Shown: positions 1 through 64,000 of the stretch, in pieces
How positions within the stretch are numbered: position 1 is the first letter of the stretch
Layout of the letters: every line of letters starts with the position of its first letter
Virus record (IMG/VR): IMGVR_UViG_3300016476_000987
Reading direction: 5' to 3' (one strand)
Source: a virus
Lineage: Duplodnaviria > Heunggongvirae > Uroviricota > Caudoviricetes
Length of the DNA stretch: 64,000 nucleotides
Made by a program: the position numbers and the translations under genes
Notes under the pieces: generated by a model
What the model was told of the DNA's origin: nothing
Databases searched by the model: none
The model's input: the letters and a program-made list of their open reading frames with translations, nothing else

Positions 1-959
1 GAGAAATTTTTAGAGTTAATGATAATATACTTCCATCCGAATATAAAAATAAAGATGTAGGATTTATTGTTACTGGGATTAGTCAAGAAGTGATCAGATC
101 TGATTGGCACACTACTTTAACCACTCAGTTTTGTCTTTTAAATCAGAAGCAGAAAAATGACATTTCTTTAGAAAAATCTAAAGAGTTTTATGAAGGATTG
201 GCTCAATTTTATGAAACTTCCAAAATTACTACTTCTGCGGCTATAAAATTATACAATCTTCTTCTGGCTTTTATGGAAGATTTTTTTGCAGATAGGTATG
301 TTATTAAAAACATATTAGGGGATGCTACTTTAGACTACAAATCTAATGTTGCTCAAAATATTAAATCTGCTTTTAATCAAATAACGTCTTATGGTATAGG
401 AGGAGGAAATCTTGATACCTTTAAAAAAGAGTTTGGAAATCTTACTAAGCAAGGATGGAGTTCTTATAGAAATCCTAAAAATAGATTTGAAATCTCGTCT
501 ACATTAGATTCTGACTTTTCTACCGAGGTGATTCTTTCTGACTATCTTGCTTGGGATGCTTTATTAGTACAACAGGTAGGAGGGCCGGAACAAAGCGAAT
601 ATGTAAAGCAGCCTATAAAAAATAATATAAAGAGGTATCTAGATTACGTAGTAAAAAGCAGTTCATACTATAGAGAACTCAAATATAATAGTCAAGAAAT
701 AACTAATATGTTTGATTCTGTATACACCACGATTGTAAATAAATATACTAATCCAGATCAACGTGATTCTAGTACTACAATAATAGTCCCTCCTGCTTTT
801 ACCGGCCCTCTAACTGGTATTATTAGTAGTACAGGGGAAAGTTTTACAACAAAGTATCTAAACCCAGATAGCTTAGATCCACAGTTTCAAAAAATAATTC
901 CAGAAAAAATGTTTTTGGAAAAATCAATATACATAGATTTTAGCGTATTACCCGATTAA
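1..959 (+). CDS. hypothetical protein, 5' end outside window
   Basis: The frame of the 90..959 ORF stays open back to nt 3 (..EIFRVNDNILPSEYKNKDVGFIVTGISQEV-IRSDWH..), so the GTG at 90 is probably internal. No recognisable motif. Confidence 0.6.
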   Translation, partial: EIFRVNDNILPSEYKNKDVGFIVTGISQEVIRSDWHTTLTTQFCLLNQKQKNDISLEKSKEFYEGLAQFYETSKITTSAAIKLYNLLLAFMEDFFADRYVIKNILGDATLDYKSNVAQNIKSAFNQITSYGIGGGNLDTFKKEFGNLTKQGWSSYRNPKNRFEISSTLDSDFSTEVILSDYLAWDALLVQQVGGPEQSEYVKQPIKNNIKRYLDYVVKSSSYYRELKYNSQEITNMFDSVYTTIVNKYTNPDQRDSSTTIIVPPAFTGPLTGIISSTGESFTTKYLNPDSLDPQFQKIIPEKMFLEKSIYIDFSVLPD

Positions 960-963
960 TAAT

Positions 964-1491
964 ATGTACTATCCATTATCAGAAATAACTCCAGATTTAT
1001 ATACAGAGGGATCGGAATTTATATATAAGGATAGCAGCGCTCCTTATGCAGGATACTATTTTTCTACTACAGACGGAAGGTTTTATACAGAGAGGACCTT
1101 ACTCCCTACTTCTAAAGAAATAGTAAAGAGTTTCAATACGTTACCTCAGGATACAACTAATCCGGAACATGTTATTCCTCAACCTTCAGAAGCAGACTAT
1201 CAAGCCGGATACATAACCAGGTATGTATGCAAAAGAGTTAATTCCGGTATAGAAACCATGAGGGAAATAAGTAAAGAGGAGTATAATAGGATAAAACGGG
1301 ATCCTCTTTATAATAATGTGGAATTTAAATGGGTTATTGTAGGAAATACATTAGACGATTTTAGCAATCCAAAAATTCCCGTATACGGAATTATTCGCAT
1401 AAATAAGATAACTGTGAATAACTTGGAGCCCAAAATGCCAGGGATTAGCCAATTTTTTAAGAATTACGCAGAATTCGCCAAAGACCCTTAA
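964..1491 (+). CDS. hypothetical protein
   Basis: 175-aa ORF starting 5 nt after the upstream stop, same strand. No motif recognised. Confidence 0.6.
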   Translation: MYYPLSEITPDLYTEGSEFIYKDSSAPYAGYYFSTTDGRFYTERTLLPTSKEIVKSFNTLPQDTTNPEHVIPQPSEADYQAGYITRYVCKRVNSGIETMREISKEEYNRIKRDPLYNNVEFKWVIVGNTLDDFSNPKIPVYGIIRINKITVNNLEPKMPGISQFFKNYAEFAKDP

Positions 1492-1514
1492 CTTTGCTTC
1501 AAAGGTTGTGAAGC

Positions 1515-2852
1515 ATGTATTACATAGTAGAGACTCAAGAACAGCTAAAAAAGTTCAAGAGTTATGATTTTTCTAGATGTATAGTAGATGTTGTAACCAA
1601 TAATGATCATTGGCACCTACTATTATCTCACGTATCCTTGGTGTATATTCGTCCCTTTAGGTCTAGAGCCGGATTTATCATCCCCATAAACCATAGTGAA
1701 TCTACCGGACTAGAGTATTCTGATATAGAGCCTATCATATCGCAGCAAATAGGCCAAATTTACGCTATAGATGCTAAAAGGCTTAGGTACTTTTTTAAAA
1801 GAAAGAAGGCCTTATTTTGCCTTAAAACGGCTTATTATTTGAAAGAGGGCCAAGCTTTTAACGAGAATAATCATGACACGTCTGCTCATAGGTTTTTTAT
1901 GTCTAAGTATGAAGACTATGAAGACATAAATACTATAGTGCCTATAGCAAAACACTATGAGAAATTAGAAGCGATATCTGCGCAACTAAAGAAACACGTA
2001 GCTGTTATAGATGAGCCCTATTACGATTTATACGCAGATGCAGCAATCAAAGTTTTCTCTACTATAGAAAAGTCCGGAGTTCCTACAGATCAAAAAGAGT
2101 TTGAAGCCAATTTTTCTTTAAAAGTACCGGCAGCTTCTTATTACAAAGAGAGGGTTTATACTTCGTATAATCTCTACACTGCTACTGGGAGGCCTTCTAA
2201 TTCTTTCAATGGAGTTAACTTTGCGGCTTTAAATAAAGAAAACAACTCTAGAAAATCTTTTGTAGCTAAGAATGACTACTTTGTAGAGTTTGATTACTCC
2301 TCTTACCACTTAAAAATACTTTGTAAACTTATTAACTATGAATTTCAAGACGAAGACATACATACTCATATTGCAAAGTTTTACTTTGAAAAAGATACAA
2401 TATCTGAAAAAGAGTACATCGAAGGGAAGCAGCTAACTTTTAAATTGCTATATACAGAGTCTAACATTAAAGAAGTAGACAAGATTCCGTTTTTTACTAA
2501 AGTTAGAGAGTTTAAACATTCTCTATGGGAAAAGTATAAAATAGATAAGTATATTCCAAGCCTTAGATCCGGTAGACCCCTCAAGAATATAGATAGCATT
2601 ACTCAGATACTTCCTTACATACTACAGAATTATGAAACGGAAAGAAATATAGAAGTTCTTCAGAAAATAATCTCTTACCTAAGAGGAAAAAAGACCAAGC
2701 TAATTCTATATTGTTACGATTCTTTTCTTTTTGATTACTCAAAAGAGGACGGTAAGGATATTTTATGTAATATTGCAGAAATACTTGAAGAAGAAGGCTA
2801 TAATACTTCTTTTAAGTACGGAAAGAATTACCAAGATTTAAAACAGATTTAA
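1515..2852 (+). CDS. divergent family A DNA polymerase-like protein (polymerase domain only, no exonuclease motifs)
   Basis: TATGRPSNSFNGVNFAALNK resembles the PolA T-x-TGRLSS-x-PNLQNIP motif. EFDYSSYHLKIL resembles motif A (DYSQIELR). GKQLTFKLLY resembles motif B. LYCYDSFLFDY resembles motif C (HDE changed to YDS). Confidence 0.6.
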   Translation: MYYIVETQEQLKKFKSYDFSRCIVDVVTNNDHWHLLLSHVSLVYIRPFRSRAGFIIPINHSESTGLEYSDIEPIISQQIGQIYAIDAKRLRYFFKRKKALFCLKTAYYLKEGQAFNENNHDTSAHRFFMSKYEDYEDINTIVPIAKHYEKLEAISAQLKKHVAVIDEPYYDLYADAAIKVFSTIEKSGVPTDQKEFEANFSLKVPAASYYKERVYTSYNLYTATGRPSNSFNGVNFAALNKENNSRKSFVAKNDYFVEFDYSSYHLKILCKLINYEFQDEDIHTHIAKFYFEKDTISEKEYIEGKQLTFKLLYTESNIKEVDKIPFFTKVREFKHSLWEKYKIDKYIPSLRSGRPLKNIDSITQILPYILQNYETERNIEVLQKIISYLRGKKTKLILYCYDSFLFDYSKEDGKDILCNIAEILEEEGYNTSFKYGKNYQDLKQI

Positions 2853-2881
2853 TTTTTTTATTGTTTAATTGATATTTATAT

Positions 2882-3310
2882 ATGTTATACGATGAAATAG
2901 ATGTTATAATTGACGATCAATTGAACAAACTTTTTTGTACATTTACGCAGAAGGATGATTTAGAAGAGACGATTACTAAAATCGGCTCAATGTATTCGGT
3001 TATTTATTCTAAAATTTTTGTTTTGGAGATCGCCGATAGCAGCGAATTTGTATGTACATATAATATTGAATCGGAAAACACAGATCGCTCCAAGATTATT
3101 CCTGGAACTATTCTGATGCATCGTAGAAAAGAGACTGATACCCTCTACACAATTAATTCTTTAAACCTTCTCATTGCCAGCCTAAATAATGGAGTAGTTG
3201 ATAAGACATTCAAAATCAACTGGTCCGATTATAGAAATAGTATCCTCCTCACCAGAGCTGGCCAATTCACCCAACTGAACACAAAAGTCCACAAGATTAT
3301 TGCTCTCTAA
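2882..3310 (+). CDS. hypothetical protein
   Basis: 142-aa ORF in a co-directional gene string. Confidence 0.55.
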   Translation: MLYDEIDVIIDDQLNKLFCTFTQKDDLEETITKIGSMYSVIYSKIFVLEIADSSEFVCTYNIESENTDRSKIIPGTILMHRRKETDTLYTINSLNLLIASLNNGVVDKTFKINWSDYRNSILLTRAGQFTQLNTKVHKIIAL

Positions 3311-3325
3311 GAGAGAAAAAATATT

Positions 3326-3355
3326 TTGCTATTCCAAACTGCTTTCTTATTTTTG
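3326..3355 (+). promoter_or_regulatory. candidate Bacteroidota-type promoter (-33 TTG / -7 TAnnTTTG)
   Basis: TTG at 3326-3328 and TATTTTTG at 3348-3355 with a 19-nt spacer. The -7 box ends 23 nt before the SSB start codon. Confidence 0.35.
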
Positions 3356-3378
3356 TAAACACTTAAAATTTAAATGCC

Positions 3379-4221
3379 ATGTCAAACATTGATTTGATCA
3401 AACAGCGCCTTCAGAAATTGCAATCGAAAACCTCAGACAGCAGCTCTCAGGTTGATTACTCCAAGATCTTTTGGAAACCGAAGTTGGGAACACAGATTGT
3501 TCGTATTGTTCCCCGTAAAGAAAACAGGGATTACCCCTTTGTAGAAGTTTCCTTCCATCAGTACAATGTCTTCAAAAAGAGCGTCTATTGCCTGGATGTT
3601 TTCGGAGAAGAGGATCCGGTGCTTCAATATCGGAAAGAGTTGTACAACGAAGGTACTCCAGAAGCCAAAGATCTGGCTAAAAAGATCGCCCCCCGCACTA
3701 AGTATTTTGCACAAGTAGTAGTAAGAGGAGAAGAGGACATGGGGACTCGTCTCTGGGAATTTAACAAGACTACTTACGAAAAGCTTCTTAGCATTATGGC
3801 TAACGAAGACTTTGGTGATGTTACAGACATTATTGATGGTACTGATCTTACGATTGAAGGGTATAAGGATACTGTTGCAATCGGAAAAAAGAATGTAGAG
3901 TACATCGCTGTAAACGTCACTCCTAAAAGAAGGACCTCTCCTCTTTCGGAAAATGCAGAACAAGCTAAGTCTTTCCTTGAAAATCAAAACAACATTCTTG
4001 AAGTCTATAAGAAGTTTACTTATGACGAAATCAAGACTATGTTGAAGAACTATCTTGTTCCGAAAGAAGACTCCGCTGAAGAACCTGTCGCTTCTGTCTC
4101 CGTAGCTGCTCCTGCTAAAGCATCGGCTATCATGGATGACGAAGATGATGAGCCTCCATTTCCGGTAGTAAAGAAGCAGTCCACTGCTCAGAAGTTTAAC
4201 GATATTTTTGACGAAGAGTAA
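3379..4221 (+). CDS. T4 gp32-like single-stranded DNA-binding protein
   Basis: N-terminal FWKPKLGTQIVRIVP resembles gp32 WKLKLD..IRFLP. Acidic C-terminal tail (MDDEDDEPPF...DIFDEE). Sits in the replication module. Confidence 0.75.
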   Translation: MSNIDLIKQRLQKLQSKTSDSSSQVDYSKIFWKPKLGTQIVRIVPRKENRDYPFVEVSFHQYNVFKKSVYCLDVFGEEDPVLQYRKELYNEGTPEAKDLAKKIAPRTKYFAQVVVRGEEDMGTRLWEFNKTTYEKLLSIMANEDFGDVTDIIDGTDLTIEGYKDTVAIGKKNVEYIAVNVTPKRRTSPLSENAEQAKSFLENQNNILEVYKKFTYDEIKTMLKNYLVPKEDSAEEPVASVSVAAPAKASAIMDDEDDEPPFPVVKKQSTAQKFNDIFDEE

Positions 4222-4232
4222 TCTCTAAACTT

Positions 4233-5336
4233 ATGGATGAAAAAAGAAGTGCAAAGAGCGGTCTAACAGCCGCTCTTTCTAAGAAGTCTAGTGCCTTTAG
4301 CCTAGATAATTTTAAGAAATCCAAAAACCTCACAGAAGGGTCTAAGTTTAAAAAGCAAGAGTGGATTCCTCTGTCTCCTGCTTTTAATTCTGCGATTGGA
4401 TTTCCAGGACTGCCTAAAGGACATATTACAGTAATTAGGGGCCATAGCGATACCGGTAAGACTACCGCTATGATTGAGACTGCAATCTCTGCTCAAAAAA
4501 TGGGCCTTCTTCCTGTATTCATTATTACAGAAATGAAATGGTCTTTTGAGCATGCCAAAGAAATGGGATTTGAAGTAGAAGCTATTCCGGATCCTGAGAC
4601 TGGAGAAGTTACCTACACTGGAGAGTTTCTCTACATAGACAGGTCTTCTTTGAATGTGATCGAAGATGTCTCTTCCTTTATCATTGATATTCTCAATGAA
4701 CAGAAAAAAGGAAACCTTCCTTACGATCTTGTATTCTTGTGGGACTCTGCCGGTTCTATCCCTTCTGCTCAATCAGTAGAAGCCAAGAAGAACAACGCTA
4801 TGTGGAATGCAGCAGCAATGTCTATTCAGTTTTCCAACTTTGTTAACCAGGAGTTTTCAATGTCTAGGAAGGCTAGTAGTCAATACACAAACACTTTCAT
4901 TGTCGTAAACAAGGTCAGAGTAGAATATCCGGTGTCAAATCCGATGGAGAAGCCTAAGCTTAGAAACAAAGGAGGCGATGTCATGTATTGGGATGCTACT
5001 CTTGTGATTACCTTCGGTAACATTACTAACTCTGGCGTGTCCAAAGTAGAGGCTACAAAGGATAAAAAGACGGTAGTGTTTGCCAAGAGGACTAAAGTTT
5101 CTGTTGATAAAAACCACATGACAGAATCAAATACCTCTTCTAGGATAGTTATGACAGCTCATGGCTTCATTGAAGACACTCCAACTGCTATTGAGAAGTA
5201 CAAAAAAGAGCATAGGCATGAGTGGCTTAAAGTTCTTGGAGAAGGAGACTTCGATGTGGTATTTGAGCCCGACATGCAGGAGGATATGAAACCCAGGTAC
5301 GAGAATGTTATTGATGATGAAATAGGAGATGAGTAA
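4233..5336 (+). CDS. RecA/RadA-superfamily recombination ATPase (UvsX/Sak4-like)
   Basis: Walker A in GLPKGHITVIRGHSDTGKTT and a Walker B-like LVFLWDSAG. Adjacent to the SSB and FEN genes. Confidence 0.65.
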   Translation: MDEKRSAKSGLTAALSKKSSAFSLDNFKKSKNLTEGSKFKKQEWIPLSPAFNSAIGFPGLPKGHITVIRGHSDTGKTTAMIETAISAQKMGLLPVFIITEMKWSFEHAKEMGFEVEAIPDPETGEVTYTGEFLYIDRSSLNVIEDVSSFIIDILNEQKKGNLPYDLVFLWDSAGSIPSAQSVEAKKNNAMWNAAAMSIQFSNFVNQEFSMSRKASSQYTNTFIVVNKVRVEYPVSNPMEKPKLRNKGGDVMYWDATLVITFGNITNSGVSKVEATKDKKTVVFAKRTKVSVDKNHMTESNTSSRIVMTAHGFIEDTPTAIEKYKKEHRHEWLKVLGEGDFDVVFEPDMQEDMKPRYENVIDDEIGDE

Positions 5337-6372
5337 CAGACTATTGGACATATTCTCTAAAGTCCAAAAAACAGAGAGACCTGCTAACATCCATGCTAAT
5401 AGCAGAGTGTTGATTGTGGATGGAATGAACACATTCTTGCGCAGTTTTGCAGTTGTTAATAGACTTAACCTTTTGGGTCATGAAATTGGAGGGTTAGTAG
5501 GTTTCTTTAAGTCTGTAGGTTCTGCTATAAAAACTATTAACCCGACCCGTGTTATCCTCGTTTTTGACGGGGAGGCCGGGTCGGCTAATAGGCGGTATCT
5601 TTATCCTGAGTACAAAGGAAATAGGCAGCATAATAGAATAATGAACAAAGTTCTATATCAAGATAGAGCTGTTGAGGATGATTCTAAGTATGAGCAATTA
5701 GTTCGTTTGGTAGACTACTTAGAGTATCTTCCGCTGCTAACTATTTCTTTAGACAATTTAGAAGCTGATGACATTATAGGCAATCTAGCATCTTTATCCT
5801 ACAATGGATTTTCTGATAGTGAGACTTATATCATGTCTTCAGACAATGACTTCATGCAGCTAGTAAATGATCGGGTTAGAGTGTATAGCCCTATAAAGAA
5901 AAAGATATATCAAGTAGATCATGTCCTTTCTGATTTTGGCGTACACCCAAATAATTTTGTTATTTACAAAGCTTTGATTGGAGATACTTCAGATAATGTT
6001 CCTGGCGTACAAGGAATAGGAGAGAAAAATGCTCCTAAGTTGTTTGAGTTCCTTTCTCAAAGCGATAGAAAAGACTTGGATTATTTATTTGAAGTATGTG
6101 CTAACCCTCCTAAAAAGTCTGTGCTTTATGATAGAGTACTGAATGTAAACAAAAATGTTGATATTTTTTATAGGATCATGGACCTAGTAAATCCTAATAT
6201 TTCAGATGAGTACAAAGAACTAATTAAAACAAAGTTTTATGATCCAATCCCCGAATTTAAAAAGCATGAGTTCATAAAGTTGTATAATTATGATAGAATG
6301 GGAGATGCTATCCCTAATTTGGATAGCTGGTTAAATGTTTTTATACCTTTGAATAATTATAGGCAGTTATGA
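5329..6372 (+). CDS. 5'-3' exonuclease / flap endonuclease (T4 RNase H / T5 D15 family)
   Basis: PIN-like motifs VLIVDGMN, VFDGEAGSANRRYLYPEYKGNR, LEADDIIG and SSDNDFMQL, plus the H3TH motif IGDTSDNVPGVQGIGEKNA. Confidence 0.9.
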   Translation: MSNRLLDIFSKVQKTERPANIHANSRVLIVDGMNTFLRSFAVVNRLNLLGHEIGGLVGFFKSVGSAIKTINPTRVILVFDGEAGSANRRYLYPEYKGNRQHNRIMNKVLYQDRAVEDDSKYEQLVRLVDYLEYLPLLTISLDNLEADDIIGNLASLSYNGFSDSETYIMSSDNDFMQLVNDRVRVYSPIKKKIYQVDHVLSDFGVHPNNFVIYKALIGDTSDNVPGVQGIGEKNAPKLFEFLSQSDRKDLDYLFEVCANPPKKSVLYDRVLNVNKNVDIFYRIMDLVNPNISDEYKELIKTKFYDPIPEFKKHEFIKLYNYDRMGDAIPNLDSWLNVFIPLNNYRQL

Positions 6373-7718
6373 CAGCAAATAAGCTAAATCAGTACGGTTA
6401 TTCTTTTCAGTTAAAAGTTCTCTATTCTCTACTAAACGACAAGCCCTTTCTTCAAAACATCTCAGATGTAATACAAGTAGAGTTTTTTGAGTCTCCGGCT
6501 CACAAATGGATTGTTACTACGATACTTGAATATTATTCCAAGTATCACACTTTCCCCACAATGGAAGTGGTTAAGATCGAAATGATGAAAGAACAGAACG
6601 AAGTTCTTCGTCTTTCGATTAAAGAGGAGCTAAAACACATATACACTACCGCTCACGATGAAATTGAGTACGTAAAAGAGGAGTTTTTTAATTTCTGTAA
6701 GAACCAAAGACTTAGGGATGCTCTTCTTACTTCCGTAGATCTTCTTAAAGGAGGAGAATACGAAGGTATCCGAAAGATCATTGATGAAGCTCTCAAAGCC
6801 GGTAATGATAAACAAATCGGACATGAGTATGAAAAAGATATTGAGTCTAGATTTAGAGAAGAAGAAGATAAAAAGATTCCTTTTCCTTGGAAGGCTTTTA
6901 ATGATGCTACCGATGGGGGAATTGGATCTGGTAATCTTATGCTTCTATTTGCTCCTCCTGGCATAGGAAAGTCCACAGTGGTTTGTAATATCGCTGCCCA
7001 TGTATTGAAAATTGGATATAAAGTAGTCTACTATACTTTGGAATTGGATGAAAGGTACGTAGGTAAAAAGATAGACTCTATTCTTACCGGTATTGATGTT
7101 AAAAACCTAAAGCATCACCGTAAAGAAGTAGAAAAAGCAGTAAAAGATCTTAAAGGCCGGATTGTAATCAAGGAGTACTCTCCTAATCGTGCTTCTCTTG
7201 ACACTATAGAATCTCACCTGAGGCAATTAGAGGCCAATAGCGACTTCGTTCCGGATATAGTTATCATTGACTACCCTGACCTTTTAAGGCCCAGGAAGAT
7301 AAGGAAAGCGACCATAGAAGAGATTGATGACATCTATGTGGATGTTAAAGGTCTTGCTAAAGACTTAAAGATTCCCGTAGTAGCACCTTCCCAGATTAAC
7401 AGGATGGGAGCAAGGGATGAAATCATCGAAGGAGATAAAGTAGCCGGTAGTTTTAGTAAGATGATGATTGCAGATCTCAGCATCTCTCTTTCTAGAAAAA
7501 GAAAAGACAAACTTAACGGTACCGGTCGATTTCACTTTATGAAATCCCGTCTTGGGCCCGATGGTATGACCTATGAGGCAAAGATTGATCTCAATAAAGG
7601 TTATATCGAAGTATCAGAGGAACTGTATGATGAAGCTTCAGGAGATTCAGATGGAGGGAATGGGGATTTTTCAGCTGATGAACTAGACAAATTGAAGAAC
7701 AAGTTTCTAAAAGGATAA
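6369..7718 (+). CDS. DnaB-family replicative helicase
   Basis: Walker A LLFAPPGIGKST, Walker B IVIIDYPDLL, SQINR (DnaB H4-like motif), and an N-terminal helical domain. Confidence 0.85.
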   Translation: MTANKLNQYGYSFQLKVLYSLLNDKPFLQNISDVIQVEFFESPAHKWIVTTILEYYSKYHTFPTMEVVKIEMMKEQNEVLRLSIKEELKHIYTTAHDEIEYVKEEFFNFCKNQRLRDALLTSVDLLKGGEYEGIRKIIDEALKAGNDKQIGHEYEKDIESRFREEEDKKIPFPWKAFNDATDGGIGSGNLMLLFAPPGIGKSTVVCNIAAHVLKIGYKVVYYTLELDERYVGKKIDSILTGIDVKNLKHHRKEVEKAVKDLKGRIVIKEYSPNRASLDTIESHLRQLEANSDFVPDIVIIDYPDLLRPRKIRKATIEEIDDIYVDVKGLAKDLKIPVVAPSQINRMGARDEIIEGDKVAGSFSKMMIADLSISLSRKRKDKLNGTGRFHFMKSRLGPDGMTYEAKIDLNKGYIEVSEELYDEASGDSDGGNGDFSADELDKLKNKFLKG

Positions 7719-7736
7719 GAGTCCTATAAGTATCAT

Positions 7737-7793
7737 ATATACCGTATAAAAAATCCGGGCAATTACAGAAATTTTCTTTTTTATATACGGTAT
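7737..7793. terminator. long imperfect inverted repeat after the helicase gene (possible terminator or regulatory hairpin)
   Basis: ATATACCGTATAAAAAA (7737-7753) pairs with TTTTTTATATACGGTAT (7777-7793). The core ACCGTATA/TATACGGT is exact, and the loop is about 23 nt. Confidence 0.35.
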
Positions 7794-7848
7794 TTATTCT
7801 TGCCTCCCATTAATTTTGTAACTCCAATTAATAAAAATACACTCTATT

Positions 7849-9753
7849 ATGAAAGATTTAGGGCTTGAAGCGTTGTCTAGGATCACAATTTTTTCCAAAT
7901 ATGCGAAATACATTCCGGAACTACAGAGGAGAGAGACCTGGGATGAGATTGTAGATCGTTACGAAAGCATGCTAGTAAAGAAATTCCCGAACTTACAGTT
8001 GGCTATTGTAGAAAATGCCAAATTTATTCGGGACAAAAAAATACTCCCTTCTATGAGGGCCTTGCAGTTTGCTGGTCCAGCTATGGAGGTGAATAATGCT
8101 AGAGGATACAACTGTTGCTACCTTCCTATTGATAGCATTCACGGGTTTAGTGAGACTATGTTCCTGTTATTGGGAGGTACCGGTGTAGGATATTCTGTAC
8201 AAAAGCATCATGTAGCCCAGCTTCCTGAAGTTAAAAAACCCGGAAAAGCTAGGAACTATCTGATCGAAGACAGTATTATGGGATGGGCCGATGCTGTAAA
8301 AGTGCTTATGAAAGCATATCTTGAAGGATCTTTTATGCCTAAGTTTGACTTTAGAGCTATTAGGCACAAAGGAGCACGTCTTATTACTGCTGGAGGTAAA
8401 GCTCCTGGTCCTGAGCCGTTGAAAATTTGTCTTACTCACATTCAGGCTATCTTAGATAGGAAAGAAGAAGGAGAGGCTTTGTCTCCCCTGGAGTGTCATG
8501 ACATTCTTTGTCACATTGCAAATAGCGTTCTATCCGGAGGAATCAGGAGATCAGCTATGATCGCTCTGTTTAGCCATGATGATGAGGAGATGATTACTTG
8601 TAAATATGGTAACTGGTGGGAACTCAATGAACAAAGAGGAAGAGCTAATAACTCTGCTGTTCTTAAAAGAGGAGAAGTAGAAGCTCAGGAATTTTTTGAT
8701 CTTTGGAAAAGAATCGAACTTAGCAACAGCGGAGAGCCTGGTATTTACTGGACTAACAATCTTGAATGGGGAACTAATCCATGCTGCGAGATCGCCCTTC
8801 GTCCCTATCAGTTCTGTAACCTTTGTGAAGTAAATGTTAGCGATGTTACTAGTCAACATGATTTAAACGAGAGAGTAGCAAAAGCGGCATTCTTCGGCAC
8901 ACTACAAGCTAGCTTTACAGACTTCCATTATCTTCGTCCTATCTGGCAAAAAACCACACAAAAGGATGCTCTATTAGGTATTGGTATGACCGGCATTGGT
9001 AGTGGAGAAATTTTGAAATATGATCTAGAAGAAGCGGCTAGTATAGGAATTTCTATAAATAAAGAAACAAGTGATGCTATAGGTACTAACCCAGCCGCTA
9101 GGGTTACTTGCATAAAGCCTTCAGGCACAACGAGTTTGGTATTGGGAACTGCTAGCGGTATCCACGCTTGGCATAATGATTACTATCTTCGCACTATGAG
9201 GTTTAACAAGAACGAAGACTTGGCTGCTTACCTTATGGTAAACCATCCTGAGCTTTGTGAAGATGACCAACTGAGACCTCATGACACTGTATGTGTAAGA
9301 ATTCCTGTTAAGGCTCCTGAAGGTTCTATATTCAGAACAGAGACAGCTATTGATACATTAGAGCGTGTTAAGAAGTTCTCTGTAGAATGGATTAAGGCAG
9401 GACATGTCAATGGAGACAACACACACAACGTAAGTGCTACAATTTCTATTGATAAGAGTAGAATGTATCCCTTCCATGTAGAAAACGGTGAAGTATGGGA
9501 AAGAGATGAGTGGGAAGAAGTAGGTATGTGGATGTGGAACAATAGAGAATTCTATAATGGTCTGTCTGTACTCCCCTACTTTGGAGGCTCATTTGTACAA
9601 GCTCCTTTTGAAGACATCAGCAAGGAAGAGTACGAAACCCGGATTCAGGCTGTCAAAGAAATCGATCTTACTAAAGTATTAGAGCTGGACGATACTGTAG
9701 ACTTTGGAGCTATTGCAGCTTGTGCCGGGGGTCAATGCGAAGTAAATATCTAA
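7849..9753 (+). CDS. nrdJ: class II (adenosylcobalamin-type) ribonucleotide reductase
   Basis: Active-site loop WGTNPCCEIAL (class II TNPCGEI type, not class I NLC-E), LPSMRALQFAG, and a C-terminal Cys pair in ACAGGQCEV. No small-subunit gene nearby. Confidence 0.8.
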   Translation: MKDLGLEALSRITIFSKYAKYIPELQRRETWDEIVDRYESMLVKKFPNLQLAIVENAKFIRDKKILPSMRALQFAGPAMEVNNARGYNCCYLPIDSIHGFSETMFLLLGGTGVGYSVQKHHVAQLPEVKKPGKARNYLIEDSIMGWADAVKVLMKAYLEGSFMPKFDFRAIRHKGARLITAGGKAPGPEPLKICLTHIQAILDRKEEGEALSPLECHDILCHIANSVLSGGIRRSAMIALFSHDDEEMITCKYGNWWELNEQRGRANNSAVLKRGEVEAQEFFDLWKRIELSNSGEPGIYWTNNLEWGTNPCCEIALRPYQFCNLCEVNVSDVTSQHDLNERVAKAAFFGTLQASFTDFHYLRPIWQKTTQKDALLGIGMTGIGSGEILKYDLEEAASIGISINKETSDAIGTNPAARVTCIKPSGTTSLVLGTASGIHAWHNDYYLRTMRFNKNEDLAAYLMVNHPELCEDDQLRPHDTVCVRIPVKAPEGSIFRTETAIDTLERVKKFSVEWIKAGHVNGDNTHNVSATISIDKSRMYPFHVENGEVWERDEWEEVGMWMWNNREFYNGLSVLPYFGGSFVQAPFEDISKEEYETRIQAVKEIDLTKVLELDDTVDFGAIAACAGGQCEVNI

Positions 9754-9947
9754 TGGCAAAGAAAGATCTAATAGAGAACGTTGATTATCATGTAGATGAG
9801 AGGGGGAACATAGTTTTCTCCTCTCTCTTTCTCTTAGAAAGAGGCTACTGTTGTGGAAATAAATGCCGGAACTGTCCTTATTCAAAACCTGTGAAAAAAG
9901 GAAATACGGTTATTGACGAACATTTCTTACATTTGAAAAAACAATAA
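9753..9947 (+). CDS. small Cys-rich protein (DUF5522-like, ERGYCCGNxCRxCPY)
   Basis: Motif LLERGYCCGNKCRNCPY. Start moved to the ATG overlapping the RNR stop (TAATG); the track start at 9720 would lie inside nrdJ. Confidence 0.6.
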   Translation: MAKKDLIENVDYHVDERGNIVFSSLFLLERGYCCGNKCRNCPYSKPVKKGNTVIDEHFLHLKKQ

Positions 9948-9981
9948 ATATATTTATATAAAATTTTTAAATTAAAACTTA

Positions 9982-10641
9982 ATGGAAAAAGTAAAAGCCT
10001 TTATAGTAAATAGGAATCTATTAACTACATTAACTAATACAGTTGAATTTCTTAAAAAAGAATCTAGAGTTGATATTATTATATTCGATCAACAATCTAC
10101 CTATCCCCCTTTATTAGACTATTATAAAAATAGTGGGGTTTCTGTTGTTTTTTCTAATGATAACGACGGTCCTTATAATGTATGGAAAGGCCAATTAAAT
10201 CCTTATTTTAATGATTCTCCTTATATTGTAACAGATTCGGATTGTTTGTATGATACAGTTCCAGACGATTGGTTTGATAAAATGTTAGAAGCTTTGAATA
10301 ATAATCCTGTGCTCAAAGTAGGGTTTTCTTTAGAAATAAATGATTTACCAGATACATACATGGGAAATTCAGCTAGAGGATGGGAAACGGGATATTGGCA
10401 TAGTAAGAATCAATATGGTTGGCAATCTCCTATAGATACAACCTTTGCTTTATATAAGCCACATTCAAGTCATGATATTAATCCTGCGATAAGATTAGAT
10501 AGGCCTTATTGCATAAAACACGTACCTTGGTATTTGACAAAAGAGAACATTACAGAAGAGTGGTTATATTATTTAGAGCATGCGTCCAGCGCTTCTTCAT
10601 GGGGATCAAAACTAAAAAGATTAATTGAAAATGAACAATAA
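9982..10641 (+). CDS. putative nucleotide-diphospho-sugar transferase (GT-A-like)
   Basis: N-terminal beta-alpha pattern AFIVNRNLL..IIIFDQQS and a DxD-like VTDSDC. This is weak, motif-level evidence only. Confidence 0.35.
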   Translation: MEKVKAFIVNRNLLTTLTNTVEFLKKESRVDIIIFDQQSTYPPLLDYYKNSGVSVVFSNDNDGPYNVWKGQLNPYFNDSPYIVTDSDCLYDTVPDDWFDKMLEALNNNPVLKVGFSLEINDLPDTYMGNSARGWETGYWHSKNQYGWQSPIDTTFALYKPHSSHDINPAIRLDRPYCIKHVPWYLTKENITEEWLYYLEHASSASSWGSKLKRLIENEQ

Positions 10642-10713
10642 AAAAATGATGATAATCTTTTTAAGTAAACCCATCTATTGACTAGCATTTATTACATTTA
10701 AAAGTAATTATTT

Positions 10714-11295
10714 ATGAATTACATAGGAGACATTTCAAAAAATGATTTTATAGTGCTGAAGCAAGCAGCGGAAATGTATAAAAACATATTAGAATTTGGA
10801 GTAGGCGCTAGCACTCAAGTTATATTGAATTATACTTCCGGTAATTTTTTATCAATTGATACATCATCAGAATGGGTAGATCTTACAAAAAAAAATTTGA
10901 GCTATCTTAATATAAACAAGCCTATAAACATGATGATGTACCATGAGTTTAAACCTTCATTAGACGATAGTTACGATTTTGTATTTAATGATGGAGTCGA
11001 TGAACTTAGATTAGAGTTTGGACTATCTATATTTCCATACATAAAAATTGGAGGCATAATAGCTTATCATGATACAAGGAGAAATAAAGATATACTAAAC
11101 GTAACAAGTCTTATAAATAAATACCATAATGAAATTGATCTTATTGAAGTAAATAAATATGGTTCTAATATTACAGTAATTAGAAAAAAGAAAGAGGAGC
11201 CTTACGAAGATTGGAACATTGCTGAAGGTAAGACTTATTTGAAAAAAGGAGGGTATATATTCAAAGACACTATTCCACCTCCTCATATGGCATAA
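10714..11295 (+). CDS. class I SAM-dependent methyltransferase-like protein
   Basis: Motif I-like ILEFGVGASTQVIL, followed by acidic FVFNDG and IIAYHD. Confidence 0.5.
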   Translation: MNYIGDISKNDFIVLKQAAEMYKNILEFGVGASTQVILNYTSGNFLSIDTSSEWVDLTKKNLSYLNINKPINMMMYHEFKPSLDDSYDFVFNDGVDELRLEFGLSIFPYIKIGGIIAYHDTRRNKDILNVTSLINKYHNEIDLIEVNKYGSNITVIRKKKEEPYEDWNIAEGKTYLKKGGYIFKDTIPPPHMA

Positions 11296-11333
11296 ATTGC
11301 TAAATATTCCTTACATTTGAAAAAACAATAATT

Positions 11334-11522
11334 ATGGATTGGTTACATTTTTGCTTATTTGCCCTATTGCTAGTTTCTGTAGGAGTGTTATTTTATTTCA
11401 ATAGCAGGCAAAATAAAATAAATACTGCTCTTTCTACATTTACTACCATCGCTAGTTTAGCTTTTGCAGAGGTGAAAAAAGAAATAGACGAACTTAAAGA
11501 AAAACTTGAAAAAAAACAGTAA
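11334..11522 (+). CDS. small membrane protein
   Basis: One hydrophobic helix (FCLFALLLVSVGVLFYF) followed by a charged coiled tail. Confidence 0.5.
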   Translation: MDWLHFCLFALLLVSVGVLFYFNSRQNKINTALSTFTTIASLAFAEVKKEIDELKEKLEKKQ

Positions 11523-11524
11523 CT

Positions 11525-11767
11525 ATGCAAGCAGGATCTTTAGTTTTATGCATTCAGGGATATCCTGGCCTTTTAGAAGAAGGGCAAATTTATACCGTTG
11601 ATTCTTTGGAAGAGCATGAGAGAACTAAAACTATAGGAGTATGGTTGTATGAAGTATCTCCTCCCCCTCCGCATCTAGGATTTTCCGTTCATCGATTTAT
11701 TGAAATTCAAGAACCTTTAGACGTTAACTCCTTAGTAAAAGATGTTTTATATGAAAGTAAAAATTAA
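11525..11767 (+). CDS. hypothetical protein
   Basis: 80-aa ORF starting 3 nt after the upstream stop. Confidence 0.5.
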   Translation: MQAGSLVLCIQGYPGLLEEGQIYTVDSLEEHERTKTIGVWLYEVSPPPPHLGFSVHRFIEIQEPLDVNSLVKDVLYESKN

Positions 11768-12176
11768 AAAACTACATCCTAACGCAGTAATTCCTAAATA
11801 CGCAAAGGAAGGAGATGCAGGACTAGACTTAGTAGCTACTGAGGTTTATGAAGACTCTGAGGATCGAATTACTTATGGAACTGGCGTAGCTATAGAAATC
11901 CCCGAAGCATATTTAGGTCTCCTCATGCCTAGATCTTCTGTGAGAAACTATGATCTTATTCTATCAAACTCTGTTGGACTTTCGGATAGCGGATATCGGG
12001 GGGAGATTATGGCTACTTTTAAAAAGACAAAAGGATTCTACAGCAAAGCGTATTTTCCAGGAGAGCGTATTGTTCAATTAGTTATACTACCTTACCCCTA
12101 TATTTCTTTTGAGGAAGTGGAAGAACTGTCTGATTCTGAGAGGGGAGCCACAGGGTTTGGTAGCTCAGGTAAATAA
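11751..12176 (+). CDS. dut: dUTP diphosphatase
   Basis: Motifs AGLDL, PRSS, GLSDSGYRGEI and ERGATGFGSSG. An alternative start exists at 11742. Confidence 0.92.
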   Translation: MKVKIKKLHPNAVIPKYAKEGDAGLDLVATEVYEDSEDRITYGTGVAIEIPEAYLGLLMPRSSVRNYDLILSNSVGLSDSGYRGEIMATFKKTKGFYSKAYFPGERIVQLVILPYPYISFEEVEELSDSERGATGFGSSGK

Positions 12177-12181
12177 TAGTT

Positions 12182-14485
12182 ATGTTTGATAAGAAGTATG
12201 TTTTGGTAAATAGTGAGGAATCGCTAATAGAAATGGTTTCTCATATTAAATCTTTTAATATTATATCTTTTGATACGGAAACTACTTCTTTAAATCCAAG
12301 GAAAGGCAATATAGTGGGATTGTCCGTATCTGCTGAAGTAGGGATAGGCTATTATATGCCTACTTATTTGATGAAAGAAGGAGAGCTTGTTGAAGCAGAA
12401 ATTGCCGGTACTTCTTGTAAAGAGTTAGCCAGAAAGACCTTTAACTTATTGAAAAAGAAAAAGTTAGTAGGTCATAATCTATCTTTTGACTGTAGGTTTG
12501 TTTATCACGAATATGGTATAGACTTAGTTCCAAGCATTTACGCTGATACTTTATTGTTAGTACACACAGTATCTGAAGAAGGTATTGGCGTAGGCGGATC
12601 TTTTGCTCTTAAAGAAATTGCTAAAGGCATACAAGAGCATATAGGATTAGACATGGATAAAGAGGCTAACGAAGAACAGATAGAACTGAAGGCCTCTATA
12701 AAAGCTAATGGAGGGTCTACTACTAAAGAAAACTACGAAATCTACAAGGCAGATATAGATATTCTGTGTAAGTATGCTTGCGCAGATACTGACTTGACTC
12801 TTAGGGTATTTAATCACTTCTCCGACATACTAAAGGAAGAAAAACTAGAGTCTTTCTTTTATGAAGAAGAGGTTATGCCTTTGTATAAAGAAGTAACCAT
12901 TCCTATGGAAATGAACGGAGTTCTATTAGATATAGAACTCATGGAATCATCTAGAAAAGAAATAAAAGAAGACCTAGCTAAATACAAAAAGTTAGTTATT
13001 TCAGAACTTCTTAAAGATGATAGAGTTAGGGATTGGGTAGTAGCGAAAGCCATAACAGAGTTCCCAACCAGCAATAAAGGGAGGTTTGTCCAAGAATTGA
13101 TAAAAGTAACCGGCCAGGAATTCCCAGTATCTGCTAAAACCGGAAAATACTTAGTAAATGCTACTAATGTAAAATTGTGTGCTAATGAAGAGACTAAAGA
13201 GTTTCTTCTTACGGGAGATCCTAGTCTTATAGATGAAAATCTGTCCCTTAAAATAAGCATATCTTTATGGAAGGAAACTCAAGACGGAGATTTCTTTAAC
13301 ATACAATCCAAAGATCATTTAGGTCAAATAGCTTTTACTGCACTAGGAATGACTCCTATATCTACTACAGATAAAGGAAAGGCTCAATTCGATGATGATT
13401 TTATTCAATCCATCTCTGATAAACATGAGTGGGCTAAGAACTTACGCATATACAATAAACTGCTGAAGATAAAGTCTACATACATGGACCGGTTCCTTGA
13501 AAAGCAAGAGAATGGGATGTACTACTTTTACTATAAGCAGCATGCCACAGTATCCGGAAGATATGGATCAGACGCTCAACAGCTACCCAGACCTAAAGAA
13601 GAAGGAGAAGAGGACCCTATTGTACTGAAATACAATAATCTTATACGGGCTTTCTTTATATCAAAACCAGGGAACGTGTTTATTGATTGTGACTATGAGT
13701 CTTTGGAGCCTAAAGTATTCTCTCATGTATCTGGAGATGAAGGATTAAAGGACATTTTTAAGAATAATTGGGACTTTTACTCTACGATTGCTATAAAAAC
13801 TGAGAAGCTGCATCAGTACTCACCTGACAAAAAGGCACCCAACTACCTAAAGAAACTGGCAAATGATGTAAGACAGAAGGCTAAGGCATACTCTTTGGGG
13901 ATTGCTTATGGCATGGGAGCCTATGCTTTAGGTAAAAATATCAACGTTTCTACCAAAGAAGCAGAGAAGCTTGTCGAAGGTTATCTAAATGGGTTTCCTG
14001 AATTGAAAAGGTGGATGGAAGAATCCAGAGAGTTTGTAAAGAAAAACGGCTATATTAAAACTCAAGTAGGAAGAGTTCGACATTTATCAAAAGTTTCCTA
14101 TCTTTACAAGAAGTTTGGAGATAATCTTTTAGAATGGGATTATCAAAGAAAGCTAGAAGAAAAGCTAGGTAAAGACTTGGTTGTGAATATGGTAAGGGAT
14201 TATAAGAACGGTTTGAATAATGCAATGAACGTACAGATTCAAGGCTTAGCAGCATCTATTGTTAATAGGTCTGCTATAGCTATAAACCGTGCTTTTAAAG
14301 AAGCCGGAATAAAAGGACAAGTAATTGCACAGATTCATGACCAGTTAGTTATGGAAGTAGAAGAGGCAAGAGCGGAGGAGGCATCTAAAATAGTACAGGA
14401 TAAGATGGAAAACACAATCAATCTTACTGTAGAATTGAAAGCTCCTCCTGCTCTTGCTCATAATCTTAGAGATGGTCATGGCTAA
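12182..14485 (+). CDS. family A DNA polymerase with 3'-5' exonuclease domain
   Basis: ExoI FDTETTSL, ExoII GHNLSFDCRF, ExoIII YACADTDLT. SGRYGSDAQQLPRP. Motif A DCDYESLEPKVF, motif B RQKAKAYSLGIAYGMG, motif C QIHDQLVMEV. Confidence 0.95.
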   Translation: MFDKKYVLVNSEESLIEMVSHIKSFNIISFDTETTSLNPRKGNIVGLSVSAEVGIGYYMPTYLMKEGELVEAEIAGTSCKELARKTFNLLKKKKLVGHNLSFDCRFVYHEYGIDLVPSIYADTLLLVHTVSEEGIGVGGSFALKEIAKGIQEHIGLDMDKEANEEQIELKASIKANGGSTTKENYEIYKADIDILCKYACADTDLTLRVFNHFSDILKEEKLESFFYEEEVMPLYKEVTIPMEMNGVLLDIELMESSRKEIKEDLAKYKKLVISELLKDDRVRDWVVAKAITEFPTSNKGRFVQELIKVTGQEFPVSAKTGKYLVNATNVKLCANEETKEFLLTGDPSLIDENLSLKISISLWKETQDGDFFNIQSKDHLGQIAFTALGMTPISTTDKGKAQFDDDFIQSISDKHEWAKNLRIYNKLLKIKSTYMDRFLEKQENGMYYFYYKQHATVSGRYGSDAQQLPRPKEEGEEDPIVLKYNNLIRAFFISKPGNVFIDCDYESLEPKVFSHVSGDEGLKDIFKNNWDFYSTIAIKTEKLHQYSPDKKAPNYLKKLANDVRQKAKAYSLGIAYGMGAYALGKNINVSTKEAEKLVEGYLNGFPELKRWMEESREFVKKNGYIKTQVGRVRHLSKVSYLYKKFGDNLLEWDYQRKLEEKLGKDLVVNMVRDYKNGLNNAMNVQIQGLAASIVNRSAIAINRAFKEAGIKGQVIAQIHDQLVMEVEEARAEEASKIVQDKMENTINLTVELKAPPALAHNLRDGHG

Positions 14486-14514
14486 ATTTATGATATTTAT
14501 AGTAAATAAATACT

Positions 14515-15279
14515 ATGAATAATAACTACGTTGTTTACCAACATAGAAGATTAGATAATAATCAAATTTTTTATGTTGGACAAGGATTGTTAAGCAGAGC
14601 TTATCAAAATCAAGTGAACAGAAGAAACACTAATTGGATAAAAGTAGTCAAAGAAGCAGGAGGATTTATAGTAGATATATTAAAAGAAGGACTTAGTAAA
14701 GAGGAGTCTTTGATTATAGAATCTGAGTATATAAAAAAATATGGAACTATAAAACATAACACTGGAATTCTTGTAAATGAAAGACTGTCCGGGAGTAGAG
14801 GAGTAAAAAGTGGCTACACCCACTCTGAAGAAAAAAGAAAAGAGATAAGCGAAAAAACAAAAAAAGCCATGCAAAATCCGGAAACAAAAAAAAGATTAAT
14901 AGAAAGTCATTTAAAATATTGGGAAAATTCGGAAAATCATATAAAAGCTTCTATTTCTACTAAAGGAGTTCATGCTGGCAGTAAACACCCAATGTACGGT
15001 AAAACTCATTCGGAAGAGTCTAAAGATAAAATGTCAAAAGCTAAATTAGGAAAAAAAAGATCTTTAGAAGCAATTGAAAAATTAAAAAAAAGAATTCCTT
15101 GGAATAAAGGACTTAAAGGAGCATATAAACAAAAACAAGAGACTATAGAAAAAAGAAAAAATACTTTAAAAAATAGACCCTATACTCCTCAAAAAAAAGT
15201 AGAATGTCCTTATTGTAAATTAATAGGCGGTTTTACTAATATGAAAAGATATCACTTTGATAATTGCAAAAACAAATAA
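14515..15279 (+). CDS. GIY-YIG homing endonuclease with NUMOD3-like repeats
   Basis: N-terminal YVVYQH..IFYVGQG and a conserved Glu region ESLIIESEYI. Repeated GxTHSEExK segments (GYTHSEEKRKEISEK, GKTHSEESKDKMSKAK). C-terminal CPYC...FDNC. Lies directly after polA. Confidence 0.75.
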   Translation: MNNNYVVYQHRRLDNNQIFYVGQGLLSRAYQNQVNRRNTNWIKVVKEAGGFIVDILKEGLSKEESLIIESEYIKKYGTIKHNTGILVNERLSGSRGVKSGYTHSEEKRKEISEKTKKAMQNPETKKRLIESHLKYWENSENHIKASISTKGVHAGSKHPMYGKTHSEESKDKMSKAKLGKKRSLEAIEKLKKRIPWNKGLKGAYKQKQETIEKRKNTLKNRPYTPQKKVECPYCKLIGGFTNMKRYHFDNCKNK

Positions 15280-15289
15280 ACAAAAGATA

Positions 15290-15775
15290 ATGGTTATTAA
15301 AAAAAACACACATGCTCCGCTTAGGTTTCCTAAATTGCTTATTGGGGAAGTCCTTATTAGCGCTGTTGTAGAATTTACAGACTCTTGTAGGTACGATGTA
15401 GGAGAAGATCAACTAGATGTCAATAAACTATTTGGTATCGGATACTTCCCTACTCATCATACTAATAGCGTAAGATTTGGATGGAGATACGATAAAAATG
15501 TAGATAAGATAGAAATCTTAGCCTACTATTATTTAAATGGTGATAGGCATTTTGATACTCTGACTTGGGCAGATATTGGAGTTTCTTATAGATGCGTTAT
15601 CTTTATTGAGCCCAATAATCATACTTTGTGTATGGGTAAAAAAGATATAGGAAGTTTGTTTGAAGTAGAACATTCCGTTCCTGTTAAAAGAAAATCTGTA
15701 GGGTACCTTCTTAGGCCTTACTTTGGCGGAAACAAAAAAGCACCTCACAACATAGAAATTAAAATTGAGATATGA
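15290..15775 (+). CDS. hypothetical protein
   Basis: Start moved to MVIKKNTH to avoid overlap with the endonuclease gene. No motif recognised. Confidence 0.5.
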   Translation: MVIKKNTHAPLRFPKLLIGEVLISAVVEFTDSCRYDVGEDQLDVNKLFGIGYFPTHHTNSVRFGWRYDKNVDKIEILAYYYLNGDRHFDTLTWADIGVSYRCVIFIEPNNHTLCMGKKDIGSLFEVEHSVPVKRKSVGYLLRPYFGGNKKAPHNIEIKIEI

Positions 15776-16068
15776 GAAAAGTAGTAGCATTACACGACAA
15801 AGTTGTTCTTAAAAAAATTGAAGACGAAGACAAAGTAGTAGGAGGGATTATCATTCCCGATACCGGTAAAGAAAAATCAAACTATTTTGAGGTAGTTGAT
15901 ATAGGCCCAGGAATGTACCATCCTCACGTAATTAAAGAATATTATCCTATGGAGACATGTGTAGGAGACGTTGTTATTGTCCCTAAAGCAGTAGTAACGC
16001 AGATAATTGTAGACGGGGATGAATATTATGTTTGTAGAGAAGTAGAAATTCTAGCAATAATTAAGTGA
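15772..16068 (+). CDS. groES: co-chaperonin GroES-like
   Basis: VLKKIEDEDKVVGGIIIPDTGKEKSNYFEVVDIGPG matches the Cpn10 mobile-loop region. The ATGA overlap with the upstream gene and its position upstream of groEL support the call. Confidence 0.8.
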   Translation: MRKVVALHDKVVLKKIEDEDKVVGGIIIPDTGKEKSNYFEVVDIGPGMYHPHVIKEYYPMETCVGDVVIVPKAVVTQIIVDGDEYYVCREVEILAIIK

Positions 16069-16075
16069 TATAGAT

Positions 16076-16285
16076 ATGGACAAACATTTTGCTGTATTAG
16101 TAGATGTTCCTACAAAAGGAGAAATGATGTTGTTTCTTGGTTACTATGAAGATAATAAAGAGCAAATGGATGAAAGATATGAAGAGGTATCTATGGATCT
16201 TCCATTAACTCCTATCCTTGATAAATTGAAATCACACAAGTATAAATTGTTTAAACAAAAAGAAATAAATAATGATCAAGACTGA
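16076..16285 (+). CDS. hypothetical protein
   Basis: 69-aa acidic ORF between groES and groEL, overlapping the groEL start by 14 nt. Confidence 0.45.
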   Translation: MDKHFAVLVDVPTKGEMMLFLGYYEDNKEQMDERYEEVSMDLPLTPILDKLKSHKYKLFKQKEINNDQD

Positions 16286-17945
16286 ATTTGGAAATGAGCT
16301 AAAAAGTAAACTGCTCAGCGGTATTTGTAAATTGAATGATAGCGTATCCTCTACTCTCGGTCCTGGAGGTAGAAACGTTATTATCCGGGATGAGGATGGC
16401 AACATTAAAGTAACGAAAGACGGAGTTACTGTAGCCAGGGCTTTCTCTAAGCTTGAGGATGATATTGAAGACATCGGTGCTCAGATGATCCGTAAAGTGT
16501 CTGAGAAGTCTGCTGATAAAGCAGGAGACGGTACTACAACCTCTACTCTCCTGGCTACTGTAATGGTAGAAGAAGGAATCAAAGTTATCACTCAGGGATG
16601 TAATGCCGTAGAAGTTAAAAAGGGTATTGACATTGGAGTAAAAAAAGTAGTAAGCCTTCTTAAAGAACTCTCAAGAGAAATCTCTTCTGATGATCAAATC
16701 AAACAAGTAGCTACTATCTCTGCCAATAACGATGTTGAAGTAGGAAATCTTATTGCAACAGCGATTGATAAAGTAGGTACTGACGGTGTTGTAGCTATTG
16801 AAGAATCTAAGACTGGTGAGACTTCTCTGGAAGTTGTTGAGGGTATGATGTTTGATCGTGGGTACAAATCCCCTTATTTTGTCACCAATCAGAATACTAT
16901 GCAAGCCGTTCTGGAAAAGCCACTTGTATTTCTGTATGATGGCAAAATAATGAACTCTAGCCAAGCAGTACCAGTTCTACAAGCAGCTGCTATGGAAAAT
17001 AGGCCCCTTCTTATTGTTGCGGAAGAAATCGAAGGAGAAGCCCTGGCTCTTCTTGTAGTAAATAAAGCTAATCAAACGATTAAGGTCTGTGCAGTAAAAG
17101 CTCCAGACTTTGGAGATCGTAGGACTGCTATTCTGGAGGACATCGCTATTCTAACCGGTGGAACTGTCCTGTCTCCTAACAAAGGTCACAAGCTTGATAA
17201 AATGAAGCCGACCGAGTTCAAAGCACATTTCGGAGAAGCAAGGGTAGTTAATGTTACTTCTAAAGACACTACAATCGTAGATGGAAAAGGATCAGCAGAG
17301 GCTATTGAGCAAAGACTGAACGAGATTAAGACTCAAATTGATATTGCTAAGTCTAATTTTGAGATTGAGAAACTTCAAGAAAGGTTGTCTAAACTTACTG
17401 GAGGAGTAGCTATCGTTAACGTAGGAGGTCTTAGTGAAGTGGAAATGAAGGAAAAGAAAGATCGTGTAGAAGATGCTCTTTACGCTACCAAAGCTGCGTT
17501 GGATCAAGGTATTGTCCCAGGAGGAGGAATGGCCCTTGTTATGTGCTCTTATAGGCTTCTTAAAGAAGCTATTACTGAGAACTCAGATCAACAAATTGGA
17601 GTTAGTATTGTATATAAATCATTAGTAGCTCCATTCAGAAAGATTATGCAAAATGCAGGGATTGAAGATTATCATTCTATGCTTAGTGAAATTCGTGATC
17701 TTAGAGTCGAGCATGAAAAGAAGCATCCCGAAGATCCTATGTTTCTCTGGTATGGATACAATGTGAAACTTGGAAATTTTGTTAACATGTATAAGGAAGG
17801 GATTATAGATCCGACTAAAGTAACTAGGACCGCCATAGAGAACGCAGCTAGCGTAGCCGGTACAATCCTTACTACAGAATCAGTAATCTTCTCAGTAGGA
17901 GAAAAAAAGAAAGAAGAAATTGATTACAGCCAATTCATGCAATAA
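16272..17945 (+). CDS. groEL: chaperonin GroEL (Cpn60)
   Basis: Full-length Cpn60 signature: [76 protein letters not shown]. The Gly-Met-rich C-terminal tail is absent. Confidence 0.97.
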
Positions 17946-17960
17946 TTTAAATTAATAAAA

Positions 17961-18200
17961 ATGGAGCATAATCCCCTAGCAGGAGTTAAATTTGAACAGA
18001 CATCCGGAGTAGTTTGTGAAAAATGTAAAGAAGCTGTTTTTTCCGAAGCTCTTATCCTTAGAAAGGTGTCTAGATTTTTGGTAGCCACTACTAGTAATAA
18101 AGACACTCTTATTCCGGTACCTGTTTTTTATTGCGTAAATTGCAAGCACGTCAATAAAGAATTTTTACCGGAAGGGTACACACAAGAGGATTCAGAATGA
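17961..18200 (+). CDS. zinc-ribbon protein
   Basis: CEKC...CVNC pairs. Confidence 0.5.
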   Translation: MEHNPLAGVKFEQTSGVVCEKCKEAVFSEALILRKVSRFLVATTSNKDTLIPVPVFYCVNCKHVNKEFLPEGYTQEDSE

Positions 18201-18376
18201 ACATAGATGAGATAAATGACAAAATAAAGATTTGTCAACAAAAAATTAACAGTTGCAGTGAAAGATTAGAAGCCGTAACTGATTCCAATACTTCTATGGA
18301 TGAGTACAATAATATCGTCCTGGAATTAGATAAAGCTATAGACGAACTTACTGAACTGATTAAAATCATAGAATGA
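18197..18376 (+). CDS. small coiled-coil protein (59 aa, below the ORF-track cutoff)
   Basis: ATGA overlaps at both ends (17961 gene stop and 18373 gene start). Translation MNIDEINDKIKICQQKINSCSERLEAV...ELTELIKIIE. It explains the spurious antisense ORF 18235..18567. Confidence 0.55.
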   Translation: MNIDEINDKIKICQQKINSCSERLEAVTDSNTSMDEYNNIVLELDKAIDELTELIKIIE

Positions 18377-19308
18377 AAGAGTTCCTGGGTATTTCTGAAG
18401 AGATAAAGAATAAAATAAGAGAAGGGAAGAGGAGCGATCAAAAGAATATTTCTTTTAGTCAATTCTCGGTTTACGAATCTTGTCCGTACCGTTGGTACCT
18501 TACTTATGCTAAGGGAAACTATCTGTTTTCGGCTAGCATAAATACTGTATTTGGTACAGCTATTCATGAAGCTCTTCAGGAATACCTCAGGATCTTATTT
18601 GAAGTAAGTGCTAAAGAAGCAGATCGTTCTGATATTTTAGGCATATTTGAAACCTCTTTTAAAAGAGAGTACTTAAAAGAAGTAGAAAGTAATGGAGGAG
18701 TTCATTTTTCTAATAAAATAGAAATGATGGAGTTCTATGAAGATGGAGTACAAATATTAGAACAGTTTAGAAAAAAAAGGCAGCAGTTCTTTTCTAATAG
18801 AAAGCAAGAACTTTTAGGAATGGAAATTCCTTTATTAGTAGAAATAAAGGAAGACACTGATACTTTTTTATTCAATGGATTTATTGATTTAATTTATCGA
18901 GATAAAGAAGACGGTACGATTTACATAGAAGATATAAAAACATCCACAAAAGGCTGGTCTAAATATGAAAAGTCAGATGAGACCAAACTTTCACAGCTTC
19001 TTCTATATAAAAACTTCTTTTCTAAGCAATATGGATTTGACAAGAAAGATATTGTCCCCCAGTTCAGAATTCTAAAAAGAAAGCTTTGGGAAAATGCAGA
19101 ATTCCCTCAGAGCAGGATACAAACTCATGAGCCAGCGAATGGTACAGCAAAAGTAAATAATGCAGTACAAAGGCTTAATGTGTTCATCAATGAATGTTTT
19201 AATATTGATGGTACGCCTAAAGAAAAAGAGTATCCTAAAAAACCTTCCACTAATAATTGTAGATTTTGTCCTTTTAAAGATAGGCCGGATTTGTGCAATA
19301 AAAAGTAA
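18373..19308 (+). CDS. PD-(D/E)XK nuclease with Cas4/AddB-type Fe-S cysteine cluster
   Basis: N-terminal CPYRWY, core FNGFIDLIYRDKEDGTIYIEDIKTS (D..ExK), and C-terminal CRFCPFKDRPDLC. Confidence 0.75.
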   Translation: MKEFLGISEEIKNKIREGKRSDQKNISFSQFSVYESCPYRWYLTYAKGNYLFSASINTVFGTAIHEALQEYLRILFEVSAKEADRSDILGIFETSFKREYLKEVESNGGVHFSNKIEMMEFYEDGVQILEQFRKKRQQFFSNRKQELLGMEIPLLVEIKEDTDTFLFNGFIDLIYRDKEDGTIYIEDIKTSTKGWSKYEKSDETKLSQLLLYKNFFSKQYGFDKKDIVPQFRILKRKLWENAEFPQSRIQTHEPANGTAKVNNAVQRLNVFINECFNIDGTPKEKEYPKKPSTNNCRFCPFKDRPDLCNKK

Positions 19309-19331
19309 GTAATTTCTTTCGTTTTTGCATA

Positions 19332-19355
19332 TTTGTATATATTTATATATACAAA
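19332..19355. promoter_or_regulatory. perfect 10-bp inverted repeat (candidate operator)
   Basis: TTTGTATATA (19332-19341), a 4-nt spacer, then TATATACAAA (19346-19355). It ends 10 nt before the start of the RHH-like gene. Confidence 0.4.
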
Positions 19356-19364
19356 CTGTATATT

Positions 19365-19562
19365 ATGCGAAGCGAAAACTTAAAACTTACTTCCGTAAAA
19401 ATACATAAGGATTTAGCTGACAACTTTAAAGTTGAAAGTGCGTTGACTGGTTTTTCGTTGCAAAAACTGGTCAATCGGAGTTTGCACCTGTTTATGACAG
19501 ATCCAGACTTCAAAGTAAAACTTATGTCTTATAGCACACTCTCACCGAGCGGAAGTCTTTAA
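19365..19562 (+). CDS. putative ribbon-helix-helix DNA-binding protein
   Basis: 65 aa with a beta-strand-like LTSVKIHKDL followed by two helices (ADNFKVESALTG, SLQKLVNRSLHLF). First gene of the sugar island. Confidence 0.4.
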   Translation: MRSENLKLTSVKIHKDLADNFKVESALTGFSLQKLVNRSLHLFMTDPDFKVKLMSYSTLSPSGSL

Positions 19563-19574
19563 AAGAAATGATTT

Positions 19575-21014
19575 ATGAAAGAAGGTTATATTAAAAAAGA
19601 AGATAGAAAAAAGATTTTATTAATCTCAGACGACATTAGATTTTTTTCCGGTATCGCCACAGTGTCCAGGGAAATTGTTATTGGAACAGCACATCATTAT
19701 AACTATGTATGTATCTGTGCTGCTCTGCAACATCCGGACAAAGGCAAAAGAATGGACCTTAGCGAATCCACAAACCAAATAACTGGTATTACAGATTCAG
19801 ATGTTACTATTTACCCTTATGATGGTTATGGGGATGCCGATTTTGTAAGAAATTTGATAAAATACGAGAAGCCTGATGCTCTGTTTTTTGTAACAGATCC
19901 CAGGTATTACACTTGGCTTTTTGAAATAGAGAATGAAATTAGGAAAAAAATCCCAATGATTTATTTGCAGATTTGGGATTGCGAACCGGCTCCTCTTTAT
20001 AATAGAGAGTTCTATCGTAGTTGCGATGCCTTATTAGCTATTTCTAAACAAACAGAAATACTTAATAAAGTAGTGTTAGGTAAATACCAAGAAGATTGTC
20101 TTATTAAATATGTTCCTCATGGTATTAACAGTAACATGTTTTTTAAGATAGACTCAGGACATGAAAAGTATGAAGAGCTACAAAACTTTAGAAAAGATTT
20201 ATTCGGTAAAAAAGATTTTCAATTTGTAGTCCTTTTTAACAGTAGAAACATTCGTAGAAAATCTCTCCCGGATACTATTGTAGCTTTTAAATTATTACTG
20301 GACTCTATGTCTCCTGAAGAAGCGGATAAGTGCTGCTTAGTGCTTCATACACATCAAGTAGATGAAAATGGAACTGATCTACCAGCAGTAATTGAAGTAT
20401 TTTTAGGGGACAGGAAAGACCAAGTAATCTTTTCTAACCCTGGATTAGACACCGGTAGAATGAACCTTCTGTATAATCTTGCAGATGTTACAGTACTAAT
20501 AAGTAGTAACGAAGGATGGGGCCTCTCTTTAACAGAGAGCCTAATGTCTGGCACCATGATTATTGCGAACGTAACAGGAGGCATGCAAGATCAAATGAGG
20601 TTTGAAGACGAGAATGGAGATTGGATAGAGTTCACAGAGTCTTTCTGTTCTAATCATTTTGGAAAGTATAAGAATTGTGGAGAATGGGCTATCCCTGTAT
20701 TTCCTTCTAATATTAGTATCCAAGGATCTGTGCCTACTCCTTACATCGCTGACGACAGAGCAGACTTTAGAGACGTTGCTAATGCTATGAAGCAAGTATA
20801 CGGTATGTCTAAAGAAGAAAGGATTAGCAGAGGAATGAAAGGACGAGAGTGGGTAACTTCAGACGAGGCTATGATGACTGCTGATAATATGTGTAAAAAC
20901 GTCATAGAAGCAGTAGATCAAACTATAGAGGAGTTCAGCCCTAGAAAAAAATATTATATCATAAACACAAATGATAGAGATAAGAAAACTCTTGCTTTCC
21001 CTCTTTCTTTATAA
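19575..21014 (+). CDS. GT-B glycosyltransferase (GT4-like)
   Basis: E-x7-E region SSNEGWGLSLTESLMSGTMIIA. Confidence 0.7.
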   Translation: MKEGYIKKEDRKKILLISDDIRFFSGIATVSREIVIGTAHHYNYVCICAALQHPDKGKRMDLSESTNQITGITDSDVTIYPYDGYGDADFVRNLIKYEKPDALFFVTDPRYYTWLFEIENEIRKKIPMIYLQIWDCEPAPLYNREFYRSCDALLAISKQTEILNKVVLGKYQEDCLIKYVPHGINSNMFFKIDSGHEKYEELQNFRKDLFGKKDFQFVVLFNSRNIRRKSLPDTIVAFKLLLDSMSPEEADKCCLVLHTHQVDENGTDLPAVIEVFLGDRKDQVIFSNPGLDTGRMNLLYNLADVTVLISSNEGWGLSLTESLMSGTMIIANVTGGMQDQMRFEDENGDWIEFTESFCSNHFGKYKNCGEWAIPVFPSNISIQGSVPTPYIADDRADFRDVANAMKQVYGMSKEERISRGMKGREWVTSDEAMMTADNMCKNVIEAVDQTIEEFSPRKKYYIINTNDRDKKTLAFPLSL

Positions 21015-21022
21015 TATTAGTT

Positions 21023-21991
21023 ATGATAAAAAGAGCATTAATTACCGGGATCAACGGTATGGATGGTAGTCATTTAGCGGATTTACTATTGACTAAAGGA
21101 TATGTTGTGTATGGTATGGAAAGACGAAAGTCTGTAAAACAAAATACTAACACAAAACATCTAGAAGGGAAAGTTAACTTTTTAGTTGGAGATCTAACAG
21201 ATCAAAATTCTTTAGTAAGAGCTTTAGTAGAATCTGATCCTCATGAAGTGTATAATTTAGCTGCACAGTCTTTTGTAGGAGAGAGTTGGAATACCCCAGA
21301 GCAAACTTCTGATGTAACTGGTTTAGGAGTTCTTAGGGTGTTAGAGGCAATCAGAATGTATGATAAATACAATAAGATTAGATTCTATCAAGCCTCTTCT
21401 TCTGAGATGTTTGGTAGAATGGTAGAGAATCCGGCTACCGAACAAACTCCTTTTTATCCTAGAAGTCCTTATGGAGTAGCCAAGCTATATGGACATTGGA
21501 TAACTAAGAATTATAGAGAGTCTTATAACATGTTCACTTGCAGCGGTATTCTTTTCAATCATGAATCTGAAAGAAGAGGATTAGAATTTGTAACCAGGAA
21601 AATAACTAACGGAGTAGCTAAAATACAAAAAGGATTGGCCGACAGTATTTCTTTGGGAAATCTAGATGCAAAAAGAGATTGGGGATATGCTCCTGATTAT
21701 GTAGAAGCTATGTGGGCCATGTTACAAAGAGATACTCCGGATGATTATGTTATATCTACAGGAAATACTTACAGTGTAAGAGACTTTCTAGACGTTGCTT
21801 TTCAAACAGTAGGAATTTCTAATTGGGAACCCTATGTTAAAATAGACCCTAAGTTTTTTAGACCGGCAGAAGTAGATGTCCTAAGAGGACATTCAGGTAA
21901 AGCTAGAGCCTCTTTAGGTTGGTACCCTAAAACTTCTTTTGAAGATATGGTAAAGATTATGGTTAATAATGATATTAAATTACTAAACTAA
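21023..21991 (+). CDS. gmd: GDP-mannose 4,6-dehydratase
   Basis: ALITGINGMDGSHLADLLLTKGY, YQASSSEMFG, SPYGVAKLYGHWITKNYRESY, GILFNHESERRG. Confidence 0.92.
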   Translation: MIKRALITGINGMDGSHLADLLLTKGYVVYGMERRKSVKQNTNTKHLEGKVNFLVGDLTDQNSLVRALVESDPHEVYNLAAQSFVGESWNTPEQTSDVTGLGVLRVLEAIRMYDKYNKIRFYQASSSEMFGRMVENPATEQTPFYPRSPYGVAKLYGHWITKNYRESYNMFTCSGILFNHESERRGLEFVTRKITNGVAKIQKGLADSISLGNLDAKRDWGYAPDYVEAMWAMLQRDTPDDYVISTGNTYSVRDFLDVAFQTVGISNWEPYVKIDPKFFRPAEVDVLRGHSGKARASLGWYPKTSFEDMVKIMVNNDIKLLN

Positions 21992-21992
21992 T

Positions 21993-23303
21993 ATGAATAA
22001 GTTATCGTGTGTAGTAGCCAGTCCAATTGATACATTTAGCGGATATGGTGTTATGGCTAGAAATTTTGCAAAAGCTCTTCTTAAAATAAGGAAAGACGAA
22101 TGGGATATTAAATTCTTGTCTTTGAGATGGGGAATGACTCCTTTTGGAGCATTAGATGAATCTGATCCTTCAGATGCAGAGATTATGAGTCTAATTATCC
22201 CAGACGGACAACTAAAATATAAACCAGATATTTGGTTTCAGATTAGCGTGTCTGAAGAGTTTACTCCTGTAGGAACGGTAAATATTGGGTACTCTTGTTT
22301 AGTAGAGACTACCATTCTTCCTGGGGAAATGCTTGAAGGGCTCAATAGAATGAATTTTAATCTTGTTTCTTGTGAGCATGCAAAAACTATTGCTACATCT
22401 ACTTCATGGGATAAAGTAGACCAAAATCAGAAAAAAATAGGAGAGTTAGTACTAGAAAAGCCAGTAGAAACTTTATTTATTGGGCTTGATACAGATAAGT
22501 TTAAGAAGCCTAAATCGGTATCTTTTGATCTTTCTAACATTAAAGAATCTTTTTGTTTTTTATCAGTAGGGCATATGCTTCCCGGAGCTGTAGAGTTAGA
22601 AGATCGAAAAATGATGGGAAGATTAATTAAAACTTTCTTAGAGACTTTTAAAGATAAAAAAAACAAACCTGCTCTTATACTTAAAACAGCAACCTCAGGT
22701 TATTCTTATGTAGACCAAGAAAGGACGTTATCTATTATAGACAAAATTAAAAGTACTGTATCAGGAAAAGACCTCCCAAATATTTACCTAATTCATGGAG
22801 AATTAAGTGAACAGGAACTTTGTGAGCTATATTCTCATGATAAAGTAAAAGCTTTTGTACTAACCGGCAACGAAGGTTTTGGTCTACCTTACATAGAATT
22901 TTCAGCAGTATCAGGAAAACCTTTGATTGTGTCTCCCTGGAGCGGTCATTTAGATTTTTTAGATAAAGAATTTAACACTTTTGTATTTGGGGCTATAGAG
23001 CAAATTCACCCAGCAGCAGCAAATAAGTATTTACTAAGAGAGGCTGCGTGGTATAAACCTGATGTAAAAGATCTTTCGGACAAACTTGTAGACATGCATA
23101 AGAATTATTCTAAGTATGTAGACAACGGAAAAAGACAAGGATTTAAATCTAGAACAGAATTTACTATTGATAAGATGGCTGAGAAATTAGACGATATTCT
23201 TAAAACTAATATTCCTCCTATTAGCAAACCCGTTCCCTTATCTTTACCTAAACTAGTTGATATAAAAAAGCCTAACTTTGACTATCTAGAAGAATCTAAA
23301 TAA
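21993..23303 (+). CDS. GT-B glycosyltransferase-like protein
   Basis: TGNEGFGLPYIEFSAVSGKPLIVS (E-x7-E-like motif). Confidence 0.6.
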   Translation: MNKLSCVVASPIDTFSGYGVMARNFAKALLKIRKDEWDIKFLSLRWGMTPFGALDESDPSDAEIMSLIIPDGQLKYKPDIWFQISVSEEFTPVGTVNIGYSCLVETTILPGEMLEGLNRMNFNLVSCEHAKTIATSTSWDKVDQNQKKIGELVLEKPVETLFIGLDTDKFKKPKSVSFDLSNIKESFCFLSVGHMLPGAVELEDRKMMGRLIKTFLETFKDKKNKPALILKTATSGYSYVDQERTLSIIDKIKSTVSGKDLPNIYLIHGELSEQELCELYSHDKVKAFVLTGNEGFGLPYIEFSAVSGKPLIVSPWSGHLDFLDKEFNTFVFGAIEQIHPAAANKYLLREAAWYKPDVKDLSDKLVDMHKNYSKYVDNGKRQGFKSRTEFTIDKMAEKLDDILKTNIPPISKPVPLSLPKLVDIKKPNFDYLEESK

Positions 23304-23310
23304 ATAAAGT

Positions 23311-23511
23311 ATGAACTCTAAAGAATTTGTAATTTGGTTAAAAGGATTTGTAGCCGCAGCAAATGAATATAATATAACTCCTAAGCAATTTGAACAAATT
23401 GTAGAGCAGTTGAGTAAAGTATCGGAAGGTACTAATGTATACTACGGAACTACTATTACAGGAGTTTCAAGCACTTCTCCAGTGTCAAAAACAAACACAT
23501 TAAACGGATAA
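23311..23511 (+). CDS. hypothetical protein
   Basis: 66-aa ORF in the operon string. Confidence 0.45.
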   Translation: MNSKEFVIWLKGFVAAANEYNITPKQFEQIVEQLSKVSEGTNVYYGTTITGVSSTSPVSKTNTLNG

Positions 23512-23513
23512 TA

Positions 23514-23957
23514 ATGTCAGATCAATTAACTACTTGTAGAAAATGCGGATCTCCTCTATGTTATGAAAGACATACAGAGAGTATCATCTTCTGGGACTGT
23601 TTACAATGTGGCTATAGCACTAACACCCTTCTTTTAGTAAACACAGAAGCCGTGTTCTCTTATGAATCTATGGTACCTAGACTATTTCAGGATATTAAGT
23701 ATGTAGACAGTGATGGGCTAGTTTGGTTTCCTACCACTGTAACTAAAGAAGGAGTAGGGATTATTTTTCCAGATGGAACCAATAAAGATGATTGGAAGTG
23801 GGCAGTAGCTAGACATGTGCCGGTAGAAGAAGCAGAAAAAGAGAGATTTAAAAAGAAAGATGGGACATATCATACCTATAAAACGGATATGAAAAATGTT
23901 CTTCATTTTGATAAAGAGTATTTTTCTAAAGCATTAGAATCGTTAGGATTTATTTAA
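23514..23957 (+). CDS. zinc-ribbon protein
   Basis: CRKCGSPLC...CLQCGYS. Confidence 0.5.
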   Translation: MSDQLTTCRKCGSPLCYERHTESIIFWDCLQCGYSTNTLLLVNTEAVFSYESMVPRLFQDIKYVDSDGLVWFPTTVTKEGVGIIFPDGTNKDDWKWAVARHVPVEEAEKERFKKKDGTYHTYKTDMKNVLHFDKEYFSKALESLGFI

Positions 23958-23967
23958 TAAAGTAATT

Positions 23968-24591
23968 ATGGTAAGCGTATCATATTGTATTACAGTTCAT
24001 AATGAAGGCTCTATGTATTTAGAGCCTCTTTTTCAAAAGCTATTTAAGTATTTACAACCGGAAGATGAGATTGTAGTAGTAGATGATATGTCTGATGAAG
24101 AGACTACTATCGCTACTCTTTCTAAATACGAAGATAGAATCAATTATTATAAGCATAAGTTTGAAGGAAATTTTGCTAATCATAAGAACTTTGCAAAATC
24201 AAAATGTACTAAGGATTATATATTCTTTATAGATGCTGATGAAAATATGCACGATAATCTTCTGCTTACTTTAAAAGAAGTGCTTTACAATAATCCTACC
24301 GTAGAAATGTACATGGTACCAAGAATTAATATAGTTCCTGGATTGACTGAGGAACATAAGAAAGCTTGGGGGTGGGTAACTAATGAAAAAGGGTGGATAA
24401 TGTTTCCGGATTATCAGACTCGAATTATTAAAAACTTGTCTAGTATTAACTGGGAAGGGAAAGTACATGAAAGATTGTCCGGACACACCGTTCATACAGC
24501 ATTGCCTCACGAAACAGAAGACTATTGTCTATTGCATATCAAAGATATAAAAAGACAAGAAGCGCAAAATAATCTATATAACAGTTTATGA
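23968..24591 (+). CDS. family 2 glycosyltransferase (GT-A)
   Basis: VSYCITVHNE, VVVDDMSDEET and FFIDADE (DxD). Confidence 0.75.
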   Translation: MVSVSYCITVHNEGSMYLEPLFQKLFKYLQPEDEIVVVDDMSDEETTIATLSKYEDRINYYKHKFEGNFANHKNFAKSKCTKDYIFFIDADENMHDNLLLTLKEVLYNNPTVEMYMVPRINIVPGLTEEHKKAWGWVTNEKGWIMFPDYQTRIIKNLSSINWEGKVHERLSGHTVHTALPHETEDYCLLHIKDIKRQEAQNNLYNSL

Positions 24592-25502
24592 AAATCGTAT
24601 TTCATAGCAATCAACTAGGAATCAGAGGCACAGAAGTAGCTTTATACGATTATGCGCACTATAATGAATCTATACTGGGAAATATTTCTTATATAGCTGC
24701 TCCGGTGTACTCAGACATGCAGGCGCATGAAAAATTTAAAAATAGATTTAAAGATAGAGTACTATTATACGGTACTTTAGATGAACTGCGTTCTTATAAT
24801 TTTGACGTAGCTTATTTTATAAAGGCAGGATATAATGATGGAAAATTAATTGAAGGAGCTAAAAACATAGTTCATTATGTGTTTGATGGATCTGCTCCTC
24901 ATGGAGATGCTTATGTTGGAGTAAGTGAGTGGTTATCTAAAAAATACAATACAGAGTTTCTCCCCCACATAGTATCCCTCCCAGAAGTAGATTATTCTTA
25001 TAGAGAATACTTAGGTATCTCAAAAGAAGATATTGTGTTTGGTAGATATGGAGGACTAGATCAATTTGATGTTTCTTACTTGAGAGAATCAGTAGAAGCT
25101 GCTGCCGATACAGGTATCAAGTTTCTTTTTATGAACACTTCTGTTTTTACAATAGATCATCCTAATATCATATACTTAACTCCTTCTTATGAATTAGAAA
25201 CTAAGTCTGCTTTTATAAACAGTTGCGATGCTATGCTTCATGGTAGAACAGAAGGAGAAACCTTTGGTTTATCTATTTGTGAGTTCTTGTATTTTAATAA
25301 ACCGGTAGTAACTAACATAATTTGTAGAGATAGAAATCACATAGAATTATTAAAAGACAAAGGATTTTATTACACAAATGCAAATGAGTTATATTCTATA
25401 TTAGTGAATTTTACTAAAAAAGATTATAGCGTAAAACAGCTAGTACAAAAGTATAGCCCAGAAGAAGTTATTAATAAATTTAAAAATTTATATAATGGAT
25501 AG
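24588..25502 (+). CDS. GT-B glycosyltransferase-like protein
   Basis: GRTEGETFGLSICEFLYFNKPVVT. Confidence 0.55.
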   Translation: MKIVFHSNQLGIRGTEVALYDYAHYNESILGNISYIAAPVYSDMQAHEKFKNRFKDRVLLYGTLDELRSYNFDVAYFIKAGYNDGKLIEGAKNIVHYVFDGSAPHGDAYVGVSEWLSKKYNTEFLPHIVSLPEVDYSYREYLGISKEDIVFGRYGGLDQFDVSYLRESVEAAADTGIKFLFMNTSVFTIDHPNIIYLTPSYELETKSAFINSCDAMLHGRTEGETFGLSICEFLYFNKPVVTNIICRDRNHIELLKDKGFYYTNANELYSILVNFTKKDYSVKQLVQKYSPEEVINKFKNLYNG

Positions 25503-26178
25503 AGTATTTCAGAATTATCATAGAGTATATAATTATTTTTCTCCAAAATCTTATTTAGATATAGGGGCTTGCAAAGGACATCACATTCCATACGTTTTAC
25601 AAATCTTAAAAGATTTGAATAAAATAGAATTAATAGAAGCTTGTAGATATCATGAATATGATTTAAAATTATTACAAAACAGTTTTTTTACAAAAAATAT
25701 TTCTTATAAAATAGAAGTACTGTCTGATTGTGTAAAGGAAGTAGACTTCTACTTATCTGGCCTAGAGGAACAAGGCTCCGGTGGGACCGGTAACTCTTAT
25801 TACAAAGAGGATACTCCTCATTATGTAAACTGCGTAATAGAAAAAAGAATAACTAATACTTTAGACATATTGTATAAATACGAAGAGCCTTTTGATCTAA
25901 TTAAAATGGATACTCAAGGTAGTGAGTTGGATATAATAAAAGGAGGATTAAACATAATATCTAATGCTAAAGGTATTATATTAGAAGAAAACGTAGTTAC
26001 TTTTAATACCGGCGCTCCTTTGCATTATGAAGTAAAGCCTTATATGGAATCTATTGGATTTGTATTATGCGAAATATTAGATGAAAAAAACTATCCTATT
26101 AATAATAGTAAAGGAGTGCTTACTCCTCATCATGAAATAGACACGCTTTATATTAGAAAAGACGTGCTTAATCTTTAA
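25495..26178 (+). CDS. FkbM-family methyltransferase
   Basis: LDIGACKGHH and IKMDTQGSELDIIKGG. Confidence 0.7.
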   Translation: MDRVFQNYHRVYNYFSPKSYLDIGACKGHHIPYVLQILKDLNKIELIEACRYHEYDLKLLQNSFFTKNISYKIEVLSDCVKEVDFYLSGLEEQGSGGTGNSYYKEDTPHYVNCVIEKRITNTLDILYKYEEPFDLIKMDTQGSELDIIKGGLNIISNAKGIILEENVVTFNTGAPLHYEVKPYMESIGFVLCEILDEKNYPINNSKGVLTPHHEIDTLYIRKDVLNL

Positions 26179-26186
26179 TATATACT

Positions 26187-27065
26187 ATGAAAATATGTTT
26201 TGTTTATGATTATGAATCTGAGCTTTTGTCTCCTGCTCAATCTTTAATAAACGAATTTATTAGACGGAGTTGTTTAGTATCTAGAGTACATCTATCAAAC
26301 ACTTTAAATTTTCACAAAGCATTAATAGCAAACTACTACGATATTATCATTATCCTGGACAAAACTGGTACTGATATTCCACAAATTATTCACAATCAGA
26401 TTTCTAAGGACATTTTTAAAATCAGAGATTGTGGGGGCACTCCTCAAAAATATGAAGCACATTTACCGCATATAAAAAATTATAATATGTTGCTGACTTC
26501 TGACTATGTCTCCTGTCAGAAGTATATGGCTGAAGGAATCCCCTGTTTATGGTTTAATCATTTTGCGGATACTGATATTCATAAAATATACGAGGGAGAG
26601 GATAGAATGCCTCCTGTACGCTCTACAATGGGCCAAGAAGGCTCTAAAATAGTCGATGCGCTGTCTACCCTTATGCCAAATAAATTTGTCAATAAAAGCG
26701 ATCTAATAGGCTCAGAATACGGGCGCTTTTTAGGGCAAGGAAAAATAGTAGTTCATCACAGTAGGAACGAACAGATCAGCCATAAAATTTTTGAAGCAAT
26801 GGCCTGTAAAAAACTAGTCATTACTGACCGTCTTCCTGAGCATACCCGGATAGCGGACTTATTTGAAGAAGGAAAAGACATCGTTTTTTATGATGATTTT
26901 TCTGATCTCATTTCAAAAATAAACTACTATCTTTGCCCTGAGGGGGAAAGGGGGAGAGAGGATATAGCTATTAGTAGCTATACTAAAGTAATAAATAGTC
27001 ATACTGAGTATAATAGAGTAAATAGTATTATAAGTAGTTATAATAATTGGAAAAATAATCTATAG
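26187..27065 (+). CDS. CgeB-like glycosyltransferase (GT-B C-terminal domain)
   Basis: KIFEAMACKKLVITDRLPE. Confidence 0.5.
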   Translation: MKICFVYDYESELLSPAQSLINEFIRRSCLVSRVHLSNTLNFHKALIANYYDIIIILDKTGTDIPQIIHNQISKDIFKIRDCGGTPQKYEAHLPHIKNYNMLLTSDYVSCQKYMAEGIPCLWFNHFADTDIHKIYEGEDRMPPVRSTMGQEGSKIVDALSTLMPNKFVNKSDLIGSEYGRFLGQGKIVVHHSRNEQISHKIFEAMACKKLVITDRLPEHTRIADLFEEGKDIVFYDDFSDLISKINYYLCPEGERGREDIAISSYTKVINSHTEYNRVNSIISSYNNWKNNL

Positions 27066-27072
27066 TATTATT

Positions 27073-27909
27073 ATGAAAACATTTGATTGTTTTACTTTTT
27101 TTAATGAAATAGATCTACTAAAGATAAGATTAGAGCTTCTTAAAGATGTAGTAGACTATCATGTCATTGTAGAAAGTAATCTAACGTTTAGTGGTTTAAA
27201 TAAAAACTACATATTAGAAGATCACTGGAATGATTTTATAGATTGGAAGAATAAGTTAATTTATATAAAAATAGAACAGTCTAAAGAGGGATTAGAATTT
27301 AGAAAAGTAAATAGCTACTCTCCAGATAACGGAAGTTGGATATTAGAATATCAGCAAAGAAATAGTTTACAGAACGTGTCAGATATAGTAAATGACAATG
27401 ACGTTTTATTGATAGGAGACGTAGACGAAATTCCTGATCCGGAAGCTGTATTAGCTTTAAAAGAATATTTAAAGTCTGGGTACCCTATAGCATTGTCTAT
27501 GCTGTTTCATTACTACTATATGAATTGCCAGAATGTAGGATATGAAAGATATTGGAACGGTACTGTAGGATGTAAGGGAGTTGATTTTAAAAATAATACT
27601 CCTCAACAATTTAGAGATAAAAGGAACAACTATCAAAGATTCTCTAACGGAGGATATCATTTTTCTTTCTTAGGAGGAGTAGAAAAGATTAGAACTAAGA
27701 TCCAGTCTTTTGCTCATACTGAGTTTAATAGAGAAGACATTCTATCAGAAGAAAATATAGTAGAATCTATAGAGAAAGGTAAAGACGTATTCAACAGACC
27801 TGGGGTTTCTTATGAGTTTGTAGATCCTTATCAATATCCGCAAAGAATAAGAGAGTTAATGTTTAAGTATCCTCATTTAATGAAATATGAAAATAAAAGA
27901 TCTAGTTAA
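27073..27909 (+). CDS. family 17 glycosyltransferase (GnT-III-like)
   Basis: FDCFTFFNEIDLLKIRLELLKDVVDYHVIVESNLTFSG and GGYHFSFLGG. Confidence 0.8.
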   Translation: MKTFDCFTFFNEIDLLKIRLELLKDVVDYHVIVESNLTFSGLNKNYILEDHWNDFIDWKNKLIYIKIEQSKEGLEFRKVNSYSPDNGSWILEYQQRNSLQNVSDIVNDNDVLLIGDVDEIPDPEAVLALKEYLKSGYPIALSMLFHYYYMNCQNVGYERYWNGTVGCKGVDFKNNTPQQFRDKRNNYQRFSNGGYHFSFLGGVEKIRTKIQSFAHTEFNREDILSEENIVESIEKGKDVFNRPGVSYEFVDPYQYPQRIRELMFKYPHLMKYENKRSS

Positions 27910-28720
27910 TAAATCAGTATTTGGTACAATAGCAACTATAAGAGACGAGTTTTCGATAAGGAAACTCGATCTTTTTTTACAGTATAACCTACCATTCATT
28001 TTAGAATTTAAAGATAGAGTAGTGATAGCTGTAAATAAAATGGAGCACACTCCGGAACAAGTAGTAAAACAATACAAAGAAGTATTAGAATGTAATATTC
28101 CTGGCTGCGTAATTATAGAAACAGATAACCGGGGCCATATGTTTGGGACTATAGATTTAGAAGAGTCTGTATTAAAATATACAAAGAGACTTTTCCCAGA
28201 AGCAGAATATTTATTTAAGTCGATGGATGATGTTATTACTTACCCATCTTTATTAGAAGTAGAGGTAGATCCGGCAGACTTCTATTATATCCCAGGATTT
28301 AGTTACGAATCTATTTTAAAAGCTGGTTCTAAAGAAAAATTAAGATCTATATATGAAACCTTTGAGAGCGGTTTTTGGACTCCTCAAACAACTTTTTTTA
28401 TTCTCCGTATCAATAACATTGATCTGCTTTATGGCGACGATATTGACTATAAACATAGTGTATATCTCGAAGCTAAAAGATCCCTACCTGAAATAAAGCC
28501 TTGGGAGATTCCCTTTGATATTAAATTTGACTGTGAGACTCACTTAGGTAGAACTGTAAAAGACATGGCTAAGTACTGTCTAATCAAGGACAAGTTCAAA
28601 GATCTACTAGATTTAGTAGAAACTATTCCTATAGGGGATCCGTCTCATAAGAATGTATTCTTTAAAGACATTGGAGTTTGTCATTATCATTATTATGAAT
28701 CTCATGTATTCGATCTGTAA
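27887..28720 (+). CDS. hypothetical protein (last gene of sugar island?)
   Basis: 277-aa ORF overlapping the GT17 gene end by 23 nt. Confidence 0.55.
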   Translation: MKIKDLVNKSVFGTIATIRDEFSIRKLDLFLQYNLPFILEFKDRVVIAVNKMEHTPEQVVKQYKEVLECNIPGCVIIETDNRGHMFGTIDLEESVLKYTKRLFPEAEYLFKSMDDVITYPSLLEVEVDPADFYYIPGFSYESILKAGSKEKLRSIYETFESGFWTPQTTFFILRINNIDLLYGDDIDYKHSVYLEAKRSLPEIKPWEIPFDIKFDCETHLGRTVKDMAKYCLIKDKFKDLLDLVETIPIGDPSHKNVFFKDIGVCHYHYYESHVFDL

Positions 28721-28745
28721 TCGATATATACCATATTTATAGACG

Positions 28746-29534
28746 ATGGAAACTTTAATGCAATTATTACTAGAAGCGCCAATTACTCCTGATCAGGTAA
28801 ATAAATTCTTATTGCCTAGAGATAACCAGGTTAGTATCTTCTATGATAAGAAATGGATTTCTGTAGAACCGGTAAGGGTACAGGAAATAGACGGGGAAGA
28901 TTACTTAATTGCATTTGAAGTATCAGACCCTCAAGCTAAGACTCCAGTTAGATACGAACTTAAAAAAATAACCAATTGGAACGTACTTAGTAAAAAATCT
29001 GCTGATAGAGCTAAGAAAGAAAAACAGAAAGGAGTAGTTAAAATAAAATCTGAGAAAAATAAAATAGTAGATTCTATAGTAAATAAAAGATATGTGAAGT
29101 TCTATTACAAGGGAGATAAGGAAAATAAACCGGGATATAGAACAAGCGTTCAGCCAGTATGTTACGGGGTGACCAATGGTAAAAAGTATCTTAGGGCATG
29201 GCAAGACGAAGGAGAGACTTATAGAGGTAAACTACCTAAAGACAACAAAGAGTATAGGCCTATGCCTGGCTGGAGGTTTTTTAGAGAAGATAGAATAAGC
29301 ATGAACACTTATCAAGAAACAGGAAAAAATTTTACTGTTCCTCCTAGAGCAGACTATAATCCTACCGGCGATAAACATATAAATGATGTTATAGCTATTG
29401 CTAAGTTTGATACTGGTAACAAACCTCCTCCTGTTCCGGAGGAACCAAAGGCACCTGCTCCAACAAAAGGAAAGAAGAAGTTACAAGAAAATAAAATAAT
29501 AAGTGCTATCTTAGAGGCTGTGAGAATTTTATAA
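28746..29534 (+). CDS. protein with two WYL-like beta-barrel repeats and a Pro/Lys-rich tail
   Basis: KKYLRAWQDEG...PGWRFFREDRI resembles the WYL hallmark (YL.A...R.FR.DRI). The N-terminal half repeats the pattern (DYLIAFEV...VRYELKKI). No HTH is seen. Confidence 0.4.
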   Translation: METLMQLLLEAPITPDQVNKFLLPRDNQVSIFYDKKWISVEPVRVQEIDGEDYLIAFEVSDPQAKTPVRYELKKITNWNVLSKKSADRAKKEKQKGVVKIKSEKNKIVDSIVNKRYVKFYYKGDKENKPGYRTSVQPVCYGVTNGKKYLRAWQDEGETYRGKLPKDNKEYRPMPGWRFFREDRISMNTYQETGKNFTVPPRADYNPTGDKHINDVIAIAKFDTGNKPPPVPEEPKAPAPTKGKKKLQENKIISAILEAVRIL

Positions 29535-29545
29535 AACTATGTAGT

Positions 29546-29896
29546 ATGAGAAGGAAGAACCCAAAAAGAACTGTCCCAACTTTAAACTATTATGTAAATT
29601 CTTTTAGTGATTACCAGACCATAAGTACGATGCAAGACACTAGGAAGTTAGTATTTAACAATCTTATAGAAGCTATAGAAGATAGCATGAGAAGCAAAAA
29701 AAACGAAGCTTCTATTTTTATGTTGGATTATGATCATTATGTAGCATTAAATAAAAGAAGTTGGAAAAAAAGCTTAAATACTGCTATTGAGTTTTTTTCT
29801 TCTGAGGGAGTAGAAGAGTATGAGATTTGTAAAAAGTGCGTAGATTTGATTAATAAAATAGACTCTGAAGAAAAAACAAAGGTTGAAGATGAGTAA
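29546..29896 (+). CDS. hypothetical protein
   Basis: 116-aa ORF. Confidence 0.5.
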   Translation: MRRKNPKRTVPTLNYYVNSFSDYQTISTMQDTRKLVFNNLIEAIEDSMRSKKNEASIFMLDYDHYVALNKRSWKKSLNTAIEFFSSEGVEEYEICKKCVDLINKIDSEEKTKVEDE

Positions 29897-36656: not shown

Positions 36657-36976
36657 AAAAAGAACCTGAAGTTAAGACAGAAGCAGTTGTGGAAGTAAAA
36701 GCGACTACCCCTAGTAAGAAGTACAAGCTTACTAGTTCTGATAAAAAAGTATCTCTAGAGGCTGATGAAGTTCAGTACATAGTATGGAGATCTAATGGAA
36801 CTTTTGGAAGTACTACTAATAACCCTTCTGTAGGTAACAGCCTGGCTTTAGATCTAGTAGTAGGAGAGTCTGCTACCCATGTTACTGATGTTATAGTAGA
36901 GATAGTAGAGAACACCGGCAAATCAGTAAAGTTTAAGACTAAAGACAAAAGTTACGAATTGGTAGTACAGAAGTAA
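36653..36976 (+). CDS. hypothetical protein
   Basis: 107-aa ORF with an ATGA overlap to the upstream gene. Confidence 0.55.
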   Translation: MKKEPEVKTEAVVEVKATTPSKKYKLTSSDKKVSLEADEVQYIVWRSNGTFGSTTNNPSVGNSLALDLVVGESATHVTDVIVEIVENTGKSVKFKTKDKSYELVVQK

Positions 36977-36988
36977 TATAAAGGCTGT

Positions 36989-37306
36989 ATGAGCAGAAAA
37001 AACAGTAAGACAACAGAACTGTACTTAGGCTCAGGAGCTAATTTAGAACTAGTATCAACTAAAGTATTGTCTACTACAGATACTCTTGTATTGTACGGCC
37101 CTTCGGGAGATAATTACGAATTACAAATAAAAATTGAGGGAGACTTGAGTAATATTCCTGAGGAGTATCATCAAGCCTTCCTCAATATGTTTTCGGCCAA
37201 GTATTTGGGAAGAGTGTCCTACACAGAGAATATTTTATCTGATCATGAAAATCCTCCTAAGAGAAAGTGGTATGAGTTCTGGAAAATAATAAAGATTTCC
37301 TTTTAA
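36989..37306 (+). CDS. hypothetical protein
   Basis: 105-aa ORF. Confidence 0.5.
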   Translation: MSRKNSKTTELYLGSGANLELVSTKVLSTTDTLVLYGPSGDNYELQIKIEGDLSNIPEEYHQAFLNMFSAKYLGRVSYTENILSDHENPPKRKWYEFWKIIKISF

Positions 37307-37307
37307 T

Positions 37308-37568
37308 ATGAAAAGACAATACACAGATGTCTTAGAAGACATAATAAATAAGATGTTTGAGATTTCCAATCATACAGTAACGTATAAGTCTTTATTAGGT
37401 AGAACAGATCCTTGGTATACTCAATATGAAATGACTAAAGAACAGGAGCAGCAGTGGTTAGAGTATGGTGTTTCATATATTAGAACTGAGATGAAAGTTC
37501 CAAAATACATAGCTAAAAATATGATGGCAAACATACATCTTCTGTATGGATTAAAAGTAAAAGAATGA
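37308..37568 (+). CDS. hypothetical protein
   Basis: 86-aa ORF, tightly packed. Confidence 0.5.
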   Translation: MKRQYTDVLEDIINKMFEISNHTVTYKSLLGRTDPWYTQYEMTKEQEQQWLEYGVSYIRTEMKVPKYIAKNMMANIHLLYGLKVKE

Positions 37569-38293
37569 AAACTGTTTTTATAGGAGATCTTCATGGCAAT
37601 CCTGCCTGGAAAAAGATTGTAGAAGATAATTTGGATGCCGGTAGGTTTGTCTTTGTGGGGGACTACTTTGACAGCTTTCATTATAGCGCAGTAGAACAAT
37701 TAGCAAATTTTAAAGACGTTGTAGAGTTTAAGGAGACTTCTAGTGCTGAAGTTGTAATGCTAGTAGGGAATCATGATATACATTACTATCCTGGCGTAAC
37801 AGATACAGCTACACGGGGATTTCAAAGGTCTTTATATTTTTCAATAATGCCCGTCGTAGAAGAGCATAGGAAGCATCTACAGATAGCCTATTCTTTTGAA
37901 GATGTCTTATGTACTCATGCCGGAGTTAGTGAAGACTTTATGAAAGATAATTTTAACTATGATTGGAAAATGAGCACTATAGCCGAGCAGCTTAATATGC
38001 TGTTTGAGTATAGACCTAATAAGTTTCGTTTTCCGGAATACTGTATTGATCCTTATGGAGATGATAAAGACCAAACTCCAATTTGGATACGACCTAAGAG
38101 CCTTATGAGAGCTAGTAAGAATATAAGAAAAGTCTATAGGCAAGTAGTAGGACATACTAAAATGGATAGACTAAGAATAGAAGACTTAAAAAAATGGACC
38201 GGAGGAAATTATTTTTTCATAGATACTATAAACACTTCTGGTGAATATTTGATTAGAGAATCAGATGGTACTTATCGTACAGGTAAAATATAA
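37565..38293 (+). CDS. Ser/Thr-phosphatase-type metallophosphoesterase (PPP/ApaH-like)
   Basis: FIGDLHGN, VFVGDYFDS, VGNHD, CTHAG. Confidence 0.8.
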   Translation: MKTVFIGDLHGNPAWKKIVEDNLDAGRFVFVGDYFDSFHYSAVEQLANFKDVVEFKETSSAEVVMLVGNHDIHYYPGVTDTATRGFQRSLYFSIMPVVEEHRKHLQIAYSFEDVLCTHAGVSEDFMKDNFNYDWKMSTIAEQLNMLFEYRPNKFRFPEYCIDPYGDDKDQTPIWIRPKSLMRASKNIRKVYRQVVGHTKMDRLRIEDLKKWTGGNYFFIDTINTSGEYLIRESDGTYRTGKI

Positions 38294-38303
38294 AAATGAA
38301 GTT

Positions 38304-38567
38304 ATGTGCCACGTTGTTAGATTAAAAGATGGAACTTACGGAACAGTTATCCGTGAATGGAGCTGGAAAGATAATCCACACTTTAAAATATATAAAGACA
38401 GAACATACAAAGAAAGATTATATGAAGATTTTGTTGATGTAGAATTAGATGCCCACTTTAAAGGTGAAACTTTTAAAATGGCTAATCCTCTACATAGTAA
38501 TTTCTATCAAGTTTTTTCTACTGTATGTCAAAAAGATGTAGAATACGTTTACTTAACAAAAGAATAA
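38304..38567 (+). CDS. hypothetical protein
   Basis: Start moved to MCHVVRLKDG to avoid overlap with the phosphatase gene. Confidence 0.45.
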   Translation: MCHVVRLKDGTYGTVIREWSWKDNPHFKIYKDRTYKERLYEDFVDVELDAHFKGETFKMANPLHSNFYQVFSTVCQKDVEYVYLTKE

Positions 38568-38571
38568 AGGT

Positions 38572-38826
38572 ATGAAGTTATATTATTTCAATCCAAATAG
38601 TTATGGATTACAATGGTTTGTGGTATCTGACAGTGAAGAGAATGCTATCAAAGCATTAAATGAGTTTTTTGCAAACAATGAAGAGCCATATATGGCTAAG
38701 TTTAAATGGGTTGATGGACAGTTAACAGAACCTTCTAAATATTCTGAAGACGGAATTCATAGGTATAAACATTATACTATTGATGTATATGAACCCAATC
38801 AGGTCCTTGATAGCGAAATAGCTTAA
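38572..38826 (+). CDS. hypothetical protein
   Basis: 84-aa ORF. Confidence 0.5.
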   Translation: MKLYYFNPNSYGLQWFVVSDSEENAIKALNEFFANNEEPYMAKFKWVDGQLTEPSKYSEDGIHRYKHYTIDVYEPNQVLDSEIA

Positions 38827-38843
38827 TTATTAAAAATAAAGTT

Positions 38844-39380
38844 ATGAAAGATCTAAAAGTAGGAGATAAAGTATGGATGGGGTGTTACACCTCTATGGGA
38901 GCTTCATCAGAAGGAGAATCAACTATTGAGGAAGTAGACTACCGGTATGATGAAAAGACTGGAAGCAAATACAAAGTATATAAAGTAGGGAGCGATTGGT
39001 TCAATGAAGCGGGATGTTGTTTAAATAAAGACTCTATGTTTTACATAGAAGAAATGTGTCCTCCGTCAAAACCAATCTATAAAAAAAGAATTATAGATGA
39101 TAAGACTGCTGAGATCTATAGTAACTATAATCCCAAAGCAGTTAATACTATTTTAACTGATTTGCAAAAAGAGTTCAAACCAAAAAGAAAAATATCTAAA
39201 AGATATAATAAAAAATCTCTTACTGCCGAAGAAAAGAAAGTATCAAGAAAAACTGCTAAAATGAAAAAAGAATTGATACAAAAGTATTTAGATAGAGGAC
39301 ACGATAAAGAGCAAGCCGAAACTATGGCAATGAGAATTTTATATATAGCTGGTTTTTCTGGACCTACTTTTAAAGACTAA
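38844..39380 (+). CDS. hypothetical protein with Lys-rich C-terminal half
   Basis: 178-aa ORF. Confidence 0.55.
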   Translation: MKDLKVGDKVWMGCYTSMGASSEGESTIEEVDYRYDEKTGSKYKVYKVGSDWFNEAGCCLNKDSMFYIEEMCPPSKPIYKKRIIDDKTAEIYSNYNPKAVNTILTDLQKEFKPKRKISKRYNKKSLTAEEKKVSRKTAKMKKELIQKYLDRGHDKEQAETMAMRILYIAGFSGPTFKD

Positions 39381-39390
39381 AATAAAGATT

Positions 39391-39945
39391 ATGACATTAG
39401 TAGATCATGCAAGGTTTGAATTAGAATTAAAGGGTCTTATGTCTGAAGAAGGAGACTTCTACGGAGGTATGACAGGACAGGCAGTAATGGAGTTAATTGA
39501 GGTGTTTTCCAAACAAGGACACTCTGGTATGTCTGCGGGTAGGGTGCTATCGCTATTTAGTAAATTAGCTCGTTTTGAGCCTATAGGACCTCTTACAGGA
39601 AAAGATGAAGAATGGAGGTTGTTAGATTACTCAAAAAAAGTCATATACCAAAATATGCGTTGCTCAGCAGTATTTAAAGATGCACAGGGTATAGCAACGT
39701 ATAATTCAGCTATAGTAAAAAGATGTCCTAACGGAGCAAATTGGACCGGTCCGCTATACATGACTAAAGAAGATGCTATTAATAATACTAATAAAATTGA
39801 AGTAGCTATTAAAGAATTTCCTTTTACTCCTAAAACTTTTTTTATAGATGTTATTGAAGAAGAAATTGAAGAAGATGATTGGATAATGTGGGTAAAAGAT
39901 CCTCAACAGTTAGAAGAAGTATTCGAGTATTATAAACAAGTATAA
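39391..39945 (+). CDS. hypothetical protein
   Basis: 184-aa ORF. Confidence 0.55.
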   Translation: MTLVDHARFELELKGLMSEEGDFYGGMTGQAVMELIEVFSKQGHSGMSAGRVLSLFSKLARFEPIGPLTGKDEEWRLLDYSKKVIYQNMRCSAVFKDAQGIATYNSAIVKRCPNGANWTGPLYMTKEDAINNTNKIEVAIKEFPFTPKTFFIDVIEEEIEEDDWIMWVKDPQQLEEVFEYYKQV

Positions 39946-39949
39946 GGTT

Positions 39950-40378
39950 ATGAACAACGAAAGATACAATCAGATAATTGATGAGGCGTATGAGAATTAC
40001 ACAAATTATCCATTAGCAACAATACACGACCACCATACAAATATTCTTTATCAAAATAGAGATAAAGGTTGGTGCATGATAAATGGACGTTCGATAGTAT
40101 CTCCACACCCAACCCGACATCTAACACGAGAAGAGTTCATCAACAAAATTAAAACCGATAATGAGTTCTCAGAAAAGTGGGAATTGAAAATTGAAGAAAG
40201 AAAATTAACTTTAGAGGAACGCTATAATAAATGGTTCAATAGCAATTACGAAACCGGTATGGAAAGATATTTTGATCTAAATGATCTACCTGATTTTAAC
40301 GATCCTTATTATGAACCAACCCCTACTAAAGTAATTACAGTAACATACCAGGGAGAAAAAACAGAAGTTTATGAATGA
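39950..40378 (+). CDS. hypothetical protein, paralog A (MNNERYNQIIDEAY...TEVYE)
   Basis: Shares both termini with 40573..40953. Carries EEFINKIKTDNEFSEKW, also present in the ThyA insert. Confidence 0.6.
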   Translation: MNNERYNQIIDEAYENYTNYPLATIHDHHTNILYQNRDKGWCMINGRSIVSPHPTRHLTREEFINKIKTDNEFSEKWELKIEERKLTLEERYNKWFNSNYETGMERYFDLNDLPDFNDPYYEPTPTKVITVTYQGEKTEVYE

Positions 40379-40580
40379 ATACTACATAAATAAAAAACAG
40401 ATTAGATACTTTTATGATTCAAAACGATATCAATGGGTGGATAAAAATGGACATTATTTAGATAGCTTTGAGGAAGTCATCATGTTTCGAGAAACTGAAG
40501 AGGGACAAATGCTTTGGCCTTATTATGATAAACATGAGTATCGAACAGACATAAGATTTAAAATAATTGAAAATGAATAA
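40371..40580 (+). CDS. hypothetical protein
   Basis: 69-aa ORF whose start lies in the ATGAATGA junction with paralog A. Confidence 0.5.
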   Translation: MNEYYINKKQIRYFYDSKRYQWVDKNGHYLDSFEEVIMFRETEEGQMLWPYYDKHEYRTDIRFKIIENE

Positions 40581-40953
40581 CGAAAGATACAATCAGATTA
40601 TTGATGAGGCGTATAAGAATTATTCCAAAGAATATGAAAAGGATAATTCAATAGGTATGACTTTACTTGTTCAAAGAGTAGATGGCAAAGCAGTCTATCG
40701 TAAACCTGACAGAGAAAGGTTCGTAACTATGTGCACCTACGATAAAACATTCTCAGAAAGGTGGGGATTGAAAATTGAAGAAAGAGAGTTGAGTTTGGAA
40801 GAAAGAGGACAATGGTGTCAAGACTTTTTAGATTGGGATTTGGTAGTTGGTAATTTAGACCATGACCATATACGAGAAGATGTTGAAGAAAATGCCCCAA
40901 CCAAACTAATCACAATAACATACAAAAATGAAAAAACAGAAGTTTATGAATAA
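40573..40953 (+). CDS. hypothetical protein, paralog B
   Basis: MNNERYNQIIDEAYKNY...FSERWGLKIEERELSLEER...ITYKNEKTEVYE. Start placed at the ATGAATAA junction. Confidence 0.6.
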   Translation: MNNERYNQIIDEAYKNYSKEYEKDNSIGMTLLVQRVDGKAVYRKPDRERFVTMCTYDKTFSERWGLKIEERELSLEERGQWCQDFLDWDLVVGNLDHDHIREDVEENAPTKLITITYKNEKTEVYE

Positions 40954-41200
40954 CGAACCAAAATTTCAAATAGTTACACAAGAACTATTAGAAACAATGC
41001 ATTTAAAATATTATTCATCAGGTAAAAAATTAAAAGAAGGTGACTTAATAATACCTGGTTTTACAATAGGATATGCAAATATAAATGGACATCCTCCACC
41101 AAATTATTATAGTCACGATGATGCATCTTCTTTAAACCTTAATATTTTTGTTTGGGATAAAGAAAGTAATTTACTATTTCAATTATATAACATAGTATAA
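40946..41200 (+). CDS. hypothetical protein
   Basis: Start placed at the ATGAATAA junction (MNNEPKF). Confidence 0.5.
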   Translation: MNNEPKFQIVTQELLETMHLKYYSSGKKLKEGDLIIPGFTIGYANINGHPPPNYYSHDDASSLNLNIFVWDKESNLLFQLYNIV

Positions 41201-41210
41201 AAATAAAATT

Positions 41211-41471
41211 ATGAACCAAATTTATGAACAAATAAAAAGTGAGTGCCAATTACCTGTTGCACTATTAACATACACATACAAAGATTTTGATGGTGTGTTA
41301 CATCCATTTGGTAGTATTACTATAAATTTTGGAGATAGTGATGAAATCAACATTGAAAAAATGGAAAAAATAAAAAGTGAGTATGGAGAATTTTTTATGT
41401 TTTTTAATAATAGTACAGAAGGGAAAGAGTTTTGGAAAAATAATCCAATAACAATAACACAGAAAAAATAA
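41211..41471 (+). CDS. hypothetical protein
   Basis: 86-aa ORF. Confidence 0.5.
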   Translation: MNQIYEQIKSECQLPVALLTYTYKDFDGVLHPFGSITINFGDSDEINIEKMEKIKSEYGEFFMFFNNSTEGKEFWKNNPITITQKK

Positions 41472-41475
41472 AATT

Positions 41476-42651
41476 ATGAACCAAATCGATATTGATTATC
41501 AAAACTTAGTAAGAGACATTCTTGAGAACGGAAGTCGTAAAAATGATCGTACCAAAACGGGAACCATAAGTGTCTTTGGTAGGACTATTAGACATAGTAT
41601 GAAGGATGGATTTCCACTTCTCACTACAAAGAAGATGGCGTTCAAAACAATGACAACAGAGTTATTGTGGTTTTTGCGTGGTGATACCAATATCAAATAC
41701 CTTGTTGACAATGGGTGTCACATTTGGGATGGTGATGCATGGAAACATTTTTCTACTGTTAGGAAGAGTATGTTAATGTTAAAACCACCTGCATCAGAAG
41801 ATAAATTACGTGAGTATATTGAATGGTATGAGCAAATAACAACACAAGAAGAGTTTATCAACAAAATCAAAACCGATGATGAGTTTGCAAAGAAGTGGGG
41901 AGACCTCGGACCTGTGTATGGAAAGCAGTGGAGGAGTTGGGAAAAATATGGGGTCAGAGGAGTTCAAAATGGAGCAGCCGATATGGGATGGGAAGTTGAA
42001 TCTCCATATATTGACCAAATCGCAAACGTAATCAATCTACTCAAGACAGACCCTGACAGTCGAAGAATGATTGTGAGTGCCTGGAACACAGCGGATTTGT
42101 CAGCAATGGTCCTGCCACCATGCCACATGATGTTTCAGTTTTATACGAGAGAGTTGAGTGAGAGCGAGATATGGGATTATATTCACAAAAATAAAATTGA
42201 AATTAAACATCAACACGCTGTACTATATGGTCACGAAGTTGGAAGTGAATTAAGAAAATCATTTATACCAACACTAAAAGAGAATTATAACATACCAACC
42301 AGAGCAATCTCACTACGATGGGACCAACGCAGCGTTGACGTAGGTCTCGGTTTGCCGTTCAACATAGCAAGTTACGCTCTACTATTGGAGATAGTAGCTA
42401 AAGCAGTTAACATGATTCCTGAAGAACTTATTGGTGATTTAGGTGATTGTCACATCTATAATAATCATATTGATGGCTTGAAAGAACAATTGACTAGAGT
42501 ACCGTATGAGCTACCAACAGTAAAATTACCAAAAACTGATGCGTTTTGGAAAGTATTTGATGTTTCTTTGTTTGGTCACCTCAACTCGACTGATTTCATT
42601 TTAGAAAACTATCAATCACATCCGGCAATTAAACTTCCACTTTCAAATTAA
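41476..42651 (+). CDS. thyA: thymidylate synthase (ThyA) with two in-frame insertions
   Basis: RTKTGTISVFG, GDLGPVYGKQWRSW, VLPPCHMMFQFY, QRSVDVGLGLPFNIASYALL, GDCHIYNNH. At 391 aa it is about 125 aa longer than the compact ThyA form. Confidence 0.93.
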   Translation: MNQIDIDYQNLVRDILENGSRKNDRTKTGTISVFGRTIRHSMKDGFPLLTTKKMAFKTMTTELLWFLRGDTNIKYLVDNGCHIWDGDAWKHFSTVRKSMLMLKPPASEDKLREYIEWYEQITTQEEFINKIKTDDEFAKKWGDLGPVYGKQWRSWEKYGVRGVQNGAADMGWEVESPYIDQIANVINLLKTDPDSRRMIVSAWNTADLSAMVLPPCHMMFQFYTRELSESEIWDYIHKNKIEIKHQHAVLYGHEVGSELRKSFIPTLKENYNIPTRAISLRWDQRSVDVGLGLPFNIASYALLLEIVAKAVNMIPEELIGDLGDCHIYNNHIDGLKEQLTRVPYELPTVKLPKTDAFWKVFDVSLFGHLNSTDFILENYQSHPAIKLPLSN

Positions 42652-42657
42652 AAAACC

Positions 42658-42918
42658 ATGGATAAATTAATTATCGTACATTACATTGATATATCAAAAG
42701 CAGAACCAAATAATATTCCCGAATTAATGGAAGATGTTGCAAAGAGATTTACCCCAACCGAAGACAACATACTAACATACTGGATACCTGTTTATAGTGA
42801 AACCAGAATTGAGTGCATAAATCCAAAACTGATCACAGAAGGAGAATACATTGATGTAAAGTCTTTTTTAGATAAACATCAACAAGCAGTGAATGAATTT
42901 TTAATGCAAGCAAAGTGA
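42658..42918 (+). CDS. hypothetical protein
   Basis: 86-aa ORF. Confidence 0.5.
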   Translation: MDKLIIVHYIDISKAEPNNIPELMEDVAKRFTPTEDNILTYWIPVYSETRIECINPKLITEGEYIDVKSFLDKHQQAVNEFLMQAK

Positions 42919-43091
42919 CAGAATCAGAATACTTAAAGTCTAAAGAATTCCAAGAAGACTTTAGAAAACAAGTCGAGAAAGATACTTGGGATAAAGATCT
43001 TCCTATGGTATATCTAAACGAAGAAGGTTGGATAGTTAAACATTATAAAGACGGTACAATAGAAAAAGTAAAAAAGATAGATAACAAATAA
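42915..43091 (+). CDS. small hypothetical protein (58 aa, GTG start, below track cutoff)
   Basis: GTGA overlap with the upstream stop. Translation (M)TESEYLKSKEFQEDFRKQVEKDTWDKDLPMVYLNEEGWIVKHYKDGTIEKVKKIDNK. Fills an otherwise empty 180-nt gap. Confidence 0.45.
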   Translation: MTESEYLKSKEFQEDFRKQVEKDTWDKDLPMVYLNEEGWIVKHYKDGTIEKVKKIDNK

Positions 43092-43101
43092 ATTAGTAGT
43101 T

Positions 43102-43386
43102 ATGAGAATTAAATCTTTTAGCGTAGATATAGACATAGATGATTTTCTATCTGAGTTATCCAATAGAGACAGGGAGTATATGATGGAATCTCTACAGGAA
43201 GACGGGTACATATCTGATCTCTGTATTATAAAATATGATGGAACAGTAGAGCCTAAGTCAACGAAAAATTCTCCTAGTCCTAATGATGAGTTTGAGGTAG
43301 CTTTGATTAAACTATCCGGTAATGGTTGGAAGCTAACAAAAGAAGAAGAGGAGTTAGTAATAAAGATTTCTCAAAGGATCCCATAA
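43102..43386 (+). CDS. hypothetical protein
   Basis: 94-aa ORF, last gene before the bidirectional terminator. Confidence 0.5.
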   Translation: MRIKSFSVDIDIDDFLSELSNRDREYMMESLQEDGYISDLCIIKYDGTVEPKSTKNSPSPNDEFEVALIKLSGNGWKLTKEEEELVIKISQRIP

Positions 43387-43397
43387 GAAATAAAAAA

Positions 43398-43415
43398 GGG
43401 TAGATCTCTCTACCC
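43398..43415. terminator. bidirectional intrinsic terminator
   Basis: GGGTAGA-TCTC-TCTACCC flanked by an A-run upstream and TTTTCTTTTC downstream, between convergent genes 43102..43386 (+) and 43439..43633 (-). Confidence 0.75.
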
Positions 43416-43438
43416 TTTTCTTTTCTAGCTTAATTCAA

Positions 43439-43633
43439 TTAAGCTGCTTTCTTCTTGTCCAGAATGGACCAAACGGCACCTGCGAGGGTGATAACAGCAC
43501 CGATAACCTGGCTAAGGCCAGCTTCATCGAATATGCCATTAGTTACCATAAAGCCACCGCCAAAGGTTAATACGTGGCGAAGAAGACCGAGTACTTGATC
43601 TTTTGTCATAAATTTACTAATTTTGGTACACAT
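43439..43633 (-). CDS. small membrane protein (holin-like size and topology)
   Basis: 64 aa with two hydrophobic segments (VLTFGGGFMVTNGIF, VIGAVITLAGAVWSIL) and a charged end (DKKKAA). The only - strand gene in this area. Confidence 0.5.
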   Translation of the reverse strand: MCTKISKFMTKDQVLGLLRHVLTFGGGFMVTNGIFDEAGLSQVIGAVITLAGAVWSILDKKKAA

Positions 43634-43671
43634 ATAAATATAGTATATACTTTTAAAAAATAGATTACAAG

Positions 43672-44400
43672 ATGAACCCTCCCCCTAAGTATCCATTACT
43701 ATCAGATGATACTATCAATATAGTGATATGTGAAGATCATATTCTATACAGGCAAGGAATAAAATACACTCTGGATCAAAAGAATAATATACAAATTATC
43801 GGAGAAGCCGATAACGGAGTGTCTTTATTAAATCTACTAAAGCATGTGACTCCTAACATTATTATCCTGGATATTAACATGCCGGTAATGGATGGGGTAG
43901 CTGTGCTACCGGAAATAAAAAGACTGTACCCGGCCATAAAAGTACTGGTCCTTACTATGAATAATACTCCGGAAATGATAGAGATCATGATGTCTAAAGG
44001 AGCTGACGGGTATCTCACAAAGAATGATGATCCGGAAGTTATCTATACGGCCATCTTAGATTGCCATAAAGAAGGAAAATACATAGATAAGAGAACCCAG
44101 GACGTACTTATAAACACTGTTAGGAGAGTAGGAGGAGATCCTATTATAGATATCCCTAATAAAACTACTCAGCCTGCTAGATTTGACACCCCTATACCAG
44201 ACAAAGAACCTTGGTATAAAATGCCAACCAGAGCTACTCTAGTAGGCCTAGGAATAGCTTTTGCTGTGTTTATAGGTCTATACGCATATGAGAAGCTTAG
44301 GGTCAGTAATAAGCCTGTAAAGACGGTACAAGCTCCTCCTAGTTATCCACAAGATTATAACAATAATCGATATGGACTAGATACCATATTCTCTAAATAA
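43672..44400 (+). CDS. orphan response-regulator receiver (REC) domain protein with C-terminal TM anchor
   Basis: The CheY-like set is complete: acidic pair in ICEDH, phospho-acceptor in IIILDINMPVMDG, T in VLVLTMN, K in GADGYLTK. No output HTH is present. A TM helix ATLVGLGIAFAVFIGLYAY lies near the C-terminus. Confidence 0.75.
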   Translation: MNPPPKYPLLSDDTINIVICEDHILYRQGIKYTLDQKNNIQIIGEADNGVSLLNLLKHVTPNIIILDINMPVMDGVAVLPEIKRLYPAIKVLVLTMNNTPEMIEIMMSKGADGYLTKNDDPEVIYTAILDCHKEGKYIDKRTQDVLINTVRRVGGDPIIDIPNKTTQPARFDTPIPDKEPWYKMPTRATLVGLGIAFAVFIGLYAYEKLRVSNKPVKTVQAPPSYPQDYNNNRYGLDTIFSK

Positions 44401-44432
44401 GCAAGGGGCACATATTTATATTAAAGAGAAAA

Positions 44433-44834
44433 ATGAAAAACATGAAGAACAAATTAGTCGAGTGGCTTATAGTTCTGGTTGTAGCATTTACTGCTGTTTT
44501 TTTTGTGGTTACAAAAACAATAAAAGGAACAAACGTACAAGTAGCCCTACAATTAGAGAAGCAATCTAAAGATCTGGAGCAGATTAGTAGCGATGTAATG
44601 TTGAATCAACAAAGCATATTGATGGTCAACGACTTAATCGTTGATATGGATACTAATCAAGCTAAGTATCTGAATGCAATAAAAGAGAACACTAGGTGGC
44701 AGCAAATCAACTACCAGCAGATGTTAAAACTAAAAACCATTTACGATGAAAAAATTAATTCTGTTAGTAATTATAATTACAATCAGGTTGACAGCTTTTT
44801 CGCAAACCGATACGACAGTTACAAAAAAGATTGA
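44433..44834 (+). CDS. N-terminally anchored membrane protein
   Basis: TM helix LVEWLIVLVVAFTAVFFVV, then a Gln/Asn-rich helical region. Confidence 0.55.
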   Translation: MKNMKNKLVEWLIVLVVAFTAVFFVVTKTIKGTNVQVALQLEKQSKDLEQISSDVMLNQQSILMVNDLIVDMDTNQAKYLNAIKENTRWQQINYQQMLKLKTIYDEKINSVSNYNYNQVDSFFANRYDSYKKD

Positions 44835-45195
44835 TACTTCTTTTGTAAGTCTACCTAAAGCCGTAGCGGTACAAGTAATAAAAGATTTAGTAACAAAAGA
44901 TTATTTAGTAGAAGAAAATAAACTTTTAACTTCTACTAATATCTTATTAACAAATAATATATTATTAAAAGACAGCTTACTACAAAAAAAAGATTCTATT
45001 GTTAGTTTATATATACAAAAAGAATCTTATTTTACTAAGACATTAGAAATGAAAGACTTAGAAATCCATTCTTATAAATCCACACAGTCTATTCTAATAA
45101 AAGAAAATAGTAAATTAAACAAAAAACTTTCTTTTTCTAGAGGACTTATTATTAGCGTTTTAGTATTAATGTCTACTTTATTTGCTATTAAATAA
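44746..45195 (+). CDS. secreted / C-terminally anchored protein, overlaps upstream gene by 89 nt
   Basis: Signal-like MKKLILLVIIITIRLTAFS and C-terminal TM LIISVLVLMSTLFAI. Confidence 0.5.
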   Translation: MKKLILLVIIITIRLTAFSQTDTTVTKKIDTSFVSLPKAVAVQVIKDLVTKDYLVEENKLLTSTNILLTNNILLKDSLLQKKDSIVSLYIQKESYFTKTLEMKDLEIHSYKSTQSILIKENSKLNKKLSFSRGLIISVLVLMSTLFAIK

Positions 45196-45227
45196 AATTT
45201 GTAGTTAGCTGTGCAAAAACACAGCTT

Positions 45228-45710
45228 ATGAAAAAAATATTGATCAGCATAGTACTCATGCTGACCTCCCTATTTTCTATTAGCCAGGATTTTATAAAGG
45301 ATAGAAAGTACGCTGGAGACCCTCTATTTGACTTTGTATATGAATGGTGGAGGACTCCCTACAGGTATGGAGGCCAAAGCAAGAAAGGAATAGACTGTAG
45401 CGCTTTTACTCAGAGATTAGCTAAAGAAGTGTATGGAAAGTCCTTGCTAAGGACTGCTAGTCAGCAATATAGATCTTCAAGAAGAATCCCAAAAGACTCC
45501 TTAACAGATGGAGATCTAGTATTTTTTAAGATAAAGTCAAGGAGATATACTAGAAAAGGAAAGACTTACTATACATCCGGATGGCATGTGGGAGTTTATC
45601 TTACAAAAGGGTGGTTTATACATTCTAGTTCTAATGGAGGAGTAAAGCTTAGTAATTTAGAAGATCCTTTTTATAAACGGATCTATTATTCTTCTGGTAG
45701 GTTTTTATAA
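45228..45710 (+). CDS. NlpC/P60 cell-wall peptidase (candidate endolysin) with signal peptide
   Basis: Catalytic GIDCSAFTQ, GDLVFF, and His in WHVGVYL. N-terminal MKKILISIVLMLTSLFS. Confidence 0.8.
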   Translation: MKKILISIVLMLTSLFSISQDFIKDRKYAGDPLFDFVYEWWRTPYRYGGQSKKGIDCSAFTQRLAKEVYGKSLLRTASQQYRSSRRIPKDSLTDGDLVFFKIKSRRYTRKGKTYYTSGWHVGVYLTKGWFIHSSSNGGVKLSNLEDPFYKRIYYSSGRFL

Positions 45711-45765
45711 ATAATTTTTGGTGAGTTGCCCGTAATTACTTATTTTTGAAACAAATAAACAGTTT

Positions 45766-46911
45766 ATGAAATTGACTCTTGATGCTAGTAGAGAGAAGCT
45801 GTATTATGATAGAAGCTATGAAAGCTCTTTTCCAATAGCCAATTACTATGTTCAAAAGTTTGGGAGGTTTCCTTTAGTATATACTTTCGGGGTATATTAT
45901 GAGGAAACTCTTGTTGAATATCTTGTTTCTTCTGGGTATGAAAAGTTATGGTCTTCAGAGAAGGAAACCAAAAAGGGCCAGAAAGAAGACGTATCTGTGT
46001 ATTATAAATCTGATACACTAGTACAAGTAGAGTACCACACAAACAATGAGAATTACGAACGTAGTTATGATTTTGGAGATAGTTCTCTACTAAAAGAAGT
46101 CGATTCTAAACAACCTGGAGATATTGTACTAAAAATGGTAGTATACTATTCTAGCAGAGAAATGTTTGAGATATTAAGGGAGAATATCAATAAGTACAAA
46201 ATAGACGATTCTGATAAGCCTAAGATCCTCCTGGTTACTTCTAACAGTAGGGGATTGACGACTATTCCTCAATACATTAATAATATGGAGGGGCTTGACA
46301 TCGGACTTAATTATGGAGAAGCGTTTGAAAAGACTCACAACAAAATTGTAGAAAGACTAAGCCAAGATAAAGGAAAGGGGCTTGTACTTCTTCATGGAAA
46401 GCCTGGGACCGGTAAGACTAGCTATATCCGGTACTTGTGCTCTGTAGTAGATAAAAGAGTGATCTTTATCCCCCCTTACCTTACCGAGAATATCTCCAGC
46501 CCTCAGTTTGTTCCCTTCCTTATAGAGCACTCTAATTCTATTCTAGTGATAGAAGATGCTGAAAAGATCATTATAGATAGAGATTCAGCTGAGAGCAGCC
46601 GACAAGGAGTAGCAAACATTCTTAATCTTACAGACGGTATATTGAGCGATTGCTTATCTATTCAGATAATAGCAACCTTTAATACTACTAGAGAAAAAAT
46701 AGACAAAGCTTTGTTGAGGAAGGGGAGACTTATCGCAGAACATAAGTTTGATGAACTCAGCGTAGAAAATAGCAATAAACTATTGAAGCATCTCCAAAAA
46801 GACTACACAACCAATAAACCAATGACTCTTACTGAGATATACAACTTCGGAGAAGAAGAGTATCTTGCTCAAGAAGAATCTAGGTCGATCGGATTCAACT
46901 CTCGTTATTAA
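45766..46911 (+). CDS. AAA+ ATPase with unknown N-terminal domain
   Basis: Walker A LLHGKPGTGKTSY, Walker B ILVIEDAE, TFNT...ALLRKGRL (second region of homology / Arg finger). Confidence 0.8.
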   Translation: MKLTLDASREKLYYDRSYESSFPIANYYVQKFGRFPLVYTFGVYYEETLVEYLVSSGYEKLWSSEKETKKGQKEDVSVYYKSDTLVQVEYHTNNENYERSYDFGDSSLLKEVDSKQPGDIVLKMVVYYSSREMFEILRENINKYKIDDSDKPKILLVTSNSRGLTTIPQYINNMEGLDIGLNYGEAFEKTHNKIVERLSQDKGKGLVLLHGKPGTGKTSYIRYLCSVVDKRVIFIPPYLTENISSPQFVPFLIEHSNSILVIEDAEKIIIDRDSAESSRQGVANILNLTDGILSDCLSIQIIATFNTTREKIDKALLRKGRLIAEHKFDELSVENSNKLLKHLQKDYTTNKPMTLTEIYNFGEEEYLAQEESRSIGFNSRY

Positions 46912-46930
46912 CCATTAAAACCCCATAGTT

Positions 46931-47137
46931 ATGGCAAAAACCAAGAGCCAGCAACAGAAGCTGGTAAATTACCTGATGAAGAACCGTAAGATCACAGCAA
47001 AGCAAGCTGAGGCTAAGTTTGGAACTAAGAACCTCCGGGCCAGGATTAATGATCTCCGACAGGCTGGATGGGAAATCGTTTCCGATCGAAATCCCAAAGA
47101 TCAACGAACTGTTATTTATCGGGTAGTTTCTTATTAA
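46931..47137 (+). CDS. small winged-helix / HTH protein
   Basis: ITAKQAEAKFGTKNLRARINDLRQAGWEI pattern. Confidence 0.5.
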   Translation: MAKTKSQQQKLVNYLMKNRKITAKQAEAKFGTKNLRARINDLRQAGWEIVSDRNPKDQRTVIYRVVSY

Positions 47138-47148
47138 TCTTTAACTCA

Positions 47149-47181
47149 AGTAGGAGAGAGGCTCATAGCTTTTCTCCTACT
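47149..47181 (+). terminator. stem-loop after the wHTH gene (possible terminator)
   Basis: AGTAGGAGA (47149-47157) pairs with TCTCCTACT (47173-47181), with a 15-nt loop. The downstream tract is AT-rich but not a clean U-run. Confidence 0.35.
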
Positions 47182-47195
47182 TAATTAATTATTCT

Positions 47196-48017
47196 ATGGC
47201 AATTATTGGTATATCTGGAAAAATAGGAAGTGGGAAAGATACGGTTGGTAAACTCGTACAACTTCTTATCTGTAAAAGTAAAGGAACAAAAGCAGACCTT
47301 ACTGATGTAACAGACCATACTGGTACACATGACTGGTGGTTAGAAGACAACTCAGGCTGGGAAATAAAAAAGTTTGCCGGTAAACTCAAACAGGTAGCCT
47401 CTATTCTTACAGGTATTCCTATAGAAAAGTTTGAAGACCAGGAATTCAAAAAGACATTTCTTCCAGAAGTCTGGAATAATTCTGATATGGAACCGGAAGA
47501 TTGGTGTGTTGAAAATCACTGGGAGAAGTGGAAAGTCTTTATTTTAGAAAACAAAAATGCAACTTTAAAACTAAAAGATATAATAGAGTTTGCTCGGACA
47601 TGTGGATGGGAAGACCGCATGACAGTAAGAGACTTCTTACAACGTCTTGGTACAGAGGGTTTGAGAGACGGTCTTCATCCCAACACTTGGGTAAATGCTC
47701 TTATGGCTGACTATAAGCCAGGTCCTTTTTTTCCTGAAGTACCTGCTGAAGACCACGCTAAGTTACCCAACTGGATCATTACAGATACTAGGTTTGAAAA
47801 CGAAGCTCAAGCTATTAAAGATAGATGGGGTATTCTTATTAGAGTTGAGAACAAAAACATTACTAGTACACAATCTCACCCCTCTGAAACTGCATTAGAC
47901 GATTGGGAATTTGATTATGTAATAGATAATAGTGGAAGTATCGAAGAACTTTCAGATAAGGTGTATGAGATGTTAAGGCACTTTGATATTATTCCTGCGC
48001 CAGCGGCCAACGACTAA
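47196..48017 (+). CDS. deoxynucleoside-monophosphate kinase-like P-loop protein
   Basis: IGISGKIGSGKDT and ITDTRFENEAQAIK, resembling T5-type dNMP kinase (SGKDT ... D-x-RF-x-NE). Contains a long internal insertion. Confidence 0.55.
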   Translation: MAIIGISGKIGSGKDTVGKLVQLLICKSKGTKADLTDVTDHTGTHDWWLEDNSGWEIKKFAGKLKQVASILTGIPIEKFEDQEFKKTFLPEVWNNSDMEPEDWCVENHWEKWKVFILENKNATLKLKDIIEFARTCGWEDRMTVRDFLQRLGTEGLRDGLHPNTWVNALMADYKPGPFFPEVPAEDHAKLPNWIITDTRFENEAQAIKDRWGILIRVENKNITSTQSHPSETALDDWEFDYVIDNSGSIEELSDKVYEMLRHFDIIPAPAAND

Positions 48018-48062
48018 TTTTATCTGATAACGATATATTTATAAAAAACCCTCGCCGGTCCT

Positions 48063-48248
48063 ATGCCAGTAATAAATCCTGAGACTATCTTTTCGGAGAT
48101 AATAGCTGAACTAGAAGCAATAAAGGATATTTATTCCTATTCTAACAACAATCAATTGTATAATTCCTTTGTAGATCTTTGCATAGAAAAAGTTTTGGAG
48201 ATCAAAGAAAAGCACGATTCAGAAAATCAAAATAACACAAATGAGTAA
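48063..48248 (+). CDS. hypothetical protein
   Basis: 61-aa ORF. Confidence 0.45.
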   Translation: MPVINPETIFSEIIAELEAIKDIYSYSNNNQLYNSFVDLCIEKVLEIKEKHDSENQNNTNE

Positions 48249-49434
48249 AAAAGAAGAGATCCAAACAAGAAATGATAGAATCCAGAAATATCTTATAGAA
48301 AATCCTGAAAAACTATCCGCAGATTACGAAGACACTGCTAAACTATTTAATGTTACTTCTGAGACTATTAGGCACATTTGTAGAAAACTTAGAGCAAAGA
48401 TATCGATTAACGAAAAAGAAGAAAGGTTTGTAATCACCGAGCAGGTATTACTTAGAAAGGAAAATGCAGAGATCAAGTCTTTAAAAAGACAACTAGAACA
48501 AGCGGTAAAAGACTACCAGGAATTATCAGATGCTTATGATATTGCTCTAAATCTAAAGAGCTCTCCGGTAATAGATAATGTTCCCTCTATAGATTTTAAT
48601 CAAAAAGAAACACAGGAAGCCACAGTAATTGTACAAATAAGCGATGGTCACTTTGGAAAAGTGATTACACCTTCTACAGTAAATGGATTGAACAAATACA
48701 ATCCGGACATCGCTAAGAAAAGGATGGAGACCTGCGCAGAGAATACGATCAGACTAGTAAAAAAAGAAAGGGAAGATATTAAGATCACCAATATGGTATT
48801 GATCTTGGGAGGAGACTTCCTGGAGAATAGCCAGCTTCATCATCACAGTGAAATGACAACGGCCCTCTCTCCTATGGAAGAAACTTTATTTTCCAGGGAA
48901 GTATTAAAAAAGTATATAAAGACTGTAGGAGAGTATTGCAATTTCAATAAGATGATCGTAGCCTGTACGAGAGGAAACCATGCGAGGATTACCCACAAGA
49001 TGATCTCTTCTGTAGACTACAGAATGAACTATGAGACTATACTCTACAACATCCTTCGTAGTGATTTTGAAGGAGAGAATATAGACTGGACAATTCCGGA
49101 TTCAGAAGTAGCTGAAGTAGAAGTATATGGTAATAGCCTTAGAATTATTCACGGACACCAAGTTAAGTACCAGGGTGGAGTTGGAGGATTGACTATCCCT
49201 CTTAATAAGTATGTTATGAGGATGGACCAAATAAATAAGGCTTATTATAATTTTGTGCATCACTATCATAACCTCAGCTACCCTACTGTAAACACTACTG
49301 TAAATGGAAGCATTGTAGGATATGATCCATATGCTATGAGTATAGGATGTTCTTATCAACCTCCTATGCAAGCATTTCAACTATTAGATTCTAGAAGAGG
49401 CATGACAATCAAGGCTCCAATATTTTGTGATTAA
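48241..49434 (+). CDS. calcineurin-like metallophosphoesterase with N-terminal HTH-like region
   Basis: VQISDGHFG, LGGDFLEN, RGNHARI, IIHGHQ. N-terminal TAKLFNVTSETIRHICRKL. Confidence 0.65.
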   Translation: MSKKEEIQTRNDRIQKYLIENPEKLSADYEDTAKLFNVTSETIRHICRKLRAKISINEKEERFVITEQVLLRKENAEIKSLKRQLEQAVKDYQELSDAYDIALNLKSSPVIDNVPSIDFNQKETQEATVIVQISDGHFGKVITPSTVNGLNKYNPDIAKKRMETCAENTIRLVKKEREDIKITNMVLILGGDFLENSQLHHHSEMTTALSPMEETLFSREVLKKYIKTVGEYCNFNKMIVACTRGNHARITHKMISSVDYRMNYETILYNILRSDFEGENIDWTIPDSEVAEVEVYGNSLRIIHGHQVKYQGGVGGLTIPLNKYVMRMDQINKAYYNFVHHYHNLSYPTVNTTVNGSIVGYDPYAMSIGCSYQPPMQAFQLLDSRRGMTIKAPIFCD

Positions 49435-49444
49435 AATATAATAT

Positions 49445-49696
49445 ATGAATAAGAGAGACATATTAATAGAAAGTACTGAAGAGAACATTCTTACTGCTGA
49501 TGGTTTTGATGAAGCTATCCTTGGGTATGAAGAGAGCTCCGGTAGAGTTATATACTCTGTATCTAAATGCATAGAGATCTTGATGGAGGATGATATGACT
49601 TACGAAGATGCTATTGAGTATTTCTATTTTAATGTATCTGGTGGTTACGTAGGTGAGCTTACTCCTATATGGTGCGATGATAGAATGTATGAATAA
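49445..49696 (+). CDS. hypothetical protein
   Basis: 83-aa ORF. Confidence 0.5.
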   Translation: MNKRDILIESTEENILTADGFDEAILGYEESSGRVIYSVSKCIEILMEDDMTYEDAIEYFYFNVSGGYVGELTPIWCDDRMYE

Positions 49697-49806
49697 ATTC
49701 CTGGGTAACTTTTTGACCTCCAAATAAAAAATGGCTTTTTATTTTTTTACTCAATTTTTATAGTTTTAAACGATTTTTTAGGATTTACCTTAACCCTCCA
49801 GAGAAT

Positions 49807-50202
49807 ATGACAGACTCGAATAAAAGATATGGTCTCGGACATATGATAGGAGTTCGAGAAGGAGATGTAGGAGAAATAGTAGGAATGACGTTGGAAACTG
49901 TAACTGTTCGATATAAAGATCAAGAAGACACAACAGTTAGTTGGAATTCAATATACCCAGTTCCGGTATCGGTAGAAATGATGCAGAAGATCGGATTCTC
50001 TATAATAAAGAAACAAGATCTTCCGCATCATACCGAATACCTAATGGATATAAAAATCAATGGCAGGTTCTACTCTTCTAAAGGGATACTATTAAAAGAC
50101 AGATCTATATGGTCCTTTAATAATGTTTCCGCTAGGTTCATACACCAGATACAATCTTTAATTTGGATAATAGAACCTAGCATATCATTTAATCTATATT
50201 GA
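49807..50202 (+). CDS. hypothetical protein (last + strand gene)
   Basis: 131-aa ORF whose 3' end overlaps the 3' end of - strand gene 50189..50722 by 14 nt. Confidence 0.5.
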   Translation: MTDSNKRYGLGHMIGVREGDVGEIVGMTLETVTVRYKDQEDTTVSWNSIYPVPVSVEMMQKIGFSIIKKQDLPHHTEYLMDIKINGRFYSSKGILLKDRSIWSFNNVSARFIHQIQSLIWIIEPSISFNLY

Positions 50203-50722
50203 AGTAGTTAGCATCAAATAGATTAGAGTATACCTCATTAAGATCTTTTATATCTTTCATTAAGAAATTACCATTGTGAAACAGACCGGCCCTAATTAAA
50301 AAGTGTATCATTTTAACGTAGTCATCTTTAGTAGCCCAACCAAAATATTTAGCAGCTGTCTCTGCTACAGCTTCTATATTATTTCCTAAAGGGATCTTAT
50401 TAAGACTGAAAAAAGTCAAACACTTTTTTAGCCTGAACTCATTAGATAACACTCTCGGCTTCTTTCTTTTTCCAAAGCTTTTAGAAGCCAGATCAAAGTG
50501 AGTAAACAAGGGCCAGGTATAAGTGAAACAACTATCCGGAAGATATACCTCAGCCTTTACAAATACTTCCTGGAAGTTCTTAGTGTGGATCCTTGATACC
50601 TCTGCTCTGCCATAATATCCGTGATCGTATAAACATTCTTGAAACTCATGGGCAGTTCTTAAATTAGAAGTAAATACTAAACTGTTAATTGATATACTGT
50701 ACTCGTCACTTCTAGAATTCAT
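50189..50722 (-). CDS. hypothetical protein
   Basis: 177-aa ORF, terminal gene of the - strand block. Confidence 0.6.
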   Translation of the reverse strand: MNSRSDEYSISINSLVFTSNLRTAHEFQECLYDHGYYGRAEVSRIHTKNFQEVFVKAEVYLPDSCFTYTWPLFTHFDLASKSFGKRKKPRVLSNEFRLKKCLTFFSLNKIPLGNNIEAVAETAAKYFGWATKDDYVKMIHFLIRAGLFHNGNFLMKDIKDLNEVYSNLFDANYFNID

Positions 50723-50727
50723 AATAA

Positions 50728-51051
50728 TTAGTTTGCACAGATTTCGATAGCTTCTATAATACTGACATCAACTATAGACTTTTTAGGATTAAAACAAAAG
50801 TCTAGCTGTCTTTTTATAGCTGATACTCTTCTGTAGTCTTCTTCTTGTAAATAATAACATAGGCACACCCTGAGCCCAAACATAGTAGCATTAAGCAGCG
50901 TATTGTTAGTAATGCTAGCATTACCTATGAACATTAGCTCTTCGTAGTAATTAGCCATGTATTCTTCTAGATTCTCTTCTGACTCCCGCATCTTCTCTAC
51001 GATCTCAGCTATTTCCTCATCAGTGTACTTTGTGAAATTTTCCATAACCAT
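50728..51051 (-). CDS. hypothetical protein
   Basis: 107-aa ORF. Confidence 0.55.
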   Translation of the reverse strand: MVMENFTKYTDEEIAEIVEKMRESEENLEEYMANYYEELMFIGNASITNNTLLNATMFGLRVCLCYYLQEEDYRRVSAIKRQLDFCFNPKKSIVDVSIIEAIEICAN

Positions 51052-51058
51052 TGATTTG

Positions 51059-51436
51059 TTAAGTGAATAGATTTTCTGGTTTACTTCCTTTACTAATTAG
51101 ATCCTCTAGATTATTTATAACTCGTACATGATGCCGGAACATATCTAACTGTTCTTGAGAGATTTTCCAATCTTGCTCAATAACTTTTCTTAGTACGTCA
51201 CAGCACCTCTTTATCATTAGAGATTGAAACTGTTCTAAGGTACGATTACCTTTCATATTATTACAAGGCCTACATGCAAAAACTTTGTTATTTATTAGAG
51301 TGTTACCTTTAGATAAAGGCTCAAAGTGATCCCTGGTAATTAGTTCATAGGGAGTATTATCTTTGCAATAGAAACACTGGCTACCTTGTAATTTGTACTG
51401 CTCTTCTAGGGTTTCATTCTTTTTTCTTTTTATCAT
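51059..51436 (-). CDS. HNH endonuclease
   Basis: CFYCKD...RDHFEPLSKGNTLINNKVFACRPCNNMKGN. Start moved to MIKRKKN, 1 nt after the upstream stop. Confidence 0.8.
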   Translation of the reverse strand: MIKRKKNETLEEQYKLQGSQCFYCKDNTPYELITRDHFEPLSKGNTLINNKVFACRPCNNMKGNRTLEQFQSLMIKRCCDVLRKVIEQDWKISQEQLDMFRHHVRVINNLEDLISKGSKPENLFT

Positions 51437-51437
51437 A

Positions 51438-51806
51438 TTACATATCTGTATAAAGTTTTCTACCATTACTCCAGATAGTATCATAATCGTGATTGTCTAC
51501 TATCTCTCCATTAATAGTCCAATTAGGAAGGATCCTCGGATTGTATTTGATCTGATGCTTGTTAGTTACATCATTTTGTAACAAAGCTATACTAACTTTA
51601 TTACAAAGGACCCAAGCACATACTACCTTTTCTCCTCCATTATAAATCTTCTCAGCTGTCTTTTTATAGTTCTTTAATGTACAGCCGGTCATTACAAGAG
51701 AGTATTCTTCCGGATCGTAGTAGGCTATTCCTTCTTTAGATTCTACTTTCCACTTCATGTAGTTTGGTCCTCTACCTAAATGAAATCTAACTTTTGTTCT
51801 GGTCAT
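51438..51806 (-). CDS. hypothetical protein
   Basis: 122-aa ORF. Confidence 0.55.
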   Translation of the reverse strand: MTRTKVRFHLGRGPNYMKWKVESKEGIAYYDPEEYSLVMTGCTLKNYKKTAEKIYNGGEKVVCAWVLCNKVSIALLQNDVTNKHQIKYNPRILPNWTINGEIVDNHDYDTIWSNGRKLYTDM

Positions 51807-51816
51807 GGTATATGTA

Positions 51817-52101
51817 TTAAATCATTATGCTAATATCTGTATCATGAGTAGAAGGGTTCTCTTTTATAAGAAGCCCTTTATAATAATAAAGATCTCCGGA
51901 TCTTTCAAAGTCTTCCGGGTACTTTTCTAACCTTGCAAACAGTAAGATCATAGCGCTGCTCACTACAAAGTACTGAGGGTTTTTTCTTCTGTAGCTTTCC
52001 AACAAACTGTTTGCTGATTTAATAAAGTACTCTATGCTAACAGACTTTACAACATGGCCTGTTTTCCAGGAGTCTAAATTATTGTCTGATGTACCGTACA
52101 T
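51817..52101 (-). CDS. hypothetical protein
   Basis: 94-aa ORF. Confidence 0.5.
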   Translation of the reverse strand: MYGTSDNNLDSWKTGHVVKSVSIEYFIKSANSLLESYRRKNPQYFVVSSAMILLFARLEKYPEDFERSGDLYYYKGLLIKENPSTHDTDISIMI

Positions 52102-52114
52102 ACTCTTTACTTGA

Positions 52115-52408
52115 TTATTTATATTTTTCTAGATATTCCCACAGACCTTTTACGTCTTGGCATATAAGGTTACCATCCGAATCATGTGCAGTTATGTCCT
52201 CTCTTTTTCCATAGTCTCTATCGTAACAATACCAATTGAACATGTCCAGACCCTCCTCTCCGTAATATTCTTCTATTAGAGTAGAAATTACAAAGCGGTA
52301 TGGGTCTATAAATTCTATCAGGTCTACACTAAGTTCGTACAGTTTAGATGCAATCTCGTCCTGTTCTTTCAAAGTATTTACAATTGATTCAAAAGTTTCA
52401 AATTTCAT
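52115..52408 (-). CDS. hypothetical protein
   Basis: 97-aa acidic ORF. Confidence 0.5.
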   Translation of the reverse strand: MKFETFESIVNTLKEQDEIASKLYELSVDLIEFIDPYRFVISTLIEEYYGEEGLDMFNWYCYDRDYGKREDITAHDSDGNLICQDVKGLWEYLEKYK

Positions 52409-52599
52409 TTCTTAAAGTTTTTATTGTAAAAATCGTTTACACCACAAATCAATGCTGTAAATCCTTGACTAAAACAAAACAAAGTAACAATATGTCCTCT
52501 ATCGATCCTAGTAGTAGGTTGTCCGTCAAAATAAACGTATTGCACCATCAAGCAAAAAATAATTGCCGATATAATATGAACAGTTAATCCCTTATTCAT
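52405..52599 (-). CDS. small membrane protein
   Basis: 64 aa with two hydrophobic segments. ATGA-type overlaps with both neighbours. Confidence 0.5.
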   Translation of the reverse strand: MNKGLTVHIISAIIFCLMVQYVYFDGQPTTRIDRGHIVTLFCFSQGFTALICGVNDFYNKNFKK

Positions 52600-52853
52600 T
52601 TCTTATAGTTTTTATTGTAATATTCTTTAGCGTTTGAGTAGTCAACCACGACCAGTCCATTTTTGCCAAGAGCGTGCCCATCTGTCCAAGCCATGCAGAT
52701 GTTCTGCTCTTCTCTTTGTTTGGCTTCGTTTTTTAATTTGTAGACCAATTCGGTTAGAGGTTTATTGTCACACAACAGTTTGTGATTTAATATATTATTG
52801 TGCGCTAACATCTCAAAGAACCATTCAACTGCGGTCATGTTATTCTTTTCCAT
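52596..52853 (-). CDS. TAVEW-family small protein, copy 1
   Basis: MEKNNMTAVEWFFEML...NEAKQREEQ...AKEYYNKNYKK. Start placed at the ATG inside TATGGAAAAGAATAA, which overlaps the upstream stop by 14 nt. Confidence 0.6.
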   Translation of the reverse strand: MEKNNMTAVEWFFEMLAHNNILNHKLLCDNKPLTELVYKLKNEAKQREEQNICMAWTDGHALGKNGLVVVDYSNAKEYYNKNYKK

Positions 52854-53136
52854 AAGTGTCGTTGTAGTATTGTTTACCACTGCCATAATTCGGCTCATAC
52901 CCATCTAATGTACCTTGTTCGTAGGCTTTTTCTATTTGTTTGTTCTCTATCTGTTTGGCTTGATTTATCAAGGCATCTAAAACTTCCCAATTTATCTCAC
53001 AAACCTGCGGGTTTCCATAATCTTCTAACTCTTTAGCTAACCATTCAACTGCTGTCATGTTAATGTTTTTTGTAATGTTTTTTAGTTCATACTCTTTCAA
53101 TAAAGCCATCATGTAATTCTCTGCTGATTGTAGCAT
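52840..53136 (-). CDS. TAVEW-family small protein, copy 2
   Basis: ..NINMTAVEWLAKELE...NQAKQIENKQIEKAY...GKQYYNDTYGKE. Confidence 0.6.
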   Translation of the reverse strand: MLQSAENYMMALLKEYELKNITKNINMTAVEWLAKELEDYGNPQVCEINWEVLDALINQAKQIENKQIEKAYEQGTLDGYEPNYGSGKQYYNDTYGKE

Positions 53137-53150
53137 GTGTATGTGTGTTG

Positions 53151-53381
53151 TTATTTATCGAATGTTTCTTTGTAGTATTGTTCCCAAGACTCCCAGACAG
53201 GGGGCATACCGTCATCGAGTGATTGTCTTGATTGTTTAAATGTTTCTTCATGTTGCTCCTTCTCCATTTGTTTTGCCTGTTCAAATTCACCCCTTACTTT
53301 CATTAAATGATGCAAATCATGTGATGTACTTTCAATCCTTTCTATTAACCATTCAACTGCTGTCATGTTATTTTGTTCCAT
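53151..53381 (-). CDS. TAVEW-family small protein, copy 3
   Basis: MEQNNMTAVEWLIERIE...EQAKQMEKEQ...WEQYYKETFDK. Start lies inside TATGGAACAAAATAA, overlapping the upstream stop by 14 nt. Confidence 0.6.
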   Translation of the reverse strand: MEQNNMTAVEWLIERIESTSHDLHHLMKVRGEFEQAKQMEKEQHEETFKQSRQSLDDGMPPVWESWEQYYKETFDK

Positions 53382-53871
53382 ATGTTTCATTATAATATTG
53401 TTCTCCGTTTAAAAAATTTCCATTATCATCTAGAAATACGTTATCATAAGCATTCAATAGTTGCTTCTTCTCCATTTGTTTTGCCTGTTCAAGTAGCTCC
53501 GAATAGTTTGTTTTTCCTTCCACTACTGTTTGATTATAGTACCAATCAACAGCACTAATTAGTTCTGTAGAAGGTTCCTCCGGTTGATCTAAGGCATTAA
53601 AGAAGATCTGAGCATCTCTTTCAGAGAAAAACTCAATGCTGTTTTTAGAACTATTTTCTACCGGATAATCTTTATTAAAATCTAAAGAAGGAATATAAGC
53701 CATACCGTGTTTAACTTCATAACGTACAAAAGGGAAGGATAGTATCCTGGCTTCTATATTATCAAACTTTTTTGATAGCTCTTCTATCTGTTTAACATTA
53801 TCATCGTGAAGAACTAGATTAGATTCTACTTCCCATTGATCAAATACTTTTTTAATTATACCGTCTATCAT
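53368..53871 (-). CDS. two-part protein whose C-terminal half is a TAVEW-family module (copy 4)
   Basis: C-terminal half LISAVDWYYNQ...EQAKQMEKKQLLNAY...GEQYYNETYGTK. Confidence 0.6.
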   Translation of the reverse strand: MIDGIIKKVFDQWEVESNLVLHDDNVKQIEELSKKFDNIEARILSFPFVRYEVKHGMAYIPSLDFNKDYPVENSSKNSIEFFSERDAQIFFNALDQPEEPSTELISAVDWYYNQTVVEGKTNYSELLEQAKQMEKKQLLNAYDNVFLDDNGNFLNGEQYYNETYGTK

Positions 53872-53882
53872 AGTAGTCTATT

Positions 53883-54116
53883 TTACATTTTTTCAATCTC
53901 TGCTTTTACTTGAGTCCAATATGTCCAACTTGTCTCATAATCAGTATTCATACTGGTAATGTTCCGAATAATTTCATTCACGGCTATCAACGCACACTTC
54001 TTTGTATACGGGTTAGTATAAACCGGTATATCATCCCCTCCGGTATAGTTTGTCAAATACGAGATAGATATGCCCATGGCATCGAACAACTCTATTGCCT
54101 TGTCTCTTGGTGTCAT
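53883..54116 (-). CDS. hypothetical protein, paralog of 59610..59837
   Basis: Shared pattern KAxELFD...ALIAVxEII...YWxQVKxEIE. Confidence 0.55.
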   Translation of the reverse strand: MTPRDKAIELFDAMGISISYLTNYTGGDDIPVYTNPYTKKCALIAVNEIIRNITSMNTDYETSWTYWTQVKAEIEKM

Positions 54117-54403
54117 TACTTTAATCTTTTTATGTGTCTTTTGATCCAGTAGGTTCTGGGTTTTAGTTTACCTACTGGGAAATAATAGAATTCTGAATTT
54201 TTAGGTGTCTTGTATTTTTCTATTAGGTTGGCCCATGAGAAGTAGTCTGGTGGATTATTATCGATATATTTGAGTAGTAAGTCTCCTTCCTCTTCTGTAA
54301 TTAGATCTTTATATACTAATCCATAGGTCCACCAACACATTCCTGTTTTGAACAGTTGTTTGTTATTGAGCATTATCTCTAGTAGTTCTTTGGTCGATCT
54401 CAT
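54116..54403 (-). CDS. hypothetical protein
   Basis: Start moved to MRSTKELLEIML (ATGA overlap with the upstream membrane-protein gene). The track start at 54493 would overlap that gene by 94 nt. Confidence 0.5.
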   Translation of the reverse strand: MRSTKELLEIMLNNKQLFKTGMCWWTYGLVYKDLITEEEGDLLLKYIDNNPPDYFSWANLIEKYKTPKNSEFYYFPVGKLKPRTYWIKRHIKRLK

Positions 54404-54600
54404 GGAAGATATTTTGTAATTAGGTGAATGATTGTTGGTATTAATATAGATACTAGTATTATCGATAGTAATACAAAGATCATACTTTGCCAAAAAGGTA
54501 TATTGTTATGAAATGGATCAAATGTTCCTTCTGATAACTTTTTTATTCTGAAGTATAATATTATCTTTCCTAGGATTAGTAGTACTGTTAGTGATATCAT
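54400..54600 (-). CDS. small two-TM membrane protein
   Basis: MISLTVLLILGKIILYF and MIFVLLSIILVSILIPTII. Confidence 0.5.
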   Translation of the reverse strand: MISLTVLLILGKIILYFRIKKLSEGTFDPFHNNIPFWQSMIFVLLSIILVSILIPTIIHLITKYLP

Positions 54601-54920
54601 TGTTTAGGTTTTATTGTTTTAAATAAATTATCGATTTTTCTATGTCCATGTGACCACCTCCACACTCTACCCATACCTTGAATATGGTATTTGGATAAGA
54701 AGCTAAGCGGTATATGTTTAGATATAAATTTAAAATCCCAAGGATTGTGAAAAGAAATAATGTCCTTATTAAAAGGATTTAATTCAAAGTTGCCATCTCT
54801 CTTATCAAGATATTCTTCGACATCTTCTTCTGTTATAAAGGAACCATAGACAGTAAATAAAGATAGTTCAATCATTCCTATTAATGTAATTATAAAGCCT
54901 AAGATTTCTATTGTATTCAT
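54597..54920 (-). CDS. membrane-anchored hypothetical protein
   Basis: N-terminal TM ILGFIITLIGMIELSLFTVYG. Confidence 0.5.
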   Translation of the reverse strand: MNTIEILGFIITLIGMIELSLFTVYGSFITEEDVEEYLDKRDGNFELNPFNKDIISFHNPWDFKFISKHIPLSFLSKYHIQGMGRVWRWSHGHRKIDNLFKTIKPKQ

Positions 54921-55438
54921 GACTTGAGTTTTAGTTTACCATTAACGAATTCAACTTCCCACTCTGTTTTGGGTTGGAGAGCTTGAATAATTTCCTCAAT
55001 AGAATGCTCTTGATGATGTCTTGCCTCATACAAAGCCCATTGCATATCTTCCTCTGTATATTTCTTCTCCTTATTGTCTTCAAGAGCTTGGTTATAACCT
55101 TTTCTAACTCCATTTTCAAAATCATAATTTCCACCAACATATAATTCTAACCCCATTTTTAATGATAATTCTTCAACTTTATTCACCTCACCAATAAGTT
55201 CTTTCACTTCTGATAATAGAAGAGGCAGTACTGATTGCATCCAACCGGTACCTAAGGATTCTGGTTGTGTTGAACAGATGATCTTCTTCTGTCTTAGTTT
55301 ATCTATATCATTCAGGGTGTGGATTGTAAACAAATCATACTTACCTGTCAGTAACCTCTCTGCTACTATATCTCCGATATTAATTTCTGAATCATCTGCC
55401 ACTATATAGTGGTCCTCAGACAGTTTTATTAGTGTCAT
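54917..55438 (-). CDS. hypothetical protein
   Basis: 173-aa ORF. Confidence 0.55.
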   Translation of the reverse strand: MTLIKLSEDHYIVADDSEINIGDIVAERLLTGKYDLFTIHTLNDIDKLRQKKIICSTQPESLGTGWMQSVLPLLLSEVKELIGEVNKVEELSLKMGLELYVGGNYDFENGVRKGYNQALEDNKEKKYTEEDMQWALYEARHHQEHSIEEIIQALQPKTEWEVEFVNGKLKLKS

Positions 55439-55452
55439 TGTTCTGATTGTAA

Positions 55453-55651
55453 TTAATCTTGCTCATTATATTTAATACCATCACCTTCTACAAGCACATC
55501 ATCTGCTATTTTAGACAGTAAATCAGGAGCATAAATGATGGCATTATCACTTTGCATTATGCATTCCCCAACTCCATATACTTCAAAGTATTTTGTAAGC
55601 ATTTCTATTGCTTTGTCTTTTTTTTTCTTCTGTCCAAGTAATTGTGTACAT
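55453..55651 (-). other. two short out-of-frame ORFs joined by an A9 tract (frameshifted gene, slippage site, or a 49-aa gene starting at 55602)
   Basis: The ATG at 55651 opens a 22-codon frame that runs through GAAG-A9-GAC. The other frame reads ..KDKAIEMLTKYFEVYGVGECIMQSDN...KYNEQD and stops at 55453. An A8 tract would fuse the two frames. Confidence 0.4.
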
Positions 55652-55666
55652 AGTTGTTTAATTTAA

Positions 55667-55969
55667 TTAGTCTTTTACAGGTTCCCAATATGTTTCAGTA
55701 ATTACCCTCTCTCTTTTCTCCACTCTTGTTAATTCTTGTATTTCATTTTTATCCCAATCAAATTCTGACCAAATATATGGATTGGTCTCCCAATAACCAT
55801 CGAGTTCTCTTGGTACTTCTGGACACCACCTTTCATTTATTGTTACAATAGAACTCATATAGAATGTCGATCCTTTACGATGCTCTTGCTTGCTTGTTTC
55901 CATATCCTCCAAAAGAATGTCAAAATCAAAACCTATTTCTTTTGCTGTCTGTCTTGTAATCTTGTTCAT
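55667..55969 (-). CDS. hypothetical protein
   Basis: 100-aa ORF. Confidence 0.55.
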   Translation of the reverse strand: MNKITRQTAKEIGFDFDILLEDMETSKQEHRKGSTFYMSSIVTINERWCPEVPRELDGYWETNPYIWSEFDWDKNEIQELTRVEKRERVITETYWEPVKD

Positions 55970-56005
55970 TTGTTTATTTTTTACTGGTTTGTGATACTAT
56001 TAGTA

Positions 56006-56191
56006 TCAATAATATTTGTCAATCCAATCTGCTGTTATTGTAAGAAAATTTACTAAAACAGTTGCTGGAAGCCACCAAATAAGATATAGAAAAATAAGCC
56101 AATAGTTGTCTTTATATATTGACAGTCCAATTGGAAATAACCAAATAAGAATCATCAACAAAAGAATAAGTAGTAGGATTAGTTTTTTCAT
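56006..56191 (-). CDS. small membrane protein
   Basis: 61 aa, almost entirely hydrophobic (LILLLILLLMILIWLFPIGL...). Confidence 0.5.
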   Translation of the reverse strand: MKKLILLLILLLMILIWLFPIGLSIYKDNYWLIFLYLIWWLPATVLVNFLTITADWIDKYY

Positions 56192-56457
56192 TGCTTTGCT
56201 TTTAGAAATTCTTGGAATAGTGTTTTACCTGAATATTCACTTAACCCAAAGTTATTTGTCCAATTTCCTGAGTTCAATTTGAGAAATTCTGCATTCCCAA
56301 GCCATTCAGCAAACTCAATAGCAATTTGTTCTGTAACTTTTTCTGATTCCATCGCAGCAGAATTAATGCCTGATAAGTATGGATATCCATTATCAGGGTA
56401 ATCTAGATAAATTGTAGAATTCATAATATCACGATGCATTTCATGTATTTTACTCAT
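56188..56457 (-). CDS. hypothetical protein
   Basis: 89-aa ORF with an ATGA overlap. Confidence 0.5.
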   Translation of the reverse strand: MSKIHEMHRDIMNSTIYLDYPDNGYPYLSGINSAAMESEKVTEQIAIEFAEWLGNAEFLKLNSGNWTNNFGLSEYSGKTLFQEFLKAKQ

Positions 56458-56722
56458 TGTTTTGTTTTTCTTGTTTTATTATATTAGCTGTGTATTCGTT
56501 GAGTTGTTCTGGTGTAAATACAAATACTTCTTGTGGTTTAAGCCAATAAGCGACTTGAGCTAATATTTGATGCTCATCTTCACATTGAAATTCATCATCA
56601 TCAATTTTATAAATATTTCCTACAAGTAAATCATTTGAAATATTTATACATATAACCTCTTTTTCAGGCAATTCATCTTCTACTTTTACAGGTAAATAAA
56701 CTGTTTGTTTAGTAGGTGTCAT
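56450..56722 (-). CDS. DUF551-like small protein
   Basis: DELPEKE...VAYWLKPQE, resembling the DUF551 pattern (..THWMPLPxPP). Confidence 0.45.
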   Translation of the reverse strand: MTPTKQTVYLPVKVEDELPEKEVICINISNDLLVGNIYKIDDDEFQCEDEHQILAQVAYWLKPQEVFVFTPEQLNEYTANIIKQEKQNNE

Positions 56723-56970
56723 AGCTCAGAAAGTTTTTGTTCAAGTATTATTATTTGTTGTTTTATTTTATTGCCAAGTAAATCACCATTAGGTTGTTCA
56801 ATTACTTTTAATAAACCAATAGCAAATTGTAGTTTTTGTTTTTCAATCCAATTACTTGTTGCTCCTGCTATAAACCCTTCATTGAACGCTAAATATTTTT
56901 CACCCAATGGTTTACCATAATACGCATATCCATTAGCTTTTTCTGCTTCTAATTCAAGTTCTTTGTTCAT
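56719..56970 (-). CDS. hypothetical protein
   Basis: 83-aa ORF. Confidence 0.5.
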   Translation of the reverse strand: MNKELELEAEKANGYAYYGKPLGEKYLAFNEGFIAGATSNWIEKQKLQFAIGLLKVIEQPNGDLLGNKIKQQIIILEQKLSEL

Positions 56971-57286
56971 TGTTATACCAAATTAAAAATTGATTAATTG
57001 CTTCTACTACTGCTTCTTTTGCAGATTTACCTAACAGAGCTTGTACTTCTCTTTTTAAAGTAGAATGTGTTGTATCTCCTCCTTGTTTTGGATTTTGAGT
57101 TTTATTAATAGCCTCAACTACTTCCATTATCCAGTTCCAATCTGAATGGAATTTTAAATCAATAGATTCTACAAAAGAATATTGACGAAGCATGTCTTCA
57201 TTCCATCTATCTTTTTCTTCACTATATTTCCAACCTAAAAACTCAGCACATCTTTTATTATATTCAAGTGTTTCTTGTTCTGTCAT
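56954..57286 (-). CDS. phage ABA-sandwich-domain-like protein
   Basis: CAEFLGWKY...LKFHSDWNWIMEVVEAI matches, from memory, the FHSxWxWLMPVVEKI hallmark. Confidence 0.5.
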   Translation of the reverse strand: MTEQETLEYNKRCAEFLGWKYSEEKDRWNEDMLRQYSFVESIDLKFHSDWNWIMEVVEAINKTQNPKQGGDTTHSTLKREVQALLGKSAKEAVVEAINQFLIWYNNEQRT

Positions 57287-57289
57287 AAT

Positions 57290-57487
57290 TCACCTTTTAA
57301 AAAGTTTGACAAAGAATTTTAGCATATACTTTATTAGAATAAGAACCCAGAAAATACCATAAAACAACCAATCGTAAAAATTATCTATTTCAGGTATGGC
57401 ATCTTCTATGCCAAATGCAAGTGCTGTTATACCTAATACTGAAAGTGTAACTATAAAGTAAATTAATAATATTGTTTCTATTGTCAT
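57290..57487 (-). CDS. small two-TM membrane protein
   Basis: ILLIYFIVTLSVLGITALAF and FYGIFWVLILIKYML. Confidence 0.5.
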   Translation of the reverse strand: MTIETILLIYFIVTLSVLGITALAFGIEDAIPEIDNFYDWLFYGIFWVLILIKYMLKFFVKLFKR

Positions 57488-57490
57488 ACA

Positions 57491-58018
57491 TCAAGTTTTA
57501 AGTTTGTTTGGTTCTTCACTTGGAATGATTATTTTGTATTTTATATTTTCATGTGTGGGTATAAAATTACCTACTCTCATAAAACATCCTTTTTTACAAC
57601 TATAACCTCTTTTTACAATTTCTCCACATTCTCTACATTTTTGAGAGTAGTCTTCTTCTTTAATATCAACCTCTTTACAACTTGGATTCTTAACAAACCA
57701 TTCAAGGAATGTATCATCAATGGGTTGAACACCATCAACGATAAGTTGAAGGTCTGTTGTTAGAATTACTTTTTTCCAAAATTCATCAAATTCGTGACTG
57801 CAATTAAAAATAAGATTTTCATCTGCTTTCACAATATTTCCATTTTCATAAATTACCCAATCTCCTTCTTTAATTTCTGAATCATGAGTGATGTAGATGT
57901 GTTGGTTGATTCTACCCAAAGGAATTTCAATCCATTTGTTATTAAAACCTAAATTTCCATTAATGTCTTTAAATAAACTACTTGGTTTGTCTGTTGAAGT
58001 AACGTGTATATTTTTCAT
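57491..58018 (-). CDS. hypothetical protein with C-terminal Cys cluster
   Basis: CRECGEIVKRGYSCKKGC. Confidence 0.55.
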   Translation of the reverse strand: MKNIHVTSTDKPSSLFKDINGNLGFNNKWIEIPLGRINQHIYITHDSEIKEGDWVIYENGNIVKADENLIFNCSHEFDEFWKKVILTTDLQLIVDGVQPIDDTFLEWFVKNPSCKEVDIKEEDYSQKCRECGEIVKRGYSCKKGCFMRVGNFIPTHENIKYKIIIPSEEPNKLKT

Positions 58019-58296
58019 ATATCAAGTTTTAAGTTTGAGATGTATTCATTTTTATCTCCATCGTATTTATTTTCTATGTTTACATTAAAGCAAAACACGC
58101 CTCCAGCATCAAAAGCCTTTTCAATCTCAGGAATTAATGGTGTTGATTGAGATAGGATTTGTTTTAAAGAATTGATTTTACCTAAGTATAAAATGTCGTA
58201 GAAATCATCTTTTAGCTCTAGTAACCTTTCTTTTTCCAACTCTTCTATTCTTTTTTGAATAGCTGTCTTATTGACAATTATGTACTCGTTATTCAT
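58015..58296 (-). CDS. hypothetical protein
   Basis: 93-aa ORF. Confidence 0.5.
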   Translation of the reverse strand: MNNEYIIVNKTAIQKRIEELEKERLLELKDDFYDILYLGKINSLKQILSQSTPLIPEIEKAFDAGGVFCFNVNIENKYDGDKNEYISNLKLDI

Positions 58297-58639
58297 TCTC
58301 TTTATTTATTTTGTCTAAGTCTTCTAAGTCTTCCTTCAATCTTCTTAAGAAACTATCGTCTCCATCATCACCACTCAATAACCAGTCAATCCTATGAGCA
58401 TATATCTCAGCCATACGAAGTATCTTTACTGCCTCTTTGAACTTCTCAATAACTTCATTGGGGTATTCGTAATGATATAACTCGTCTGGATACTTCTCAT
58501 ACCAATCCGGTAAATTCCAAGACTCTTCTTTTAGTTCTTCGGCAGTCTTCTTCCTACCATTCTTTTCTATATGATACTCTATATCATCAGCAATGTCCCC
58601 TATCTTGTATTGGTTATAGTCAAATCTTCCTCCCGACAT
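58289..58639 (-). CDS. hypothetical protein
   Basis: 116-aa ORF starting MSGGRFDYNQYKIGDIADDIE. Confidence 0.55.
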   Translation of the reverse strand: MSGGRFDYNQYKIGDIADDIEYHIEKNGRKKTAEELKEESWNLPDWYEKYPDELYHYEYPNEVIEKFKEAVKILRMAEIYAHRIDWLLSGDDGDDSFLRRLKEDLEDLDKINKENE

Positions 58640-58653
58640 AGCAACCTCCTTTT

Positions 58654-58938
58654 TTAGTTATTTAATAATTTAGTATAAGTTTCGTTGTAGTATTGTTCGG
58701 CATCCTCAAACGCTTTTGTTGTGCATCCGTATGTTTTATTGTTCAAACATCTGTTGTGGACATGCGACATTATTATCTGCTCCTTCTCCATTTGTTTGGA
58801 TTTTTGAACCGTCTCTCTGATTTCATCCCACCTATGTAATGGTATTTCACCTATCAATTCCGTACTTAATTTTCTTACCAACCATTCTACTGCCGTTATA
58901 GATTTATCGGAATTTCCGATTTTTTTTTGCTGTGCCAT
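58654..58938 (-). CDS. TAVEW-family small protein, copy 5 (MAQQ start)
   Basis: MAQQKK...SITAVEWLVRKL...QKSKQMEKEQ...AEQYYNETYTK. Confidence 0.6.
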   Translation of the reverse strand: MAQQKKIGNSDKSITAVEWLVRKLSTELIGEIPLHRWDEIRETVQKSKQMEKEQIIMSHVHNRCLNNKTYGCTTKAFEDAEQYYNETYTKLLNN

Positions 58939-58942
58939 GTGT
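58926..58942 (-). repeat. start-codon box copy 5 (coding strand ACACATGGCACAGCAAA)
   Basis: + strand tttgctgtgccatgtgt; the ATG is the start of 58654..58938. Confidence 0.9.
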
Positions 58943-58953
58943 CAAATTTTAAT

Positions 58954-59145
58954 TTAATCTAAAAGGGGACATATCCAAATTGGGCAAATAATTAGCCAAC
59001 ACATAAACCTTTCTTGCAGGCTAACGGCTAAATTATCTTGACCAATTTCTCTGCAATCTTTTTTCCAAATAAAATAGAATGGGATAAAAAAAACAAATTG
59101 CAATGATATACATATTATATATGCTACTATTGTTTGCTGTGCCAT
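58954..59145 (-). CDS. small membrane protein (MAQQ start)
   Basis: MAQQTIVAYIICISLQFVFFIPFYFIW... Confidence 0.55.
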   Translation of the reverse strand: MAQQTIVAYIICISLQFVFFIPFYFIWKKDCREIGQDNLAVSLQERFMCWLIICPIWICPLLD

Positions 59146-59149
59146 GTTA
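59133..59149 (-). repeat. start-codon box copy 4 (TAACATGGCACAGCAAA)
   Basis: + strand tttgctgtgccatgtta; the ATG is the start of 58954..59145. Confidence 0.9.
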
Positions 59150-59386
59150 TTTGTTTAATATTTGATCTCTCATCCATTTAGCACCGTATAAAAAAGATAC
59201 TCTTTCCTTAGGCCAGTCTGAAAATCCAAAAGATTTTTCTTCTATCTCCTCATCACTTGGTAGTTTAACTGGTCTAACATATTCATCGATGTATTCCATA
59301 ATATGTTTAGCATCAATCATAGACACCTCGCATCTCTCCGCTGCATGTAAAAACATTTCTTTTGTGTATAGTTTTTGCTGTGCCAT
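59147..59386 (-). CDS. hypothetical protein (MAQQ start)
   Basis: 79-aa ORF starting MAQQKLYTKEMF. Confidence 0.55.
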   Translation of the reverse strand: MAQQKLYTKEMFLHAAERCEVSMIDAKHIMEYIDEYVRPVKLPSDEEIEEKSFGFSDWPKERVSFLYGAKWMRDQILNK

Positions 59387-59390
59387 GTGT
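59374..59390 (-). repeat. start-codon box copy 3 (ACACATGGCACAGCAAA)
   Basis: + strand tttgctgtgccatgtgt; the ATG is the start of 59147..59386. Confidence 0.9.
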
Positions 59391-59393
59391 TAT

Positions 59394-59606
59394 TTAATTT
59401 ATTGGTTCGTCAGGAAGTGTTGTCCAATGGGTTACATCATCTAAAAAATTTTCAGATGATTCACTATAAAATCCTTTAACATCATCGTAATATTCAGCCA
59501 CTAACCAACGACTGTTTTTTGGAAAACTTTTTGGTGCGTAAACTAAAAAACTTCCATGTTCAACGTTTGGTAATTTTTCTTTCACACTAAATATTTGTTG
59601 TGCCAT
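59394..59606 (-). CDS. DUF551-like small protein (MAQQ start)
   Basis: MAQQIFSVKEKLP...VTHWTTLPDEP. Confidence 0.55.
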   Translation of the reverse strand: MAQQIFSVKEKLPNVEHGSFLVYAPKSFPKNSRWLVAEYYDDVKGFYSESSENFLDDVTHWTTLPDEPIN

Positions 59607-59610
59607 GTGT
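59594..59610 (-). repeat. start-codon box copy 2 (ACACATGGCACAACAAA)
   Basis: + strand tttgttgtgccatgtgt; the ATG is the start of 59394..59606. Confidence 0.9.
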
Positions 59611-59837
59611 TACAATATTTCTATCTCTTGTTTAACTTGTCTCCAATAATCAATCAAATCCAATAGTATATTACCTCTCACATCCACATCTCTAATATCC
59701 ATACTTAGAGTGTTAATTATCTCATCCACAGCTATTAATGCATAATTTTTAGTTCTGTCAACATACCATTGACTTCCTGCAATTTGATACTTATCAAATA
59801 ACTCTTTTGCTTTTTCTTTAGGTGTTTGCTGTGCCAT
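59610..59837 (-). CDS. hypothetical protein (MAQQ start), paralog of 53883..54116
   Basis: MAQQTPKEKAKELFD...ALIAVDEII...YWRQVKQEIEIL. Confidence 0.55.
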   Translation of the reverse strand: MAQQTPKEKAKELFDKYQIAGSQWYVDRTKNYALIAVDEIINTLSMDIRDVDVRGNILLDLIDYWRQVKQEIEIL

Positions 59838-59841
59838 ATGT
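59825..59841 (-). repeat. start-codon box copy 1 (ACATATGGCACAGCAAA)
   Basis: + strand tttgctgtgccatatgt; the ATG is the start of 59610..59837. Confidence 0.9.
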
Positions 59842-59903
59842 TTGTTTTTATCGCCTATTCATGGAATAATTTACAATTATCGCCTTAGAATATTACAGGT
59901 ATA

Positions 59904-59939
59904 AAACCGGACTCCATATAAAGTTATGAAGTCCGGTTT
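59904..59939 (-). terminator. intrinsic terminator after the DUF932-like gene
   Basis: A 10-bp stem AAACCGGACT / AGTCCGGTTT with a 16-nt loop. Read on the - strand, ACCGGACT..AGTCCGGT is followed by TTTTAT. It lies 14 nt downstream of the 59953 stop. Confidence 0.6.
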
Positions 59940-59952
59940 AAATTATAAAATC

Positions 59953-60936
59953 TTACTTAACCATTTCCAAAGCAAGATCAAAGGCTTTGCTGATCTTAGC
60001 AGCAGCCGTACCATAGTTAAGGTCTTTCATCCTCTGCTCAGCATTCTTATAGTCTTTGATGTGAGTATAATATCCGGAGATAGAATTATAAGCTCCCCAC
60101 AAAGTCTTATAAGCCGCCTCTGTTCTCTGAGTAGAATGAGTCATTGCAAAGTCAAAGACGGTGTCTGTAGTATTCTTAAGCTTAGTAGACAGCTCTTTAG
60201 CCTCAGCGCTTACAACTTCTCTTTCAACTTTCATGGCATTAGTAATAAACTCTTTGAACTCAAAGTCAGACAGTCTCTTCTGACTCATTCGATCAAAGAT
60301 AGTATTCACCTCTGTCATATACTTAGAAGCGATTCCCATGACCCTAGAAGCCTCTTTTAGCTTGCTTTCAGCAGATGCTGTGTGAGAGATGCTGACCTTA
60401 TTATCAAGGCCCTTAAGAGCTGCCTGGAGGGTGTTATTACACACTACTCGAATGGATGTAAACCCTGCAATAATAGTGGTAGATCCATCGTGAGAGTTAG
60501 TAAGAATAATATACTTCTCTACCTTTTCCCCATGGACCAACATATCTTCCGGAAGTTTGGCAGTAACGAAGATCTTCTCTCCGAGTCCCAAAGCACCGGC
60601 AGTCTCGAAGATAGCCTCACCCTGATCAATGATAGAGTCAAAGAAACCAAAAGCATCTTGATTCTGTACGATAGTGTACCTACCTTTAACAATTCCGAGA
60701 GGACTTCCGGTATCAGTCCTAACAGTAGAGAAGTGACCAGGAACCTCAACCAATCCTTTAGAAGGATCGTTTACATACAGAGGTCTTTTCTCTACTCTAT
60801 AGTCAAGACCACCGAGTCGGATAGCCTCCTCAGCTGTCATTGCTTTGTCAACATACTGGCCAAGACCATGCCATGCTTTTTCTCCTTTAGCTACGAAAGA
60901 CCATTTGTCGTTTGAGAAATTCAGATTGTGAGCCAT
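59953..60936 (-). CDS. DUF932 / phage-plasmid TIGR03299-like protein
   Basis: MAHNLNF...KAWHGLGQYVDKAMTAEEAIRLGGLDYRVEKRPLYV matches the family's N-terminal signature as I remember it. Confidence 0.7.
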   Translation of the reverse strand: MAHNLNFSNDKWSFVAKGEKAWHGLGQYVDKAMTAEEAIRLGGLDYRVEKRPLYVNDPSKGLVEVPGHFSTVRTDTGSPLGIVKGRYTIVQNQDAFGFFDSIIDQGEAIFETAGALGLGEKIFVTAKLPEDMLVHGEKVEKYIILTNSHDGSTTIIAGFTSIRVVCNNTLQAALKGLDNKVSISHTASAESKLKEASRVMGIASKYMTEVNTIFDRMSQKRLSDFEFKEFITNAMKVEREVVSAEAKELSTKLKNTTDTVFDFAMTHSTQRTEAAYKTLWGAYNSISGYYTHIKDYKNAEQRMKDLNYGTAAAKISKAFDLALEMVK

Positions 60937-60962
60937 AACTGTTTGATTTTAAATGTTGTTTT

Positions 60963-61226
60963 TTATTTTTTACTAGGCAATGCTTCAATATCAGCTAACG
61001 TCTTTTCTACATCTTTTGTACTCAGATACCCTAGTACATCACTAGTAACAGGAGTATCATATGTTATATTGCCTCCATCAAGTACAGCAATCTCATACAA
61101 TCCTTCTGGGCCTCCATAACTAAATGGGTGGCATATAATGGAAGCTCCATATCCATTAGGAAATACTACGATTGCTTGCACTCCTCCATGCCGCTCAAGC
61201 TTAAATACTAAATCATCAAATTTCAT
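60963..61226 (-). CDS. hypothetical protein
   Basis: 87-aa ORF (..FPNGYGASIICHPFSYGGPEGLYEIAV..). Confidence 0.55.
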   Translation of the reverse strand: MKFDDLVFKLERHGGVQAIVVFPNGYGASIICHPFSYGGPEGLYEIAVLDGGNITYDTPVTSDVLGYLSTKDVEKTLADIEALPSKK

Positions 61227-61255
61227 ATCTCTTATTTTTACAAATATATGAATTA

Positions 61256-61969
61256 TTATTTCTTTTTAGAGTATCCTCTGATACCTTTTTTTCTAAGATT
61301 TGATAGAGCTTGGGAGGCTTCTGACCCGCTCTTCTGTGTGCCATGAATAAGGAGAGCAAAGCTTTCTCCTTTATTATAGGCATAACTGTCATCGTGATCA
61401 ATCTCCAACTGTAGGTTTGTAGCTTCTTCTTCGGTGAAGACGACCCTAGCATTCTTTAAGTTATTGAGAGTCACTACTTTATCTCCTGCTCCTCCCATTG
61501 AAGCAGTCAATTCAAAATTACCTGGGATAGAATCCTTTCTAGCCAGCCAGTAGTTTACGCTTTTCGTATAGGCATAAAATTTAATATGTTTAAAATTCGT
61601 TGCTACCTCCATCCAAGCATCAAAGTAATCTTGATTAAAGAAGTCCCCTGATACATGCACTCTAACTATCTGTGCTTTCTTAGGAAGGCTTTCCATAATC
61701 AAGTTACGCATACCTTCCTTTGTTTTCCTGGCCCGTAACAGATCGTAATTCTTCCACCTGGATGCTCTAGTGGAAGCATACAACGCTTCTGCTGAGGCTG
61801 AGAAACACCTGAACTTTTGGAATCTACCGTCTGTTATCTTACCGGTATGTCGATCTGCTGATGCTTGACACTCGTAAGCAAAGGGACAACTGTGTCCTGC
61901 CGGTAAAGAGAAGGTAAGAATCTTCTTCTCTAGCTTAGCGTTTCCTTTCTGGAATCTTAGTTTTTCCAT
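61256..61969 (-). CDS. GP88-family-like protein
   Basis: FQKGNAKLEKKILTFSLPAGHSCPFAYEC resembles the GP88 N-terminal pattern (GNxKL..FSLPA..TCP.A..C). Confidence 0.55.
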   Translation of the reverse strand: MEKLRFQKGNAKLEKKILTFSLPAGHSCPFAYECQASADRHTGKITDGRFQKFRCFSASAEALYASTRASRWKNYDLLRARKTKEGMRNLIMESLPKKAQIVRVHVSGDFFNQDYFDAWMEVATNFKHIKFYAYTKSVNYWLARKDSIPGNFELTASMGGAGDKVVTLNNLKNARVVFTEEEATNLQLEIDHDDSYAYNKGESFALLIHGTQKSGSEASQALSNLRKKGIRGYSKKK

Positions 61970-62012
61970 CTATTTGTTTTTACTTGTTTACCAATGTGGA
62001 AGCTCAAGTGTG

Positions 62013-62180
62013 TTAGCTAAAATACACTTCGTAAACGGACACATACTCAAAGTTAATACCCGGGTAGATGTTTACTCGCTTACAACCTATAGGTCTAGTC
62101 CCGTATTTTTTCTCAGCGGTATCAAATACTTGATCGTTTGTGTACTCATTGTTCCGGGAAATCATTGTTACATAATTCAT
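62013..62180 (-). CDS. small hypothetical protein (55 aa, below track cutoff)
   Basis: MNYVTMISRNNEYTNDQVFDTAEKKYGTRPIGCKRVNIYPGINFEYVSVYEVYFS. Fills the gap between - strand genes. The + strand ORF 61974..62351 over this region looks spurious. Confidence 0.45.
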   Translation of the reverse strand: MNYVTMISRNNEYTNDQVFDTAEKKYGTRPIGCKRVNIYPGINFEYVSVYEVYFS

Positions 62181-62194
62181 AATCTTGATTTTTA

Positions 62195-62488
62195 TTATTC
62201 TACTTCATCTGTATTGTATCCCCACTCTTTCAATTTACTGATAACAGGATCAGGTAAACTAAATACACCGTCATACCCTGTGATACTTTTACCTTCTATT
62301 TGTAATGACCCCTCAGCATACCATTCATTACCGTCTGATTTGAGATCATAAAACTCAAACCATCCATAATCTTCACTCTTGATACCTACTGTAATCTCTA
62401 ACTGAACACTCTCTTCTGAGTCAATTACCCCAAAGGAATTCTCAAGGGTTAAATTCTGTACTGCTGTAAATGTCTCTTGCTTAATCAT
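62195..62488 (-). CDS. hypothetical protein
   Basis: 97-aa ORF. Confidence 0.55.
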   Translation of the reverse strand: MIKQETFTAVQNLTLENSFGVIDSEESVQLEITVGIKSEDYGWFEFYDLKSDGNEWYAEGSLQIEGKSITGYDGVFSLPDPVISKLKEWGYNTDEVE

Positions 62489-62497
62489 AGCTATTGT

Positions 62498-62716
62498 TTA
62501 TAATTGATTGATTAGTTCTATTATCTCTTCCGGTGTCTCTTTAACATCAAACCCTCCATTATTGTGGGTCACTACTCCTACGGTTGTATAAGTTATTGAG
62601 TTGTTACTATAATAGGATGTCTGCTCAGTAGTTCTATACATGTGCCCTATGTGATCTATGTTAATGTAGATAGCTCTATCTGCTGATCTAAGACTCGTAA
62701 GCTTGATTAGTTTCAT
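62498..62716 (-). CDS. hypothetical protein
   Basis: 72-aa ORF. Confidence 0.5.
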   Translation of the reverse strand: MKLIKLTSLRSADRAIYINIDHIGHMYRTTEQTSYYSNNSITYTTVGVVTHNNGGFDVKETPEEIIELINQL

Positions 62717-62940
62717 AATTTATTATTAAAGTATATGTAAGAAATCCAGTATTGTTCTAAATCAATTTCTTGATCATTACAACTATCCATGAAGGTATGC
62801 AAGTCCATCAGAACAGCTTTCCTATCTAACAAAGCTCTTATCTTATCCTGATTACATTGCATACCTTCGATAGTCTCTGCATCCTTCCTCCTATCAAAGT
62901 CATTAATGTTTAGGAGAGCAACTATCAGATTGTTTTCCAT
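62713..62940 (-). CDS. hypothetical protein
   Basis: 75-aa ORF with an ATGA overlap. Confidence 0.5.
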   Translation of the reverse strand: MENNLIVALLNINDFDRRKDAETIEGMQCNQDKIRALLDRKAVLMDLHTFMDSCNDQEIDLEQYWISYIYFNNKL

Positions 62941-62996
62941 AAAACGGCTTTTTTGTTTTGAGATAAAAAATGGAAATTGAATTGATTTTTTGGGAT

Positions 62997-63434
62997 TTAA
63001 GACGAGGGTAGACGAGGGGAAACAGAGAACGGTACATCCGGATATCTCTTCTTAAACTTATGAATGAACTCTTCTATAGGCTCATTCTTAGGAAAGTATA
63101 TGGTAACAGTCTTAGATTCCGGTCCGTAATATCCATCTAGCCTTCTATTGATGTTATCATAGGCTTTAGTGATATAGTCATCATTAATAGATAGAAAGTC
63201 CTTTACACTCTTTACAGAATGTATAACTGTAGTGTGGTGCATCTTTCTACCTCCGGTGCTCATGATAGCAGCAATACTTTCATAACTAAGTTTGAGTCTT
63301 TCTTTTAATACCATGTGAGACATCTGCCTAGATATCACAATACGGTGCTCTCTCTTTTTAGAATAGAAGTCCTCTAAAGAAACATTAAATTCTTTACAGC
63401 ATTCTAATACTACATCTGTTACCGTAATAGTCAT
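62997..63434 (-). CDS. DnaA domain IV-like HTH DNA-binding protein
   Basis: FYSKKREHRIVISRQMSHMVLKERLKLSYESIAAIM..GRKMHHTTVIHSVKSV parallels DnaA-C (R..ARQIAMYL..LT..S...IG..FG.RDHTTVLHA..KI). Confidence 0.65.
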   Translation of the reverse strand: MTITVTDVVLECCKEFNVSLEDFYSKKREHRIVISRQMSHMVLKERLKLSYESIAAIMSTGGRKMHHTTVIHSVKSVKDFLSINDDYITKAYDNINRRLDGYYGPESKTVTIYFPKNEPIEEFIHKFKKRYPDVPFSVSPRLPSS

Positions 63435-63439
63435 AAATT

Positions 63440-63790
63440 TTAATTTATTAAGTCCTTGTGATATTTAATAATAGTGGCTGTGTGATCATCTACATCCCCT
63501 CTCCATTGGTCTACCATTAAAGTAGAATCAGATTTCATATACTCTTTGGCCTCTTCTAAAGTATCAAACGTAGCCACAGTCGTAGTACTTCCATCCTCTA
63601 GAGTAGTGAATACCTCAAACCAATCTTTGTCTTCGTCTATTACCTCATAATAATCTGTATCTAAAAAATCCATTGGCTCTGATGAGTATGGAATATTACT
63701 TACTTTTAATAGAGCATCTGTTTCGCTACTTGCTTCTACTGTTATTAATTGAAGAAAGAGCACCTGTCTGCTAACTAAATACTTTTTCAT
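63440..63790 (-). CDS. hypothetical protein
   Basis: 116-aa ORF. Confidence 0.55.
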   Translation of the reverse strand: MKKYLVSRQVLFLQLITVEASSETDALLKVSNIPYSSEPMDFLDTDYYEVIDEDKDWFEVFTTLEDGSTTTVATFDTLEEAKEYMKSDSTLMVDQWRGDVDDHTATIIKYHKDLIN

Positions 63791-63807
63791 AATCTTAATT
63801 TTTGTTA

Positions 63808-63990
63808 TTATCTTTTATAAAATTCCCAACTATCCCATATGAAGTAAGGAGTCAAGGGAGGCCCTGCCGGGAATCTATACCTAGGAAAGTCCCCATAGCT
63901 AAAGCTAGCTATCCAAATATCTTCAATCAAACAATCGTCTTCTTCTGCATAAAATACATAACTTTTAAACATACTACAGTGTTCTTGCAT
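63808..63990 (-). CDS. hypothetical protein
   Basis: 60-aa ORF at the window edge, in line with the - strand block. Confidence 0.4.
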   Translation of the reverse strand: MQEHCSMFKSYVFYAEEDDCLIEDIWIASFSYGDFPRYRFPAGPPLTPYFIWDSWEFYKR

Positions 63991-64000
63991 TTTGTAGTAG

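Follow-up and report, generated by a model that had tools for sequence, protein, structure and literature searches.

The 64,000-nucleotide stretch of Caudoviricetes DNA analysed here (IMG/VR record IMGVR_UViG_3300016476_000987; hereafter the window) encodes a compact family A DNA polymerase of 445 amino acids, which we assign with great confidence to the divPolA1 type. An initial annotation of this DNA had proposed that, besides a complete exo+ PolA, the virus encodes a further and much diverged family A polymerase that lacks proofreading motifs, and this pairing is borne out. The compact polymerase gene is the second gene, after orfB, of a strictly conserved operon, and its active site, judged from aligned family members, is under strong purifying selection.

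A compact polymerase of the divPolA1 type

The gene occupies positions 1515..2852 on the plus strand, as initially annotated, and has an ATG start. It begins 23 nt past the stop of orfB (964-1491), ends 29 nt ahead of orfC (2882-3310) and sits in a long co-directional gene run. A Pfam search of its product returned zero matches at E <= 0.1, hence the gathering threshold of PF00476 was not reached. The link to family A comes from three independent sequence methods: PHROG_17 ("DNA polymerase") matches aa 212-313 (E 9.3e-6), a phmmer search of PDB sequences pairs aa 200-316 with the Klenow fragment (E 7.6e-5), and a 32-sequence family profile improves the Klenow match to E 3.7e-8 while also recovering the Bst and Taq large fragments. 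The AlphaFold2 model built on the family alignment (mean pLDDT 92.8, pTM 0.90) has a Klenow-like fold with complete palm and fingers and with motifs A, B and C in order. Profile searches and structure prediction, the checks proposed at the outset, both return a polymerase fold and not a non-polymerase one.

[quoted passage not shown] Because this identity of 35% extends over 98% of the length, we regard the window's protein as a new member of the published divPolA1 family. The family was defined by Yutin et al. 2024 (Virol J 21:200, "DNA polymerase swapping in Caudoviricetes bacteriophages", PMC11348598) in the section "Two novel phage PolAs", which reports it from immuto and 13 related phages of 155-190 kb. 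According to that paper's account of the family, divPolA1 is always accompanied in the genome by a "regular" DNAP, which belongs to family A, B or C and has GroEL/GroES in its semi-conserved surroundings; replication genes follow divPolA1 in a conserved order; and in the predicted structure the palm catalytic residues are kept, the thumb is truncated and the exonuclease domain is inactivated, each of its three catalytic Asp having been replaced. Our findings match every one of these points, with the residues of exonuclease inactivation mapped only through a non-significant alignment register and the paper itself. Immuto gp001 falls into the same length class as the compact polymerase, with the same truncated thumb, apparently dead exonuclease fold and retained palm residues. 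As in the window, it is followed by SSB, recombinase, FEN and DnaB in this order, with a distant "regular" DNAP located by GroES/GroEL. The window phage lies outside the 14 divPolA1 genomes listed in that publication, and a megablast search of the window's first 20 kb against phage genomes gave zero matches.

Both the divPolA1 family and its hallmarks (a truncated thumb, a dead exonuclease, a regular polymerase in the same genome) have thus been known since 2024 (PMC11348598); our literature search found the family named only in Yutin et al. 2024 and its preprint. What the present analysis adds to that paper's description of divPolA1, in which we did not find these features, is the family-wide replacement of three active-site residues (E710 to His, R754 to Tyr and E883 to Ser/Ala in Klenow numbering), the polar residues kept in the dead exonuclease domain, and an invariant small partner, orfC. 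A 2023 reclassification of PolA (PMC10201439) distinguishes 19 clusters, among which we found none described as having a truncated thumb; it does describe "broken thumb" subfamilies.

The family is also far larger than the 14 published genomes (PMC11348598), comprising at least 2,000 clusters at 50% identity. In a collection of 5.8 billion proteins we found 2,235 relatives of the compact polymerase; most of the 120 relatives listed are 433-451 aa long, and many have a precomputed PF00476 match. When 1.84 billion representatives of 50%-identity clusters were searched exhaustively with a profile, 2,059 clusters scored E <= 1e-3, of which 701 reached E <= 1e-30; nearly all of the 150 listed measure 400-470 aa and a few are shorter. 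When BFVD was searched by fold for compact viral relatives, all 50 matches listed were PolAs of at least 517 aa. Aquatic viral metagenomes are rich in this family, whose link to core replication-recombination genes is strict across an entire group of large myoviruses (155-190 kb).

Conserved and altered residues of the active site

Each of the family A motifs recognised in the initial annotation (TATGRPSN, FDYSSYHLKIL, K..F..LY and YDS) could be aligned to Klenow residue by residue, and conservation was counted in an alignment of 260 family members that are 27-89% identical to the compact polymerase. The first motif, TATGRPSN (aa 222-229; 2178..2201, +), corresponds to TATGRLSS in Klenow; the alignment of TATGRPS with TATGRLS places R226 at R668, and that of SRKSF with IRQAF places R246 at R682. 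In motif A (FVEFDYSSYHLKIL, aa 256-269; 2280..2321, +), FDYSSYHLKIL aligns with ADYSQIELRIM, so that the catalytic D260 corresponds to D705 and H265 takes the place of the steric-gate residue E710. Motif B, the O-helix (YIEGKQLTFKLLYT, aa 301-314; 2415..2456, +), aligns as YIEGKQLTFKLLY with RRSAKAINFGLIY of Klenow; here K305 equals K758, F309 equals F762 and Y313 equals Y766, and Y301 stands in for R754. In motif C (LILYCYDSFLFD, aa 396-407; 2700..2735, +), LYCYDSFLFD pairs with MQVHDELVFE, and Y401-D402-S403 is found where Klenow has H881-D882-E883.

Both catalytic Asp residues are present, as had been noted, and D260 and D402 (Klenow D705 and D882) are invariant in the 260 members. The same holds for R226, K305 and E374 (260/260 each), of which the first two correspond to R668 and K758, E374 having no mapped Klenow equivalent. 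Aromatic residues of the O-helix are kept almost as strictly, with Phe at position 309 in 253 and Tyr at position 313 in 256 of the 260 sequences. The departures from Klenow are themselves conserved: His occupies position 265 in 256 members and Tyr position 401 in 257, position 403 is Ser in 225 and Ala in 34, and at position 301 Tyr (207 members) is far commoner than Arg (14). The active site is therefore altered family-wide at three positions, namely E710 to His, R754 to Tyr and E883 to Ser/Ala.

In Klenow, E710 is the steric gate against ribonucleotides, R754 is the triphosphate-binding Arg and E883 adjoins the catalytic Asp. All three positions reportedly matter for the Klenow enzyme, and exclusion of rNTPs is said to have been traced to E710. 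The three substitutions suggest that the family may handle the sugar and triphosphate moieties differently, for example by tolerating an RNA primer terminus. Tolerance of this kind would be a reasonable trait to predict, because the residues replaced in E883 to Ser and E710 to His neighbour the primer-terminal and incoming sugars. Since R754 and E883 are important for Klenow catalysis and both are replaced, activity may be low or directed at an unexpected substrate.

These counts also bear on the suggestion, made in the initial annotation, that the protein might be an inactive accessory subunit. A catalytically inactive structural or accessory pseudo-polymerase would fit the absence of the Klenow R754, E710, E883 and H881 equivalents and the position of the protein below the Pfam PF00476 threshold. 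We nevertheless hold it to be extremely unlikely, because the equivalents of both metal-ligand Asp, K758, R668 and R682 are invariant or nearly so in 260 sequences reaching down to 27% identity (with R226, D260, K305, E374 and D402 unchanged in all of them), and such conservation is not expected in a dead active site.

A probably inactivated exonuclease fold and a truncated thumb

The protein had been described as having no long N-terminal domain, and this description has to be revised: aa 1 to ~170 (1515..2024, +) have a 3'-5' exonuclease (DnaQ/RNase D-like) fold, and it is some 80 residues of the thumb that are absent instead. The catalytic DEDD carboxylates of this domain are not conserved. 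Across the 260 members, none of the DxE / NxxxD / YxxxD set is conserved, and of the candidate ExoI positions in the family alignment, aa 25 varies, whereas aa 27 and 29 are Ile/Val/Asn. When the N-terminal domains were compared by hhalign for exonuclease motifs, the local register was plausible but non-significant (E 0.04, probability 1.3%) and the global mode gave a meaningless mapping; the exact residue equivalences rest on this non-significant register and on the divPolA1 description in PMC11348598. A different set of residues is near-invariant in the domain across the same 260 members, namely H34, H60, E/D62, D/N86, K88, N139, P143, K146 and E149. This hints that the dead exonuclease domain may have retained a binding or catalytic site or acquired a new one.

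The thumb is reduced to a remnant of ~20-25 residues (aa ~188-212; 2076..2150, +), compared with ~100 in Klenow. In the profile alignment, query residues 177-202 pair with Klenow chain residues 209-234 ("IERNGVKID", the start of the polymerase domain) and residues 196-322 pair with chain residues 312-452. This leaves ~78 Klenow residues without a counterpart (chain 235-311, roughly residues 558-634, helices H to I), and in the AlphaFold2 model a pair of short helices (193-199 and 205-208) is all that stands in their place within aa 188-212. Deletion of the thumb tip in Klenow reportedly cuts DNA affinity and processivity and leaves catalysis intact.

Measured against Klenow (PDB 1d9d, 1kfs), the compact polymerase is ~160 residues shorter, its thumb helices are largely absent, its exonuclease site is inactive, and it has His for the steric-gate Glu, Tyr for R754 and YDS for HDE. 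The 5'-3' nuclease that is part of Pol I is a separate gene in the window phage (5329-6372). Taq, which serves its cell as the repair Pol I, has a fused 5' nuclease; PolAs of the Taq/Klentaq type likewise have a vestigial 3'-5' exonuclease domain, but their thumb is complete and their motifs A, B and C are canonical, unlike those of the compact polymerase. The divPolA2 of barbaviruses is also a second, divergent, exonuclease-less PolA beside a regular DNAP (PMC11348598). [quoted passage not shown]

A strictly conserved replication-recombination operon

To place the gene in its context, the window's proteins were mapped onto 80 related IMG/VR loci. In every locus that extends far enough, orfB, the compact PolA, orfC, SSB, UvsX, FEN and DnaB follow one another in identical order, with only occasional insertions among them. 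The order is also kept in immuto and in Microcystis phage Mel-JY01, where the polymerase is N-terminally diverged. In the window, all of these genes lie on the plus strand: orfB (964..1491, 175 aa), the polymerase, orfC (2882..3310, 142 aa), a gp32-like ssDNA-binding protein (3379..4221; PF08804 E 8e-18; phrog_1192), a UvsX/RecA-like recombinase (4233..5336; PF00154 E 1e-9; phrog_97 E 2e-20), a 5'-3' exonuclease/flap endonuclease (FEN, 5329..6372; PF02739 E 1.7e-28; PF01367 E 3.9e-11) and a DnaB-like replicative helicase (6369..7718; PF03796 E 3.5e-21; phrog_19 E 2.6e-79).

The two genes that flank the polymerase are candidate polymerase partners because of their strict adjacency. Upstream, orfB precedes the polymerase gene in most of the 80 IMG/VR loci and in Mel-JY01; its relatives are 169-320 aa long, some with a Gly-rich C-terminal tail and some with an internal repeat of the N-terminal "YTxGxEF...GxYH" motif. 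Pfam and PHROG searches gave no assignment for orfB or for the ORF at 90-959. Downstream, orfC directly follows the compact polymerase in every related locus. Its family comprises 1,710 proteins (compact polymerase: 2,235) with no Pfam domain, and its predicted fold is a small ferredoxin/ACT-like alpha/beta unit for which a specific structural relative was not found.

A single ribonucleotide reductase of 634 aa follows the helicase gene (7849..9753, +; phrog_367 E 1.7e-115, with a weak match to the B12-dependent RNR insertion domain). Immuto instead has a two-subunit NrdA/NrdF pair at this position, which suggests that RNR types have been exchanged within the conserved module; several IMG/VR loci and Mel-JY01 have the window's type.

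The regular polymerase and its surroundings

The gene at 12182..14485 (+) encodes a standard exo+ family A DNA polymerase of 767 aa, in agreement with the initial annotation (PF00476 E 9e-67; PF01612 E 4e-12). Its DEDDy residues D31, E33, N99, D103, Y198 and D202 are invariant among relatives, and it is 53% identical to immuto gp199. Two side features of this enzyme, both invariant among close relatives, are a Leu at the Klenow F762 position (K568+4 = L572) and HDQ for HDE in motif C (H719-D720-Q721).

The pair of polymerases is conserved in related phages, as a survey proposed at the start has confirmed for immuto and three IMG/VR contigs. In the latter (L005, L006 and L008), the exo+ PolA lies ~8-10 kb downstream of the compact gene, as in the window; in immuto the two are 37 kb apart. 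Several contigs with close relatives of the window's exo+ PolA also carry the compact gene. A recent duplication is not the origin of the pair: when the two family profiles were compared by hhalign, the alignment was confined to 32 columns at motif A, with a probability of 7%. The compact gene had been called a paralog of the neighbouring PolA, and besides this result the relatives described in PMC11348598 argue against that view, the partner there being of family A, B or C.

Immediately downstream of the regular PolA are a homing-endonuclease-like ORF (14515..15279, +; phrog_314, phrog_655) and then a phage GroEL (16272..17945, +; phrog_5725 E 8e-149). Immuto has the order PolA, GroES, GroEL, and the linkage of PolA and chaperonin in the window agrees with this, as with the neighbourhood reported for divPolA1 phages in PMC11348598. 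The conserved replication context belongs to the compact gene and not to the "regular" PolA.

Proposed role of the compact polymerase

The reading that we tentatively prefer, and to which we would give close to an even chance on sequence-derived grounds, is that the compact enzyme performs distributive, non-proofreading short-patch or primer-extension synthesis in the replisome/recombination module. It would be an active DNA polymerase without proofreading and, having no thumb to grip the duplex, would be distributive unless a partner holds it on DNA. Such an enzyme would work on short stretches within the replication-recombination machinery, its candidate tasks being the extension of primers or of invading 3' ends made by the recombinase, and the filling of gaps while the adjacent FEN removes primers. 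Compact polymerase and FEN would then share a Pol I-like division of labour across two genes, and accurate bulk synthesis would be left to the exo+ PolA (PolB or PolC in related phages). Phages T4, T5 and T7 accomplish primer removal and gap filling by a FEN and a single replicase, so a second dedicated polymerase is not obviously required.

Considering that the regular PolA sits beside a homing-endonuclease-like ORF and GroEL and that the replication context lies with the compact gene, the compact enzyme could itself be the core replicase. It would represent the core (ancestral) replicase, tethered to DnaB, SSB or orfB/orfC as partners standing in for the thumb, and the exo+ PolA/PolB/PolC would be an interchangeable auxiliary, acting for example in proofreading in trans or in repair. 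Consistent with this are the invariable place of the compact gene at the head of the SSB-UvsX-FEN-DnaB module and the presence of orfC in every locus with a family of similar size (1,710 vs 2,235 proteins). It is also favoured by the context argument of Yutin et al., who describe a regular polymerase that varies in family and has a non-replication neighbourhood with chaperonins (PMC11348598). However, the compact enzyme has neither proofreading nor a thumb and a regular DNAP is universally present, which makes this alternative possible but rather unlikely as a whole. The initial annotation had also suggested a translesion or repair polymerase. An enzyme for damage tolerance, with a role like that of the exo-minus A-family polymerases Pol theta and Pol nu, would join the recombinase in dealing with phage DNA damaged by UV in surface waters; this is in our estimate unlikely: Klenow, G20c PolA and DpoZ are better matches than Pol theta or Pol nu, whose characteristic insertions cannot fit into 445 aa, and the gene lies within a constitutive replication operon and not in a damage-response context.

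Very unlikely, in our judgement, is an RNA-related enzyme, either an NTP-using primase- or RNAP-like PolA derivative, as in T7-type RNAPs, or an extender of RNA primers. The "DSF" of motif C resembles what we take to be "HDSF" in T7 RNAP and counts in its favour, but F309 and Y313 are DNAP-like, structural matches to RNAPs are much weaker, and immuto encodes a DnaG primase. Traits of T7-like single-subunit RNAPs (a promoter-binding/AT-rich recognition N-domain, a specificity loop and a small steric-gate residue) were looked for in the compact polymerase and not found. The related idea of a PolA-derived primase filling in for an absent primase, raised because the 64-kb window has no primase homologue, is weakened by the DnaG-type primase of immuto, gp091, at 104 kb. 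Nothing was found that points to a terminal-protein-style initiator, another role put forward in the initial annotation.

A more far-reaching version holds that divPolA1 is a re-engineered enzyme with new substrate logic, more than a degraded Pol I. Here the His at the steric gate, the Ser in motif C and the missing Arg of motif B would suit RNA primer termini or non-canonical nucleotides, and the enzyme would act as a "primer extender" similar to Pol alpha/DnaE that hands off to the phage's A, B or C replicase. The "dead" exonuclease domain, with its near-invariant H34, H60, E/D62, K88, K146 and E149, would have gained a new binding or catalytic function, and the invariant 142-aa orfC would replace the thumb as the DNA-holding subunit. 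Taken jointly, these propositions seem decidedly unlikely to us.

Establishing the task of a thumb-truncated, proofreading-dead PolA beside a swappable "regular" polymerase would reveal the division of labour in two-polymerase phage replisomes. An enzyme as compact as this (~50 kDa), whose steric-gate residue is unusual, could also be of use in biotechnology.

Other features of the window

Homologues of three immuto proteins, the DnaG primase and DpdA and QueC of 7-deazaguanine DNA modification (the latter two as a potential connection to modified DNA), were looked for and not detected in the 64-kb window; their genes may lie elsewhere in the genome of the window phage or be absent from it. 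Two glycosyltransferases flank a nucleotide-sugar epimerase at 19575-23303 (+), which parallels the large sugar-modification block of immuto. Farther downstream, four tRNA genes (Leu-TAG, Leu-TAA, Met-CAT and Arg-TCT) are located between 31343 and 35902 (+).

Follow-up and report, generated by a model that had tools for sequence, protein, structure and literature searches.

A previously undescribed small gene lies between groES and groEL throughout a clade of immuto-like phages

The window analysed here, a stretch of 64,000 nucleotides from a Caudoviricetes virus (IMG/VR record IMGVR_UViG_3300016476_000987), contains three plus-strand open reading frames that run head to tail and specify a 98-aa Cpn10, a 69-aa acidic protein, which we refer to as X, and a 557-aa Cpn60 (Table 1). 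A first-pass annotation, made from the sequence without database searches, had placed the three frames at these same positions. The phage origin of the window is borne out by its content, which includes genes for PolA, DnaB, a RecA-like protein, a gp32-like SSB, RNR, ThyA and a homing endonuclease, together with tRNAs, and the chaperonin operon sits within the replication module, just 3′ of the DNA polymerase gene.

Table 1 Genes and features at the chaperonin locus, numbered by position in the window.
Feature	Position	Strand	Basis or remark
Family A DNA polymerase, conserved upstream neighbour	12182..14485	+	Pfam DNA_pol_A and 3′-5′ exonuclease
Free-standing homing endonuclease, PolA–chaperonin interval	14515..15279	+	Pfam NUMOD3; PHROG homing endonuclease
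ORFan of 161 aa, 5′ of groES	15290..15775	+	ATG start; mechanical TTG start at 15257
groES (Cpn10 co-chaperonin)	15772..16068	+	98 aa; Pfam Cpn10, PHROG 3188
GroES mobile loop, residues 17–35, EDEDKVVGGIIIPDTGKEK	15820..15876	+	Alignment with Salmonella GroES
Gene X, acidic orphan protein	16076..16285	+	69 aa; conserved family, dN/dS
Overlap of X stop region and groEL start, 14 nt	16272..16285	+	ORF coordinates
groEL (Cpn60, group I chaperonin)	16272..17945	+	557 aa; TIGR02348, PHROG 5725
GroEL equatorial-domain insertion, 13 residues, within 477–492	17700..17747	+	Gaps against 5da8
GroEL C-terminal tail in place of (GGM)n	17898..17942	+	Clade comparison
orf79, double-CxxC protein of 79 aa, 3′ of groEL	17961..18200	+	Homologues beside phage groEL

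Upstream of the chaperonin genes, the homing endonuclease has a GIY-YIG-like N-terminus, and a homologue is found at the same place in one related locus (L008; E 2e-85). The 161-aa ORFan that follows, the stop of which overlaps the start of groES by 4 nt, has no family match in Pfam, PHROG or NCBIfam and is shared only with the closest relatives (L002, L017, L004 and L010); it is a variable neighbour that is probably co-transcribed with the chaperonin genes. Downstream, homologues of orf79 are present 3′ of groEL and on the same strand in 83 of 99 phage loci and in none of 80 cellular loci. (orf79 gave no BLASTP alignment with T4 gp39.2 and an hhalign probability of 0.5%; X and orf79 showed no similarity to one another.) No Rfam family was detected between positions 14400 and 18500, and a scan of positions 12000–19600 for σ70 promoters and terminators, with a model that is probably wrong for a Bacteroidota host, gave results at or below the expectation from shuffled sequence. 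A 59-aa coiled-coil ORF that resembled prefoldin-α (E 0.02) was dismissed as an effect of coiled-coil composition.

The 98-aa protein, initially called Cpn10-like, matches the Pfam Cpn10 model over its full length (PF00166; profile positions 1–93 of 93, E 1.8e-18, 66.8 bits against a cutoff of 21.1) and also matches PHROG 3188, ‘co-chaperonin GroES’. We regard it as a divergent GroES because it falls under the NCBIfam GroES cutoffs (74.8 bits against 96). Its mobile loop carries the sequence GGIII, which aligns with GGIVL of E. coli and Salmonella GroES, and this motif of Gly-Gly and a hydrophobic tripeptide (III) is kept across the clade. The dN/dS of groES, 0.04–0.15, indicates strong purifying selection.

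The 557-aa protein scores above the cutoffs of both Pfam Cpn60_TCP1 (PF00118; E 3e-65, 221 bits against 34.3) and the NCBIfam GroEL equivalog TIGR02348 (626.9 bits against 582.1), and matches PHROG 5725, ‘chaperonin groEL’, with an E-value of 8e-149. Among solved structures its best relatives are Chlorobaculum GroEL (5da8) and an ancestral chaperonin reconstructed for the FCB group. The start codon at 16272 is correct because the N-terminal MIKTEFGN aligns with residues 3–10 of bacterial GroEL. The first-pass annotation had credited this protein with all of the nucleotide-binding and hinge motifs, and comparison with Salmonella GroEL, which we used as the reference, agrees: the nucleotide-binding and catalytic residues (T30–P33 of the GP.GRN loop 30–35, K51, D52, D87–T91 of GDGTTT 86–91, D398, G414–416 and D495) are identical to those of the reference in the window and in 11 relatives, and the window's protein retains the hinge glycines G192, G375 and G410. 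It also retains the apical binding residues Y199, Y203, F204, L237, L259, V263 and V264, the sole apical change being the conservative L234V. Selection on groEL is strongly purifying (dN/dS 0.02–0.07). On the strength of these residues the GroES/GroEL pair looks fully functional and self-sufficient, and the earlier proposal of an autonomous folding machine is consistent with intact ATPase, hinge, apical and mobile-loop residues. In particular, GroEL would be expected to bind non-native protein at its apical hydrophobic groove, to bind ATP and to receive the phage's own GroES as its cap, docked by the GGIII loop, so that the phage would gain a folding cage that is independent of the host. It is plausible that such a cage serves a specific virion client or bypasses a limitation of the host.

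What is new at this locus is X, a previously undescribed small gene that is found between groES and groEL throughout one phage clade. It had been described as acidic and as overlapping the start of groEL, and both descriptions hold: the protein has a pI of 4.9 and a net charge of about −5, and the overlap is 14 nt. The X family comprises proteins of 61–90 aa, with at least 27 homologues, identities down to ~31% and eight invariant residues (A6, F20, E25, Y56, K57, F59, K60 and K62). Its dN/dS of 0.15–0.40 indicates purifying selection, and X evolves 5–10 times faster than GroEL. The AF2 model is a compact β-β-α-β-α-β fold (pLDDT 82) to which no structural relative was matched. Pfam, PHROG and NCBIfam returned no match to X, a tblastn search of 50,697 phage records (E ≤ 1) returned nothing, and an exhaustive HMM search of 1.84 billion representatives returned only 36 matches, 34 of them standalone proteins of 51–95 aa.

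X lies directly after groES in 22 of 22 loci and directly before groEL in 20 of 22; bulk retrieval of X loci gave at least three from IMG/VR and at least four from metagenomes. It is separated from both neighbours by gaps or overlaps of a few nucleotides and is therefore presumably made together with them; moreover, the X frame overlaps groEL by 1–14 nt in 9 of the 11 X loci measured (the 14-nt overlap of the window is that of L017), so that the two would be expressed together, an arrangement compatible with translational coupling. That an inserted small gene is less usual, as first suggested, is supported by the absence of X from all 77 cellular groES–groEL loci sampled, the spacers of which are 2–142 nt long and hold no ORF, and from 80 more distant viral loci. 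The GroEL tree places a single gain of X at the base of one clade and a single loss in the subclade of L006, L008 and L009; X persists across a swap of the adjacent polymerase between family A and family B. Since X was gained once, its strict position may reflect a single insertion followed by vertical descent between genes that were never separated. Elsewhere, the groES–groEL slot holds GIY-YIG endonucleases (L043 and L052) or unrelated ORFs (L008, L049 and L071), and it is therefore a permissive insertion site. GroEL positions that revert with the loss of X gave no signal (3 fixed differences against 2–10 in control partitions); X was thus lost without an excess of GroEL changes over the control partitions, and it is therefore dispensable for the chaperonin as such. 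We also considered, and rejected, a link between X and either the insertion or the tail of GroEL described below: X-bearing phages of the PolB type have short insertions, and the X-less phage immuto carries the same tail type.

By analogy with T4 gp39.2, a precedent for a small phage protein that shifts the open/closed equilibrium of GroEL, we favour, as possible rather than probable, a role for X as an accessory protein or modulator, specific to the lineage, that would act on the chaperonin of the phage or of the host. A further proposal, which we think unlikely, is that X is the founder of a new class of chaperonin accessory and part of a three-component group I chaperonin system. On this view the acidic X protein would be co-translated with GroES and GroEL and act as a small subunit; by binding to the chaperonin of the phage or of the host, it would adjust the chaperonin's cycle, the clients selected or the segregation from host GroEL subunits. 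The unrelated ORFs in the slots of L008 and L071 could then be analogous solutions. It could equally well be argued, and we regard it as a serious possibility that stops short of being probable, that X is an unrelated ORFan or ‘moron’ (with a role, for example, in host takeover or anti-defence) inherited from a permissive, well-expressed junction, and that the chaperonin is an ordinary two-component GroES/GroEL in which X has no part. The single gain and single loss of X, the loss without detectable compensating change in GroEL and the recurrent use of the slot by other insertions are all as expected of such a gene; yet X has been kept in place over a deep divergence (GroEL identity down to 62%, X identity ~31%), has survived the exchange of a neighbouring polymerase and overlaps groEL in most members, none of which is decisive. 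The window's own PolA–groES junction also houses a homing endonuclease and a young ORFan, and the pace at which X evolves relative to GroEL is like that of many phage accessory genes, both of which are again consistent with an ORFan that merely travels with the operon.

The GroEL of the window departs from bacterial GroEL in three respects. First, the claim that it lacks a Gly-Met C-terminal tail holds in part. The (GGM)n repeat is absent, but we consider the tail degenerate rather than simply missing because the tail type of the window, which is kept in clade A and has a related form in immuto (‘IDPSQFM’), grades into the short Met-rich ‘IDPSMMGMM’ tails of more distant viral GroELs. (A flexible Gly-Met-rich C-terminal tail is typical of GroEL and is not essential; GGM tails are present in 75 of 80 cellular GroELs.) Second, the equatorial insertion, which corresponds to gaps of 9 and 4 residues against 5da8 and varies in length among relatives, lies just past the counterparts of the E. 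coli inter-ring contacts 461–464; the AF2 model of this region has a pLDDT of 82–87 and is predicted to be helical at residues 467–484 and 489–493. Third, of the positions at which the back-to-back heptameric rings of GroEL meet (105/109 and 434/452/461–464), K105 and R452 are kept, and five are changed relative to E. coli (A109Q, E434S, E461D, S463H and V464S).

[quoted passage not shown] We think this improbable given the bona fide GroES with an intact mobile loop that is encoded immediately 5′ and is under strong purifying selection, the conservation of the apical residues that bind GroES and substrate, and the passing of the GroEL equivalog model. Furthermore, mitochondrial Hsp60 also has altered ring contacts and yet uses Hsp10.

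The synteny at this locus, PolA or PolB, groES, (X), groEL, orf79 and a gene for a PD-(D/E)XK nuclease, recurs in many metagenomic contigs and in the cultured phage immuto, and genes for dUTPase, RNR and ThyA lie near the chaperonin genes in the window or its relatives. A megablast search found no nucleotide match of the window to known phages; an X protein identical to that of the window is encoded on a contig of 183,965 bp. The polymerase beside the chaperonin genes belongs to family A or family B depending on the relative, as has been published for immuto-like phages (PMC11348598). The window therefore belongs, as these features indicate, to one of the immuto-like aquatic phages, which have genomes of 155–190 kb and a regular DNA polymerase (A, B or C) beside GroES/GroEL and genes of nucleotide metabolism (PMC11348598), and the host of this lineage is probably a member of the Bacteroidota. 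Among such phages the GroES/GroEL pair is ordinary, and the view that a paired set is unusual in phages did not survive comparison with the literature and with sampled loci: abundant viral GroES>GroEL and GroEL>GroES operons were described in 2017 (Marine et al., PMC5649160), all immuto-like phages are reported to have GroEL and GroES in the polymerase neighbourhood (PMC11348598), Flavobacterium phage immuto has an annotated pair, and GroES is directly 5′ of GroEL in all 78 of the sampled IMG/VR GroEL loci with upstream sequence.

In a search of 185,579 species genomes the best cellular GroEL was 53% identical to that of the window, against 70–99% for relatives in phage context. By this measure of divergence, GroES and GroEL are old phage genes and not a fresh host capture; the very recent host acquisition that the first-pass annotation had raised was not found. 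The possibility that the pair has no phage-specific history, being either a recently captured host groESL or a cellular contaminant in the assembly, is effectively refuted and keeps only a negligible chance: the groES>groEL order is the cellular one and the best solved relatives come from the FCB group, the likely host phylum, but no cellular GroEL found exceeds that 53%, the large clade of closer relatives lies entirely in phage replication-module context, phage genes occupy both flanks, the tail is of a phage type in place of the GGM of cellular GroELs, and the CIRCE operator is absent at the chaperonin locus. Just as remote is the idea that the 69-aa frame, short and without a database family, is not a gene but a chance opening in an unusually long groES–groEL spacer, given its many homologues with invariant residues, a dN/dS well below 1, a confidently predicted fold, its independent prediction by gene callers in every relative, and the short ORF-free spacers of cellular operons.

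These observations would be jointly explained by a functional, long-held group I chaperonin operon into which X was inserted once and then retained under purifying selection, an account that we consider probable, if well short of certain. According to this account, the degenerate tail that lacks GGM, the divergence at inter-ring contact residues and the ordered insertion in the equatorial domain are lineage-specific features of the phage GroEL, and X would have entered between groES and groEL at the base of the clade.

An intact phage GroES/GroEL is another member of a known and widespread class of phage chaperonins. X, in contrast to that, offers a concrete candidate for study: a conserved orphan of 61–90 aa with no counterpart in the 77 operons of cellular origin. 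Were X to bind the chaperonin, the known types of small chaperonin modulator encoded by phages would number two, T4 gp39.2 being to our knowledge the sole precedent, and X would be the first of them whose gene lies within a chaperonin operon. Otherwise, the locus would still be a clean example of how junctions between conserved core genes of phages gather and retain ORFans and homing endonucleases. For structural comparison with single-ring phage chaperonins, this GroEL is a reasonable choice in view of its tail without GGM, altered ring interface and ordered equatorial insertion.

Of the known systems, the locus in Flavobacterium phage vB_FspM_immuto (Immutovirus) is the most similar in layout, with DNA polymerase, groES and groEL genes followed by small ORFs that include the zinc-finger-like orf79 protein and a PD-(D/E)XK nuclease. 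Its GroEL and GroES are 54% and 39% identical, respectively, to those of the window, and its GroEL ends in the related tail noted above. However, no gene separates groES from groEL in immuto, where the two abut with an annotated spacing of 2 nt, a homologue of X was not found in that phage, and the window differs further in having the homing endonuclease and the 161-aa ORFan between PolA and groES. The virioplankton operons of Marine et al. likewise comprise a canonically ordered group I pair, carried on viral contigs that derive from large dsDNA phages, with GroELs that diverge from cellular ones and a retained hydrophobic tripeptide in the mobile loop (PMC5649160). In their GroES>GroEL clusters the conserved mobile-loop glycine is replaced by Asn or Ser (PMC5649160), whereas GroES of the window retains Gly-Gly; a term search of that article returned no mention of an intervening gene.

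With bacterial GroES/GroEL (E. coli and Chlorobaculum tepidum 5da8) the pair shares its family, domain layout, ATPase, hinge and apical residues and the logic of the mobile loop. It differs in that its GroEL is 46–53% identical to the bacterial proteins, lacks the (GGM)n tail, and has diverged inter-ring residues and the 13-residue equatorial insertion, and in that a protein-coding gene lies inside the operon where each of the 77 cellular loci has a spacer of 2–142 nt. T4 gp39.2 (NwgI), as summarised in PMC4396842, is a small phage protein that shifts the open/closed equilibrium of GroEL (Ang & Georgopoulos 2012). Like X, it is small, phage-encoded and dispensable, and any functional resemblance between the two is speculation; a comparison of the X profile with gp39.2 gave an hhalign probability of 0.4% and no sequence or profile similarity. 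Moreover, gp39.2 is Cys-rich and zinc-ribbon-like (annotated as FmdB-like), its target is the GroEL of the host and its gene has no chaperonin gene as a neighbour, whereas X has no Cys motif.

EL gp146, OBP gp246 and AR9 gp228 are, like the GroEL described here, phage proteins of the Cpn60 family with altered ring–ring contacts (PMC7185714, PMC9598537). Those phages have no GroES, and EL gp146 does not bind it, whereas in the window the operon includes a Cpn10 gene 203 nt upstream of groEL, GroES is present in all relatives, and GroEL is a close, equivalog-level member of its family; the best 60 solved-structure matches of this GroEL included no phage chaperonin. Finally, the window shares with T4 gp31 and RB49 CocO the provision of a phage-encoded lid for a GroEL-type cage. 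In the case of gp31 the lid is a GroES analogue that lacks the roof hairpin and works with the host GroEL (PMC5649160), whereas the window encodes a bona fide Cpn10, the roof region of which is slightly longer, and pairs it with a GroEL of the phage's own.

By their family matches, the 98-aa and 557-aa proteins of the chaperonin block are members of the GroES and GroEL families: the former matches Pfam Cpn10 over its full length (E 1.8e-18) and PHROG 'co-chaperonin GroES', and the latter matches Pfam Cpn60_TCP1 and PHROG 'chaperonin groEL' (E 8e-149) and scores 626.9 bits against the NCBIfam equivalog TIGR02348 (cutoff 582.1). The first-pass annotation had described three ORFs of 98, 69 and 557 aa, whose sizes and positions agree exactly with our ORF listing. 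It had also placed the end of the 69-aa ORF (here called X, as is its family) within the start of groEL. Indeed, X stops 14 nt within the 557-aa ORF, and because MIKTEFGN of the window GroEL aligns with residues 3–10 of bacterial GroEL, the ATG at 16272 is the true groEL start, so that the overlap is real. Neither a CIRCE operator at the window locus nor an Rfam element at the chaperonin locus was found.

Features of the chaperonin region and of the rest of the window
Feature	Coordinates	Strand	Remarks
RNR-like protein	7849-9753	+	634 aa; weak RNR barrel match (E 3e-8 over ~120 residues)
Family A polymerase	12182-14485	+	
Homing endonuclease	14515-15279	+	free-standing; NUMOD3 repeats, GIY-YIG-like N-terminus; between PolA and chaperonin block
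ORFan	15290-15775	+	161 aa; stop overlaps groES start by 4 nt; no family match
groES (Cpn10)	15772-16068	+	98 aa; mechanical ORF listing
X	16076-16285	+	69 aa; mechanical ORF listing
groEL	16272-17945	+	557 aa; mechanical ORF listing
orf79	17961-18200	+	79 aa; two CxxC pairs; separated from the groEL end by 15 nt
Sugar-modification genes	19575-27909	+	8-kb run: group 1 glycosyltransferase, GDP-mannose 4,6-dehydratase, family 2 glycosyltransferase, FkbM-type methyltransferase, further GT1-like protein, family 17 glycosyltransferase
WYL domain protein	28746-29534	+	
Four tRNA genes	31343-35902	+	Leu-TAG, Leu-TAA, Met-CAT, Arg-TCT
Thymidylate synthase	41476-42651	+	391 aa; Pfam match at residues 7-389 over a 266-position profile, hence roughly 120 extra residues inserted
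Response-regulator receiver domain protein	43672-44400	+	E 1.3e-24

The first-pass annotation had considered a paired set with an inserted small gene less usual; the GroES plus GroEL pair as such is not unusual in phages, since viral GroES>GroEL and GroEL>GroES operons are both common (Marine et al. 2017, PMC5649160). Among 80 IMG/VR GroEL loci (51–61% identical to the window GroEL), GroES lay directly upstream on the same strand in all 78 that had upstream sequence, with a spacing of at most 19 nt in 74. Cellular contamination does not explain these loci; they are phage, because the phage-specific orf79 family lies downstream in 68 of the 80, compared with none of 80 cellular groESL loci, and because their GroEL tails are short and non-cellular. 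The accompanying picture of unpaired chaperonin genes is borne out in part by cultured phage records, where divergent window queries matched GroEL in 254 and GroES in 22, but the short GroES query under-detects in those records. For this group of phages such pairs had been reported before: GroEL/GroES lie in the polymerase neighbourhood of all immuto-like phages (PMC11348598).

It is X that sets the block apart. groES lies immediately upstream of X in 22 of 22 X-bearing loci and groEL immediately downstream in 20; in the two exceptions X is followed by a contig end (L015) or by a homing endonuclease and then a contig end (L188). The groES/X junction is a gap of 1–5 nt or an 11-nt overlap, and X overlaps groEL by 1–14 nt in most members. 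No gene intervenes in 77 cellular groES–groEL loci, all with a spacer of 2–142 nt. Neighbour joining of GroEL places all X-bearing loci in one clade (bootstrap 100%), together with three that lack X (L006, L008 and L009). Because these three are a single group (95%) nested among X-bearing lineages (96%), one gain and one loss is the simplest history. In one of them (L008) an unrelated 83-aa ORF occupies the slot. The groES–groEL junction is a recurrent insertion site; other viral lineages carry there GIY-YIG homing endonucleases (L043, 236 aa; L052, 216 aa), a 264-aa unknown protein (L049) or an unrelated small ORF of about 96–100 aa (L071).

Homologues of X of 61–90 aa occupy the same slot in the window's relatives, a protein identical to the window X is found on a 183,965-bp contig, and the family extends to far more distant phages (L011–L015) whose module comprises a family B polymerase and clamp loader. 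The protein is acidic (pI about 5), with invariant residues A6, F20, E25, Y56, K57, F59, K60 and K62 and a C-terminal YK(V/L)FKxK signature. X is under purifying selection (dN/dS 0.15–0.40 for close pairs), evolving 5–10 times faster than GroEL. AlphaFold2 confidently predicts a compact beta-beta-alpha-beta-alpha-beta fold (pLDDT 82), for which neither the PDB nor BFVD held a significant structural neighbour, and Pfam, PHROG, NCBIfam and cultured phages gave no match to X. An exhaustive search of 1.84 billion representatives with an X HMM returned only 36 matches, all except two of them standalone proteins of 51–95 aa. The groES–X–groEL arrangement and the X family appear undescribed: neither was found in family libraries or literature searches, and no mention of an intervening gene came up when Marine et al. 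2017 (PMC5649160) was searched by term. In L011, X (4001–4273) is lengthened to 90 aa by a low-complexity tail, GroEL (4278–5858) is called from a GTG without about 26 N-terminal residues, and profile alignment puts the expected GroEL start within X; this may reflect a frameshift, a misassembly or a genuine rearrangement.

Positional linkage, tight packing and long retention suggest that X is made together with the chaperonin, and X was retained while the adjoining polymerase was swapped. The case for a chaperonin-linked role is nonetheless weaker than it first looks, because X was gained once, its loss left no signal, the junctions are permissive and X has no similarity to T4 gp39.2. There is a substantial possibility that X is an unrelated ORFan kept in a permissive slot. 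Its constant position amounts to a single event between two never-separated genes; its loss brought no excess GroEL substitutions relative to control partitions; the same junction accepted the homing endonucleases of L043 and L052 and the unrelated ORFs of L008, L049 and L071; and the window's PolA–groES junction itself houses a homing endonuclease and a young ORFan. About as likely, X may be a chaperonin modulator, for which the precedent is T4 gp39.2; according to PMC4396842, this small phage protein is dispensable and shifts the GroEL open/closed equilibrium. The remaining probability falls to some other role. A far more widespread companion of viral groES–groEL than X is orf79, whose family lies downstream of groEL on the same strand in 83 of 99 phage loci, at 11–46 nt in the window's clade and about 1–1.5 kb in most others; some members have lost the cysteines, and the family has neither annotation nor similarity to gp39.2.

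An alignment of the window GroEL to that of Salmonella and to eleven phage relatives substantiates the earlier statement that all nucleotide-binding and hinge motifs are present: all nucleotide-binding and catalytic residues (T30–P33, K51, D52, D87–T91, D398, G414–416, D495) and the hinge glycines are kept, as are the apical binding residues for substrate and GroES mobile loop. The mobile loop of the window GroES is canonical (GGIII versus GGIVL), and the roof region of this GroES is longer by about 4 residues. Both proteins are under strong selection (dN/dS 0.02–0.07 for GroEL and 0.04–0.15 for GroES). Judged from these features, the pair most likely operates as a canonical cage that is driven by ATP and closed by a phage-specific lid; it is unlikely to act independently of a co-chaperonin in the manner of phage EL, because a strongly conserved GroES is adjacent and the apical groove is intact. 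Inter-ring contact residues are altered (A109Q, E434S, E461D, S463H and V464S; K105 and R452 are retained), which may leave room for another oligomeric cycle. Within residues 477–492 lies a 13-residue insertion of differing length between relatives, where AlphaFold2 predicts one extended and one short helix with good local confidence, the whole-chain model being only moderate (mean pLDDT 71). As had been noted, the Gly-Met tail is absent: a 15-residue end replaces (GGM)n, which is present in 75 of 80 cellular GroELs fetched. The non-GGM tail is kept throughout the clade and in the cultured phage immuto, and grades into short Met-rich tails (IDPSMMGMM, DPMMGMGMM) in more distant viral GroELs.

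The first-pass annotation had also allowed for a very recent host acquisition of this GroEL. Among 185,579 species (one genome each), the best cellular GroEL, from Chloroherpetonaceae, is 53% identical, followed by other Chlorobi, Ignavibacteria and Bacteroidota at 49–51%, whereas at least 120 metagenomic proteins are 70–99% identical, and every one whose contig was inspected is housed in the same phage module. Because of this disparity, groEL is an old phage resident and no recent host acquisition. It was probably acquired anciently from an FCB-group host; among solved structures it is best matched by the GroEL of Chlorobaculum and by an ancestral chaperonin reconstructed for the Fibrobacteres-Chlorobi-Bacteroidetes group.

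The window is phage DNA, encoding a gp32-like SSB, RecA-like ATPase, 5'-3' exonuclease, DnaB-type helicase, thymidylate synthase, dNMP kinase, PD-(D/E)XK nuclease and an RNR that we call very divergent because its barrel match is weak. In L008, a 369-kb contig, the corresponding junction holds a close homologue (E 2e-85) of the window's homing endonuclease. Homologues of the 161-aa ORFan are confined to the closest relatives (L002, L017, L004 and L010); its position is taken by a 287-aa ORF in other relatives and by a 249-aa ORF, of a family recurring there in 48 loci, in PolB-type relatives. In L009, L011 and L013 the block adjoins a family B polymerase, clamp loader and clamp, not family A, and L009 groups in the GroEL tree with L006 and L008 (PolA); this mixture fits the swapping of polymerases already published for the group (PMC11348598). 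Relatives also carry the group 1 glycosyltransferase and GDP-mannose 4,6-dehydratase shortly after the chaperonin block. At about 50 kb, GC and AT skew switch sign and large ORFs pass from the + to the - strand, marking a boundary of divergently oriented modules.

As a chaperonin the block is ordinary, with one specific, cheaply testable oddity, X. [quoted passage not shown] Its annotated order, PolA, co-chaperonin GroES, chaperonin GroEL, is that of the window, but its groES and groEL lie 2 nt apart.

Follow-up and report, generated by a model that had tools for sequence, protein, structure and literature searches.

A conserved glycosyltransferase core and a variable sugar cassette in an uncultured relative of Flavobacterium phage immuto: a candidate system for virion-protein glycosylation

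Some viruses build glycans with enzymes of their own. In the chloroviruses PBCV-1 and NY-2A, virus-encoded cytoplasmic machinery operates without host ER/Golgi or lipid-carrier genes: GDP-mannose 4,6-dehydratase (GMD), a GT4 glycosyltransferase (A546L/B736L), a GT17 enzyme in some strains and a methyltransferase domain build capsid glycans with a conserved inner part and a strain-variable decoration, containing fucose, rhamnose and O-methyl sugars (PMC5408694, PMC7826918). In mycobacteriophages, according to Freeman 2023 as cited in PMC12619734, phage capsid and tail-tube proteins become glycosylated at their C-termini. Cyanomyoviruses carry clusters of 'LPS' or cell-wall genes, with 24 such genes in P-SSM2 (PMC1079782) and GMD, GDP-fucose synthase and fucosyltransferases in S-SCSM1 (PMC9602691).

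The locus described here lies in a 64-kb window, the whole stretch of DNA that was analysed; the parent contig is about 184 kb long. The source phage is large and uncultured, and is kin of Flavobacterium phage immuto (vB_FspM_immuto, Immutovirus, NC_055915). Immuto has a homologous, syntenic glycosyltransferase (GT) cluster (gp182-gp169) that is annotated in GenBank and on which a literature search found no devoted study. Both phages encode, in order, a PD-(D/E)XK nuclease, a small protein (45% identity), a GT4 (60%), a GT-B (47%), a zinc-ribbon protein (39%) and a GT2 (42%), then a sugar cassette 3' of the GT2 and the same backbone genes. The cassettes themselves, in contrast, have no gene family in common (Jaccard 0): that of immuto comprises aminotransferases, an acetyltransferase-like 'pilin glycosylation protein', an epimerase, a methyltransferase and two other GTs, and immuto has no GMD orthologue.

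Like the chloroviruses, the window encodes its own, apparently cytoplasmic machinery, and NY-2A B736L is the best PDB match of its core GT4 (E 1e-11), although sequence similarity to the chlorovirus proteins is at the family level only. Chloroviruses are giant viruses of eukaryotic hosts; their genes are scattered whereas those of the window form one block, and their acceptor is the major capsid protein whereas the acceptor here can only be inferred. The mycobacteriophages, as far as the cited account goes, offer the parallel of a tailed phage whose own GTs decorate virion proteins in the cytoplasm; for the lineage described here virion glycosylation is putative. Mycobacteriophage glycosylation clusters contain fewer genes than this block and are not known to include a GMD. 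The GMDs of the T4-like cyanophages P-SSM2, S-SCSM1 and S-SKS1 are 52-54% identical to that of the window, and the function of their clusters is putative, as it is here. Their GMD is usually paired with a GDP-fucose synthase, however, and tblastn with the core GT4 found no match in those cyanophage records. The first-pass annotation had described machinery on this scale as typical of giant viruses; the annotated immuto cluster, the cyanomyovirus clusters and the 248 phage records encoding a GMD-like protein make this an overstatement.

All 12 open reading frames annotated between 19365 and 28720 are present (12/12), all on the + strand and tightly packed, with intergenic gaps of at most 25 bp or short overlaps (Table 1). 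They encode a GMD, an FkbM methyltransferase and seven GTs, a total that rises to eight if the tentative GT-A at 9982 is included; six or seven had been counted at first pass. Profile searches, including the Pfam check that had been proposed, support the earlier GT and GMD assignments and the gene-by-gene identifications, one RHH label aside. The block is not the single island it had been taken for: about half of it is a conserved module that is a hallmark of a very large lineage of phages, and the rest is variable.

Table 1. Features of the glycosylation block and of neighbouring genes in the window.
Feature	Coordinates	Strand	Basis
65-aa small protein, core-associated, candidate RHH-like	19365..19562	+	strand-helix-helix pattern
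Core GT4 (GT-B, retaining family), 479 aa	19575..21014	+	PF00534, phrog_2170
GDP-mannose 4,6-dehydratase, short bacterial type	21023..21991	+	PF16363, TIGR01472
Core GT-B glycosyltransferase, 436 aa	21993..23303	+	phrog_2170
66-aa protein, Ser/Thr/Gly/Asn-rich tail	23311..23511	+	family comparison
Core zinc-ribbon protein, 147 aa	23514..23957	+	
Core GT2 (GT-A fold), 207 aa	23968..24591	+	PF00535
Probable GT-B/GT4-like transferase, 304 aa, cassette gene 1	24588..25502	+	weak Glycos_transf_1
FkbM-family SAM methyltransferase	25495..26178	+	PF05050, TIGR01444
CgeB-like family, GT-B C-terminal-domain transferase	26187..27065	+	PF13524
GT17-family glycosyltransferase	27073..27909	+	PF04724
GT-A-fold protein, seventh putative GT	27887..28720	+	structure model
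262-aa WYL-domain protein and 116-aa protein, no evident link to glycan machinery	28746..29896	+	
Tentative GT-A-like protein outside block	9982..10641	+	sub-threshold GT2
Tentative class I SAM methyltransferase outside block	10714..11295	+	sub-threshold Methyltransf_24

The conserved module is a five-gene core (65-aa protein, GT4, 436-aa GT-B, zinc-ribbon protein and GT2) whose order is unchanged in 80 fetched IMG/VR contigs and in immuto, the 81 loci of the comparison set. The GT4 gene, the hallmark of what is a very large environmental myovirus lineage, occurs in at least 598 IMG/VR contigs, the set to which the 80 belong, and among at least 8000 scored metagenome proteins. Its identity among relatives (56-72%) is on par with that of PolA and GroEL, and its product matches Glycos_transf_1 (33.6 bits, cutoff 26.4) and phrog_2170 (E 1e-18). 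The JGI product name for this gene is 'involved in cell wall biosynthesis'. Directly 5' of it in 76 of the 81 loci lies the gene for the 65-aa protein (36-73% identity). The strand-helix-helix pattern behind its RHH-like label is present, but HMM searches of Pfam, PHROG and NCBIfam gave no match and the sole, weak PDB match is the RHH protein SvtR (E 0.68). The 436-aa GT-B, also found in 76 loci, matches phrog_2170 (E 6e-17) and no Pfam family; it has weak PDB profile matches to WbaZ-1 and B736L and is a distant, paralogue-like relative of the core GT4. The GT2 (61.7 bits) was found in 52 of the 81 loci, many contigs in the comparison being truncated. Searches with the zinc-ribbon protein yielded no hint of its role.

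The GT4/GT-B/GT2 triad extends beyond this lineage. It is present in Microcystis phage Mel-JY01 (GT-B 36%, GT2 37% identity), and Rhodothermus phage RM378 has a GT4 at 28% identity, GT2-like genes and a weak GT-B match. The phages that carry the triad infect hosts from two or three phyla, and identity across the Flavobacterium and Microcystis phages is 36-60%. Because the envelopes of Flavobacterium, Microcystis and Rhodothermus are unrelated, this distribution points to an acceptor intrinsic to the phage.

The GMD gene sits between the two core GT-B genes, an insertion site shared among the fetched loci by L003 only. Its product scores 430 bits against PF16363, exceeds the TIGR01472 equivalog cutoff (430.2 vs 415) and has P. 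aeruginosa GMD (1rpn, E 1e-115) as its best PDB match. No second SDR and no aminotransferase is encoded anywhere in the 64-kb window, as the first-pass description of a partnerless GMD correctly held.

All genes 3' of the GT2 form a hypervariable cassette. Among the 37 loci with enough sequence there are 34 different gene sets (mean Jaccard 0.10), and the cassette proteins fall into 147 clusters, 79 of them singletons. The relatives' cassettes are rich in sugar-nucleotide enzymes, GTs and many methyltransferases, FkbM being the commonest family (10 of 143 cluster representatives). The FkbM enzyme of the window (PF05050, 39.8 bits; TIGR01444, 39.2 vs cutoff 37.7) is probably a sugar O-methyltransferase. 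The 304-aa protein has only a weak GT1 match (Glycos_transf_1, E 0.006) and carries the GT4-like motif 'EGETFGLSICEF...KPVV'. Its family and that of the CgeB-like protein (68.3 bits vs cutoff 25) each occur in 6 of the 81 comparison loci (7 with the window), while GT17 (E 4e-30, 105.5 bits), a family that chloroviruses also have (PMC5408694), occurs in 4 (5 with the window). The last gene of the block, left as 'unknown' at first pass, was assigned no family in Pfam, PHROG or NCBIfam, but its structure model has a GT-A fold and it is the putative seventh GT; both it and the core GT2 are weakly similar to the peptide glycosyltransferase SunS. The variable segment continues beyond 28720 to about 29896 with two genes that are singletons among 636 island proteins, the longer matching WYL at E 4e-7. 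The conserved backbone restarts at 29883-30314, followed by an HNH gene at 30304-30999.

A GT-A-like protein and a SAM methyltransferase had also been proposed at 9982-11295. Their motifs are visible, a DSD (DxD) motif in 'TDSDC' and 'LEFGVGAST', similar to SAM-binding motif I, but both scores fall below threshold (GT2 19.3 bits, cutoff 23.3; Methyltransf_24 18.1 bits, cutoff 26.3). PHROG and PDB searches with the former gave no match; it has one homologue, at 31% identity, inside the L077 cassette. Methyltransf_24 proteins account for 6 of the 143 representatives in the relatives' cassettes.

To the reading of this block as a phage-autonomous, cytoplasmic, two-layer glycosylation system, acting on a phage-encoded acceptor that would most likely be one or more virion proteins, we give about an even chance. 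No multi-pass membrane protein occurs among the 636 island proteins, and only five of these have even one hydrophobic segment; the islands therefore encode no Wzx, Wzy, ABC transporter or phosphoglycosyl transferase. Against a virion acceptor, the window contains no virion genes, and the block is surrounded by replication, not structural, genes. Soluble GTs without transmembrane segments can, moreover, work on undecaprenyl-linked intermediates at the membrane, so the absence of membrane proteins is also compatible with host lipid carriers and export. Working at the inner membrane face, the phage GTs and GMD could modify the host's undecaprenyl-linked intermediates of O-antigen or capsule; the host's own flippase and ligase would export the altered polymer, and the cell surface would change during infection, for example to give superinfection exclusion or to prevent re-adsorption of progeny. 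Polysaccharide loci typically contain GT4, GT2 and CgeB-like enzymes, the JGI name of the GT4 fits, and host remodelling is the classical view of the cyanomyovirus 'LPS' clusters (PMC1079782, PMC9602691). Yet an initiating transferase, flippase, polymerase, ligase or GtrA/B-type gene is absent from all 81 islands (81/81), DNA-polymerase-like conservation of the GT4 is unexpected for an enzyme matching variable host glycans, and the triad persists across Flavobacterium and Microcystis phages, with a GT4 in the Rhodothermus phage, although host envelope glycans differ. We consider host remodelling unlikely; of the targets put forward at first pass it is the disfavoured one, and virion glycosylation is preferred.

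The genomic setting, a replication and nucleotide-metabolism module with the PD-(D/E)XK nuclease, PolA, RNR, dUTPase and ThyA nearby, suggests another target: the core GTs might add sugar to a hydroxylated base of the phage's DNA, with the cassette extending or varying the DNA-linked glycan, and the genome would be shielded against restriction enzymes and further nucleases. Attachment of mono- to trisaccharides to 5hmC by phage GT-A and GT-B enzymes is known (10.1101/2023.12.21.572611), poly-arabinose on 5-hydroxycytosine is known in phages (PMC13326640), and immuto modifies its own DNA, albeit by another route (DpdA and preQ0 genes). Known DNA-glycan clusters likewise lie near replication genes and sometimes include sugar-nucleotide enzymes, but they are small and have an adjacent base-hydroxylating enzyme (10.1101/2023.12.21.572611), relying either on a 5mYOX dioxygenase that works with a cytosine methylase or on a ThyA-like hydroxylase, and neither arrangement is seen here. 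C5/N6 DNA-methylase motifs occur in none of the 636 island proteins or window ORFs, and no hydroxy-pyrimidine route was seen. The window encodes a dUTPase, and its ThyA homologue retains the Cys nucleophile and the uracil-specifying Asn in 'PFNIASY' of a canonical thymidylate synthase, its core having roughly 50% identity with E. coli ThyA. Seven GTs, a GMD and sugar O-methylation also go beyond the DNA glycans of one to three sugars described in 10.1101/2023.12.21.572611. DNA hypermodification is, in our judgement, distinctly improbable. The 66-aa protein is a speculative candidate for the acceptor: core enzymes would recognise its N-terminus and glycosylate its tail, giving a secreted or virion-attached glycopeptide. 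In its family (44-163 aa), some 36 N-terminal residues are conserved and are followed by a hypervariable tail of 6 to about 125 aa, enriched in S+T (22% vs 11% background) and NxS/T (3.0 vs 0.74 per 100 aa). The gene always lies within the core, between the GT-B and zinc-ribbon genes or just 3' of the latter, with two tandem copies in L034, and the SunS similarity of two of the GTs fits a peptide substrate. With members in only 26 of 82 sequences, however, against universal core GTs, it cannot be the general acceptor; it has neither signal peptide nor transmembrane segment, and low-complexity tails are frequent in phage proteins. We rate this proposal as very improbable.

On the preferred reading, cytoplasmic glycosylation of virion proteins, the vertically inherited core would attach and build the inner part of the glycan on an acceptor that is conserved and encoded by the phage, and the strain-specific cassette would supply unusual activated sugars and the outer, variable residues. 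GMD would convert GDP-mannose to GDP-4-keto-6-deoxymannose, and completing this intermediate to a 6-deoxyhexose, presumably L-fucose or D-rhamnose, would fall to a host enzyme, to the product of a gene beyond the window or to GMD itself. Four GTs, the 304-aa GT-B-like, CgeB-like, GT17 and GT-A-fold proteins, would lengthen the glycan, which the FkbM enzyme would O-methylate. The enzyme families support, in general terms, the multi-sugar, methylated, 6-deoxyhexose-containing glycan envisaged at first pass. The acceptor would be glycosylated before or during virion assembly, as in chloroviruses and mycobacteriophages. If this reading is true, variation in the cassette would place different surface glycans on related phages.

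The sugar-gene block at 19365-28720 consists of twelve open reading frames (ORFs), all on the plus strand and separated by gaps of at most 25 bp or overlapping by a few bases. [quoted passage not shown] The gene at 27887-28720, which that annotation had left as unknown, is predicted to be a GT-A enzyme: its structure model, built like the others with alignments of database homologues, has a GT-A Rossmann-like fold, and the protein carries an acidic DxD-type motif. The first ORF (19365-19562) has no Pfam, PHROG or NCBIfam match; a conserved 'LTSVKV' strand and, after it, two segments that resemble helices give it an RHH-compatible pattern, and a profile search of the PDB weakly matched the RHH protein SvtR at just E 0.68. 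The tentative GT-A/methyltransferase pair at 9982-11295 has sub-threshold matches and visible motifs, to which PHROG and PDB searches added no support. Within 18000-31500, promoter-like sites are fewer than in shuffled sequence (45 versus 56) and terminator-like sites about equal (8 versus 6); neither count informs operon structure.

Glycan-related genes of the block with profile or structure-database matches
Product	Position	Strand	Evidence
GT4	19575-21014	+	Glycos_transf_1 33.6 bits (cutoff 26.4); phrog_2170 E 1e-18
GMD	21023-21991	+	PF16363 430 bits; TIGR01472 equivalog 430.2 bits (cutoff 415); P. aeruginosa GMD (PDB 1rpn) E 1e-115
GT-B glycosyltransferase	21993-23303	+	phrog_2170 E 6e-17, a phage GT family shared with GT4; no Pfam match in HMM search
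GT2	23968-24591	+	61.7 bits
Probable GT-B/GT4-like	24588-25502	+	Weak GT1 match, E 0.006
FkbM methyltransferase	25495-26178	+	HMM match
CgeB-like GT	26187-27065	+	PF13524, 68.3 bits
GT17	27073-27909	+	E 4e-30

The window is phage DNA. It encodes a gp32-like protein, a RecA/UvsX-like protein, a 5'-3' exonuclease, DnaB helicase, ribonucleotide reductase (RNR), dUTPase, family A DNA polymerase (PolA), GroES/GroEL, a PD-(D/E)XK nuclease and ThyA, with no structural genes within the window. Among isolates the 160-kb myovirus vB_FspM_immuto, which infects Flavobacterium, is nearest, with PolA and GroEL 53% and 54% identical. A 183,965-bp metagenomic contig carries a GT4 sequence identical to that of the window, which therefore represents about one third of a genome. 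The block had no megablast match among 50,697 phage records, and relatives were detected at the protein level only.

Several genes outside the block deserve mention. The GroES-like/GroEL chaperonin pair (15772-16068 and 16272-17945, plus strand; Cpn60 E 3e-65) is kept in immuto and many related contigs. Directly 3' of PolA lies a probable homing-endonuclease-type gene with a NUMOD3 motif (14515-15279, plus strand), and a second probable gene of this type, HNH-like and shared with immuto gp164 (30304-30999, plus strand), lies at the right border of the variable segment. Upstream of PolA, immuto (locus L001, 5009-12016) carries the 7-deazaguanine DNA-modification genes QueD/E, FolE, DpdA and QueF; in their place the window has RNR, the tentative GT-A-like and methyltransferase genes, and dUTPase. 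None of the immuto deazaguanine genes was recovered by tblastn with the window ORFs, and the larger of these ORFs likewise gave no such match in Pfam scans. A 184-aa protein (39391-39945, plus strand) matches Pfam Tad3, an inhibitor of Type I Thoeris (E 1e-32, 112.8 bits), which suggests a phage anti-Thoeris counter-defence gene, and a 242-aa protein (43672-44400, plus strand) has a response-regulator receiver domain (E 1e-24) that is unusual in a phage.

A comparison of the block with its relatives reveals two layers. At the equivalent site after the nuclease, immuto encodes a small protein (45% identity), a 480-aa GT (60%), a 436-aa GT (47%), a 152-aa protein (39%) and a 207-aa GT2 (42%), followed by a different cassette and then by shared backbone genes. 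The order of nuclease, small protein, GT4, GT-B, zinc-ribbon protein and GT2 is invariant in the 81 compared loci (80 fetched IMG/VR contigs and immuto) wherever the contig is long enough. Across these loci GT4 is 56-72% identical, a conservation on par with that of PolA and GroEL. A scan for GT4 recovered at least 598 IMG/VR contigs, and 8000 scored homologues were obtained from the protein database. Microcystis phage Mel-JY01 has the GT4/GT-B/GT2 triad at 41%, 36% and 37% identity, likewise after a PD-(D/E)XK nuclease, while Rhodothermus phage RM378 has a GT4 that is 28% identical together with GT2-like genes and a weak GT-B match. The Mel-JY01 GT4 (locus L083, 12007-13498) is annotated as two ORFs of 573 and 909 bp. 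They correspond to residues 4-173 and 144-463 of GT4 in the window, a pattern that points to a split gene, a frameshift or an error in the sequence. A core that is universal and matches the DNA polymerase in conservation probably serves a function essential to the phage itself.

The 147-aa zinc-ribbon protein is likewise universal in the core. Its structure model is confident and has no structural neighbour among those searched, and its homologues all stand alone. A 4132-aa metagenomic protein, P0286, scores 134 bits against it, with the best stretch confined to residues 95-124; it could be either a giant protein with repeats or an artefact of assembly.

The 66-aa protein encoded at 23311-23511 is one of a family that 26 of the 82 sequences (the 81 loci and the window) carry, always within the core, with lengths of 44-163 aa. 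Its N-terminus of about 36 aa is conserved ('MTSxEFVIWLKGF...TPKQWD') and is followed by a hypervariable tail, between 6 and about 125 aa long, that is enriched in Ser, Thr, Gly and Asn. Serine and threonine make up 22% of the tail against an 11% background, and NxS/T sites are enriched four-fold (3.0 versus 0.74 per 100 aa). This family could be an acceptor or an adaptor. Members in the fetched relatives include those at L034:3190-3681 and L006:12717-13193, and L034 carries two tandem copies. Longer members have the motif 'WNDKMGxWHYTNYPEGFGYY' in common.

The cassette that follows GT2 is hypervariable. Clustering sorts the 636 island ORFs into 147 groups, of which 79 are singletons, and gene sets differ in 34 of the 37 loci with a cassette of at least 6 kb (mean pairwise Jaccard 0.10). 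Even the nearest relative, L003, has only a quarter of the families in common with the window. Relatives carry FkbM and other SAM methyltransferases, GT2, GT10, SDR epimerases/dehydratases, PLP enzymes, acyltransferases and nucleotidyltransferases; the immuto cassette, with aminotransferases, an acetyltransferase-like protein, an epimerase, a methyltransferase and other GTs, is wholly unlike that of the window. The variable part of the window comprises the GMD insertion and the stretch from 24588 to about 29896; it thus runs past 28720, where the first-pass annotation had ended the island, and the conserved backbone resumes at 29883. The variable stretch has the lowest G+C content of the region (31%, against 33-40% elsewhere). 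The gene directly 3' of the last GT (28746-29534, plus strand) encodes 262 aa with a WYL domain (E 4e-7) and a C-terminus rich in Lys and Pro. Its product is a singleton among the 636 island proteins and might act as a ligand-sensing regulator, or the gene might be an accessory one with no relation to the island.

About 17 loci have a GMD orthologue with an identity of at least 45%. Its usual neighbour is a GDP-L-fucose-synthase-like SDR (NF047922, up to 389 bits), an RfbH/ColD-like PLP enzyme (457 bits, above cutoff) or both, an arrangement that, by the established pathways, suggests GDP-fucose-type and GDP-colitose-type routes. In the window and in L003, GMD stands alone between the two core GT-B genes. 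The earlier remark that it has no partner held up, as no second SDR or aminotransferase is present in the 64 kb, and the second step must therefore come from the host, from the rest of the genome or from GMD itself. The GMD of chlorovirus PBCV-1 (A118R) is bifunctional and that of ATCV-1 is not (PMC5408694), so sequence cannot decide whether the enzyme has 4-reductase activity.

The reading we prefer, and to which we give an even chance, is cytoplasmic glycosylation of a phage protein, probably one in the virion. On this view the inner sugars would come from the core enzymes and strain-specific outer ones from the cassette. The reading draws on the lack of export genes, the spread of the triad across host phyla, the lack of any sign of hydroxylated pyrimidines, and parallels in chloroviruses and mycobacteriophages. 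The virus-encoded GTs, GMD and methyltransferase are accompanied by no lipid-carrier or export genes among the 636 island ORFs; no island protein is a multi-pass membrane protein, and just five have a hydrophobic segment, a single one in each. At the gene level only, the division into conserved inner-glycan and variable decorating enzymes recalls chlorovirus capsid glycans, in which a conserved core bears variable, methylated, deoxy-sugar decoration (PMC5408694, PMC7826918). Chloroviruses also encode GMD, the GT4 B736L, GT17 in some strains and a methyltransferase domain, and B736L is the best PDB match of the core GT4 (E 1e-11). Mycobacteriophages are reported to glycosylate their capsid and tail-tube proteins (Freeman et al. 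2023, as cited in PMC12619734).

The alternatives differ in where the sugars go. Remodelling of the host envelope would borrow the host's lipid carriers and exporters, and we consider it unlikely. Neither the window's island nor any of 80 related ones encodes a flippase, polymerase, ABC exporter, GtrA/B or membrane-bound initiating phosphoglycosyl transferase of the WbaP/WecA type, and an initiating transferase is also absent from the 25 of 84 cassette families listed. The conservation of the triad in phages of two or three host phyla fits a phage-encoded acceptor more readily than host-specific polysaccharides. As for gtrABC-type seroconversion, the islands encode no transmembrane GtrA, GtrB or GtrC; GT2 matches a GtrB-like PHROG weakly (E 7.5e-5). 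An autonomous, Und-P-dependent O-antigen or capsule locus of the Wzx/Wzy or ABC type was rejected for the lack of such membrane proteins in the islands.

Glycosylation of DNA appears improbable. In known DNA-glycan clusters a methylase with a dioxygenase, or a ThyA-like hydroxylase, is encoded close by, and the number of sugars added is one to three. Judged from ThyA residues and methylase motifs, neither a ThyA-like hydroxymethylase or hydroxylase nor a C5-methylase paired with a 5mYOX dioxygenase is seen as a source of hydroxylated pyrimidines in the 64-kb window, a weak negative given that this is about a third of the genome. The ThyA homologue has the canonical nucleophile and uracil-specifying Asn, a dUTPase is present, and no island protein or window ORF has a C5 or N6 DNA-methylase motif; as ThyA looks canonical, a hydroxymethyl-pyrimidine pathway was rejected. 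This ThyA (41476-42651, plus strand; 391 aa) retains all canonical catalytic motifs and has three large insertions relative to E. coli ThyA, outside which it is approximately 50% identical to the E. coli sequence; immuto has a similarly long ThyA (48% identical). The remaining candidate, a dedicated small glycoprotein, would be the 23311-23511 family with its Ser/Thr-rich tails. That family is not universal and so cannot be the sole acceptor, and we regard this candidate as very improbable.

There is nothing unusual about the enzyme families themselves, and GenBank already annotates a homologous cluster in the isolate immuto. The first-pass annotation had considered glycan machinery on this scale typical of giant viruses rather than ordinary tailed phages, a view that does not hold: large lytic cyanomyoviruses carry 13-24 comparable genes (PMC1079782, PMC9602691), and GMD-like proteins are encoded in 248 phage records. 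In the literature searched, no publications on the immuto GT cluster or on Mel-JY01 were found. The organisation in two layers, its occurrence in hundreds of uncultured phages and across two or three host phyla, and the unannotated families within the block seem to be undescribed there. The families without database annotation are the GT-A-fold protein, the zinc-ribbon protein and the small protein with the Ser/Thr-rich tail.

Taken as a whole, the data allow a picture that we offer tentatively and with more doubt than confidence. A very large, mostly uncultured lineage of aquatic myoviruses, with relatives that infect Flavobacterium, Microcystis and probably Rhodothermus and at least 598 contigs in IMG/VR, may possess self-contained protein glycosylation. 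An invariant inner core (GT4, GT-B, GT2 and the lineage-specific zinc-ribbon protein) and an O-antigen-like hypervariable cassette might together give each strain a 'serotype' of methylated deoxy-sugar glycan on virions or on a small Ser/Thr-tailed carrier. If true, phage surface diversity would include a general layer, so far unrecognised and under diversifying selection. Why lytic phages carry large sugar-gene sets has been asked since cyanophage 'LPS clusters' were described in 2005, and this lineage makes the question testable, as its cultured member immuto grows on Flavobacterium sp. LMO8. If virions are glycosylated, the hypervariable cassette implies that phage surfaces in lakes and seas vary in the manner of serotypes, which would matter for adsorption, for grazing or immune recognition and for how sticky the particles are.

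Follow-up and report, generated by a model that had tools for sequence, protein, structure and literature searches.

A family of membrane-anchored NarL-type receiver proteins in large uncultured phages of Bacteroidota

Background

Receiver (REC) domains are among the best understood signalling modules of bacteria, but versions with a membrane anchor as their only output, and the use of receivers by phages, are largely unexplored. Regulators of the NarL/FixJ type, such as NarL and RcsB of E. coli, VraR of S. aureus and DesR of B. subtilis, combine a receiver with a linker helix and a DNA-binding helix-turn-helix (HTH) of the GerE/LuxR type. Single-domain response regulators of the CheY type, including Sinorhizobium CheY1 and Myxococcus EpsW, have no enzymatic or DNA-binding output; their effect may come from contacts with other proteins or from competition for phosphoryl groups. 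Host two-component systems are subject to phage interference, going by what is described for PIT4 of phage LSL4 (PMC10714779). Truncated host regulators are also carried by phages, an example being spo0A without its receiver (PMC10294663).

Here we describe a protein that combines features of these classes in an unusual way, encoded in a 64,000-nucleotide stretch of DNA (hereafter the window) from a large uncultured phage of Bacteroidota. Its receiver and linker helix match those of the NarL/FixJ regulators, and all residues of the phospho-acceptor pocket are likewise present; unlike them, it is phage-encoded, lacks a GerE/LuxR HTH and has no cognate kinase that we could find nearby. With the single-domain regulators it shares a REC devoid of enzymatic or DNA-binding output, but whereas these are soluble and encoded by cells along with their pathways, the phage protein belongs to the NarL subtype, is anchored in the membrane and has a bitopic membrane protein as its partner. 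The phage family with this architecture, here termed REC-TM, is previously undescribed; our literature searches found no account of a phage REC-TM protein, and in a phrase search the term 'response regulator' was never qualified as membrane-anchored, membrane-bound, membrane-tethered or transmembrane. The reading that we favour, with a probability of about 0.4, is that REC-TM would be a membrane module switched by phosphorylation through a host kinase, acting together with the product of the adjacent gene, w133, on a step in envelope function or lysis.

Results and Discussion

Receiver domain

The REC-TM open reading frame has only one possible ATG start (Table 1). Response_reg (PF00072) is the sole domain detected in its product, at residues 17-128 (E=1.3e-24; 86.9 bits against a cut-off of 30.2), so that the REC fold proposed in the initial annotation is recovered by a profile search; the remainder is made up of a disordered linker, a transmembrane (TM) helix and a tail that is disordered in the AF2 model. 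The best NCBIfam models are NarL, MctR, NarP and UvrY. The first of these aligns residues 12-152 with positions 4-144 of its 216-position profile, and the full-length models remain far under their cut-offs (87 bits against 250 for NarL). The top sequence matches in the PDB are the NarL proteins of M. tuberculosis and E. coli. AF2 models a (beta-alpha)5 fold with pLDDT >90 over residues 15-134, the elements following in the order E-H-E-H-E-H-E-H-E-H, and the top structures retrieved with Foldseek are RcsB, VraR, LiaR, DesR and NarL, with E-values down to 5e-13 (probability 1.00 to the REC domains of RcsB, VraR and NarL; E around 1e-12 and rmsd 1.3-2.6 A for NarL/FixJ regulators).

In the alignment with NarL, E21/D22 correspond to D13/D14, D67 to D59 and K117 to K109, while T95 takes the T/S position (S87 in NarL) and Y114 that of the aromatic switch. 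The conserved CheY/NarL-type residues noted earlier are borne out by this alignment, and the receiver itself by Pfam, AF2 and Foldseek. D22, D67 and K117 do not vary across 120 homologous sequences, and the first acidic position (D21) and T116, just before K117, are nearly invariant; in the aligned homologues, position 95 is occupied by T or S. In the window protein the first residue of the acidic pair is E instead of D, and E is common there among active response regulators. Judged from its sequence, the domain is a complete, canonical receiver of the NarL/FixJ type and is apparently phosphorylatable.

A phosphorylation-independent pseudo-receiver, or the decayed remnant of a captured NarL-type regulator with no specific function, would fit the missing output domain and the Glu at the first acidic position of the window protein. 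Such an origin is hard to reconcile with the invariance over 120 clusters of the phospho-acceptor Asp, the Lys and the second member of the acidic pair, with the near invariance of the first member, with a single TM segment throughout the members of a widespread and syntenic family, and with the lack of a cryptic HTH in other frames; we consider it very improbable. A frameshifted or decayed NarL-type regulator was specifically rejected, since no GerE HTH is found in any frame and the TM segment is present in 120 of 120 relatives.

Table 1. Features of the REC-TM locus, in window coordinates
Feature	Coordinates	Strand	Description and basis
Bidirectional intrinsic terminator	43394..43419	both strands	Terminator scan
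Holin, Phage_holin_10 / Pam3 gp28 family	43439..43633	-	64 aa; Pfam PF23987, E=1.9e-16
REC-TM gene	43672..44400	+	ORF, 242 aa; membrane-anchored NarL-type receiver protein
Receiver domain, residues 15-134	43714..44073	+	AF2 fold, Foldseek, NarL alignment
Active site of REC-TM	43870-43872 (codon of D67, GAT)		E21, D22, D67, T95, Y114, K117
Helix alpha6, residues 140-153	44089..44130	+	AF2 helix, pLDDT >90; NCBIfam NarL match to 152
Disordered linker, residues 154-186	44131..44229	+	Basic juxtamembrane stretch at end
Single TM helix, residues 187-206	44230..44289	+	N-in/C-out; Kyte-Doolittle 19-mer score 1.95
Extracytoplasmic tail	44290..44397	+	36 aa; short recurrent motif; disordered in AF2
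w133, partner gene	44433..44834	+	133 aa; directly downstream of REC-TM
w149	44746..45195	+	149 aa; signal peptide (...LTAFS-Q), coiled-coil, C-terminal TM; ORF and hydropathy
NlpC/P60 peptidoglycan endopeptidase, secreted	45228..45710	+	160 aa; Pfam NLPC_P60, E=8.7e-24
Next plus-strand terminator	47148..47182	+	Terminator scan, 16-bp stem

Linker, membrane anchor and tail

The alpha6 helix behind the receiver corresponds to the helix that links REC to HTH in NarL-family regulators, and the same helix, with the pattern CY/CH..YFFN.LTN, recurs in the cellular relatives discussed below, namely the REC-HTH regulators of Chitinophagaceae and the GYF_2-REC-TM proteins. Past this helix, pLDDT falls below 50 over residues 156-181 of the linker. 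The sole hydrophobic 19-mer of the protein, ATLVGLGIAFAVFIGLYAY (188-206), is followed by 36 residues, and AF2 models a helix over residues 181-212. A C-terminal hydrophobic segment is present in all 120 REC-TM homologues listed and is the only such segment in 118 of them, with a positive-inside bias across the homologues (mean K/R of 4.95 on the N-terminal against 1.75 on the C-terminal side of the TM). No GerE-type HTH was found in REC-TM, either as a Pfam match or in any frame by tblastn with host and NarL HTH sequences. The initial annotation had proposed that the DNA-binding output is replaced by a linker, a TM helix and an external tail of about 40 aa, and the absence of an HTH from all frames, the position of the TM and the length of the tail agree with this.

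Conservation is highest in REC (0.73) and declines through the TM (0.42) and the tail (0.38) to the linker, which is poorly conserved (0.37, with 27% gaps). The weak conservation of TM and tail is as expected of a mere anchor, and counts against the notion of a switchable module. A comparison of 72 distinct tails nevertheless yielded recurrent motifs: aromatic-x-P-P...N-N in the clade of the window protein, and N-[LM]-x-x-[ILF]-x-[ND]-[IF] in other clades.

Extent and origin of the phage family

The REC-TM architecture is common to at least 120 protein clusters (defined at 90% identity and spanning 37-60% identity) on contigs from uncultured phages, the longest of them 369 kb, and a protein identical to that of the window is encoded on a 183,965-bp contig. 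It is found in none of 50,697 GenBank phage records, and tblastn searches against cultured phages returned only REC matches of at most 40% identity, many of them in host-contaminated records. The closest isolate is Flavobacterium phage immuto, whose PolA is 53% identical to that of the window; it is devoid of the module, and all carriers are uncultured. All members of the family known so far come from large phages that are related to immuto but uncultured. Bacterial contamination, or a host gene at a prophage border, was considered and ruled out by the phage replication genes, GroEL and tRNAs of the window (which encodes DnaB, RNR and PolA), by the similarity of its PolA to that of immuto, and by the presence of homologues both on IMG/VR contigs and on other contigs of 119-369 kb with phage genes.

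Relationship to host receivers

We searched for histidine kinases using a custom HisKA_3/HATPase HMM with filters off (--max), which detected 62 kinases in bacterial control loci. The best score in the window was 10 bits, and no histidine kinase above 10 bits was seen in eight related phage loci; the search thus spanned about 64 kb of a genome of roughly 184 kb together with those loci, and within the window the earlier statement that no histidine kinase lies nearby holds. Given that the phage regions inspected contain no kinase, phosphorylation of REC would depend on a host kinase or on acetyl-phosphate.

The phage REC is 47-62% identical to the members of one Bacteroidota orthogroup, as against 30-40% to generic NarL regulators, and a neighbour-joining (NJ) tree agrees with its placement in that orthogroup. 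The latter holds REC-HTH regulators of Chitinophagaceae and a cellular family in which GYF_2, REC, TM and a periplasmic domain follow one another, and its specific beta5/alpha5 residues (T116, I124, Y125 and C131) are kept in the phage REC. The closest cellular REC domains found are those of the Chitinophagaceae regulators (215-230 aa; for example L014 from Flavihumibacter stibioxidans and L015 from Paraflavitalea speifideaquila). The 47-62% identity to the phage clades extends over REC and alpha6 in these proteins, and they share with the phage REC H58, the four residues listed above and a C[YH]..[YF]F.N.LTN helix; they differ in bearing a GerE HTH, in being soluble and in their conserved bacterial chromosomal synteny. 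The genes around them, which comprise housekeeping genes, additional paralogous regulators and, at a distance of 2-3 kb, a small kinase, offered no functional clue. The kinship with a single Bacteroidota REC orthogroup and the invariance of D22, D67 and K117 speak for a link to a host pathway.

The same kinship is the starting point of the main rival to the module reading, according to which REC-TM is a pure decoy, that is, a phosphate sink or dominant-negative that silences an envelope or stress response of the infected host. An output-less receiver positioned near the host kinase would drain phosphoryl groups, or would heterodimerise with REC-HTH or GYF_2-REC-TM proteins, and w133 would be functionally unrelated or merely stabilising. 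The specific similarity to one host orthogroup, seen in both identity and tree, and the three residues invariant among 120 homologues fit this well, as do the deletion of the output domain and the lack of a detectable phage kinase in the window and the eight related loci. Furthermore, conservation is concentrated in REC, and the orthogroup signature is retained in beta5/alpha5, a surface that serves both kinase docking and dimerisation (as in DesK-DesR and VraR/LiaR). However, a sink needs no co-inherited membrane partner, let alone one that is often translationally coupled, and the recurrent motif of the extracytoplasmic tail would be superfluous for it. Moreover, the closest cellular REC relatives found belong to Chitinophagaceae whereas the nearest cultured phage infects Flavobacterium. 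We regard a pure decoy as possible, though on balance unlikely.

Genomic neighbourhood and the partner gene

REC-TM lies within a region of replication and nucleotide metabolism (ThyA, RNR, PolA and a dNMP-kinase-like gene). The bidirectional terminator ends both the upstream plus-strand genes and the minus-strand holin gene, and hence REC-TM opens a new plus-strand transcription unit. Up to the next terminator this unit would comprise REC-TM, w133, w149, the NlpC/P60 gene, an AAA ATPase and an HTH_39 gene, presumably as one transcript. The neighbours named in the initial annotation (a holin, a bidirectional terminator, two membrane proteins and an NlpC/P60 peptidase) were all confirmed, and the divergent holin arrangement is repeated in two related loci (L004 and L005). 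The NlpC/P60 protein also matches the NCBIfam murein DD-endopeptidase model (E=1e-23), has a hydrophobic N-terminus at residues 2-20 that forms a signal peptide, and is the probable endolysin. A PADLOC search returned no meaningful defence or anti-defence system.

The w133 protein is a bitopic coiled-coil membrane protein with a TM at residues 6-31. Its short cytoplasmic N-terminal tail has an invariant E10, and its periplasmic part is a helix some 80 residues long; AF2 models one continuous helix from 2 to 112 and another from 116 to 132. Homologues detected with phmmer lie directly 3' of REC-TM in the window and in L004, L113, L001, L086 and L111, and in L088 and L090 a gene with the same architecture takes this position. 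A homologue or a gene of the same architecture thus follows REC-TM in seven of eight lineages despite different flanking genes, which identifies the two as a conserved gene pair. The gaps between them range from -4 to 49 nt, and they are often translationally coupled. The w133 family has 145 members, which co-occur with REC-TM on the same contigs: 25 contig sizes of at least 5 kb are common to the best-120 lists of the two proteins, and these include six of the seven contigs of at least 100 kb that bear REC-TM. The exception (L089, 221 kb) has REC-TM without the partner gene. The names that JGI gives to w133 relatives (EnvC, CwlO-like, MCP, YoxC) reflect coiled-coil compositional matches and were set aside as functional evidence. 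The second downstream gene, w149, is in the +1 frame and shares 89 nt with the 3' end of w133, and its homologues in L004 and L113 keep an overlap of 83-89 nt; these proteins share a signal peptide of the form ...LT[AV]FS-Q, no lipobox cysteine and a C-terminal TM. Neither w133 nor w149 has a match at E<=1 among cultured phages.

These features invite comparison with the two-component spanins (lambda Rz/Rz1, P2 LysB/LysC). w133 shares the i-spanin layout of an N-terminal TM followed by a long periplasmic helix, a second gene likewise overlaps its 3' end in the +1 frame, and in the window the pair is likewise located between holin and endolysin, a placement that is absent in some lineages. The sequences do not resemble those of known spanins, and we know of no spanin that is preceded by a receiver protein. 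Although w149 has a cleavable signal peptide, the lack of a lipobox cysteine and the TM helix at its C-terminus indicate that it is not an outer-membrane lipoprotein. A canonical spanin was therefore rejected, w133 having the hallmarks of an i-spanin and w149, without a lipobox, not those of an o-spanin. Only in L111 does a true lipoprotein, of 63 aa (LASC), follow the w133 homologue.

In most lineages REC-TM has lysis or peptidoglycan genes, of differing families, no more than about 5.5 kb away. A holin and NlpC/P60 adjoin it in the window, in L004 and on the P0010 contig; Phage_lysozyme lies at +2.3 kb in L113, PG_binding_1 proteins at +0.7 to +3.4 kb in L111, L088 and L090, and a holin and an M15 peptidase at -4.3 and -5.4 kb, respectively, in L001. 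The nearness of holin, endolysin or peptidoglycan-binding genes of differing families speaks for a link to lysis. In L001 and L086 the REC-TM/w133 pair stands beside ThyA with no lysis gene directly adjacent, and in L086, where it lies between a HAD-like gene and ThyA, none was identified among the neighbours read. In immuto, which has no REC, the endolysin gene is located about 4 kb from ThyA; hence the proximity to lysis genes could in part be inherited synteny rather than functional linkage.

The position of the gene also bears on a further alternative, in which REC-TM, w133 and, where present, w149 form a membrane module unrelated to lysis that serves superinfection exclusion or envelope remodelling, with REC as a regulated oligomerisation domain expressed along with early or middle genes of nucleotide metabolism. 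The exclusion proteins Imm and Sp of T4 are small early membrane or periplasmic proteins, and the replication and nucleotide-metabolism context of REC-TM, with the L086 and L001 pairs beside ThyA, would suit such a role. Nothing points specifically to exclusion, however, and several lineages have a holin, endolysin or lipoprotein gene right next to the module; we consider this alternative improbable.

Proposed function

The initial annotation had suggested a phosphate sink for a host two-component system or a coupling of host signalling to lysis timing; each idea gains some comparative support from the results above, and each also meets some evidence against it. In the module reading that we prefer, D67 of the cytoplasmic REC would receive a phosphoryl group from a host histidine kinase of the HisKA_3 type or from acetyl-phosphate, the likely kinase being one that serves the related host REC orthogroup (the Chitinophagaceae-type REC-HTH and GYF_2-REC-TM proteins). 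Phosphorylation might then cause dimerisation through alpha1/alpha5, as is typical of NarL-family receivers, and thereby join two anchors, so that the TM helix and tail would alter the state of w133 and, in the window clade, also of w149, whose long periplasmic helices would act in the envelope. We infer phosphorylation, dimerisation and the contact between REC-TM and w133. As the module opens a unit containing NlpC/P60 and abuts a holin gene, its most likely output is control of the envelope or of lysis, for example the timing or gating of an endolysin or spanin-like step by the physiological state of the host. Titration of host phosphoryl groups could be a side effect or a second function.

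Several observations count against a module of this kind: the w133/w149 pair is not a canonical spanin, L089 has no partner, and the L086 pair has no identified lysis gene. The most specific form of the proposal, namely that REC-TM, phosphorylated by a host kinase or by acetyl-phosphate, signals the physiological state of the host through its TM to w133/w149 and so gates an endolysin or spanin-like step in widespread Bacteroidota phages, is a long shot. If true, two-component signalling would for the first time be found to drive a lysis clock, and REC-TM would be the first response regulator with a transmembrane anchor as its 'output domain', acting in trans on a periplasmic partner.

Conclusions

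If our inference is right, a virus plugs directly into a two-component pathway of its host at the membrane, with the purpose of either blinding the host, as a decoy would, or reading its state to time the breach of the envelope. The REC-TM family would then be a compact and abundant natural example of transmembrane signalling controlled by a REC domain, and its gene pair would add candidates for the lysis and spanin genes of Bacteroidota phages, a set that is still poorly defined.

Among previously described phage proteins, the cREC domains of jumbo phages (Iyer et al. 2021, PMC7824862) are likewise receiver-fold domains from large phages; REC-TM was rejected as a member of this group, cREC being divergent and tied to NAD+ systems and REC-TM being canonical and NarL-type. 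The nearest parallel in architecture is the uncharacterised cellular GYF_2-REC-TM family (480-625 aa; P0123, P0124, P0128-P0130, P0138, P0140 and others), whose REC domains belong to the same orthogroup and are 42-48% identical to that of the window protein (54% between P0118 and P0138). These proteins occur in a bacterial genomic context, and have an N-terminal GYF_2 (the domain was detected in P0123 and P0140 only) as well as a C-terminal extracytoplasmic region of at least about 200 aa. Both are absent from the phage protein, which begins 14 residues before REC and ends 36 residues past the TM. The TM segments are colinear, but sequence similarity ends at alpha6, and hence homology of the phage and cellular TM segments is not demonstrated. 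The two nevertheless share the order of REC, alpha6, a linker of about 30-45 aa and a single TM, and the presence of GYF_2-REC-TM proteins in the same orthogroup means that a membrane-anchored form of this receiver exists in cells, whose workings the phage family could help to explain.

Receiver domain and membrane anchor

REC-TM, the protein at 43672–44400 and the eponym of its phage family, belongs to the REC superfamily, and its receiver is of the NarL subtype. Pfam Response_reg covers residues 17–128 (E = 1.3e-24; 86.9 bits against a cut-off of 30.2), so that the profile check suggested by the initial annotation upholds the REC fold. The top NCBIfam models (NarL, MctR, NarP and UvrY) align with residues 12–152, corresponding to the REC and linker of ~215-aa regulators, and all these full-length models fall far under their own cut-offs because REC-TM has no output domain. 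HMMER alignment with E. coli NarL (1a04) equates E21/D22 with D13/D14, D67 with the phospho-acceptor D59 and K117 with K109, and places T95 at the Thr/Ser position and Y114 at the aromatic switch; the ED pair, acceptor aspartate, threonine and lysine picked out from the sequence by the initial annotation thus fall on the corresponding positions of NarL. An AlphaFold2 model built from 120 family sequences displays a (beta-alpha)5 domain (15–134) and an additional helix, alpha6 (140–153), each with pLDDT >90, followed by disorder (156–181), a helix (181–212) and a disordered tail. Foldseek searches of the PDB with this model retrieve RcsB, VraR, LiaR, DesR and NarL as top matches (E down to 5e-13). 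The receiver is therefore intact, with all residues that phosphorylation would require; that it is instead a pseudo-receiver or remnant appears very improbable.

The segment ATLVGLGIAFAVFIGLYAY (188–206) is the only one of comparable hydrophobicity outside the REC core, and is followed by a tail of 36 aa, in agreement with the single transmembrane (TM) helix and external tail of about 40 aa proposed earlier. The replacement of the DNA-binding output is likewise confirmed, as no frame of the window encodes a GerE-type HTH. Lacking an HTH, REC-TM falls outside the NarL-family transcription factors, and, being membrane-anchored, also outside the soluble single-domain regulators.

A family found in uncultured phages

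A word-indexed search of 5.8 billion proteins yielded 333 matches, and all 120 listed among them are proteins of 203–257 aa with PF00072 as the only domain. Every one of these 120 has a hydrophobic C-terminal 19-mer (Kyte-Doolittle >=1.74), the sole such segment in 118, and the 15 residues on either side average 4.95 K/R on the N-terminal and 1.75 on the C-terminal flank, pointing to an N-in/C-out topology; REC-TM is accordingly tethered to the membrane in this orientation. The family invariants include C20, D22, H23, D67, K117 and C131; D21 (E in the window protein) and T116, which precedes K117, are at least 90% conserved, and position 95 is T or S among 30 aligned sequences. Measured as the frequency of the commonest residue, conservation varies along the protein, averaging 0.73 over the REC, 0.50 over alpha6, 0.37 over the linker, 0.42 over the TM and 0.38 over the tail. 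A motif recurs in the short external tails: most clades have N-[LM]-x-x-[ILF]-x-[ND]-[IF] immediately past the TM, and the clade of the window has [YF]-x-P-P...N-N.

The window is phage DNA: its PHROGs include a DnaB-like helicase, ribonucleotide reductase, family-A DNA polymerase, UvsX-like recombinase, exonuclease, GroEL-like chaperonin and glycosyltransferases. Over its full length the polymerase shares 53% identity with its counterpart in Flavobacterium phage vB_FspM_immuto, an Immutovirus of 160 kb and the closest cultured relative. An identical REC-TM protein occurs on a 183,965-bp metagenomic contig, and five REC-TM loci are present in IMG/VR, on viral contigs of 45–251 kb. In cultured phages the family was not detected: tblastn against 50,697 GenBank phage records matched the REC only, at <=40% identity. 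REC-TM was also absent among the matches examined from 185,579 species-representative bacterial genomes, a scan whose two peptide patterns give incomplete coverage; the fourteen closest bacterial matches (Chitinophagaceae or Chitinophagales, 43–50% identity) are REC plus GerE-HTH proteins without a TM. These results provide good support for REC-TM as a new phage family whose carriers are all uncultured. Our literature searches turned up no account of a phage receiver anchored in the membrane, and no instance of wordings like 'membrane-anchored response regulator'.

Features of the window and of homologous loci (L088–L090)
Feature	Position	Strand	Size	Remarks
GroEL-like chaperonin	16272–17945	+	557 aa	Full-length; PHROG 5725, E = 8e-149
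tRNA cluster	31343–35902		4 genes	Leu-TAG, Leu-TAA, Met-CAT, Arg-TCT
ThyA (thymidylate synthase)	41476–42651	+	391 aa	Unusually long; 353–371 aa in related phages
Bidirectional terminator	43394–43419	both		Shared by holin and upstream gene
Holin	43439–43633	-	64 aa	Phage_holin_10, E = 1.9e-16
REC-TM	43672–44400	+	242 aa	One possible ATG start
w133	44433–44834	+	133 aa	Partner gene
w149	44746–45195	+		Next gene
NlpC/P60 protein				Signal peptide; E = 8.7e-24
AAA ATPase	45766–46911	+	381 aa	N-terminal half (~190 aa) without assignment
HTH_39 protein	46931–47137	+		Small
Terminator	47148–47182	+		Next on + strand
397-aa protein	48241–49434	+	397 aa	No Pfam, NCBIfam or PHROG match; faint PADLOC 'oligonucleotide cyclase' (E = 0.004)
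REC-TM variant, L089	8007–8864		285 aa	Linker with coiled-coil-like segment
'YPDDVYY' lipoprotein, L088	7273–7548			Proline- and tyrosine-rich
'YPDDVYY' lipoprotein, L089	7615–7974			As above
'YPDDVYY' lipoprotein, L090	6225–6608			As above

A conserved gene pair

In seven of eight distinct lineages inspected (the window, L004 and the contig of protein cluster P0010 being taken as one), the gene directly 3' of REC-TM codes for a small bitopic protein whose N-terminal TM is joined to a helical part in the periplasm; its length is 133 aa in the window (w133) and L004, 132 in the P0010 contig, 108 in L001, 107 in L086, 131 in L111, 139 in L113, 105 in L088 and 80 in L090. The w133 AlphaFold2 model comprises two helices (2–112 and 116–132). 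Phmmer joins the partners of the window, L004, L113, L001, L086 and L111 transitively (E 1e-6 to 1e-16), and the distances from REC-TM stop to partner start are 32, 35, 11, 8, -4, -4, 31 and 49 nt. L089 has no separate partner gene downstream; the linker of its longer REC-TM variant contains a coiled-coil-like segment (KSTEILERIVKKLDEIEQRANHEEQKQ), and the partner function may here have been fused or replaced.

The pair persists although the flanking genes vary: 1) HAD-like protein and ThyA in L086; 2) DUF6878 and a lipoprotein in L111; 3) a secreted 157-aa protein and a w149-like gene in L113; 4) a 116-aa protein and a glycosyltransferase-like gene in L001. A profile search seeded with six partners recovered 145 proteins, and 25 'longest contig' lengths of at least 5 kb are identical between the top-120 REC-TM and top-120 partner lists, covering six of the seven contigs of at least 100 kb on which our searches found REC-TM homologues (the exception is the 221-kb contig of L089). 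Many phages thus keep REC-TM, and inherit it together with a bitopic membrane protein of coiled-coil type. For w133 and w149 alike, tblastn against cultured phages gave no match at E<=1.

The lysis and envelope neighborhood

In the clade of the window (with L004/L005 and the P0010 contig) the order is holin (minus strand), REC-TM, w133, w149, NlpC/P60, AAA ATPase and HTH_39; the holin-sized protein, bidirectional terminator, two membrane proteins and NlpC/P60 peptidase reported in the initial annotation are all present. Given the position of the next plus-strand terminator, REC-TM opens a putative unit of the six plus-strand genes, on which the AAA ATPase and HTH_39 genes may share its transcript; these two follow the lysis-type genes, and their synteny extends to L001, L004 and the P0010 contig. 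The holin is the lone minus-strand gene within a ~50-kb plus-strand run, and just 38 bp separate it from the divergent REC-TM, so that their two promoters must overlap coding sequence. The w149 protein and its homologues start with what looks like a cleavable signal peptide (...LT[AV]FS|Q), and also contain a coiled-coil region and a TM at the C-terminus. Their genes overlap w133 by 83–89 nt in the +1 frame, much as in overlapped spanin genes, from which w149 differs in having no lipobox cysteine.

Elsewhere, Phage_lysozyme lies 2.3 kb downstream in L113, PG_binding_1 proteins 1.2–3.4 kb downstream in L088 and L090, and a holin and an M15 peptidase 4.3 and 5.4 kb upstream in L001; in L111 the partner is followed by a 63-aa lipoprotein, a 429-aa protein akin to those PG_binding_1 proteins and a PspC-domain membrane protein. 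That these peptidoglycan-active neighbors come from several unrelated families favors a functional link. Nevertheless, the neighbors read in L086 include no identified lysis gene, and immuto, which has no REC-TM, also has an endolysin ~4 kb from ThyA; proximity to lysis genes may therefore partly be inherited synteny. A membrane function other than lysis, such as superinfection exclusion, is distinctly unlikely.

Several further features of the region may be recorded. ThyA lies within 0.3–2 kb of REC-TM in most lineages (ThyX in the P0010 contig). A candidate for an o-spanin-like or outer-membrane component is the small 'YPDDVYY' lipoprotein, whose gene precedes REC-TM by 0.03–1.4 kb in three lineages. 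No protein of the region is better conserved than the 397-aa one, with 75–77% identity in L001 and L004 against 44–54% for REC-TM.

Cellular relatives and origin of the receiver

HMMER, run without filters over 1.84 billion representatives, gave 36 proteins at E<=1e-30, comprising short REC-TM proteins and at least 15 clusters of 480–625-aa proteins (P0123, P0124, P0128–P0130, P0138, P0140 and others; loci L115 and L116). The latter combine an N-terminal GYF_2-like region (called by sequence motif, with Pfam matches in two of four checked, under Pfam's own cut-off), a NarL-type REC, a ~30–45-aa linker, a single TM and, outside the cytoplasm, a large C-terminal region whose last ~100 aa are conserved. 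This uncharacterized GYF_2-REC-TM family is cellular, probably from Bacteroidota; one member is flanked by alpha-2-macroglobulin-type and succinyl-CoA ligase genes, a cellular context. Itself a membrane-anchored receiver, it is the closest analogue of REC-TM among cellular proteins. However, the similarity between the two ends past alpha6, and common descent of the anchor thus finds no support in sequence.

All phage clades are 47–62% identical to Chitinophagaceae REC-HTH regulators over REC and alpha6, compared with 30–40% to generic Bacteroidota NarL-type regulators, and a neighbor-joining tree (without bootstrap) places them beside GYF_2-REC-TM and Chitinophagaceae REC-HTH proteins, apart from generic NarL. 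At nineteen positions distinguishing this orthogroup from generic regulators, the phage family keeps the orthogroup residue in 52% of cases on average (generic proteins <=25% by construction), most strongly at H58, T116, I124, Y125 and C131, i.e. in beta5/alpha5. The alpha1/alpha5 face of NarL-family receivers serves in kinase docking (DesK-DesR structures) and phospho-dependent dimerization (VraR, LiaR, DesR).

A kinase HMM built from 48 HisKA_3/HATPase kinases neighboring bacterial regulators recovered 62 kinases in bacterial loci as a control, and run without filters found nothing above 10 bits in 733 phage-locus ORFs or in the 239 ORFs of the 64-kb window, beyond which roughly 120 kb of this genome lie; the earlier observation that no histidine kinase is encoded nearby therefore stands. 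In four Chitinophagaceae loci (L006, L008, L017 and L018) a second, paralogous REC-HTH gene precedes the host orthologue, and a third regulator and a small ~270-aa kinase, a candidate cognate kinase of the orthogroup, lie 2–3.5 kb upstream on the opposite strand.

Functional implications and known systems

We tentatively propose, with a probability of roughly 0.4, that REC-TM is part of a phospho-switch module acting from D67 through a REC dimer and w133/w149 on an envelope or lysis step. D67 would be phosphorylated by a host kinase or acetyl-phosphate; REC dimerization would then draw the anchors together and shift the state of w133, along with that of w149 in phages that have it, and in the window phage the module could control this step jointly with the holin and secreted NlpC/P60. 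The main rival, in which REC-TM is a mere decoy, phosphate sink or dominant-negative for the related host regulator or GYF_2-REC-TM protein, is favored by the centering of conservation on the REC and by its orthogroup specificity, but as a complete explanation it sits poorly with the obligate partner gene and the tail motif, and we regard it as somewhat unlikely.

Known phage precedents are of a different kind. The cREC domains of jumbo phages are a divergent form linked to NAD+ systems (PMC7824862), in contrast to the NarL-subtype receiver of REC-TM. PIT4 of phage LSL4 is reported to disturb host two-component systems but is not a receiver (PMC10714779). Phage spo0A homologues have lost the receiver and kept the effector domain (PMC10294663), the opposite truncation to that of REC-TM.
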